A stretch of DNA of 24,000 nucleotides. Source: Candidatus Methanoperedens nitratireducens. GTDB lineage: Archaea > Halobacteriota > Methanosarcinia > Methanosarcinales > Methanoperedenaceae. A program made the position numbers and the translations under genes. A model generated the notes under the pieces. It was not told where the DNA came from and did no database searches. It was given only the letters and a program-made list of their open reading frames with translations. Position 1 is the stretch's first letter. Every line of letters starts with the position of its first letter. The stretch is from positions 34,033 to 58,032 of the forward strand of contig DYGR01000001.1 in NCBI GenBank assembly GCA_020724545.1, in the 5' to 3' direction. This document shows positions 1 to 24,000 of this stretch, one piece after another.

Positions 1-1978
1 TACATCTCCCGAAGACGCAGTTTCTATCCGATCTTTAACCGCCATGCGCGATGGTTTTCCTCAGAATTCAGCAGGTGAACAATTAAATTTACAATATCAC
101 AAACTTGATGACATCAAAGGTATCCTCACGGGAATTATCAATAGGTCTGTTGCAGACATCATAGAAGAATCCGGTCTAATAATGCTAATGGCATATGAAA
201 ATGGCTGTATCTATCTTGGGCGCGGTCAAAATCGAGAAACAATCTCTGATACAAAGATTGAAAAAATATATGATAAACTTGTAAACAATATCCAGTACTC
301 CACTCCCGCATTTTCAAGCATAGAATCTCTATCTAAAAATTTAAAAACTCCACGCCTTGGATATTATGGATTAAGTGATGAGTATTTCTTTTTTTCAGGT
401 GCAAAAACAATGCTTCGAACATTTATCGATAAATCGATAACTTCAGGATACGCAGATAAAAACAAAAATCTAACAGATTCTATAATAGATGGTATAAATA
501 AAGTAAGTAAATTAGTGCCAATTCAGATCGAACAATCAAAGGAAGGACAAAATATTCTGGTTGGGTTTGCAAGAGCTATTGCAACTGTACACCAATCTTT
601 TGTTGCTGAGATGATAACAGACAATAAGCAGGCTCTCATAAAAACCTGTGATTTGTGGAAAGTTCCTGAGGAAGTAAAAATAGCACTTGTTCAAGAGATG
701 ATTACAAACCCGACAAACCTAGCAAGTGGGGGTAAATGGGATTATTCATATGCTATCGGACAATCAGTAATGGATAAAGAATTAGGTGAAGTGAAACTCA
801 GAAATACGGATGTTACAAAAGCTATCAATTATCTGGTGGATTCTTTATGGACAGGATTAACTGCTATGGAGCAATGGGATGGATTCATATCAAAGAAAAT
901 AGATACATATAGAAAGGAATTCATTGAGTATCTTAACGATACACTATCAATAAACGGAAACATCTTACATCTTGAAGAATCATCCCTGAGCGATACGTTT
1001 CATGAATATGAAACAAGTGGGAAGATATGTAATCTTTGCAACAGGGGAACAGTGCTGAACAAGAAACAGATGGAAAATACAAACTCATTTTTAAGCTTTA
1101 ATTTCACAAACCGTGTTTTTGTAGGCAAATCAAAACCGACCAACATATACACATGCATACCATGCGGTGTGGAACTGGCTTTACGCATGAACGGATTCAA
1201 TCCTCCCAGAGGTAAAGCCTTGAATGATGAAATGCTATATTTTCATCTGATCCCCGATTACTTTTTTACACCTGAATCGTGGGAGATGGTTAAGACAATC
1301 TTGTTTAAATTTTCTGATGAAGCGCGGATAAGGATGGCCGCTCTTGCAAAAAAAATCTTCAATTCACAATATATCGGAAAATCTTTGGATTCTGAAGGTG
1401 ACCTTGACATTTATGAATCGTGGATTAAAGATATTGCCGCCATAAAAGATGAAAATAGAAAATCGAGTGGTGTTGATATGGCACAGTATATGGCACAGGG
1501 CTATGATAATATGATAGGTAATGCTAGTATTGTATTCTACAAACCGTCAGAGAATACAACAGAATTTCATTTCTTTGGCACATACATTGCAATTGTAATT
1601 GCTGCATATACAGGCATGAGGGTTGTAGTAAGTCCATCACCAATACCAGCCATACGTGGCAGCGACTTCAATGAAATGATAGCCTTGGACTCTGTTAACT
1701 CGCATGTAGTAGACTTTTATGGAAAATTCATTCCTCTTTCGCGCCTGGAGACCACATTGAAGACAGCCAGCGCCTTAATTCGTCTGGGATACAATACAAG
1801 TTCTAATCTAAAAGATTCACTTTTTCCTAAATACTTAAGAGTGGTCAGAAACGAGACTTTACCAGGTTCATATCTTTTAAAAATGGTATATCGTGGTTCG
1901 GATGAAGGATACAGAGATAGTAATGTAAACAATTTACTTGATGAAGCTTTGTTTTTTGATAATGTTATGCAGAGGTGA
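1..1978 (+). CDS. CRISPR type I effector large subunit (Cas10d/Cas8-like); 5' end probably lies upstream of the window
   Basis: The 644-aa ORF is listed from ATG 44, but the same frame has no stop back to nt 2 and no RBS precedes 44, so it is probably 5'-truncated by the window. It is first in a cas7-cas5-cas3-cas4-cas1-cas2 operon. It carries a CxxC...CxxC zinc-finger-like pair (CNLCN ... CIPCG). Its stop overlaps the next gene. Confidence 0.6.
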   Translation, partial: TSPEDAVSIRSLTAMRDGFPQNSAGEQLNLQYHKLDDIKGILTGIINRSVADIIEESGLIMLMAYENGCIYLGRGQNRETISDTKIEKIYDKLVNNIQYSTPAFSSIESLSKNLKTPRLGYYGLSDEYFFFSGAKTMLRTFIDKSITSGYADKNKNLTDSIIDGINKVSKLVPIQIEQSKEGQNILVGFARAIATVHQSFVAEMITDNKQALIKTCDLWKVPEEVKIALVQEMITNPTNLASGGKWDYSYAIGQSVMDKELGEVKLRNTDVTKAINYLVDSLWTGLTAMEQWDGFISKKIDTYRKEFIEYLNDTLSINGNILHLEESSLSDTFHEYETSGKICNLCNRGTVLNKKQMENTNSFLSFNFTNRVFVGKSKPTNIYTCIPCGVELALRMNGFNPPRGKALNDEMLYFHLIPDYFFTPESWEMVKTILFKFSDEARIRMAALAKKIFNSQYIGKSLDSEGDLDIYESWIKDIAAIKDENRKSSGVDMAQYMAQGYDNMIGNASIVFYKPSENTTEFHFFGTYIAIVIAAYTGMRVVVSPSPIPAIRGSDFNEMIALDSVNSHVVDFYGKFIPLSRLETTLKTASALIRLGYNTSSNLKDSLFPKYLRVVRNETLPGSYLLKMVYRGSDEGYRDSNVNNLLDEALFFDNVMQR

Positions 1979-1986
1979 AAAATAAA

Positions 1987-2415
1987 ATGAAAGAAGCAGA
2001 TAAAATAAATCATCTGGCAGAACTGGGTTTTAAAATAGCTCAACCAAACGGCTATAAACCGCATGCTGTAGAACGATTATTTCGTGAATCAGTAAAAGCG
2101 ATCACAGATCTTCACGGTATAGATTTGTCAGATAATGACTATAAAGCCACGATATCGGGGCGAATCCAGAAAACAATAGAACGAATGGGTGATGACCAAG
2201 CTTTCATTCCAGATAGAAAAGGTCTGGATATCAAAGCTGATGAGTTTGCAGAGTATTTTGTAAACAATATTTTAAAAGATATTTGCAACGGTAAACCAGG
2301 CAGACTTAAAAAAATGTCAAATAACCTTGCAGATGGCTATTATGCATCCACTCTACGATTGAAACGCCAATATTGGAATGAAAAAAATCAAAACAAAAAG
2401 GAGGAAAATAAATGA
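1987..2415 (+). CDS. cas11: Putative stand-alone small subunit (Cas11-like), about 142 aa
   Basis: Small, apparently helical, Lys/Glu-rich ORF between the large subunit and cas7. A GAGGTG RBS at 1972-1977 sits 9 nt before ATG 1987; the alternative GTG 1975 overlaps the upstream stop. Its stop overlaps the cas7 start (ATGA at 2412-2415). The call rests on position and size only. Confidence 0.45.
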   Translation: MKEADKINHLAELGFKIAQPNGYKPHAVERLFRESVKAITDLHGIDLSDNDYKATISGRIQKTIERMGDDQAFIPDRKGLDIKADEFAEYFVNNILKDICNGKPGRLKKMSNNLADGYYASTLRLKRQYWNEKNQNKKEENK

Positions 2416-3416
2416 GTCTTGATGAAATAAAAAAGAAATTATCAATAGGTCTTGTTGAAAAGCATATAAACGAACCAAGTGCACATTATGTCCACATCCT
2501 GCTTTTACGAGAATTGCAGTCAAGCGCAATTTTTACTACAAACGGTCAAGATGCAGATATCACTACTGTTGGGATAAATGCAGATGATGGTATCGTAGAA
2601 TATTCACCTGTCATGATGTTCAAAAGAAAACAGACAGGGAGTGACAGACGTAAAGGAAAAGAGCTACAAAGGAATTTTGTCGCCATCAAGGACACTATGA
2701 GCGTAAATGAAATGGCTCCTGATTCACCCGAATCGGTGCTCTATGGCAGCGCAGCCGGTGAAAATGCTATATCAGTTACATCTAGAGTTATGTATGATAC
2801 AGCCTATTCTATCAGGGATTCAAGTGTAATTGTTGAGGAGAAATTCCAGAACGCTCCAGGGGATGAATATGCAAAAGGTGCAACTACAGCCATTAGAGAA
2901 CCTGATTTCATTATGCCTAGAACTTTATTCCCCTGTGTTATAACATTAAGAGATGCCACATTCGATGAACTAATATTTGTTCTTGGAATAACAAAAATGA
3001 ATAAACGCTACGGCGCTGTCACATCCAGAATAGGGAGAATGGAAAATCACATACTGGGGATATACTCTGGTACTGAGGAAGGCACTGCAAATTTAATACT
3101 TTCTCAGGAAGTTGCGCGGCGCATAGCAAAGGAAAATGAAAAATTAACGGCTGAAAATATATCGAAGGTTCTATATAGTACTGTGCTGGATATCGAAAAA
3201 GTAAAAAAATATGTCCGGCAGGCATATGATGAGGATATTACAAAACTGAATATTAAAGCCCTTGATAATGCCGACACGAAAGAACTATTAGATCTGGTAA
3301 ACGCTGAAACAATCACACAATCATTACAGAAACTGCAAAAAGCTTCAGTAGAGTTTATAAAAGAAGTCAATCAATCGAACAAATCAAGCAAGAAAAATGA
3401 GAAAAAAGGGGATTGA
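2412..3416 (+). CDS. cas7: Cas7 backbone subunit (Csc2-like rather than DevR/Csh2-like)
   Basis: 334 aa, in the position between the small subunit and cas5, with an AAGGAGGA RBS at 2398-2405. I did not see the glycine-rich loop I associate with I-A/I-B/I-C Cas7. It has a long helical, Lys-rich C-terminal tail. The family call is by context. Confidence 0.6.
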   Translation: MSLDEIKKKLSIGLVEKHINEPSAHYVHILLLRELQSSAIFTTNGQDADITTVGINADDGIVEYSPVMMFKRKQTGSDRRKGKELQRNFVAIKDTMSVNEMAPDSPESVLYGSAAGENAISVTSRVMYDTAYSIRDSSVIVEEKFQNAPGDEYAKGATTAIREPDFIMPRTLFPCVITLRDATFDELIFVLGITKMNKRYGAVTSRIGRMENHILGIYSGTEEGTANLILSQEVARRIAKENEKLTAENISKVLYSTVLDIEKVKKYVRQAYDEDITKLNIKALDNADTKELLDLVNAETITQSLQKLQKASVEFIKEVNQSNKSSKKNEKKGD

Positions 3417-4217
3417 TTGATGAGTGATAGTTTTCCGGTAGTTAAATGCTCGATTGAAACTCTTGATCGCACGCTTTATGCCTCAAGAGAAGTCGGAGAC
3501 CTTGTAGATTCAGGTGATTATATACTTAATACCGCATTGTACTACGGCCTTGGTTTTGTTTCAGGACAGTATATCAATATTGGTAATACTCCGAACTATA
3601 TAAAAGATACTTCGGATATATTTAAAAAAATATACATAACACCTGCTTCTATGGAATCAACAGATGTTTATCTTAAAACTGTTTATGGTGAGGATAGGAA
3701 GCTATCGGAGAACTCAAAATTTTTACCAAAGCTTGGCGGTCATTCAACCAGTCAGTGGAATGCACGGCCACATCTATATGCAGTGAAAAACTGGAAAGCG
3801 ACTGATAAGGATTATCCCTATAAAGGTCTGAATTTACCTAAATTCGGCAGGGAACGAGTTATCGATCAGCAAAATCTCTTCACATCTTTCATATTTCCAT
3901 ATGAATTAGATGCTGAGCAAATAGTTTCTAAAATTCCAAGATATGTACGATTGGGCAAAAAGAAGTCTAAAGTAAGAGTTAAAACAGAGATTGTTGAGGC
4001 ATTTACAGAAGAAGGAGAGTTTATTGCCAATCATCCGTTTGGGATATACGACTATGAAGGATTACCAATTGGAGATCTCATTTCTGTTCGCATGCGTCCC
4101 ATGCCGCTGATAATACAGGGACGATACAAAGGAAAATTCATAAAGATACTGCAAGGAAAAACCAAAAAGGATGTAGTCTTACCTTATAAACTCGAACTGT
4201 TAAAGGTAAAACGATGA
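3417..4217 (+). CDS. cas5: Cas5 subunit (Csc1-like)
   Basis: 266 aa, starting right after the cas7 stop (TTG 3417, or more likely ATG 3420). The stop overlaps the cas3 start (ATGA). The N-terminus (..LYASREVGD...ILNTALYYGLGF..) resembles what I recall of Csc1-type Cas5. Confidence 0.55.
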   Translation: MMSDSFPVVKCSIETLDRTLYASREVGDLVDSGDYILNTALYYGLGFVSGQYINIGNTPNYIKDTSDIFKKIYITPASMESTDVYLKTVYGEDRKLSENSKFLPKLGGHSTSQWNARPHLYAVKNWKATDKDYPYKGLNLPKFGRERVIDQQNLFTSFIFPYELDAEQIVSKIPRYVRLGKKKSKVRVKTEIVEAFTEEGEFIANHPFGIYDYEGLPIGDLISVRMRPMPLIIQGRYKGKFIKILQGKTKKDVVLPYKLELLKVKR

Positions 4218-6316
4218 TGTCAGGAAATAATAATGATGACCTGCGTATCTTTTTAGAAGGTTTGCGCCTTCCACAGTTTGATTATGAATATTTTCCAGGA
4301 TTTCAGGCTTATGAGCACCAGTATAAAAGTGAACAGCTAATAAAAAAAGAAAAATCGCTTTTTTTATTTAATCACAGTCCCACTGGTTCAGGAAAAACAA
4401 TTTCATGGCTTAAACCAGCGCTGGACGAGAGAATGAAGGTCATTGCAATTTATCCTACAAATGCGCTTGTCATTGACCAAAAAATGCAGGTTGATACTGT
4501 CATTAAAAAGTTTGGATATAATCCTGATAAATATCATATTCAGGCAGTGACAGGAGATTTACTTGATAAAGAACGTGAATTGTATCCGGATGAAAAAGGT
4601 CTTACAAAAGGTCAGCTTTTTAACCGCATTATCCGAAAATCGCGAGGAAAAGGACTTATTTTACTTACCAACCCTGACATTCTCACGCTAGCGCTTAAAA
4701 ATGCATATTATGAGCATAATATCAGAGAAGCAGTCAGGAGCGTGGATATGATCGTGATAGACGAGTTTCATTTAGCATCTATCAAGCAATGTGATATGCT
4801 TCTTTACATGATGCATGAAATCAATGATGATCCACGCAGCCGCCTTTCAAAATTTGTTTTTTTGAGCGCCACACCTCAAAATAAAATCGTTGATAGGTCT
4901 AAAAAAGTGGGTTTAAATGTTGTTATGCTTGATGATAAAAGCACTCCATTATCGTTATCAGAAGGCAAAGCCATATTGCCAAAATTAAACCTGTTATTCA
5001 AAAAAGGTTCTATTTTCAATACATATGAAATAATCAAAGATAATATCGAATATTTTATAAATTTTTGCAGTAAACCGTTGCCAGATGGAAAAAAAGCAAA
5101 AACAGTCTTCATTCTTGATGGAATCACTGAAGTTGATGAGATATACAATATTCTAAAAGGATCAAGCGATTTAAGAATCGAACGCATAGATGGTCTCCAT
5201 CAGGCTACCCCTGAAAAACTTAACTCATTCGACGTTTTAGTTTCAAATTCTTCTATAGAAGTAGGAATTGATTTCAATGTTGATAGACTGGTTTTTACAG
5301 GATATTCAGAAAGCAGTTTTATACAGCGTATGGGACGATTGAGAAACAAACTGCCTAATGAAATTTATGACGCTATCTGCTTTGTTCCTGAAGTAGTTAT
5401 CGATCATCTTAAAAGCATGAATAGGAGAACTATAACACGCCATGAACTCAAAACAAAATTAGAAGCTATACTTACCACAGAGCTTGATTTATCATCCTAT
5501 TCTAAGATTTATTCACCACTGGAAGCTTTTCTGTATTTAAGTCGGAGAATAGACGGGAAGATTTGGAAAAGTAAAGATGGCATAGAGCACCATGAGAAAG
5601 GTATGCCTGAAGCGATTCAAGGTCAAGAATATATTAGAACTTTAAATCTTATTGAAAAACATTTTCTAGATGAAGAAATCGATGGAAGGAAATTGGATTA
5701 TTTTAAAACCGAAGCATATAGATTAAAAGAAGGACTTCTCAATTATCGTGGAAAACATTTGCAAGTATTGATGTTTGATACATCTGATTCTCAATTGAAG
5801 CTTTATGATTTGATGTACCTGCTCAGGCGTGGCAATGTTGAGTTCATGTCCCCTCAAAAGTTCACAAATCGGCTGAGGAGTGAATTTGGAATTAAGTATG
5901 ATAATGAAATTAAACAAATATATGATTCCAAGAAACCCTTTGCTGCTGGTTTTTGCTGGTATTCAGGCATCTTAGAAGAAGCGCGTAAGATATTGTTCAA
6001 AGGCGATTCTAATGAACATTATATACGAATAATGTTCAACTCCAGTGATAATGCGCGTAAACCCCAAATGGTGAGGGGTTTCAAGGTCAAAACTGAACCA
6101 AACATTTCTACATTATCTGTTTTGAATGATACTTTAACAGAATTTGAAATCTTTTCACGATTGATAGAAATGGATAGTTTTGCATTAAAAGCCAAGTTCA
6201 AGTTAAGTGATTTTTTCTATCTATATCCTTATTCTGGAATGCGGAGTGTGGCTTTCGGGCATGAGGCACTGTATATAGATTGTCTGATAAAGGAAGAATA
6301 TGCGCGAAGAAAATGA
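4214..6316 (+). CDS. cas3: Cas3' SF2 helicase without a recognisable HD nuclease domain
   Basis: Helicase motifs are visible: I (SPTGSGKT, ~residue 55), II (VIDEFH), III (LSATPQ) and VI (QRMGRLRN). Motif I lies only ~55 residues from the N-terminus, and no H..HD..D pattern appears at either end. Confidence 0.85.
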   Translation: MMSGNNNDDLRIFLEGLRLPQFDYEYFPGFQAYEHQYKSEQLIKKEKSLFLFNHSPTGSGKTISWLKPALDERMKVIAIYPTNALVIDQKMQVDTVIKKFGYNPDKYHIQAVTGDLLDKERELYPDEKGLTKGQLFNRIIRKSRGKGLILLTNPDILTLALKNAYYEHNIREAVRSVDMIVIDEFHLASIKQCDMLLYMMHEINDDPRSRLSKFVFLSATPQNKIVDRSKKVGLNVVMLDDKSTPLSLSEGKAILPKLNLLFKKGSIFNTYEIIKDNIEYFINFCSKPLPDGKKAKTVFILDGITEVDEIYNILKGSSDLRIERIDGLHQATPEKLNSFDVLVSNSSIEVGIDFNVDRLVFTGYSESSFIQRMGRLRNKLPNEIYDAICFVPEVVIDHLKSMNRRTITRHELKTKLEAILTTELDLSSYSKIYSPLEAFLYLSRRIDGKIWKSKDGIEHHEKGMPEAIQGQEYIRTLNLIEKHFLDEEIDGRKLDYFKTEAYRLKEGLLNYRGKHLQVLMFDTSDSQLKLYDLMYLLRRGNVEFMSPQKFTNRLRSEFGIKYDNEIKQIYDSKKPFAAGFCWYSGILEEARKILFKGDSNEHYIRIMFNSSDNARKPQMVRGFKVKTEPNISTLSVLNDTLTEFEIFSRLIEMDSFALKAKFKLSDFFYLYPYSGMRSVAFGHEALYIDCLIKEEYARRK

Positions 6317-6872
6317 TTTTGTCAATGTTGGGGACATTAACCAGTATTTATACTGTCCAAGAAGATTTTATTATATATGTTATTATAACACAATCGAAAT
6401 GAATTTTTATTTAAAAGATGGTCAGCTTAAACACGAAAATCAATCAAGAAGAGGGAACTGGATAAGGGAATTATACCTTAAGTCAAAAAAGCTCAAGCTC
6501 CATGGCAAGATAGATGTTCTTGAGTCAAAAAATATTAAATCTGGTTTTATAATAACTCCTATCGAACGCAAACGCGGCACGTCTTACTATAATAACGATG
6601 AAATCCAGCTTGCCGCCTACTGCATGCTCCTTGAAGATTATCTTGATGAGCCTGTAAAACTTGGCTATATCTATCTTTTCGGCACAAACGAGCGCTATGC
6701 CATCACAATAACCGACTGGCACCGGGAAAAGGTCATCGAAACCGTGGAAAACATAAGAACAATGCACCTTGAATCCATACCAGGTTTCGCAGATAATCCC
6801 AATAAGTGTAAAAAATGCAGTACATCCCAGTACTGCCTGCCTCTTGAAACAAAGATACTGGAGGGTGGTTAA
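6300..6872 (+). CDS. cas4: Cas4 RecB-like nuclease with a 4-Cys cluster
   Basis: Visible motifs: YLYCPRRFYY (N-terminal Cys), GKIDVL, IERKRG, QLAAYC, and the C-terminal CKKCSTSQYC. Confidence 0.9.
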   Translation: MREENDFVNVGDINQYLYCPRRFYYICYYNTIEMNFYLKDGQLKHENQSRRGNWIRELYLKSKKLKLHGKIDVLESKNIKSGFIITPIERKRGTSYYNNDEIQLAAYCMLLEDYLDEPVKLGYIYLFGTNERYAITITDWHREKVIETVENIRTMHLESIPGFADNPNKCKKCSTSQYCLPLETKILEGG

Positions 6873-6876
6873 TAAA

Positions 6877-7875
6877 ATGAAAGAGAGTGAAGGAATATTC
6901 TACGACAGCGTGGTATTTGTCACCACGCAGGGAAGCGTAATAGGCATTGACGGCGGACGGATCAGGGTAACAAAAAAGGGCGAGGGCGAACTTGCATCGT
7001 TCCCTGTGGGCAAAGTTGATACAATCAACGTCTTCGGAGGTGTGAACTTCACCACCCCTTTTGTGGCAAGTGCAAATGAGCACGGCATAGTGCTCAACTA
7101 TTTCACAGAGAATGGAGCGTACCGCGGCAGTTTTGTACCGGAAAAGAACACAATAGCAGAGATCAGGAGGCGCCAGTATGCACAGAGCAATGCGGAAAAG
7201 CTTGCAATCGCCAGAAAGATCGTTCGGGCTAAAATCCACAATTCAAGAATACTTCTTCAAAGGAAAGGTGTGAAATCCACGGATAAGCTGCTGGATATTG
7301 AGGTTCGCGTGCTCGAAGACAGGAGTATCAGGACTATTGACGGGCTCATGGGTTTTGAGGGGCAGGCTTCCGATATCTATTTCGGCCTGCTTGATGAATG
7401 CCTTGTGGACGGGTGGACGTTTGAGAGGCGAACCAGGCGCCCGCCCGAAGACCATATCAACGCGCTTCTGTCCCTCACGTACACTATGATAAAGAACGAA
7501 GTCTTAAGCGCTCTCCGGCAGTATAACCTTGACCCGTTCCTGGGGATTATGCATGCCGACAGGCACGGGCGGCCGGCGCTTGCGCTTGATCTGATGGAGG
7601 AGTTCAGGGCGATATTCTGCGATGCGTTTGTGCTACGCCTTGTGAACCGGGGTGAAATCACGCATGATGATTTTGGTCTGGATAACAGATTGAAAAAGGA
7701 TGCTTTTAAGAAATATCTTGAAAAGTTTGATGAGTACATGAAAGAAGAATTCAGCCATCCTAAGTTCGAATATACGGTCAATCGCAGAAAAGCCGTCCGG
7801 ATGCAGACTATTCTTTTGCGAAAAGCCATAACAGGCGAACTGAAAGAGTACCATCCTCTGGAGTATAATAAATGA
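6877..7875 (+). CDS. cas1: Cas1 integrase
   Basis: Motifs PPEDHINALLSLTY and GIMHADRHGRPALALDLMEEFR. The ORF track starts at 6769, inside cas4. ATG 6877 follows the cas4 stop and a GGAGGGTGG RBS at 6860-6868, so it is the likelier start. Confidence 0.95.
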   Translation: MKESEGIFYDSVVFVTTQGSVIGIDGGRIRVTKKGEGELASFPVGKVDTINVFGGVNFTTPFVASANEHGIVLNYFTENGAYRGSFVPEKNTIAEIRRRQYAQSNAEKLAIARKIVRAKIHNSRILLQRKGVKSTDKLLDIEVRVLEDRSIRTIDGLMGFEGQASDIYFGLLDECLVDGWTFERRTRRPPEDHINALLSLTYTMIKNEVLSALRQYNLDPFLGIMHADRHGRPALALDLMEEFRAIFCDAFVLRLVNRGEITHDDFGLDNRLKKDAFKKYLEKFDEYMKEEFSHPKFEYTVNRRKAVRMQTILLRKAITGELKEYHPLEYNK

Positions 7876-8138
7876 GATTTGTAATTACTTATGATATAAG
7901 TGATGACAGTATCCGCCGGCAGGTATTCAGGACACTTCAGGAGTTCGGTGCGTGGAAACAGTACAGTGTCTTTGAACTGGAGATCGACAGGATTGAGCGG
8001 ATTGAACTGGAAGATCGGCTCAAGAGTATAATAGACAGCAGTGATAAGATCAGGATGTATTCTTTGTGCGACAGGTGCGTAAACAATATAACAGAACTTG
8101 GCGAAAAGACGCCGGTAAAAAAATCCAATGTTGTATAG
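7872..8138 (+). CDS. cas2: Cas2
   Basis: 88 aa beginning MRFVITYDISDD.., with WKQYSVFE. ATGA overlap with the cas1 stop, directly upstream of the leader and array. Confidence 0.9.
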   Translation: MRFVITYDISDDSIRRQVFRTLQEFGAWKQYSVFELEIDRIERIELEDRLKSIIDSSDKIRMYSLCDRCVNNITELGEKTPVKKSNVV

Positions 8139-8271
8139 TGCTCTGATCTTTTCGTTCTCTCATTTCCTGAATGTATATAAATAGCTGGTATGCAGCAGGT
8201 TCTTGAAATGGGCTATATTTTTAAAGGATTTAGAAAGGATTATATTGAAAAATGAGCATTTATGCTATGCC
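8139..8271 (+). promoter_or_regulatory. CRISPR leader with TATA-like boxes
   Basis: AT-rich 133 nt between cas2 and repeat 1. TATA-like TATATAAATA at 8174-8183 and TATATTTTTA at 8214-8223. Repeats end in ATTGAAAC on the + strand, implying + strand transcription from this side. Confidence 0.6.
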
Positions 8272-9485
8272 GTTGCAATCGATTAGAAGACCCAAAAGGG
8301 ATTGAAACAAGAGCTCGCCCATCTCTCCTTCGATGATGAGCAGGTTGCAATCGATTAGAAGACCCAAAAGGGATTGAAACAGAAATGACCTCCGCCGATA
8401 CTGAAAGATACTGGAAAAGTTGCAATCGATTAGAAGACCCAAAAGGGATTGAAACTATTCTATTCTCAAGATCTTCCTTTTTTTCTATATTCAGTTGCAA
8501 TCGATTAGAAGACCCAAAAGGGATTGAAACATACAAGTTCACGGTGTTCAGCGCCCCGTTCTCTCGTTGCAATCGATTAGAAGACCCAAAAGGGATTGAA
8601 ACCGAGCAACACCCAGAGGCGCGGCTCATACCTACACAGTTGCAATCGATTAGAAGACCCAAAAGGGATTGAAACAAGAGCTCGCCCATCTCTCCTTCGA
8701 TGATGAGCAGCGGTTGCAATCGATTAGAAGACCCAAAAGGGATTGAAACGTGCTGTGCCTGTGCTTGCAGTATCTACAGAGCATTTAGTTGCAATCGATT
8801 AGAAGACCCAAAAGGGATTGAAACTTATATGGGACGTAGCTTTAGAAGTTGCTAAACCAGTTGCAATCGATTAGAAGACCCAAAAGGGATTGAAACATTT
8901 AACTTGACTGAAGACGAAAAATGCGGTAAATGTGGTTGCAATCGATTAGAAGACCCAAAAGGGATTGAAACTAATCTTCGCATCATAAAGGAGGAAATAT
9001 GCAGCTAAGTTGCAATCGATTAGAAGACCCAAAAGGGATTGAAACGTATAAGAGTTTCTCCAGACAATGTATTCCTGGAGTGGTTGCAATCGATTAGAAG
9101 ACCCAAAAGGGATTGAAACTTGGTCTGCACTTCTGAGCCGTCCAGATACCATGTAGTTGCAATCGATTAGAAGACCCAAAAGGGATTGAAACATATCACG
9201 GTTGACGCTGTTGAAAAAGCACTGGCAAAGTTGCAATCGATTAGAAGACCCAAAAGGGATTGAAACCATGCCCATGAACGTCCACATCGTGTGCCTCCAG
9301 AACGTGTTGCAATCGATTAGAAGACCCAAAAGGGATTGAAACATAAGGATTTAACCGAACAGTGTCTTAATATAGTTGCAATCGATTAGAAGACCCAAAA
9401 GGGATTGAAACTCTTTTCTTGGTCGTCCTCTTCTTGGTTCTTTCTTCAGTTGCAATCGATTAGAAGACCCAAAAGGGATTGAAAC
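8272..9485 (+). CRISPR. CRISPR array: 17 identical 37-nt repeats (GTTGCAATCGATTAGAAGACCCAAAAGGGATTGAAAC) and 16 spacers of 32-39 nt
   Basis: Repeat starts counted by hand: 8272, 8344, 8419, 8494, 8566, 8639, 8713, 8788, 8860, 8935, 9009, 9083, 9156, 9230, 9306, 9375, 9449. The repeat contains a CCC-AAAA-GGG mini-hairpin just before the ATTGAAAC 8-nt handle, and an AATCGATT palindrome. Confidence 0.98.
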
Positions 9486-9838
9486 TCTTCGAAAGGGCGT
9501 TGCCTTGATGTCGTTAGAGATAGATATATATTAATTCCGATTGTAGCATAATGGATATGAGCATTGAATATACAGGAATTAATAAGGAGACGGTAGCAGG
9601 AGAGATTGAGAATTTTCTTGAATCCTGCCCGGAGGATACTGTATTTAAAATGGTGATTAATTCAAAGCGGGGATACCTCAGAATCAAGATAAAGAACGTC
9701 AACAAGAGCAGAATAAAGAAGTTACTGGGGAGATTGAGACGAAAACAGTCGGATATAATGTCAACTTCTCCGCCCTGAATGGCTGGAGCTTGCCGTGATG
9801 GAGGCAACTAAGAGTTGTACTAGGAGGCATTAAAAAAT
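9486..9838 (+). ncRNA. Candidate omega RNA (HEARO-like) region upstream of the IsrB-like gene; unverified
   Basis: A 353-nt gap of the size expected for an IscB/IsrB guide-plus-scaffold RNA, encoded 5' of the nuclease ORF. TATA-like ATATATATTA at ~9524-9533. Direct 10-nt repeat GAGATTGAGA at ~9601-9610 and ~9731-9740. No structure model could be run. A 75-aa ORF (9551-9778) competes for the same sequence. Confidence 0.3.
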
Positions 9839-11104
9839 ATGCAGACGCAGAAAAGCTACAAGAACGTTGGGATGCAAACCCTAGTCCCAAATAATTCGGC
9901 AGAACCATTCAATGCCACGTTCAGCGAAGCTGAGCTAAGCTTTTTTAGCAACTCCGAAGGGTGCTCAACTGAACTGGAACGGGTTGCAATCAACAGAATT
10001 CCAGTATTGAGCAAGAACGGAACACCTCTAATGCCGTGCAAACCAGCAAAAGCAAGAAAATTATTGGAATCAGGGAAAGCCATCAAAAAGTGGTCTAAAC
10101 TTGGAATATTCTATATCCAACTAACTTTTGACCCAACATCAGAACCTAACAAGAATCAGAAAGTAGTCTTAGGAATAGACCCTGGCTCAAAGTTTGACGG
10201 CTATGCCGTAACTACTGAGATAGTCAATCTTACAGGAATGTCAGAACTACCATCAGGAATCGCTGACAAGTTAGAAACCAGAAGAAGAATGCGAAGAGCA
10301 AGAAGGTACAGAAACACAAGACATAGACCCTGTAGGTTCGATAACAGGAACAGGGAAGGATTCATAGCGCCATCTCAAAGAGCGAAGGTCGAGTTCAGGT
10401 TAAAAATCGTAAAAGAACTATGCAAGCTATACCCTGCAACTGATTTTGCAGTAGAAGATGTAAGGTTTAATCATTACGAAAAGAGATGGGGCAAGCATTT
10501 CTCTACAGTAGAGATAGGGAAAACCATTCTATACACTGAACTGCAAAAGATAGGTACTCTGCACTTCTTTAATGGTTATGAAACAAAAGAAACAAGAGAA
10601 AAGCTCAGTCTAAAGAAATCGTCTAAAAAAGAATCAAGGAAACCAGAATCACATGCAACTGACGCAATAGCATTGGCATTCATGGTCAAGCCGATTAAGG
10701 TTACTTCGATATATCCATTCTATGTGTGGAAGAGATATCAGAATGCAAAAAGACAATTGCATAGACTTGAACCTGATACGGATGGCATCAGAAGAAGGTA
10801 TGGCGGCTCTAACTCGCTGAATCCGTTCAAGAAAAACGATGTAGTAAGATTCAAAGGAGAACTTGCTAGAGTTGGAGGATTTATGGATAAAAAAATATCA
10901 TTACACAACTATAATCTTAACAATAAAAGATTCACGCAAAATGCAACGTTAGATAATTGTTATCGATTATTCAACCAGAGAATAATGTTTGAAGTTGAAC
11001 ACGACAACAGGAGCGTAAATCCTGTATATATCAATGCAAGGGGTACGCTTCCTCCCGCCGCTAAAGCGGGTGGGTTTCCCCTACCCCTTGACCCCACGCT
11101 ATGA
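9839..11104 (+). CDS. isrB: IsrB-like OMEGA nuclease (PLMP domain + RRXRR bridge helix + split RuvC, no HNH)
   Basis: PLMP motif (VLSKNGTPLMPCKPAKARKLL, residues ~55-76). RuvC-I VLGIDPGSKFDGYAV (D114). Arg-rich helix ETRRRMRRARRYRNTRHRPCRFDNR. RuvC-II FAVEDVRF (E206). RuvC-III ESHATDAIALA (H272/D275). C-terminal DVVRFKGELARVGGF domain. Only ~65 residues separate RuvC-II from RuvC-III, and they contain no CxxC/H-N-H motif. AGGAGG RBS at 9822-9827. Confidence 0.75.
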   Translation: MQTQKSYKNVGMQTLVPNNSAEPFNATFSEAELSFFSNSEGCSTELERVAINRIPVLSKNGTPLMPCKPAKARKLLESGKAIKKWSKLGIFYIQLTFDPTSEPNKNQKVVLGIDPGSKFDGYAVTTEIVNLTGMSELPSGIADKLETRRRMRRARRYRNTRHRPCRFDNRNREGFIAPSQRAKVEFRLKIVKELCKLYPATDFAVEDVRFNHYEKRWGKHFSTVEIGKTILYTELQKIGTLHFFNGYETKETREKLSLKKSSKKESRKPESHATDAIALAFMVKPIKVTSIYPFYVWKRYQNAKRQLHRLEPDTDGIRRRYGGSNSLNPFKKNDVVRFKGELARVGGFMDKKISLHNYNLNNKRFTQNATLDNCYRLFNQRIMFEVEHDNRSVNPVYINARGTLPPAAKAGGFPLPLDPTL

Positions 11105-11661
11105 GCGATGAAGTTATTATAGGCATCAGTGGCGCTTCAGGGGTTCAATACGGGATACGCCTTCTTGAAACTCTAAAAAGCATGAAAGAATTTGAAACTC
11201 ATTTGATCATGTCAGAGTCGGCAAAACAACTTATCAAAATTGAAACTGATTTCTCAATACATGACATTGAGCAACTGGGTGATCATGTGTATGGCGATTA
11301 TGATTTTACAGCCCCTATAGCGAGCGGGTCTCACAGATCAAGAGGAATGATTGTTGCGCCGTGCAGTATGAAGACGCTTGCATCGATAGCTATCGGGATG
11401 TCGGATACACTGATCTCAAGGGCGGCAGATGTCTGCCTGAAGGAAAGACGCCCCCTTGTTCTGATGGTGCGTGAGACGCCTTTAAACCTGGTTCATATAG
11501 AGAACATGAGGCGGGCAGTAAGAGCAGGGGCACATATGCTTCCTGCAAGTCCGGCTTTTTATTCAAGGCCAGAATCTCTTGACGATATCATAAATTTCAT
11601 GGCAGGCCGTGCACTTGATCTCCTGGGCATTGAGCATAATCTGTACAAGCGGTGGAAGTGA
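11101..11661 (+). CDS. ubiX: UbiX-family flavin prenyltransferase (prenyl-FMN synthase)
   Basis: 186 aa. N-terminal IIGISGASGVQYGIRLLE, then MIVAPCSMKTLASIA and RPLVLMVRETPL, all typical of UbiX/Pad1. Confidence 0.9.
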   Translation: MSDEVIIGISGASGVQYGIRLLETLKSMKEFETHLIMSESAKQLIKIETDFSIHDIEQLGDHVYGDYDFTAPIASGSHRSRGMIVAPCSMKTLASIAIGMSDTLISRAADVCLKERRPLVLMVRETPLNLVHIENMRRAVRAGAHMLPASPAFYSRPESLDDIINFMAGRALDLLGIEHNLYKRWK

Positions 11662-12917
11662 TCGGATTGCGGCGATTTTTAGAACAGCTCAGATCCGAAG
11701 GAGTACTCAGGGAGATCAGAGAACCCCTCTCTCCTGTGTATGAGGTATCGGCCACAGTTGGAAAAGAACCAACACTGTTTACTGATGTCAATGGCTCAAG
11801 AGTGGTCATGAATATCCTTGGCTCAAGGGAACTGCTTGCAAAAGCCCTTGGAGTACCGCATAATAGAATAATACACCACCTGTCCTCATGCTCAACTGAG
11901 AGAAAAGTAAAGATCGTGGATGATTCGCCCGCAAAGGAAATTACTGAAAAACCTGATCTATCAAGGCTTCCTGTCCTTACACATTTTGAAGGGGACGGTG
12001 CGCCGTATATTACCTCTGGCGTCGTGGTCTCAGAGTACGACGGGGTAATGAATGCCTCGATCCACAGGCTTGGGGTAACAGGAAAGGACAGGCTTGTGGC
12101 ACGGCTTGTAGAATTCCGGCACACATATAATCTTCACAAGAAAGCCGCTGAGAATGGAGAGCCGCTGCCCATCGCAATTGTTATCGGCATCGATCCTGTG
12201 ATCCTGTTTGCAGTCTCAACGCGCGTGCCAGAAGGTCGGGAATTCAACTACGCATCAGCGCTAAGAGGCGAACCTGTTGAGTTATTTGAATGCAAAAACG
12301 GCATCAAAGTCCCGCATGCTGAGATCGTACTTGAGGGGTATATCCACCCCACAGAAGTTGCGGACGAGGGGCCATTCGTGGATATAAGCGGCACGTATGA
12401 TATAGTCAGGAAGCAGCCTGTGATCCATCTCACAAATATGATGCACAGGCGCGATCCGATTTACCATGCCCTCCTTCCTGCAGGCAGCGAGCATCACATA
12501 CTCATGGGAGTCCCTTATGAGCCCTTGATATTCAATGAAGTGAAAAAAGTGGCAGATGTAAGGAACGTAGTACTCACTTCTGGCGGATGCTGCTATTTCC
12601 ATGCTGCTGTGCAGATACATAAGAGCAATGACGATGAAGCAAGAAAAGCTATCGAGGCCACATTTGCTGCACATAAGAGCTTAAAGCATGTGATAATAGT
12701 GGATGAAGACATCAATATATTCGATCCGAACGATATCGAATTCGCAATAGCGACGAGAGTGAAGGGCGATGAGGATATTTATATTTACCCGAATGTGAGG
12801 GGAAGTACACTTGACCCGCGCTCTGAGAACGGTATAGGGACGAAGGTCGGGATTGACGCTACAATGGATCTAAGCAAGAGGTGGAAATTCCAGAGGGTGC
12901 CGAGGCCGAGGGTATGA
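11652..12917 (+). CDS. ubiD: UbiD-family decarboxylase (probable anhydromevalonate phosphate decarboxylase in this context)
   Basis: 421 aa with UbiD-like segments (..NASIHRL.., PIAIVIG.DP, EGPFVDISGTYD, the right length). GTG start overlaps the ubiX stop. The pathway role is inferred from the ubiX and aconitase-X neighbours. Confidence 0.85.
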   Translation: MEVIGLRRFLEQLRSEGVLREIREPLSPVYEVSATVGKEPTLFTDVNGSRVVMNILGSRELLAKALGVPHNRIIHHLSSCSTERKVKIVDDSPAKEITEKPDLSRLPVLTHFEGDGAPYITSGVVVSEYDGVMNASIHRLGVTGKDRLVARLVEFRHTYNLHKKAAENGEPLPIAIVIGIDPVILFAVSTRVPEGREFNYASALRGEPVELFECKNGIKVPHAEIVLEGYIHPTEVADEGPFVDISGTYDIVRKQPVIHLTNMMHRRDPIYHALLPAGSEHHILMGVPYEPLIFNEVKKVADVRNVVLTSGGCCYFHAAVQIHKSNDDEARKAIEATFAAHKSLKHVIIVDEDINIFDPNDIEFAIATRVKGDEDIYIYPNVRGSTLDPRSENGIGTKVGIDATMDLSKRWKFQRVPRPRV

Positions 12918-13019
12918 TTGAGTTTACCTGCATGAAGACTACGAAGGATGAGCGCGTTGAAGCAGCGGTTAAGATATAAAAACAATTAAAGGTATATCAG
13001 ACAATATTGCATGTAAAAG

Positions 13020-13307
13020 GTGATTCTGATGCTTATAGATTACATAAACAAAGCAATGAATAAAGCAGAATACGATAAACTGGAGGATGGTACCTTTTTT
13101 GGGAAGATTCCAGAATGTCCGGGCGTTCTTGCTTTTGGAAAAACGCTTTTTGAATGTCAGAATGAGCTAAGATCGGTACTTGAAGGCTGGATGATAGTTA
13201 AGATAAGACATGGCGATAGATTGCCTGTGATAGACGATCTCGATATTAATAAAGGAATTCCATCGGTCAATAAAAGAAATGAATTACAAAGTCAGCATTG
13301 TTATTGA
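13020..13307 (+). CDS. HicB-like (UPF0150 fold) antitoxin-family protein
   Basis: Pattern KAEYDKLEDGTFFGKIPECPGVLAFGKTLFECQNELRSVLEGWM matches the HicB/UPF0150 signature (..edG.y.g.iP.lpG..a.G.TleEa...l...le.w). The start may be ATG 13029 rather than GTG 13020. Confidence 0.6.
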   Translation: MILMLIDYINKAMNKAEYDKLEDGTFFGKIPECPGVLAFGKTLFECQNELRSVLEGWMIVKIRHGDRLPVIDDLDINKGIPSVNKRNELQSQHCY

Positions 13308-13431
13308 AAAAGATGAATATGGGTATTATGCTTATTGTCCGGAGCTTGAAGGATGTCAAACTCAGGGTGATTCTTTAGATGAAATAATGGTAAATATCAA
13401 AGAGGCTATCGAACTCTATCTGGAGACATAA
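13279..13431 (+). CDS. Second HicB-like small protein (50 aa), absent from the ORF track
   Basis: Hand translation: MNYKVSIVIEKDEYGYYAYCPELEGCQTQGDSLDEIMVNIKEAIELYLET*. This is the classic minimal HicB/UPF0150 pattern. It overlaps the upstream ORF by 29 nt. Confidence 0.6.
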   Translation: MNYKVSIVIEKDEYGYYAYCPELEGCQTQGDSLDEIMVNIKEAIELYLET

Positions 13432-13433
13432 AA

Positions 13434-13465
13434 AACCGCAGATGAACGCGGATAAACGCGGATGG
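13434..13465. repeat. Module A: three direct units CGCAGAT/CGCGGAT/CGCGGAT at 10-nt period (half module)
   Basis: Units at 13437-43, 13447-53 and 13457-63. There is no adjacent inverted arm; the inverse copies lie at 13926-13952. Confidence 0.85.
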
Positions 13466-13479
13466 CTGTTGTTCATCTT

Positions 13480-13545
13480 GACAGGATAACAGGATTAACA
13501 GGATTAAAATACAAAATATATCCTGTCAATCCTGTTAATCCTGTC
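13480..13545. repeat. Module B: 3x ACAGGAT, AT-rich loop, 3x ATCCTGT
   Basis: Forward units at 13481, 13489 and 13498; inverted units at 13520, 13529 and 13538. The outer ends GACAGGAT / ATCCTGTC are exact complements. Confidence 0.9.
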
Positions 13546-13565
13546 TGAATACGAGAAATTGACGG

Positions 13566-13847
13566 ATGGTCTCGACAGAACTCGAAGAAAATAAAGAAAA
13601 AATAAAAAATTATTGCGTAAAGAGAATTGGATTATTCGGCTCGTACATCAGAAACGAACAAAAATCTATGAGCGATATCCTTATCGAATTCGAAAAAGGT
13701 AAAGTAACATTTGACAACTACATGGATCTTAAATTCTTTCTAGAAGATCTGTTGAAATGTAAAGTTGATCTTGTAATGCATGACGCAATTAAACCTGATT
13801 TAAAACCATATGTTCTTGGGCGTGTAGAATATGCAGCGAACGAATGA
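13566..13847 (+). CDS. Minimal nucleotidyltransferase (MNT antitoxin family) with a degenerate metal-binding motif
   Basis: RIGLFGSYIRNEQKSMSDILIEFEKG matches the h-G-S-x(9-13)-D-x-D NTase pattern, except that SDILIEF replaces the usual SDIDLLVEF. The second Asp is therefore missing. Confidence 0.8.
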   Translation: MVSTELEENKEKIKNYCVKRIGLFGSYIRNEQKSMSDILIEFEKGKVTFDNYMDLKFFLEDLLKCKVDLVMHDAIKPDLKPYVLGRVEYAANE

Positions 13848-13925
13848 GGCATATCTTAACAATATTCTTGAATATAGCTATAAAATCGACAAATATAAAG
13901 AAAACATGGCTTTTGTTAATTGTGT
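13831..13925 (+). pseudogene. 5' remnant of a HEPN (DUF86) toxin gene, truncated by repeat modules
   Basis: MQRTNEAYLNNILEYSYKIDKYKENMAF resembles DUF86 N-termini (..YL.DIL.....I..Y...M.F) and overlaps the MNT stop, as in MNT-HEPN operons. From ~13926 the frame only translates tandem and inverted repeats (VSAFICVHLRLI...), and no Rx4-6H motif follows. Confidence 0.55.
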
Positions 13926-13994
13926 ATCTGCGTTCATCTGCGTTCATCTGCGGTTAATATTTTGTCCACCGCAAAGAACGCAGAGAACGCAAAG
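13926..13994. repeat. Module C: 3x ATCTGCG(TTC), loop, then CGCAAAG/CGCAGAG/CGCAAAG
   Basis: Left units at 13926, 13936 and 13946 (10-nt period); right units at 13970, 13979 and 13988 (9-nt period). The arms are imperfect complements. Confidence 0.85.
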
Positions 13995-14056
13995 CATAAC
14001 TACAATCTTTGCGAATTTTACGCCCTGGTATGAAAAAGTATTACAGCAGCGGCGTA

Positions 14057-14130
14057 GAACACGGATCAAACGGATATTCACGGGTAATTTCAATCCGTGC
14101 CAATCCGTGTCATCCGTGCAATCCGTGTTC
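14057..14130. repeat. Module D: ACGGAT, ACGGAT, ACGGGT, short loop, 4x ATCCGT(G)
   Basis: Forward units at 14061, 14070 and 14080; inverted units at 14093, 14103, 14112 and 14121. The outer 10-mers GAACACGGAT / ATCCGTGTTC are exact complements. Confidence 0.9.
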
Positions 14131-14165
14131 GATCACAATTGTTCTGTCATGAAAAAGACGATTAA

Positions 14166-14235
14166 CAACGAACTCAAAACGAACTTAAACGAACTCATAA
14201 GCCCGAGTTCGTATCGAGTTCGTACCAGTTCGTTG
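14166..14235. repeat. Module E: 3x ACGAACT, loop, 3x AGTTCGT
   Basis: Forward units at 14168, 14179 and 14189; inverted units at 14206, 14217 and 14227. The outer ends CAACGAACT / AGTTCGTTG are exact complements. Confidence 0.9.
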
Positions 14236-14298
14236 TTTATATTATCCGAACCACATCGGAATCTAAGATGCGATATAATTGAACTTTTTCATACCAGG

Positions 14299-14356
14299 AC
14301 ACAGAGAGCGCGGAGATTTTTTAAATATGTCTCTGTGTTCTCTGTGCTCTCTGTGG
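14299..14356. repeat. Module F: CACAGAGAG + degenerate unit, AT-rich loop, 3x CTCTGTG
   Basis: Inverted units at 14331, 14340 and 14349. The left arm keeps one good unit (14300-14308) and a degenerate one (CGCGGAGA). Confidence 0.8.
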
Positions 14357-14396
14357 TTTTAACTTCTCGTATAGCTTCTAAGTCACGGAGGCATGG

Positions 14397-15554
14397 ATGT
14401 ATCTAACACCTGATGAAGAAAAGCTCCTCAATGGAGAGCGCGGCCCAACATACCAGAAGGCTATCGAAATACTTGTTGCCCTCGGAGACATCTATGATGC
14501 CGACAGGCTGATTCCCATAAAAAGCGCACAGATCGCAGGTGTCTCGTACAAGACCATAGGCGATGCTGGCCTTGAGTGGATATCTGATCTAAAAGGAAAA
14601 GTGGCAGTACCCTCGATCCTGAATCCCGCTGGGATGGACAGGGAATGCTGGAGGGAGATGGGAATAGCAGGGGATTTTGCAGATAAGCAGGATAAGATCA
14701 TAAGGGCATACGAGGCGCTTGGTGTAAGAACTGAATGCACCTGTACTCCGTACAGCATCTTTGATGATCTGGCAGGATTGGGTGACCATGTGGCGTGGAG
14801 CGAATCCTCAGCCATCTCATATGCCAACTCTGTCATCGGGGCGCGAACGAACAGGGAGGGAGGACCAAGTGCACTTGCAGCGGCATTAACAGGCAAAACA
14901 CCGAATTTTGGATATCATCTGGATGAGAACAGAAGGCCCGCTATCTTAATCCAGGTAGATGCAGAGCTTCACGATTCTGATTACGGGGCTCTCGGGTATA
15001 TCGTGGGTGAGATAGCAGGAGACAGGGTTCCGTTTTTTAAACTCGAATCCACGCCATCAAAGGATGAACTTAAATCACTGGGTGCAGCGATGGCAGCGTC
15101 AGGCGCTGTGGCATTGTACCATGTCCAGGGTATCACACCTGAAGCCTGGAAATATGAACCTCCCGCTGAGAAGATCACGATAGAGGAGAGACAGATAAAA
15201 GAGGTGTATTCATCAGGTACACCTGACCTGATAGCATTCGGATGCCCTCACAGCAGCATTGATGAGCTTGAGCGGTTAGCACGACTATTAGATGGAAAAA
15301 AGGTGAAGAAGGAAGTATGGATATGCACCTCACGCGCCGTAAAGAGAGAGCATCCTCTTCTGGTAGAGCGCATAGAGAGAAGCGGTGCAAAGGTTTTCTG
15401 TGATACATGCATGGTGGTGTCCCCTGCAAGTGAGAGGTTCACCTGCATGATGGTAAATTCAGGCAAAGCGCATAAGTATGTGCCTAACCTGTGCGGCGTG
15501 AAGAGTATCCTTGCAACTACTGAGGAATGCATTGCTGCTGCACTGAGGGGTTAA
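14397..15554 (+). CDS. Aconitase X (DUF521) catalytic/large subunit; probable phosphomevalonate dehydratase large subunit
   Basis: 385 aa. MYLTPDEEKLLNGERGP...SAQIAGVSYKTIGDAGLEW...NPAGMD...C.C.PY...ESSA.SYANSV.GARTN is typical of the AcnX large subunit. GGAGG RBS at 14387-14391. The pathway role is inferred from ubiX/ubiD nearby. Confidence 0.8.
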   Translation: MYLTPDEEKLLNGERGPTYQKAIEILVALGDIYDADRLIPIKSAQIAGVSYKTIGDAGLEWISDLKGKVAVPSILNPAGMDRECWREMGIAGDFADKQDKIIRAYEALGVRTECTCTPYSIFDDLAGLGDHVAWSESSAISYANSVIGARTNREGGPSALAAALTGKTPNFGYHLDENRRPAILIQVDAELHDSDYGALGYIVGEIAGDRVPFFKLESTPSKDELKSLGAAMAASGAVALYHVQGITPEAWKYEPPAEKITIEERQIKEVYSSGTPDLIAFGCPHSSIDELERLARLLDGKKVKKEVWICTSRAVKREHPLLVERIERSGAKVFCDTCMVVSPASERFTCMMVNSGKAHKYVPNLCGVKSILATTEECIAAALRG

Positions 15555-15560
15555 TAAGTG

Positions 15561-16409
15561 CTAACCAATCAATCTTGGCTGCTTGTGCTCAGGCAGCACG
15601 GGCAGTTTCATGGTGTTGATTAGAACAGGGGACTCAACCTCCTTTGCCCGCTCACAGAGCAGTTCTTTCCCCCTCTGTGTTATGGCAAACATAGGAACAG
15701 AGGTACCCACCTGAAGAACGGGTTTAACCATGTGGCGCACGATCTTTGAGGCGCATCCAGTGACGATATCCATCTCTCTGATGAACCCCTCTGCTTTAGC
15801 ATGCTGTATGCCTGTGAGGTGTGCGCCGATCAATATTAAATCGATATTATGTTCTCTCTCTATCACACGAAGTTCTCCTGCATCATCAGTACTGACCACG
15901 CTCACAGCTATCCTCTTGTATCCAAGTTCACAGGCTTTTATGAGGCCTCCTGCCTGATCAATTCCTGCGCTCTCTCTATCAAGCACAGTTCCTCCGCGCA
16001 ACTCTATTCCCTCGATTATCTCTGGTATCGGCTCTGTCTCTATCAATCCAGACATCAGGGCGCCCATACCCTGCACAAGATCCGGGTTACTCGTAATCAC
16101 CGTGCCTGCGCCGTCGCATACTGTTACTGTAGTATCAATGAGACCCCTGCGAAGAGCTGTCATCATTATCTCACTTGCACCAAAATTAACAAAAACACCG
16201 TGATCAAACCTTCTCTTCGGTGTAAACATACCGAGTTCTTTTATCCTGTACTCCATATTCTTTTTTGCTTCTTCTTTTGTGAGTTTAGAAACAGACGCGA
16301 CCTTGCTGAATACAGGGCACCAGTCTGCCACAGGTTCACCTGCTTCTATTACCTTCCCGTTCTCAACCACTACCCGCGTCTTACCGAACAATTCCATTAT
16401 ATGGGGCAT
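15561..16409 (-). CDS. Methanogenesis marker protein 8 (DUF2099) homologue
   Basis: MPHIMELFGKTRVVVENGKVIEAGEP...CPVF and the overall length fit marker 8. The first 37 codons of the listed ORF (MDIYRFRFSIW...) look like non-coding read-in, so the start is placed at ATG 16409. Confidence 0.75.
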   Translation of the reverse strand: MPHIMELFGKTRVVVENGKVIEAGEPVADWCPVFSKVASVSKLTKEEAKKNMEYRIKELGMFTPKRRFDHGVFVNFGASEIMMTALRRGLIDTTVTVCDGAGTVITSNPDLVQGMGALMSGLIETEPIPEIIEGIELRGGTVLDRESAGIDQAGGLIKACELGYKRIAVSVVSTDDAGELRVIEREHNIDLILIGAHLTGIQHAKAEGFIREMDIVTGCASKIVRHMVKPVLQVGTSVPMFAITQRGKELLCERAKEVESPVLINTMKLPVLPEHKQPRLIG

Positions 16410-16553
16410 ATCAATCACCTGCAAACCTGTAGAGACATAGAGAACCTGTTTGTTCCTGCCTATAATAATATTTCCGTATATATGCAGCCAGATTGAAAAT
16501 CTAAACCTATATATATCCAAAAGTACAACTGCTACTGATTAAGAGGTGTATGA

Positions 16554-16871
16554 ATGGAAGTTAAAAACGTTGCACTGGCTGCGGTTATGATAGCCTCTTC
16601 AATGGTATTGACATATAAATGGCTTATCAGGCTTGGCAGTTCAGACACTGTTATTATCATATCAGCTGTACTTCTGATCGGTTCTCTTGCTATTATGATA
16701 CTGCTGGTTGATTCAAGGCTGCGGGAACTTGAAGAGACCGTAAATTCAAAAGAACGTTCCATCAGGATAAATATCAAAGGCGTTGAGGAGAATCTTGAGA
16801 AAAAGATAGAGGACCTATCTAAAAGCAACAGTAATATATTCGGTGAATTCTCTAAGAGGATATATCGCTAA
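16554..16871 (+). CDS. Small membrane protein (two predicted TM helices plus a charged coiled-coil tail), function unknown
   Basis: Hydrophobic stretches VALAAVMIASSMVL and VIIISAVLLIGSLAIMILLV, followed by RLRELEETVNSKER... Divergent from marker 8. Confidence 0.5.
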   Translation: MEVKNVALAAVMIASSMVLTYKWLIRLGSSDTVIIISAVLLIGSLAIMILLVDSRLRELEETVNSKERSIRINIKGVEENLEKKIEDLSKSNSNIFGEFSKRIYR

Positions 16872-17154
16872 GAGCATCCTTTACCATATACATTATCTGT
16901 CCCATTACCTCCCCTGCCTCGCCCATGCTCTGTATCCTTCTTATATCCACGCGCCCGCTCTGGTATATCATCACGCTCCTTCCATCTAATTCAAACCGTG
17001 CAACACCAAGCCTTATTGAGCATTTCAACTCTTTTGCCTCTTTATTGCGCAAAATATCGCACAACTTATCCATAACCACCCTTTTCCCGAGATGACATTC
17101 TGCTATATATCGGGTGGGATCTTCAATGCATGGGCGGGACAGCCTGATATTCAT
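16852..17154 (-). CDS. Hypothetical 100-aa protein downstream of RPA on the same strand
   Basis: ORF with plausible composition, 67 nt after the RPA stop. No motif recognised. Confidence 0.4.
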   Translation of the reverse strand: MNIRLSRPCIEDPTRYIAECHLGKRVVMDKLCDILRNKEAKELKCSIRLGVARFELDGRSVMIYQSGRVDIRRIQSMGEAGEVMGQIMYMVKDALSDISS

Positions 17155-17221
17155 GGATAGTACAAAGGAATATAAGAACTAAAGCTTTTTTGGCACCGTT
17201 ATTCTATTATTGCCGTATCTA

Positions 17222-18346
17222 TTATTTCCGTAGAACCTGTATGCGTGTCCTTGCACCAGCGCTAAGCTCTATTTCTTCATTCCTCCCCGGTTTAGCAAAA
17301 GCATCTATTATACTTATCTCGCTGCCTATATCGAGCTCATTTACAAGCTCTGCATGCTCACCCCACAGTGCCACCCTTATGCGCCCTGTATCATCAGAGA
17401 CGTATATATTCGATACCTTATTTTTGGTTCCGTCCGGACGATCAAACTCCCGAATCTCATCAAGCCCTGAGACATGCCCTGTTACGCTGTAGGCCGAGTT
17501 GATCCCGATATCGGCAATCTGAGTAAAGGTTTCAGAATAATCAACAGCAGTGTTGCTCTTCATTATGTTTCCACCTGAGCCCAGTTGTAGTTCTATCTGA
17601 TTGCTAAATGTATTCTCACGGGCATACCCGTTTATTATCTCCACTGTATCCCCTATCTTAAAATCAGCACTCTCAGCCTTTGAATCCCATAGAGTTACCC
17701 TTATCTTGCCTGTATCATCTCCAAGGGTTAAATTTGTCACTTTTCCAGTTGTTCCATCCTTGCGCTGGAAAACCCTCACTTTTCCTGTATCTATGATCCT
17801 GCCTATAATGTTCAAGCCGCTCATTCCAGGCTTTATCTCATTGATCTTCATGGGCTCCATGTTTACATCTACCGCTTTATCTACATGCTCTATGTTCCCG
17901 CCCCTGCCTACATTCACCTCAAGTCCTCTCTGCCCCTCTTTGATGTATCCTTTCACTTTAAGGCTCTGTCCCACCTTTATGTCCCCGATTTTCACAAGAT
18001 CGGAAGCCTCATCCCACAGTGCAGCCTTAATCGAGCCAGTATCATCAGCAAAGGTTATGTTCACTACGCGCCCTGTACTGCTGTCACTGCGTGAAAATTC
18101 ATGGATATCACCGATTGAGATCACCTTTGCTATAAAAATGACACCGCCTTTATCCGATGCTATGTCCTTGATCTTAACGGTCTCATTTAATCCCAGATCG
18201 CTGGCAACAAGCATAGCAGCGGTTTTAGAATCGCAGAGTCCGTTCATCATTATAACCTTCTCCTCTACCATTGACTTGAACTCATCAGGCTTAAGTCTCC
18301 CCTCAAGCCTTTTATAGACCTCTTCAATCTCTTCGAAACTCACCAT
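17222..18346 (-). CDS. rpa: Replication protein A (ssDNA-binding, three tandem OB folds)
   Basis: Three internal repeats: VVNITFADDTGSIKAALWDEASD, VTNLTLGDDTGKIRVTLWDSKAE and VSNIYVSDDTGRIRVALWGEHAE. This is the hallmark of archaeal multi-OB RPA of the Methanosarcina RPA1 type. Confidence 0.85.
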   Translation of the reverse strand: MVSFEEIEEVYKRLEGRLKPDEFKSMVEEKVIMMNGLCDSKTAAMLVASDLGLNETVKIKDIASDKGGVIFIAKVISIGDIHEFSRSDSSTGRVVNITFADDTGSIKAALWDEASDLVKIGDIKVGQSLKVKGYIKEGQRGLEVNVGRGGNIEHVDKAVDVNMEPMKINEIKPGMSGLNIIGRIIDTGKVRVFQRKDGTTGKVTNLTLGDDTGKIRVTLWDSKAESADFKIGDTVEIINGYARENTFSNQIELQLGSGGNIMKSNTAVDYSETFTQIADIGINSAYSVTGHVSGLDEIREFDRPDGTKNKVSNIYVSDDTGRIRVALWGEHAELVNELDIGSEISIIDAFAKPGRNEEIELSAGARTRIQVLRK

Positions 18347-18785
18347 AGCACTCTAGAAAGAAAGATCTGGATAAAAGCTTTCTGGTAACACCACAAGTAC
18401 GCTAGGAGCGCAGAGAATTCAAAAGATACGTTTATTTCAGCGCTCACCTCCCGCAGCAACCTCATATAAAAAGTAGCGGCGCTCTCATGCGGATGGCGCG
18501 GCAGGGGAGCAGGTGTATGAAGATGCATCAATTGATCTGAGTAATCGCTGGGGTGGTTACGGTATGGATGGCTGAGAATGCTCTCTTGTGCAACCGGGGA
18601 AGGTCTCATAACGTCCTTCCTGAATAGATTTATTTTATGCTGATAGCTGAGTTTTAATTATCACCATTATGATGATAAAATATAAATAATCTCGAAACTA
18701 TGATACGGCAGGAATTGCCATCTCGGATCGATATGGTGAACCGGAGGAGATAATAATCAAAAAAGTTACTTCCATACTGGTATTC

Positions 18786-21700
18786 TTGCTCTTATTTTCT
18801 TTATCAGGTATATTTCTGGTAGAAACTGAAGCTGCAAGTGATAAAACTACGATGGATGTAAAATCCCGCATGCTGGAAGGCGAGTATGTTCCTCTAATAA
18901 TCACCCTGAAAGACAGTCCTTCTTTTAAAGCTTTATCAAAAGGAGATGCAGTAACCCTGATGAAGGAGCGTGCATCAGACAGCCAGCAGAACCTTTTAAC
19001 TTTATTGAAAAAAGAAAAAAGCAGGGGAAAAGCAGATAAAATAAAACAGTTCTGGATTGTGAACGCCATAGCGGTCAATGCATCGCCTGAACTTATCGAG
19101 ATACTTTCAAGGCGCGATGACATAGCAAGCATAGAGCTTGACTCTGAGATTAAGATTGTTGAGGATTATTCAGCTCTGGTCTCACAGGGGCAAATCGATA
19201 GTGCAACCTCTGAGATAAGACGTATAAATACAACAAAAGTGTGGGAACTCGGGATCGACGGTATCGGCATCAATGTATCCGTGATCGATACAGGGATTAA
19301 TGCATCACATCCTGATATTGCAGGGCGGGTCATTAAGTGGGTGGATTTTGTAAATGGCGGTGGATCAGCATACGATGACCATGGCCACGGGACCCATGTC
19401 GCTGGAACTGTGGGAGGAAACGGGAGCCGTGGAACAACTACAGGTGTGGCGCCGAATGTGAGCCTGTTTGGGGTAAAGGTGCTTAATAGCTCGGGCCTGG
19501 GCTATGAGAGCGATGTGATACGCGGGATAGAGTGGTCTGTTAGCAACAGAGCTAACGTGATCAGTATGAGCCTTGGTGGAGGCAACTGGAAAAACAAAAA
19601 CTGCGACCTGGATAGGCCATCACTGACGAGCGCCATAAACAATGCCCTGGCACTCAATGTTACAGTCGTATCTGCTGCAGGAAATGCAGCCAGTCTGGGG
19701 GTTTCAAGTCCTGCCTGTGTAAGCGGAACGATAGCAGTCGGTGCTGTTTATAGTAACGATATGAATGCTTCTTTCTCAAGTATTGGATTTTCGATGAAAG
19801 ATCATGGCGTTGTTGCGCCTGGAGTTAATATTAATTCGCTGGGTAATTTTGGCGATTATACGAATAAATCAGGCACTTCCATGGCAACTCCTCATGTCTC
19901 AGGTACTGTAGCTCTTCTTTTACATGCTGCAAAGAAATATGGCTTAACTCTCTCACCTTCGCAGATAAAAAATATTCTTGAAACTACTTCAGTGGATCTG
20001 GGTACTGCCGGAAAAGACGATACATATGGCGCTGGAAGAATAGATGTATATGCTGCAGTTAAATCTCTTGATGCGAATCCCCCTCTTGTAACAGCAAATC
20101 CAACAGGATATCAGGCAGGTAGTGCAGCAAGGAACGGCACTGCAATAACACTCAATGCCACGATAACAGATGCCGTCTCAGGAGTGAAAAACGCCAGTGT
20201 GAATGTATCATCCATAAATACATCACTCACCAATATCCCTCTCTATCCTGATTCAGGCTTCTGGGTAAGCGATAGTGTAATAGTAGGTGCTTCAGATGAG
20301 ATATACTACCTCAGTGTCACAGCATACGATAACATGAACAACATGAACACTAGCGTCCAGTTATCCGTGATAGTGGATAATACTCCTCCTCTCTTTATAA
20401 GCACAGATGCACAGCCTTCTATAATTGAAGCGGGTTCTGAGAACTCAATATTTACAGCAAATGTAACAGACATAACAAGCGGTGTTGCGCAGGTAGCAGT
20501 AGACTTAAGCGCAATTGGCGACCCATCAAGCAGTCTGATGCAGAATATCGGCGGCGGTATCTGGCAGATGACTGTAAATACCACAGCGGTTGGAAACTTT
20601 TCACTTTCAGTGAATGCCACAGACGGTGCAGGGAATATTGAGAATGGGACTATAATACTAAATGTAACAGATACAACCCCACCAGTGGTAAATTCAGCCA
20701 GGGCCACCCCTGATTCAATAAGGGCCGATGGGATTGATAGTACAGCGCTGATGGTCAGCACGCATGATTTTGCCAGTGTGAGCAGTATTAAAAACGTAAC
20801 TGTGGATCTTACTAATCTGGGCGGGAATGCATCTCAGGAAATGGAAAATTCAAGCGGCATATGGCGATTTGATGTAACCACTAATAAAACTGGCATAAAC
20901 GGCACTATAATCAGGCTTCCTGTAAATGTGACCGACACCAGGAACAACAGCAATACCTCGACCAGCATTCCTCTCGGGATCAAAGAAACGATCAATGCAA
21001 GCGCTGGAACCTGGAGATTTAATTTTACAATCGACTCGGCAATATTCAATGCCTCGATCAGCATCCCTGAATCCGCAGACCTATCAGGCGTGCTTCTGGT
21101 AGCGCCTGTAGATATCCCAGATCCTGGGGGTCTAAAGCATGCTGGAGTTGCTTTGAATCTATCTAACCTGACCTTTGATGAACCCCTCATGATTGAGATG
21201 CAGTATAATTTCTCTTCTTTCATCGTAGATGAAACAAAATTCAGACTGTGGTTCTATAATACAACGACAGACATATGGGAGATCACAGAGAATTCAAGTG
21301 TCGATACCCTGAACAAGACTGTCTCAGGATACACCAGCCATTTCTCAGTATTCGCGCCTCTTGCTGATATTACCCCACCTGTGATTTCAAATGTAACGTT
21401 GACTCAGATCACCACAGGCTCTGCCATTATAAGCTGGGATACAGACAAGCCTGCGCAGAGCCTTGTGAAACACGGCACAACTGCAGGAAGCTATACCTCT
21501 AATGCAGAGGATACCTCCAATGTGACCTCACATAGCGTGAAGTTAGCAGGATTATCTGCGGGCACGACCTACTATTATATTGTCATTAGCACAGATCAGA
21601 GCGGCAATACTGCTAACATCACCGGTAGTCTCACGACGCTCTCCGGAGGGGGAGCATCTTCAAGCAGCGGTGGTGGCGGGGGAGGCGGCGGTGGAGTAGC

Positions 21701-22340
21701 TTCGGCTGAAGATTATTCTAATATCGAAGTAAAAGAAAAATATGATCAATATATCTTTAAAGATAAGATAACATCATATATATTTACCAGCAAGAATAAC
21801 CCCGTACTGTTCGTTAATATAACAGGCAATGTCAATGCAGGAGAGATCAGCGCGGCTGTAGAAGTGTTGAGAAGTCCTTCTTCCATTGTAAAAGGTCCGG
21901 CGCCCGGAATTGCTTATAAAAATATAAATATATGGGTCGGCACATCAGGATTTGCAGTACCGAAGAATATTAAAAATGCTGATATAACCTTCAGGGTTGA
22001 GAAACAATGGACTGATACGGTTGATCCTGTCTCAATTGCGCTCTACCGCTATGATTCCCAGTGGATCAAATTACCCACTCAAAAATTAAGAGAGGATACT
22101 GAATTTGAATATTATGTGGCATCAACCGAGAAATTCTCCCCGTTTGCTATAACCGGACTGAGAAATGTAGAAGAGCCGATATCAGCATCAGTAGTGAAGG
22201 CTGAGACTGCCACCGACGGCGCTCTGATAGAAACCACAACCATGACAGCAGTACCGACAGAAAAGGCCTCAGGGTTTGAAGTGACTCTGGCTGTGATAAC
22301 ACTTTGCGCGATCTACCTTATCTGGCGAAAGAGAAAATGA
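18786..22340 (+). CDS. Secreted subtilisin-like (S8) serine protease with Ig-like/FN3-like repeats, PGF-pre-PGF domain and a PGF-CTERM-like anchor
   Basis: Catalytic triad motifs VIDTGI (D), HGHGTHVAGT (H) and SGTSMATPHVSG (S), with an I9-like propeptide region. FN3-like PPVISNVTLTQITTGSAIISWDT..TTYYY. Gly/Ser linker. The C-terminus ASGFEVTLAVITLCAIYLIWRKRK is a PGF-CTERM variant. The listed start is TTG; the true start may lie upstream (see findings). Confidence 0.9.
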   Translation: MLLFSLSGIFLVETEAASDKTTMDVKSRMLEGEYVPLIITLKDSPSFKALSKGDAVTLMKERASDSQQNLLTLLKKEKSRGKADKIKQFWIVNAIAVNASPELIEILSRRDDIASIELDSEIKIVEDYSALVSQGQIDSATSEIRRINTTKVWELGIDGIGINVSVIDTGINASHPDIAGRVIKWVDFVNGGGSAYDDHGHGTHVAGTVGGNGSRGTTTGVAPNVSLFGVKVLNSSGLGYESDVIRGIEWSVSNRANVISMSLGGGNWKNKNCDLDRPSLTSAINNALALNVTVVSAAGNAASLGVSSPACVSGTIAVGAVYSNDMNASFSSIGFSMKDHGVVAPGVNINSLGNFGDYTNKSGTSMATPHVSGTVALLLHAAKKYGLTLSPSQIKNILETTSVDLGTAGKDDTYGAGRIDVYAAVKSLDANPPLVTANPTGYQAGSAARNGTAITLNATITDAVSGVKNASVNVSSINTSLTNIPLYPDSGFWVSDSVIVGASDEIYYLSVTAYDNMNNMNTSVQLSVIVDNTPPLFISTDAQPSIIEAGSENSIFTANVTDITSGVAQVAVDLSAIGDPSSSLMQNIGGGIWQMTVNTTAVGNFSLSVNATDGAGNIENGTIILNVTDTTPPVVNSARATPDSIRADGIDSTALMVSTHDFASVSSIKNVTVDLTNLGGNASQEMENSSGIWRFDVTTNKTGINGTIIRLPVNVTDTRNNSNTSTSIPLGIKETINASAGTWRFNFTIDSAIFNASISIPESADLSGVLLVAPVDIPDPGGLKHAGVALNLSNLTFDEPLMIEMQYNFSSFIVDETKFRLWFYNTTTDIWEITENSSVDTLNKTVSGYTSHFSVFAPLADITPPVISNVTLTQITTGSAIISWDTDKPAQSLVKHGTTAGSYTSNAEDTSNVTSHSVKLAGLSAGTTYYYIVISTDQSGNTANITGSLTTLSGGGASSSSGGGGGGGGGVASAEDYSNIEVKEKYDQYIFKDKITSYIFTSKNNPVLFVNITGNVNAGEISAAVEVLRSPSSIVKGPAPGIAYKNINIWVGTSGFAVPKNIKNADITFRVEKQWTDTVDPVSIALYRYDSQWIKLPTQKLREDTEFEYYVASTEKFSPFAITGLRNVEEPISASVVKAETATDGALIETTTMTAVPTEKASGFEVTLAVITLCAIYLIWRKRK

Positions 22341-22356
22341 TAGCTCATCTTCAGAA

Positions 22357-22366
22357 TTTTTTGTTT
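22357..22366 (+). terminator. Oligo-T tract after the protease gene (archaeal-type terminator candidate)
   Basis: TTTTTTGTTT begins 17 nt after the stop at 22338-22340. Confidence 0.4.
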
Positions 22367-22415
22367 GATAGCACCAAAATGATTATGCTTGCCGTGAACA
22401 ATACCCAGGCAAGCA

Positions 22416-22913
22416 ATGAACAATAAAAAAATCGATAGAATATCAGGAAGGGTATGGAAATTCGGCGACAATATCGATACCGATGTTATTATTCCGGGTA
22501 AATACCTGCGCACCACTGATATGAGTGTGTTCGCATCGCATGTCATGGAGGGGATTGAGCCGCAGTTCTCACAGAAAGTGACAAGCGGCGATATAATCGC
22601 TGCAGGCAAGAACTTCGGGTGCGGCTCATCAAGGGAACAGGCACCCCTTGCTTTAAAACATGCAGGCATAGCATGTATAGTGGCAGAGTCATTCGCCAGG
22701 ATATTTTTCAGGAATGCCATCAATATCGGCCTGCCTATTATAGAAGCAAGAATAGACTGTGAAGAGGGCGATATTATTGAGATCGACCTTGAAAATGGAT
22801 TTGTAAGAAATAAAGATAAAAGCTTTAAGGGTACAGAACTTCCTGATTTTCTGCGTGATATCCTGGCATACGGAGGGCTTGTTGAGTACAGAAAAAGGAA
22901 GGTGCAGCAGTGA
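22416..22913 (+). CDS. leuD: Aconitase-family dehydratase small subunit (LeuD / HacB type)
   Basis: [19 protein letters not shown] and [19 protein letters not shown]....[18 protein letters not shown] are canonical for the isopropylmalate isomerase / homoaconitase small subunit. Confidence 0.9.
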
Positions 22914-23779
22914 TATTTCCAGCAGAATATAAACGTGTGGGCGTGACAAGAACAGACCCGACAGGGCGAATAGGCTGTCCCATTTATTTCACAACAGAAT
23001 ACCTGATCGCTGATCTGCCTTATGGTTATGCAATATACAGGGTAAAAAGCGAAGGTGAAGGATTGCTCAAAAAACTTGTTTCACTTGAGCTGATAGCAAA
23101 AGGAGAACAGGTAAAGAAATTTGAAGAAAAACTCGATTCCCATGACAGGACACTGCTTATTGAGTCCGCAATTCCATTATGCAAAGGGAGTGTAAATACT
23201 GTTCTTTTTGAAGGCATGGATCGACATATCACTTTTGTCCATGAGCCAGATCTTGATGAGGTTATGGAGATAGAGATAATTGATATATCACCCCCTGAGC
23301 CGCCGTGGCTTGCCTTTGCAATACAGAGGCTTATCAGGAGCGGTATACTGGGTGAGCTGGACATAAGGTTCACAACAAAGCTCATTGATCTTCGTACATT
23401 TGAGGGCGGGAAGGTGGTTTTCCCGTGCCATGCATCAGAACTTAAAGGAAAATATCTCGATACTGATATTGATATTGAGGATAATTCCGAGCTTGTTGGA
23501 TGCGATATCTCAAAACAGATATTTGAACTGCGCTTTCCCGACCTCACTTACAGGCATATCAACATGTGTCCCATTAGGGCAGAGCTTTATACGCCAACCA
23601 GACCCTTTATCACAAGATGCTGCCAGAGCAAGAAATCAGGTATGATCAACATCAATGGGATAGATGGCGCTGTGGTACACTGGGGAGCATCCGAGTATGA
23701 TATCGTTGATGCGATAAGGATGCTTGTCAGGGTTTTGAGAGGGAATATAGAAAATAACAACAGAGTGGGTTTGAGATGA
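22910..23779 (+). CDS. Conserved-looking hypothetical protein (289 aa, Cys-rich C-terminal half), translationally coupled to both neighbours
   Basis: The GTG start overlaps the leuD stop (GTGA at 22910-22913). Its stop overlaps the next gene's ATG (ATGA at 23776-23779). No motif recognised. Cysteines occur in FPCHAS, VGCDIS, NMCPIR and RCCQS. Confidence 0.55.
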
Positions 23780-24000
23780 AGCTAGCAGTTATCCCGGGTG
23801 ATGGCATTGGCAGGGAAGTTATACCAGCGGCATTATCCGTACTTGATGCTTTTGGTCTTGGTATCGAGAAAATACCTCTTGATATCGGTTATGGTAAATG
23901 GGAGCGAACCGGGAGCGCAATCACGAATAAGGATATGGACATAATCAGGGAATGCGATTGTGTGCTGTTCGGGGCAATCACTACCCCGCCTGATCCAGGT
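23776..24000 (+). CDS. leuB: Isopropylmalate / homoisocitrate dehydrogenase family, N-terminal part (runs off the window)
   Basis: Hand translation from ATG 23776: [27 protein letters not shown]...DCVLFGAITTPPDPG. This is the typical beta-decarboxylating dehydrogenase N-terminus. Confidence 0.85.
   Translation, partial: MKLAVIPGDGIGREVIPAALSVLDAFGLGIEKIPLDIGYGKWERTGSAITNKDMDIIRECDCVLFGAITTPPDPG

Follow-up and report, generated by a model that had tools for sequence, protein, structure and literature searches.

The closest described counterpart of the locus reported here is DtIsrB from Desulfovirgula thermocuniculi (PDB 8DMB; PMC9581776). DtIsrB features a PLMP domain, a split RuvC domain, a bridge helix, a linker and a TI domain, in this order, and the linker is short and takes the place of an HNH domain. 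The cognate omegaRNA is encoded upstream of the protein and carries the guide at its 5' end. Both nicking and the TAM (NTGA/TTGA, read by residues R323 and Q326) have been described for this system (PMC9581776). IscB, for instance OgeuIscB (PDB 7XHT/7UTN), likewise has PLMP, RuvC and bridge-helix regions and a HEARO-type omegaRNA, but contains an HNH domain. ISC elements span 1,341-1,707 bp, and ISC1-1_MA of Microcystis begins with 5'-GTCA (PMC4810608). ISC1 transposons (Kapitonov, Makarova and Koonin 2016, PMC4810608) are non-autonomous, measure about 1.3 kb, insert at N|ATGA without target duplication and carry subterminal hairpins; their ends are common with those of a TnpB-only IS605B element, the gene of which lies on the opposite strand. 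Donor-joint targeting is known for both IscB and TnpB (bioRxiv 10.1101/2023.03.14.532601), and CRISPR-associated IscB systems are also known (PMC12660989).

IsrB/ISC elements have been described earlier from archaea (PMC4810608), and IsrB has been reported as a prevalent multicopy gene in the Borgs of Methanoperedens (PMC12660748). The archaeal examples of the former study are HNH-containing ISC2 elements, found in Methanosarcina lacustris at a GT|GA target, while the host of the element described here is Methanoperedens. When species representatives, to which the genome of the window does not belong, were scanned with an alignment-based query, 18 of the 47 genome IsrB loci retrieved were archaeal; the same type of collection searched with the single protein returned no relative. 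An earlier reading of the locus, made from the sequence only, had considered an archaeal copy unusual, a view that these data do not support.

We analysed a 24,000-nt stretch of DNA (the window) from a Candidatus Methanoperedens strain, an ANME-2d archaeon. We regard it as likely that positions 9760-11100 are a non-autonomous ISC1 transposon encoding an IsrB nickase together with its own, overlapping omegaRNA, the mechanism proposed below included. The boundaries of this IsrB-only element of the IS200/IS605 superfamily (1341 bp, + strand) were obtained by aligning the filled site to the empty site, which is found as an exact joint, CGAAAACAGTCGGATATAAT|ATGAGCG, in eight Methanoperedens contigs (L048-L055). 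The alignment revealed insertion at N|ATGA without target-site duplication, as in ISC1. The termini are 5'-GTCAAC...CACGCT-3', compared with 5'-GTCA at the start of the ISC1-1_MA consensus and ...CG at the 3' terminus of ISC1. Subterminal imperfect hairpins occur at both ends (9768-9788 and ~11054-11074), which is again a feature of ISC1. The distal end (11040-11100, + strand) consists of GGGGTACGCTTCC, the imperfect hairpin and GTTTCCCCTACCCC...CACGCT, and the GGGGTACGCTTCC block is conserved in distant loci. A right boundary placed before an internal TTGA (11088-11091), as distant loci had suggested, was discarded, since the empty site sets the joint at 11100|ATGA.

The element is inserted between host genes. 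Upstream lies a small gene conserved in Methanoperedens (9551-9778, + strand; 190 homologues), which is a homologue of ANME2D_01385; directly downstream are ubiX (11101-11661) and then a ubiD-family gene (11652-12917), both on the + strand. The same ubiX/ubiD-family gene order is found in L048-L055, and the two flanks share 99% and 94-96% identity with L048. ubiX is probably part of an archaeal mevalonate-pathway cluster. In the empty-site strains the small gene is intact, and ATGA was the overlapping stop/start of this gene and ubiX. Because the element inserted at the stop codon, the end of the small gene product has changed from ...QSDII* to ...QSDIMSTSPP*. P0122, a Ca. M. nitroreducens protein 100% identical to the small gene product, ends in ...QSDII, which is what the empty joint would yield; this identity and that of the flanks to L048 assign the host to Ca. 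Methanoperedens. The mRNA of the small gene would run into the guide and the omegaRNA. At the right side, the ATGA at 11101-11104 (+ strand) is at the same time the target, the start codon of ubiX and, through its TGA, the stop of the IsrB gene; it fits the NTGA type of DtIsrB and is, by analogy, the predicted TAM of the window IsrB. The stop is not always provided by the target, as this is true in about half of eight close relatives, the others using an internal TTGA or a TAA. The presence of the element in the window lineage and its absence from the others could result from insertion in the former or from precise excision in the latter.

In other strains, a TnpB-only IS605B element of Ca. 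M. nitroreducens (L048 ~2698-4000, - strand) sits at another ATGA, located 200 bp upstream. Its target is of the same type, reading ATGA on the plus strand and TCAT on the strand of the element itself; it has ends homologous to those of the window element on both sides and varies from strain to strain, as the window element does. For instance, the first stem-loop of the window element resembles the TnpB element end GTCAACTACTCAGCCCTAAAGGGCAGGAGCTTG, and the distal end aligns to L048 3880-4010, which is the TnpB-element end adjoining the tnpB start. The arms of the distal hairpin differ between the two elements, yet remain complementary. In the L048 element, the opposite strand encodes TnpB, which is related to Cas12; this arrangement is known from ISC1. 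By analogy with further TnpB elements, the guide of the L048 element would sit at the 3' end of its RNA, unlike that of the window omegaRNA.

Judging from the ORF call, Pfam and PDB searches, alignments, an AlphaFold model and Foldseek, the 421-aa ORF at 9839-11104 (+ strand) is an IsrB, that is, an HNH-less IscB relative, with intact catalytic residues. All of the motifs noted in the sequence-only reading are present. The PLMP domain (aa ~53-108; pLDDT 84-93 in the AlphaFold model) contains the PLMP motif at aa 63-66, aligned to P17-P20 of DtIsrB. RuvC-I features GIDPGS (aa 112-117; D114 at 10178-10180), RuvC-II features AVED (aa 204-207; E206 at 10454-10456) and RuvC-III features HATDA (aa 272-276; H272 and D275 within 10652-10663). 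The bridge helix (aa 148-170) includes the RRXRR-type segment RRRMRRARRYRNTRHR (aa 148-163) and RFDNR (aa 166-170). In an alignment of 21 homologues, D114, E206, H272 and D275 are invariant, and the arginines from R148 to R170 are invariant or nearly so. Identity at third codon positions in the IsrB core is 0.50-0.57, versus 0.79-0.88 at positions 1 and 2; at the sequence level, the core codons show purifying selection.

The ORF matches the Pfam RRXRR family at 5.9e-44 (aa 54-211, model positions 1-157), while no HNH family is matched in Pfam at E<=1. AVED and HATDA are spaced by 64 residues only, and this interval aligns to the short linker of DtIsrB without insertion; the missing HNH insert is thus borne out by both approaches. 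In line with the difference from IscB, the ORF reaches 147 bits against the NCBIfam IscB model, short of the 175 bits set as cutoff. The best match in a sequence search of the PDB is DtIsrB (8DMB, E 7e-77), with 47% identity across 290 aa in BLASTP, and the domain order is the same. When the AlphaFold model was searched with Foldseek, 8DMB ranked first (E 4e-29, alignment of 334 columns), IscB structures such as OgeuIscB came next (E 1e-17 and weaker), and RuvC structures were recovered in the fold search; no placement in a non-OMEGA RuvC family was obtained. The sequence-only reading had named such a placement, a cryptic HNH domain and the absence of a conserved upstream RNA as outcomes speaking against its call. 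The protein belongs to the OMEGA family, lacks HNH and is preceded by a conserved RNA (see below), and these tests therefore favour IsrB. As it lacks HNH, the protein is expected to nick rather than cut both strands; by analogy with DtIsrB, nicking of DNA by the window IsrB is expected to be guided by the omegaRNA.

The C-terminal beta-rich domain proposed in the same reading proved partly correct. The TI domain is present (aa ~326-384), and the AlphaFold model has a beta-rich region at aa 335-393. The last ~35 residues, in contrast, are read-through of the distal transposon-end hairpin. This tail (aa 385-421), which DtIsrB does not have, shows no codon-position pattern, and pLDDT is below 30 at aa 378-421, as it is at aa 1-50. 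The TI domain is too divergent from that of DtIsrB to be aligned by pairwise BLASTP, and the correspondence rests on a multiple alignment of 30 sequences, in which KRFTQ (R364 and Q367, within 10928-10939) is aligned with KRIGQ of DtIsrB (R323 and Q326). R364 and Q367 are invariant among the aligned IsrB homologues.

The predicted omegaRNA scaffold (9760-9990, + strand) includes a match to HEARO (Rfam RF02033) at 9760-9969 and a terminal hairpin at 9969-9982. The match covers the full model (positions 1-211), with location and strand as expected, at 49.2 bits (E 2.8e-8), which is below the RF02033 gathering cutoff of 83 bits. Of 14 loci from relatives, 13 have HEARO ahead of IsrB, but only one of these 13 matches passes the cutoff, and the copy in the genome of D. 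thermocuniculi, the source of DtIsrB, scores 37 bits. Sub-threshold scores are therefore normal, the cutoff being too strict for IsrB-type omegaRNAs. The fold is also backed by covariation, which includes a pseudoknot and stems of the HEARO type. Of 38 pairs, 92% are paired across the alignment (92.3% of cells) and 26 feature compensatory changes, whereas none of 500 shuffles was as good and slid controls were paired at 36-51%. The window sequence retains 36 of the 38 pairs. Helix 1 (9768-9788, + strand), which is the first stem-loop of the RNA and the subterminal hairpin of the transposon end, has compensatory changes in six of its seven pairs. Helix 2 pairs GGAG at 9823-9826 with CUCC at 9952-9955. 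Sequence conservation among relatives begins exactly at 9760, the flanks 5' of this position being unrelated. On this comparative evidence, a HEARO-like omegaRNA fold starting exactly at 9760 is conserved, and the upstream RNA, the absence of which would have weakened the IsrB call, is well represented among the homologues.

The 20 nt directly 5' of the scaffold (9740-9759, + strand; CGAAAACAGTCGGATATAAT) lie outside the element, occur once in the window and would be the guide of the omegaRNA, by analogy with DtIsrB, from which the 20-nt length is borrowed (PMC9581776). The steps from guide to nicking and homing that we propose are modelled on DtIsrB and on donor-joint work on IscB and TnpB. 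A transcript would enter from the upstream host gene, or by read-through from a CRISPR array further upstream, and would be trimmed to the ~20-nt guide plus scaffold. The IsrB-omegaRNA complex would recognise the element-free allele, i.e., CGAAAACAGTCGGATATAAT followed by the TAM ATGA, and nick the non-target strand; repair off the filled copy may then restore or spread the element. Where the element is present, the guide match is followed by GTCA and not by NTGA, and such a filled site would therefore escape nicking. Restorative homing by a nickase is an extrapolation from TnpB and IscB, which make double-strand breaks. Movement of the element would need a Y1 TnpA acting in trans.

No TnpA is present among the window ORFs scanned, as the sequence-only reading had noted, and the element might accordingly be viewed as a stranded relic, a neutral insertion in which IsrB and omegaRNA look intact but are immobile or inactive without a cognate TnpA. 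The IsrB protein is alone in its cluster, which is represented by one contig; two metagenome DNA scans for sister copies (zero and two distant matches) brought up no near-identical copy, and the DNA of the closest other element shares only 77% identity. We nevertheless consider a relic improbable. The catalytic and TAM-reading residues are invariant, the ORF is uninterrupted, and the retention of RNA pairs and the selection on core codons described above point in the same direction. Moreover, the window element and the TnpB element with similar ends both vary in their presence among strains with 94-99% identity, and a nearby TnpA is absent from most IscB/IsrB loci anyway (bioRxiv 10.1101/2023.03.14.532601). 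A second issue concerns the start of the protein. The ORF starts ~131 nt (~44 codons) inside the HEARO-matched scaffold, so that the ~50 N-terminal residues that the sequence-only reading had called atypical are no new domain but the product of this overlap. In DtIsrB, in contrast, the ORF starts just after the terminal SD hairpin of the omegaRNA; in the window, this hairpin is replaced, a difference from HEARO RF02033 as well, and the RNA also codes for protein. As the start codon of this clade probably moved into the omegaRNA, the protein gained an N-terminal extension of ~48 residues (aa 1-48), the sequence of which is dictated by the RNA and which is disordered in the AlphaFold model. The peptide MQTQKSYKNVGMQTLVPNNSAEPFNATFSEAELSFFSNSEGCSTELER lies within this extension. 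Identity at third codon positions is 0.88 in aa 1-26, compared with 0.50-0.57 in the core: the extension is conserved as RNA, not as protein. This feature, together with the lack of predicted structure, would fit a different scenario, in which the first 48 codons are untranslated, the long ORF is a by-product of the omegaRNA and translation begins beside the PLMP domain, at a non-canonical or downstream codon (CTG 9974, ATC 9989, ATT 9998 or TTG 10007). DtIsrB and most relatives begin 1-15 codons ahead of the PLMP strand, and P0029, of the same clade, has an M start at position -7. We find this scenario unlikely, although it deserves more weight than the relic. Neither ATG nor GTG occurs from 9872 to the PLMP domain, and starting at TTG 10007 would delete the first PLMP strand. 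The terminal SD hairpin and ATG found in other, distant clades are absent from the window locus, and a Shine-Dalgarno-like AGGAGG (9822-9827, + strand) ends 11 nt before ATG 9839. This ATG is conserved in eight of eight close relatives; indels 3' of it are all multiples of 3, while those just 5' measure 1, 3 or 4 nt, and the extension is included in the ORF calls of most close homologues. From the conservation of the frame, we infer that translation starts at ATG 9839.

The remaining question is whether the IsrB works with the neighbouring CRISPR array, for instance by using its crRNAs or depending on its transcripts, which would make it intermediate between OMEGA systems and CRISPR. The array (8272-9485, + strand) lies outside the element and comprises 17 identical 37-nt repeats, GTTGCAATCGATTAGAAGACCCAAAAGGGATTGAAAC. 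Its direction of transcription was deduced from the repeat 3' end ATTGAAAC and the position of the cas genes, which lie upstream on the same strand and include Csc2, Cas3, Cas4, Cas1 and Cas2, so that the system is of type I-D. The array ends 354 nt before the IsrB ATG, close to the ~350 nt reported previously for a type I array, and 274 nt before the element; array and element are on the same strand, and read-through could reach the omegaRNA. CRISPR-associated IscB systems also exist (PMC12660989), and the sequence-only reading had raised an interaction with the array as a question. We consider a functional link very improbable. The array and the element are separated by a conserved host gene, and the insertion site is explained by ATGA, being empty in strains in which repeat, trailer and small gene are all retained. 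Beyond the array, no anti-repeat or other sequence similar or complementary to the repeat was found, and none of the spacers had a match in the element, elsewhere in the window or in the other loci. The element has a complete omegaRNA of its own, and an array occurs within the flanks of only one of 55 other IsrB loci. The proximity of the element to the CRISPR array looks coincidental.

The likely ISC1 transposon of the window is, then, an intact-looking but ordinary mobile element of a known type, and the locus reveals neither a new kind of system nor a CRISPR-OMEGA link. It provides a natural example of IsrB in an uncultivated methane-oxidising archaeon, for which the exact ends and the matching empty allele of sister strains are defined, along with the predicted guide and TAM, and it thereby offers a ready substrate design for an archaeal IsrB assay. 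The IsrB and TnpB elements of Methanoperedens have common ends and the ATGA target, and both are polymorphic within ~200 bp. Two annotation traps are also corrected, in that the omegaRNA encodes the N-terminal "extension" and the C-terminal tail derives from the transposon end.

We tentatively suggest, as a possibility still short of even odds, that the IsrB coding sequence has expanded to nearly the whole transposon in the Methanoperedens-associated clade, and maybe independently in Bathyarchaeota, Bipolaricaulia and a deltaproteobacterial lineage. If so, translation would start within the scaffold, where at least 131 nt would be coding and structured RNA at once. The Shine-Dalgarno-like GGAG would be locked in the omegaRNA pseudoknot, and the ORF, having no stop of its own, would end at the TGA that the target/TAM ATGA supplies. 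Any one transcript could then either fold into omegaRNA or be translated, but not both, which would constitute a built-in switch, and insertion at an ATGA junction would make translation of the host gene that follows (ubiX in the window) coupled to that of IsrB.

The small host gene between the CRISPR array and the IsrB gene (ORF 9551-9778, + strand, 75 aa) belongs to a family of 190 homologues, nearly all named members of which come from Candidatus Methanoperedens, an ANME-2 archaeon of the Methanosarcinales; a dubious ORF is thereby ruled out. Its best homologue, ANME2D_01385 of Ca. M. nitroreducens (68 aa), is identical over the shared length, the C-terminus being ...QSDII in the reference protein and ...QSDIMSTSPP in the window. 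In eight Methanoperedens contigs (L048-L055), three NCBI assemblies among them (one has a contig of 3.3 Mb), the small gene is followed directly by ubiX through an ATGA stop/start overlap. The sequence of this empty site is ...CGAAAACAGTCGGATATAAT|ATGAGCGATGAG..., and the 24-nt joint is exact in 8/8 contigs. Because the window matches the left half up to 9759 and the right half from 11101, the insertion corresponds to 9760-11100 (+ strand), a 1341-bp element located directly 5' of ATGA without target-site duplication. Identity to the L048 flanks is 99% on the left and 94-96% on the right, indicating that the window belongs to a related strain or species and that the site is polymorphic. The polymorphism could reflect insertion in the window lineage or precise excision in the other strains. 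No close sister copy of the element was found by protein cluster look-up or metagenome DNA scans.

ISC transposons were described by Kapitonov, Makarova and Koonin, and the HNH-less protein of ISC1 was later renamed IsrB (PMC4810608). The reported elements are non-autonomous, range from 1,341 to 1,707 bp, insert at N|ATGA (or GT|GA) without duplication and carry subterminal hairpins; the ISC1-1_MA consensus begins 5'-GTCA (PMC4810608). The window element has each testable defining feature of IsrB and ISC1. It differs from IscB, as its protein lacks HNH, and from CRISPR-associated effectors, whose defining features it does not have.

The last conserved segment of the protein (...RLFNQRIMFE, aa 376-385) is followed by about 35 codons that show no codon-position pattern and no structure predicted by AlphaFold. 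This tail holds a DNA-level block, conserved even where IsrB proteins are only about 50% identical, which consists, in order, of GGGGTACGCTTCC, an imperfect hairpin and GTTTCCCCTACCCC. No stop codon interrupts the ORF within the element; termination relies on the TGA of the ATGA that flanks the element, and this ATGA also provides the ubiX start codon. The same termination is found at loci L001, L058 and L062 and not at L056, L060, L061 and L063. In three independent loci (window 11101-11104, L058 4239-4242 and L062 3248-3251), the IsrB stop and the ATG of the host gene that follows overlap, and the N|ATGA target seems to steer elements into the overlapping stop/start junctions of operons.

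The distal block also ends a TnpB element in reference Methanoperedens strains, where the hairpin arms differ from those of the IsrB element, yet are complementary. In L048, this TnpB-only IS605-type element (approximately 2698-4000, minus strand) is inserted at the ATGA of the small-gene start codon (GGAT|ATGAGC), some 200 bp 5' of the IsrB insertion site. Its other end, which reads GTCAACTACTCAGCCCTAAAGGGCAGGAGCTTG on the plus strand, is closely similar to the 33 nt with which the IsrB omegaRNA begins. As both end comparisons match, the two elements have both ends and the target in common, with opposite gene orientation. ISC termini are likewise common to TnpB-only IS605B elements in opposite orientation (PMC4810608). 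The window holds the empty site of the TnpB element (9556|9557), and each of the two elements is present in one strain set and absent from the other. Gene calling splits tnpB of L048 into two pieces (272 aa and 114 aa), and a 422-aa antisense ORF that callers also report over the element is probably spurious.

The omegaRNA scaffold matches HEARO, the Rfam family of IscB/IsrB omegaRNAs, at 9760-9969 (+ strand) over the full model length (49.2 bits, E 2.8e-8), below the gathering score of 83. Such scores are normal for IsrB-type omegaRNAs, as evidenced by the copy in the genome of Desulfovirgula thermocuniculi, the source of the experimentally validated DtIsrB, which scores only 37 bits, and by RNAs upstream of IsrB in 13/14 relatives' loci (37-84 bits). 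Nucleotide similarity among relatives starts exactly at 9760, the flanks 5' of that position being unrelated in every locus. The consensus fold from an 18-sequence alignment comprises 38 pairs, 26 with compensatory changes, and the window RNA retains 36 of them. Paired cells amount to 92.3%, versus 36-51% after a shift of partners by 1-3 columns, and the covariation score is 0.54, versus 0.09-0.15 in these shifted controls; none of 500 shuffles matched these values. The conserved upstream RNA that the sequence-only reading had made a test of its IsrB call is thus present.

Sequence and model comparisons alike identify the 421-aa product of ORF 9839-11104 (+ strand) as IsrB. The protein has all the motifs named in the earlier reading, and an alignment of 21 homologous sequences shows no variation at the catalytic residues D114, E206, H272 and D275. 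The profile searches it proposed gave RRXRR (PF14239) at E 5.9e-44 and the NCBIfam IscB equivalog model at 147 bits, below the cutoff of 175, with the match mainly at aa 56-211. The reported absence of an HNH insert was borne out, as a Pfam search of the protein returned no HNH family and, by BLASTP, 290 aa align at 47% identity with DtIsrB as encoded in its own genome (L024), without an insertion between RuvC-II and RuvC-III. Among sequences of solved structures, DtIsrB (8DMB) is the top match by a wide margin (E 7e-77), followed by IscB proteins (E 1e-13 and weaker). In an alignment-based AlphaFold model, aa 51-377 are confident (block pLDDT mostly 73-93), and aa 1-50 and 378-421 are without structure (pLDDT <30). 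The structure comparison, also suggested earlier, ranks 8DMB first in Foldseek (E 4.2e-29, 41% identity), before IscB structures and RuvC resolvases.

The element's boundaries, target and shared ends were observed, as was the integrity of its omegaRNA fold and catalytic residues, and a mode of action may be proposed alongside these. In DtIsrB, R323 and Q326 read the G and A of the TTGA/NTGA target-adjacent motif (TAM) (PMC9581776). R364 and Q367 of the KRFTQ motif, both invariant, align with these residues, which supports a corresponding TAM-reading role, and the natural 3' flank ATGA fits NTGA. The guide would be the 20 nt at 9740-9759. As the small host gene ends with these 20 nt, the guide precursor would have to begin in host DNA; the gene's own promoter would be the obvious source, and transcripts reading through from the same-strand CRISPR array might also supply it. 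Guide match and ATGA would direct the ribonucleoprotein to the element-free allele, whose non-target strand it would nick, the filled site being protected because GTCA follows the guide match. Such 'donor joint' targeting, by which an element is retained or re-copied, has been demonstrated for TnpB and IscB (bioRxiv 10.1101/2023.03.14.532601), and its use by an IsrB nickase would be an extrapolation. Transposition would rely on a Y1 TnpA supplied in trans; none was found among the scanned window ORFs, in agreement with the first inspection.

The CRISPR array (8272-9485, 17 identical repeats) ends 354 nt 5' of the IsrB ATG, close to the 350 nt first estimated, and the upstream genes, which include Csc2, Cas3 helicase, Cas4, Cas1 and Cas2, refine the proposed type I to type I-D. 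Spacers 1 (8309-8343) and 6 (8676-8712) are identical (AAGAGCTCGCCCATCTCTCCTTCGATGATGAGCAG), spacer 6 having 2 extra nt, which suggests internal duplication or repeated acquisition. We found no evidence of the functional link between IsrB and the array that had been raised. A conserved host gene separates the two, and the ATGA target accounts for the insertion point. No repeat-like or repeat-complementary sequence occurs in the window outside the array, and none of the spacers has a match in the element, in the window or in the loci fetched. An array within the flanks was seen at just one of 55 other IsrB loci, that of Moorella (M. naiadis L019, 469-1304, 13 repeats, about 3.7 kb upstream of IsrB). 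Since strains with an empty IsrB site keep the window's trailer and one degenerate repeat at the corresponding place, the CRISPR-Cas locus is present in some strains and collapsed in others. The remnant repeat (L048 2603-2638, also in L049-L055; compare window 8272-9550) is 94% identical, and the upstream flank of L048 has a DDE transposase gene where the window has cas genes.

On the other side of the element, ubiX, a ubiD-family gene, aconitase X and an aconitase-C-like small subunit occupy 11101-15554 and 22416-22913. This set is consistent with the archaeal modified mevalonate pathway (phosphomevalonate dehydratase and anhydromevalonate-phosphate decarboxylase); the element therefore heads a probably essential lipid-precursor cluster, none of whose genes is broken. 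Between the ubiD and aconitase-X genes, the window differs from reference strains (12910-13940) and features toxin-antitoxin-like small genes (UPF0150/HicB-like, 13020-13307; nucleotidyltransferase, 13566-13847). The product of ORF 13831-14406 has odd repetitive content (RTQRTQ...).

An archaeal IsrB is less unusual than initially thought. Of 47 IsrB-family loci in species-representative genomes, 18 are archaeal, with hosts in Sifarchaeum, Borrarchaeota, Bathyarchaeota, Alkanophaga and Thermoplasmata. An archaeal ISC host, Methanosarcina lacustris, had been reported (PMC4810608), and IsrB has been noted as one of the multicopy genes most prevalent in Methanoperedens Borgs (PMC12660748). The closest relatives (L056, L058, L060 and L063; 62-77% protein identity) are surrounded by series of short hypothetical genes that share one strand and have Ku, ligase, Dam or MoxR-like neighbours; this setting resembles that of extrachromosomal, Borg-like or viral DNA more than a core chromosome.

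The roughly 50 residues preceding the PLMP domain, regarded as atypical, are indeed present, and are explained by the overlap of the omegaRNA scaffold with codons 1-44. Since the ORF spans both the omegaRNA and the distal end, 1262 of the 1341 bp lie within it, a mildly unusual layout. Among eight close relatives, third-codon-position identity is 0.88 in codons 1-26 and 0.85 in codons 27-48, versus 0.50-0.57 in the PLMP, RuvC and TI parts, which argues that the constraint on the extension acts at the RNA and not the protein level. In most other lineages, a stop codon falls within the omegaRNA region, a terminal hairpin contains GGAGG, and an ATG or GTG start is found 1-15 codons 5' of the PLMP strand; DtIsrB is organised likewise (PMC9581776). 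In contrast, the window clade has lost the terminal GGAGG hairpin and the nearby start codon. ORFs that begin in the omegaRNA without a nearby canonical start are also found in Bathyarchaeota (L004, L005, L030), Bipolaricaulia (L016, L023) and a deltaproteobacterial MAG (L006). In these six loci, the ORF begins even further 5' in the scaffold than in the window (e.g., ATGCAAACCTTGACTAGA in L030), the SD-like hairpin is kept, and a canonical start near PLMP is absent.

The real start might be a non-canonical codon beside the PLMP domain, where most lineages initiate, and the RNA-type constraint on the extension would suit such a start. ATG 9839 is nevertheless conserved, the frame stays open across the extension, and indels 3' of this ATG are all multiples of three (0/3/12/15 and 0/3/6 nt), those just 5' of it being 1, 3 or 4 nt. 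From this pattern we conclude, with moderate confidence, that translation in the window clade begins at 9839, within the omegaRNA. The consensus fold engages the GGAG of an AGGAGG motif at 9822-9827 (+ strand) in pairing with CUCC 9952-9955, and omegaRNA folding may therefore compete with IsrB translation. Initiation at 9839 would give IsrB a disordered N-terminal extension dictated by RNA.

What the first reader, a model, noticed from the sequence alone, without database searches (positions are those of the whole stretch)
13434..14356. Six palindromic modules with shared architecture but different 7-nt cores
Within ~900 bp there are six modules. Each is built from about three direct copies of a 7-nt core spaced 9-10 nt apart (roughly one helical turn), a short loop, then about three inverted copies. 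The cores differ: CGCrGAT, ACAGGAT, ATCTGCG/CGCArAG, ACGGAT, ACGAACT and CACAGAG. The architecture is conserved while the sequence is not. That is not expected from simple duplication, CRISPR, REP/BIME-like elements or a single MITE family. The modules fill every intergenic gap of a small toxin-antitoxin islet, and they replace the body of a HEPN gene. They create the spurious 191-aa ORF with peptide repeats such as VSVFSVLSVV. As DNA they could be phased protein-binding arrays. As RNA or ssDNA they would form long bulged hairpins. I know of no named element class that matches this description.
Basis: seen in the sequence. Interest (0 to 1): 0.75.

Follow-up and report, generated by a model that had tools for sequence, protein, structure and literature searches.

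The report
Hairpin relics of nuclease gene cassettes
The "modules" are gene-less copies and fragments of a very widespread family of short palindromic DNA elements, for which I found no name; each arm is about three 10-base repeats, elsewhere the same arms flank small GxxExxY nuclease genes, and here the elements have piled up in a variable hot spot of a methane-oxidising archaeon and broken several toxin-antitoxin genes.

Summary
The repeats are real. Ten of the window's 14 arrays with three or more copies of a 7-mer lie in 13437-14357 (shuffles give a mean of 1.6). M2, M4, M5 and M6 fold as bulged hairpins (-33 to -35 kcal/mol, z -4.9 to -8.6).

The anatomy needs correcting. M1 is a solo left arm, and its partner is the left half of "M3", 462 nt away. 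The right half of "M3" starts a different hairpin.

The cores are not idiosyncratic. CGCRGAT, CACGGAT, CACAGAG and CGCAAAG arms recur in more than 120 genome stretches from many bacterial phyla and from archaea. The shared grammar is TTARC-C, then (CRCNNNN plus a 3-nt spacer) three times. 91% of arms have three copies and 84% of steps are 10 nt.

The same arms are the inverted ends of small GxxExxY/PDDEXK_3 nuclease genes. 49 of 69 such genes have matched arms (0 of 69 when shuffled), and the start codon usually lies inside the left arm.

In related Ca. Methanoperedens genomes the ubiD-acnX junction is either empty or holds fewer modules. In the window, arms mark the break points of HicB-like, MNT and HEPN genes.

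Best reading: these are MITE/REPIN-like gene-less relatives of a cassette family I found described nowhere. The mobilising enzyme is not established.

The parts
13279..13431 (+). HicB-like antitoxin gene, cut off at codon 50 of about 69. Homology to the intact gene in L254 ends at ...GAGAC, 8 nt before the first base (13434) of M1.
   Evidence: Pfam HicB_lk_antitox. Alignment to L254 4709-4918.
13434..13463 (+). M1: a solo left arm, AACC-GCAGAT GAA CGCGGAT AAA CGCGGAT. There is no local inverted copy. It is complementary to 13926-13957, with G.U wobbles on the + strand.
   Evidence: The same arm (TAACCGCAGATGAACGCAGATGAACGCAGAT) follows ubiD in Ca. Methanoperedens L145.
13478..13547 (.). M2: a complete hairpin with core ACAGGAT/ATCCTGT, three copies per arm at a period of 8-9 nt.
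   Evidence: RNA fold -34.6 kcal/mol, z -8.4. Similar ACAGGAT hairpins occur in L227, L157 and L218.
13566..13847 (+). MNT (MntA-type nucleotidyltransferase antitoxin) gene lying between M1 and its partner arm. About the first 27 nt of the ancestral gene have been replaced, so it encodes 93 aa against 100 aa in relatives.
   Evidence: Pfam NTP_transf_2/Polbeta. NCBIfam MntA, below cut-off. Homologues and alignment.
13831..13915 (+). HEPN/HepT toxin remnant. About 28 codons (MQRTNEAYLNNILEYSYKIDKYKENMAF) are homologous to the intact HepT of L254, and then homology stops.
   Evidence: The same break point is seen in L252.
13926..13957 (+). The left half of 'M3', which is the right arm ATCTGCG TTC ATCTGCG TTC ATCTGCG-GTTAA and the partner of M1.
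   Evidence: An identical arm sits at the same place in L252 4381-4410.
13967..14028 (.). CGCAAAG/CGCAGAG hairpin. The left arm (13967-13996) is intact. The right arm (14006-14028) has decayed. The hairpin is complete in L252 4426-4490.
   Evidence: The fold here is not better than chance, z -1.1.
14024..14298 (.). Segment absent from L252. It is bracketed by a perfect 16-nt inverted repeat (14024-14039 and 14283-14298) and contains M4 and M5.
14057..14130 (.). M4: a hairpin with core CACGGAT/ATCCGTG, three copies on the left arm and four on the right.
   Evidence: Fold -32.7 kcal/mol, z -4.9. The inner 30 nt are nearly identical to a hairpin in L145. The same core occurs in four other loci.
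14161..14240 (.). M5: a hairpin with core ACGAACT/AGTTCGT, three copies per arm at a period of 10-11 nt. This core was not found anywhere else.
   Evidence: Fold -34.3 kcal/mol, z -8.6. Absent from 1.14 Mb of loci and from hairpins in viral contigs.
14297..14357 (+). M6: a hairpin with core CACAGAG/CTCTGTG. The left arm has two copies (CACAGAG, CGCGGAG). The right arm has three copies and ends ...CTGTGG-TTTTAA. It is much more stable on the + strand (-34.0 against -21.8 kcal/mol) because of G.U pairs.
   Evidence: The same core forms the ends of a GxxExxY gene in a Bacteroides finegoldii isolate (L450) and hairpins in L156, L224 and L129.
13831..14406 (+). 191-aa ORF. It is an artefact made of the HEPN remnant fused to a read-through of the repeat arms.
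   Evidence: No Pfam family. The ATCYGYG strand of arms is stop-free in 209 of 329 arms.

Best explanation
The 13434-14357 stretch is an accumulation of gene-less members of one very widespread family of short palindromic elements. It holds four complete hairpins, one hairpin split by 462 nt, and one half-decayed hairpin.

Each end (arm) of such an element is normally three units of about 10 nt. A unit is a 7-nt core that usually begins CRC, followed by a 2-4 nt spacer. The outer edge reads (T)TARC-C or GGAAC-C. The other arm is the reverse complement.

In many bacteria the same arms are the inverted ends of a small cassette that carries one gene, a GxxExxY/PDDEXK_3 nuclease of about 125 aa, whose start codon usually lies inside the left arm. 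The window's modules stand to those cassettes as MITEs stand to insertion sequences, or as REPINs stand to a RAYT gene.

Shown: they belong to that repeat family. They sit in a variable insertion hot spot between ubiD and acnX of a Ca. Methanoperedens-like archaeon. Their arms coincide with the break points of three toxin-antitoxin genes.

Inferred: the elements are, or were, mobile. New copies tend to land in or beside older ones, which gives nested and tandem arrangements. Recombination between arms produced the gene truncations.

More speculative: the three phased units per end are recognition sites for a protein acting in trans, with the GxxExxY nuclease as the candidate. When transcribed, the paired arms form a stem of about 30 bp that could affect processing or translation of whatever lies between them.
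For: (1) The repeats and hairpins are far beyond chance.

By my own calculation about two matches are expected in 596 Gb on both strands with equal base frequencies. The hits are in Anaerolineae, Planctomycetota, Acidobacteriota, Cyanobacteria, Nitrospirota, Verrucomicrobiota, Bacteroidota, Methanosarcinales and Ca. Methanoperedens. Those loci also carry arms with the window's other cores: CACGGAT, CACAGAG, CGCAAAG and ACAGGAT.

(3) The grammar is shared across 329 arms. 299 have exactly three copies. 582 of 692 steps are 10 nt. C precedes the outermost copy in 82% of arms and A precedes inner copies in 78%. The upstream consensus is T-T-A-R-C.

(4) The link to GxxExxY genes is strong. The only two PDDEXK_3 genes in the 120 loci both lie between arms. 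About 30 of 37 family members have N-termini such as M-N/D-A/T-D-E-R/H-R, which is the arm translated. Of 69 metagenomic GxxExxY genes found by protein similarity, 61 have an upstream array and 49 also have the inverted partner within 200 nt downstream, against 0 of 69 in shuffled flanks. Isolate genomes show the same thing: Bacteroides finegoldii between radA and a gene annotated 'FAD-dependent protein', with CACAGAG arms, and Sphingomonas between fabD and fabG.

(5) Copies are discrete and dispersed. Paralogous copies within one genome are similar exactly from AGCCGCAGAT... to ...ATCTGCGGCT (L183/L191) or from GGCCCGCGGAT... to ...ATCCGCGGGCC (L173/L195), and their flanks are unrelated.

(6) Presence varies between related genomes. 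In Ca. Methanoperedens L254, ubiD abuts acnX with no islet. L252 has MNT, the same HEPN stump, the ATCTGCG arm and a complete CGCAAAG hairpin, but lacks M1, M2, M4, M5 and M6. L145 has three solo CCGCAGAT arms and a CACGGAT hairpin after ubiD.

(7) The HicB-like, MNT and HEPN homologies each end within a few to about 30 nt of an arm.
Against: No GxxExxY gene was found in the window or in about 70 kb of Methanoperedens DNA that I fetched, so a mobilising enzyme in this organism is not shown.

Only 2 of about 120 arm-bearing genome loci carry the nuclease. None of 65 viral contigs with arms does, and no isolate phage encodes it.

No target-site duplication was seen in two comparisons of paralogues.

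The nuclease is not a known transposase. Its predicted fold (pLDDT 91) matches lambda-exonuclease/Cas4-type PD-(D/E)XK cores only weakly (E 4e-4, TM 0.55).

The M5 core (ACGAACT) was found nowhere else, and the cores of M2 and M5 do not begin CRC.

The 120 genome loci were selected by the arm pattern itself, so only their number, their taxonomic spread and their additional unseeded arms count as evidence.

Copy number within the source genome could not be measured.
Confidence: 0.6

Rival explanations
1. The arms are primarily RNA elements. When transcribed, the left and right arms pair into a stem of about 30 bp, or a local bulged hairpin. That stem is a processing or insulating signal that lets a small selfish gene sit inside operons, in the way rRNA processing stems and 23S rRNA intervening sequences are cut by RNase III. 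It could also mask the start codon. On this reading the gene-less hairpins are leftovers or mRNA-end stabilisers rather than transposing units. This can be true together with the main explanation.
For: The start codon of GxxExxY genes lies inside the left arm, and the right arm follows the stop codon closely. Cassettes sit in very short gaps between co-oriented genes: macB-macB in L247, L288 and L290, and fabD-fabG in L451. Mismatches between arms are G.U-compatible on the coding strand: M6 gives -34.0 against -21.8 kcal/mol, M1/M3-left pairs CGCGGAT with ATCTGCG, and L171 behaves the same way. Core variants differ mostly by transitions that keep the pairing.
Against: There are no expression data. 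Archaea lack a classical RNase III (established knowledge), yet the modules are present in Methanoperedens. The hairpins are not followed by U-tracts, so they are not intrinsic terminators; the few terminator-like hits come from small sub-stems. My attempt at a strand-asymmetry test over 65 hairpins was invalid, because a palindrome has no definable top strand. Solo arms in one orientation (L145, L234) cannot form such stems locally.
Confidence: 0.2
2. The modules are phased DNA-binding arrays, that is, operators for a host or toxin-antitoxin regulator. Sites repeat every helical turn, in direct and then inverted orientation, as in the operators of CtsR, PhoB, omega or ParR.
For: The 7-bp cores at a 10-bp period would lie on one face of the helix, and three per arm is the strongly preferred number. 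The window's modules lie among antitoxin genes.
Against: The same cores occur next to unrelated housekeeping genes in dozens of phyla, and no shared regulator or TA family stands out. They typically start a few nucleotides after a stop codon rather than at promoters. The spacers between cores are also complementary between arms. In the window the arms interrupt the TA genes rather than precede intact ones.
Confidence: 0.05
3. The islet is an integron-like cassette array, and the hairpins are attC-type recombination sites whose structure is conserved while the sequence varies.
For: The structure-over-sequence impression fits. The genes are small and co-oriented, many of them TA genes, and are separated by imperfect palindromes of 60-80 nt. 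Arrangements of arm-gene-arm-loop-arm elsewhere (L141, L250) resemble a gene inserted at a recombination site. The outer motif TTAAC...GTTAA faintly recalls the RYYYAAC...GTTRRRY core sites of attC.
Against: No tyrosine recombinase or integron integrase is among the ORFs tested in the window. The end consensus TTARC-CRC/GGAACC does not fit RYYYAAC/GTTRRRY. attC sites have no internal triple repeats (established knowledge). Elsewhere the elements occur singly between housekeeping genes, not in arrays beside an integrase.
Confidence: 0.05
4. The modules arose on the spot by replication slippage and palindrome formation (template switching) in AT-rich non-coding DNA. On this reading they are a local oddity with no homologues.
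For: All copies within an arm carry the same core variant, and neighbouring modules differ. Local amplification of a single unit could produce that pattern.
Against: Near-identical arms and end motifs are present in more than 120 genome stretches of other phyla, in 65 viral contigs, and around GxxExxY genes. M1, M3 and M4 have close copies in other Methanoperedens genomes.
Confidence: 0.05

Closest known systems
REP/REPIN elements and their RAYT genes (Pseudomonas, E. coli)
   Same: Both are short imperfect palindromes dispersed in intergenic DNA, often just after stop codons. In both, two inverted units form a larger hairpin. In both, a small gene is itself flanked by the repeat while many gene-less copies exist. 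No target-site duplication is evident.
   Different: The arms here are built from three units of about 10 nt, not a single 20-40 nt palindrome. There is no GTAG/CGTC head. The flanked gene is a PD-(D/E)XK (GxxExxY) nuclease rather than a Y1 HUH transposase. That gene is multi-copy and is spread across bacterial phyla; the Pfam survey literature (PMC3424549) reports mixed bacterial and archaeal clades. The same cores are shared across phyla, whereas REP classes are lineage-specific.
[quoted passage not shown]
   Same: Both have terminal inverted repeats, a small size (60-130 bp), no coding capacity, discrete end-to-end copies with unrelated flanks, nesting, presence/absence polymorphism, and a larger relative with the same ends that carries a gene.
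   Different: No target-site duplication was found. The gene-carrying relative does not encode any recognised transposase. The ends are internally repetitive, with three phased units. All units of both ends of one element share a core variant that differs between elements.
23S rRNA intervening sequences carrying a small ORF (the Pfam family 23S_rRNA_IVP, 'four helix bundle protein'), as I recall them from Leptospira and Coxiella
   Same: Both are a small gene of unknown function enclosed by inverted repeats that form a long stem, tolerated inside transcribed units. The gene families are greatly expanded in the same kinds of genomes (Planctomycetota, Acidobacteriota, Bacteroidota, Cyanobacteria). 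This comparison rests on my own knowledge and was not tested here.
   Different: The enclosed protein family differs. A motif search found no member of that family in the fetched loci. I did not check whether those intervening sequences have decamer-array stems.
Integron attC sites and gene cassettes
   Same: Both are imperfect palindromes of 60-140 nt between small genes, often TA genes. In both, folding of one strand is thought to matter more than the sequence.
   Different: There is no integrase, no RYYYAAC/GTTRRRY core sites and no internal triple repeat in attC. Elsewhere the elements occur singly among housekeeping genes.
Cyanobacterial and Beggiatoa heptamer tandem repeats (STRR; TAACTGA repeats, PMC4679880)
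   Same: Both are 7-nt repeated cores in intergenic DNA, shared across distant phyla, with no known mechanism of spread.
   Different: Those are contiguous heptamers (period 7) in direct orientation, often just upstream of start codons. The arrays here have a 10-nt period with variable spacers, about three copies, and a reverse-complement partner arm.

Membership tests
Decamer-array arms that flank GxxExxY/PDDEXK_3 genes (family defined here) | An arm consists of 2-5 tandem units of about 10 nt with a 7-nt core that begins CRC. | tested here: met
   M1 (CGCRGAT), M3-left (ATCTGCG), M3-right (CGCARAG), M4 (CACGGAT) and M6 (CACAGAG/CGCGGAG) fit. M2 (ACAGGAT, period 8-9) and M5 (ACGAACT) have the architecture but not the CRC start.
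Decamer-array arms that flank GxxExxY/PDDEXK_3 genes (family defined here) | The outer edge is (T)TARC-C or GGAAC-C on the left and its complement G-GYTAA or GGTTCC on the right. | tested here: met
   M1 begins AAAACC-GCAGAT and its partner ends ATCTGCGG-TTAA. M6 ends CTGTGG-TTTTAA. M5 is bounded by TTAAC-AACGAACT...AGTTCGTT-GTTTA. M4 is bounded by GAAC-AC...GT-GTTC.
Decamer-array arms that flank GxxExxY/PDDEXK_3 genes (family defined here) | The same cores are found as ends of GxxExxY genes or as hairpins in other genomes. | tested here: met
   CGCAGAT/CGCGGAT and CACAGAT occur as cassette ends. CACAGAG forms the cassette ends in Bacteroides L450. CACGGAT and CGCAAAG occur as hairpins. ACAGGAT is weaker, with one 3x case in L227. 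ACGAACT was not found.
Decamer-array arms that flank GxxExxY/PDDEXK_3 genes (family defined here) | A GxxExxY gene lies between the arms. | tested here: not met
   There is no PDDEXK_3 ORF in the window or in the related Methanoperedens loci. The M1/M3-left pair encloses M2, a truncated MNT gene and a HEPN stump instead.
MITE | Terminal inverted repeats, small size and no coding capacity. | tested here: met
MITE | Multiple dispersed copies in one genome, with similarity confined to the element. | tested here: inconclusive
   This is met in other genomes (L183/L191 and L173/L195). For the source genome, only the window's own contig and overlapping assemblies of the same locus were available, so its copy number is unknown.
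MITE | Target-site duplication. | tested here: not met
   There is no direct repeat at the edges of L183, L191, L173 or L195. The apparent TTAA...TTAA is part of the inverted repeat, because the variants TTAG...CTAA are complementary rather than direct.
MITE | A related autonomous element with the same ends that encodes a transposase. | tested here: inconclusive
   GxxExxY cassettes share the ends. The protein is an uncharacterised minimal PD-(D/E)XK nuclease and no transposition activity is known for it.
MITE | Presence/absence polymorphism between related genomes. | tested here: met
   L254 is empty, L252 is partly filled, and the window is filled further.
REP/REPIN-RAYT | A conserved GTAG or CGTC tetranucleotide at the head of a 20-40 nt palindrome. 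| tested here: not met
   The head consensus here is TTARC-CRC.
REP/REPIN-RAYT | A RAYT (Y1 HUH transposase) gene flanked by the repeats. | tested here: not met
   No such family appears among the 20 window ORFs tested or among the top 25 families listed for neighbours of 110 arms.
Integron attC | R'' RYYYAAC and R' GTTRRRY core sites at the two ends. | tested here: not met
   This was checked by inspection of the arm edges.
Integron attC | An adjacent integron integrase, and a match to the attC covariance model. | not tested
   No recombinase is among the window ORFs tested. An attC model is not available in these tools.
CRISPR | Direct repeats of 23-50 nt separated by unique spacers of similar length. 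| tested here: not met
   The period here is about 10 nt with 2-4 nt spacers. A genuine CRISPR array lies elsewhere in the window, at 8272-9485.

The most novel reading that the evidence does not exclude
The modules are the non-autonomous form of a class of mobile gene cassette, shared by Bacteria and Archaea, that has not been described. Its only protein is a PD-(D/E)XK (GxxExxY) nuclease of about 125 aa. Its ends are triple-decamer inverted arrays that are recognised, and kept uniform or re-synthesised as a set, by a mechanism unlike any known transposase, integrase or homing system.
Probability: 0.3. Interest if true: 0.85.

Novelty: new variant of a known kind. Interest (0 to 1): 0.68.

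Why it matters
If this holds, one repeat grammar explains several things at once. It accounts for a very common kind of unannotated intergenic hairpin in environmental bacteria and some archaea. It explains the odd N- and C-terminal extensions and long spurious ORFs that gene callers produce around these hairpins. It explains why contigs often break at GxxExxY genes.

It also gives the large GxxExxY/PDDEXK_3 family (more than 8,000 candidates in one search), whose function is unknown, a testable role as the protein partner of a selfish element.

It raises a concrete mechanistic puzzle. All copies in both arms of one element share a core variant, while neighbouring or orthologous elements differ.

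For this locus, it shows that the toxin-antitoxin islet is a degraded insertion hot spot rather than a functional module.

Tried and rejected
1. A viral-contig scan for ACAGGAT x3 returned mostly 9-nt-period coding repeats, probably collagen-like. It was uninformative, and I switched to fixed 10-nt-period patterns.

3. Rfam at a permissive threshold gave only chance-level miRNA hits on the modules.

4. Pfam on the neighbours of arms in 110 loci was meant to test for TA or transposase enrichment. The neighbours are diverse housekeeping genes.

5. A search for other cargo genes between arms was noisy, and ten candidates gave nothing relevant.

6. A strand-asymmetry test comparing the fold energy of each hairpin with that of its reverse complement over 65 hairpins was invalid, because a palindrome has no definable top strand. 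I discarded it.

7. A motif search for 23S-IVS four-helix-bundle proteins in the fetched loci found none.

8. The idea that three ATGA motifs at a 10-nt period supply a start and a stop in all three frames holds for only 30-50 of 329 arms, so I rejected it as a general design.

10. There is no GxxExxY gene in isolate phages.

11. Literature searches by literal sequence, family names and repeat terms found no description. The TAACTGA heptamer paper describes a different kind of repeat.

12. I considered a link to the IscB/HEARO element at 9760-11104 and dropped it, because no such genes recur near arms elsewhere.
Full report
**Observation.** Tandem Repeats Finder and the repeat finder report nine arrays of period 9-11 nt between 13437 and 14355, and none of that kind elsewhere in the window. 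A scanner I wrote looks for at least three copies of a 7-mer, with at most one mismatch, at a period of 8-12 nt. It finds 14 arrays in 24 kb. Ten lie in 13437-14357 and the rest are low-complexity sequence. Shuffles of the window give a mean of 1.6 and a maximum of 6. About 25 kb of flanking DNA from the same organism contains none. M2, M4, M5 and M6 fold into hairpins of 7-8 bp helices separated by small internal loops. Their energies are -32.7 to -34.6 kcal/mol, with z-scores of -4.9 to -8.6.

**Corrected anatomy.**
- M1 (13434-13463, AACC-GCAGAT GAA CGCGGAT AAA CGCGGAT) has no local inverted copy.
This pair encloses M2, the MNT gene and a HEPN stump.
- The right half of module 3 (13967-13996, CAC-CGCAAAG AA CGCAGAG AA CGCAAAG) is the left arm of a different hairpin. 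Its right arm has decayed here (14006-28) but is intact in a related genome.
- A perfect 16-nt inverted repeat (14024-14039 and 14283-14298) brackets M4 and M5.

**Surroundings and organism.** The window carries a type I-D CRISPR-Cas locus and array, an IscB-like gene, ubiX, ubiD, then the islet (HicB/UPF0150, a 50-aa HicB-like stump, MNT, a HEPN stump), then acnX, DUF2099 and an RPA-like gene. It comes from a 94-kb metagenome contig. The closest MNT homologues, and the syntenic ubiX-ubiD loci, are from Candidatus Methanoperedens MAGs.

**The cores recur widely.** By my own arithmetic about two chance matches are expected. The hits span Anaerolineae, Planctomycetota, Acidobacteriota, Cyanobacteria, Nitrospirota, Verrucomicrobiota, Pseudomonadota, Methanosarcinales and Ca. 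Methanoperedens. Many have the reverse-complement array 10-200 nt away. The same loci hold further arrays that were not part of the search pattern, with the window's other cores: CACGGAT, CACAGAG, CGCAAAG/CGCAGAG, ACAGGAT and relatives such as CACAGAT, CGCCGAT, CACGAAG and CGCCAAG. A Bacteroides finegoldii plasmid has a 4+3 CGCAGAT hairpin 15 nt after the aspD stop codon. Sixty-five viral contigs also carry such arms.

**Shared grammar.** Across 329 arms, 299 have exactly three copies and 582 of 692 steps are 10 nt. The base before the outermost copy is C in 82% of arms, and the base before inner copies is A in 78%. The five bases upstream read T-T-A-R-C. This edge is mirrored at the other end, which shows that it is part of the inverted repeat and not a duplicated target: the variants TTAG...CTAA are complementary, not direct. 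Cores usually begin CRC. The last four positions vary between elements but are the same in all copies of both arms of one element. The architecture is therefore conserved, and so is much of the sequence.

**The gene that goes with the arms.**
- In L234 (an NC10 bacterium), three tandem left arms precede a 126-aa ORF and a right arm follows its stop codon. Pfam calls the ORF PDDEXK_3 (3e-41) and NCBIfam calls it GxxExxY, TIGR04256.
- A phmmer search of all ORFs in the 120 loci found only one more member, in L141, and it also lies between arms.
- The family is very large: 7,980 of 8,000 scored candidates passed. About 30 of 37 aligned members begin M-N/D-A/T-D-E-R/H-R or KPQM..., which is the translation of CCRCAGATGAACRCAGATGAAC. 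Some end in YPCSSVSICG, which is the right arm translated.
- At the DNA level, L247 reads GGAACCACAGATGGACACAGATGAACACAGAT-gene-ATCCGTGTTCATCTGTGTCCATCTGTGGTTCC, wedged between two macB/ftsX genes.
- Of 69 GxxExxY genes retrieved from metagenomes by protein similarity alone, 61 have an upstream array. Forty-nine also have its inverted partner within 200 nt downstream, against 0 of 69 for shuffled flanks.
- Cultured isolates show the same pattern. In Bacteroides finegoldii the gene lies between radA and the next gene, with CACAGAG/CTCTGTG...GG arms, which is the core of window M6. In Sphingomonas it lies between fabD and fabG.
- Arrangements of the form arm-gene-arm-loop-arm also occur (L141, L250).

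**Evidence for movement.** Paralogous gene-less copies within a genome are similar exactly from one outer edge to the other, and their flanks are unrelated. L183 and L191 share 86-87 nt, and L173 and L195 share 126-133 nt. In Ca. Methanoperedens the ubiD-acnX junction takes three forms:
- It is empty in L254, where the ubiD stop codon abuts the acnX start codon. That genome has an intact MNT-HepT-HicB cluster elsewhere.
- In L252 it holds an islet with MNT, the same HEPN stump, the ATCTGCG arm and a complete CGCAAAG hairpin, but none of M1, M2, M4, M5 or M6.
- In L145 ubiD is followed by three solo CCGCAGAT arms and a CACGGAT hairpin whose inner 30 nt nearly match M4.

The window therefore shows later additions, partly inside the right arm of an older hairpin. 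Homology of the HicB-like gene stops 8 nt before the first base of M1, at codon 50 of 69. MNT has lost about its first 27 nt. HEPN homology stops at codon 28, next to the ATCTGCG arm. Arms thus mark each break point.

**How it probably works.**
- Shown: the modules belong to this repeat family, they associate with GxxExxY cassettes, copies are discrete and dispersed, presence varies between genomes, the hairpins have strong folding potential, and TA genes are disrupted.
- Inferred: the gene-less hairpins and solo arms are non-autonomous or decayed relatives of the cassettes. They insert in or near one another and recombine.
- Speculative: the three phased units at each end are binding sites for a factor acting in trans, and the enclosed nuclease is the obvious candidate. 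Its predicted structure (pLDDT 91) is a minimal PD-(D/E)XK core with weak similarity to lambda exonuclease and Cas4. This fits nucleic-acid cleavage but says nothing about specificity.
- An RNA role is compatible with all of this and is not excluded. The start codon lies in the left arm, cassettes sit in tiny gaps within operons, and arm mismatches are G.U-compatible on the coding strand (M6 gives -34.0 against -21.8 kcal/mol; M1 pairs with its partner through G.U).

**Points against, or still open.**
- No GxxExxY gene was found in any Methanoperedens DNA that I fetched, or near the viral arms.
- No target-site duplication was seen.
- M5's core was found nowhere else.
- The uniformity of the core within an element is unexplained. 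In L234, three adjacent left arms read CGCAAAT, CGCAGAT and CACAGAT, and their spacers are visibly similar by eye. At one orthologous site the core is CACAGAT in one genome and CGCCGAT in two others.

**Comparison with known kinds.** The closest analogues are REPIN-RAYT systems and MITE-IS pairs. The membership tests fail on the defining details: there is no GTAG/CGTC head, no RAYT, no target-site duplication and no recognised transposase. Integron attC sites share the hairpin-between-small-genes picture, but not the core sites or an integrase. CRISPR is excluded by the 10-nt period. Contiguous heptamer repeats (STRR, TAACTGA) are a different pattern. No Rfam family matches. The paper library holds nothing on these arms or on repeats flanking GxxExxY genes. 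That library omits most subscription journals, so an earlier description cannot be excluded.

**Verdict.** The finding is real and is not a local oddity. The suspicion that the class has no name stands as far as I could check. I rate it a new variant of a known kind (small palindromic non-autonomous repeats). There is a fair chance that the underlying cassette system is a new class of mobile element.

Noticed in passing
window 44-8138 and 8272-9485: A type I-D CRISPR-Cas locus (Csc2, Cas3-type helicase, Cas4, Cas1, Cas2), followed by a CRISPR array with the 37-nt repeat GTTGCAATCGATTAGAAGACCCAAAAGGGATTGAAAC. The array gives only a weak Rfam CRISPR-DR60 match.
   Followed up: partly
window 9760-11104: An IscB-like gene (RRXRR domain; NCBIfam guided_IscB 147 bits, below its cut-off of 175) has a HEARO/omega-RNA-like match overlapping its 5' end (49 bits, below the gathering score of 83). 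The pair is inserted between the CRISPR array and ubiX.
   Followed up: no
window 14024-14039 and 14283-14298: A perfect 16-nt inverted repeat (CCTGGTATGAAAAAGT / ACTTTTTCATACCAGG) brackets M4 and M5. The bracketed segment is absent from the related genome L252 and may be a larger composite insertion.
   Followed up: partly
L254 2150-2160; L252 2661-4542; L145 1800-2400: The ubiD-acnX junction is a variable hot spot in Ca. Methanoperedens. It is empty in one MAG, holds an HNH-nuclease and MNT islet in another, and holds arms followed by a Cas6b gene in a third.
   Followed up: partly
L234 1790-2350: Three tandem left arms have similar inter-arm spacers but different cores (CGCAAAT, CGCAGAT, CACAGAT). 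Each arm is internally uniform. Only the last arm has a matching right arm, beyond the GxxExxY gene.
   Followed up: partly
L174 5430-6570: A Wenzhouxiangellaceae chromosome has four tandem 309-bp units. Each is bounded by a CGCAGAT left arm and an ATCTGCG right arm 156 nt apart.
   Followed up: no
L452 300-900: In a Fusobacteria isolate plasmid, the GxxExxY gene is flanked by 22-bp direct repeats (AGATTTAATCCGTGTACCTAT) instead of triple-decamer inverted arms.
   Followed up: no
L414, L416, L430, L440 (viral contigs): Some predicted viral contigs carry four to seven CGCRGAT arms or hairpins each, with no GxxExxY gene nearby. They are possible vehicles for spread between phyla.
   Followed up: partly
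arms in L125-L244 and L256-L335: The ATCYGYG strand of arms is free of stop codons in 209 of 329 arms, against 70 of 329 for the CRCRGAT strand. This explains read-through ORFs and the repeat-encoded extensions on annotated GxxExxY proteins. Many contigs that carry these genes are only about 1 kb long, which suggests that assemblies break at the arms.
   Followed up: partly
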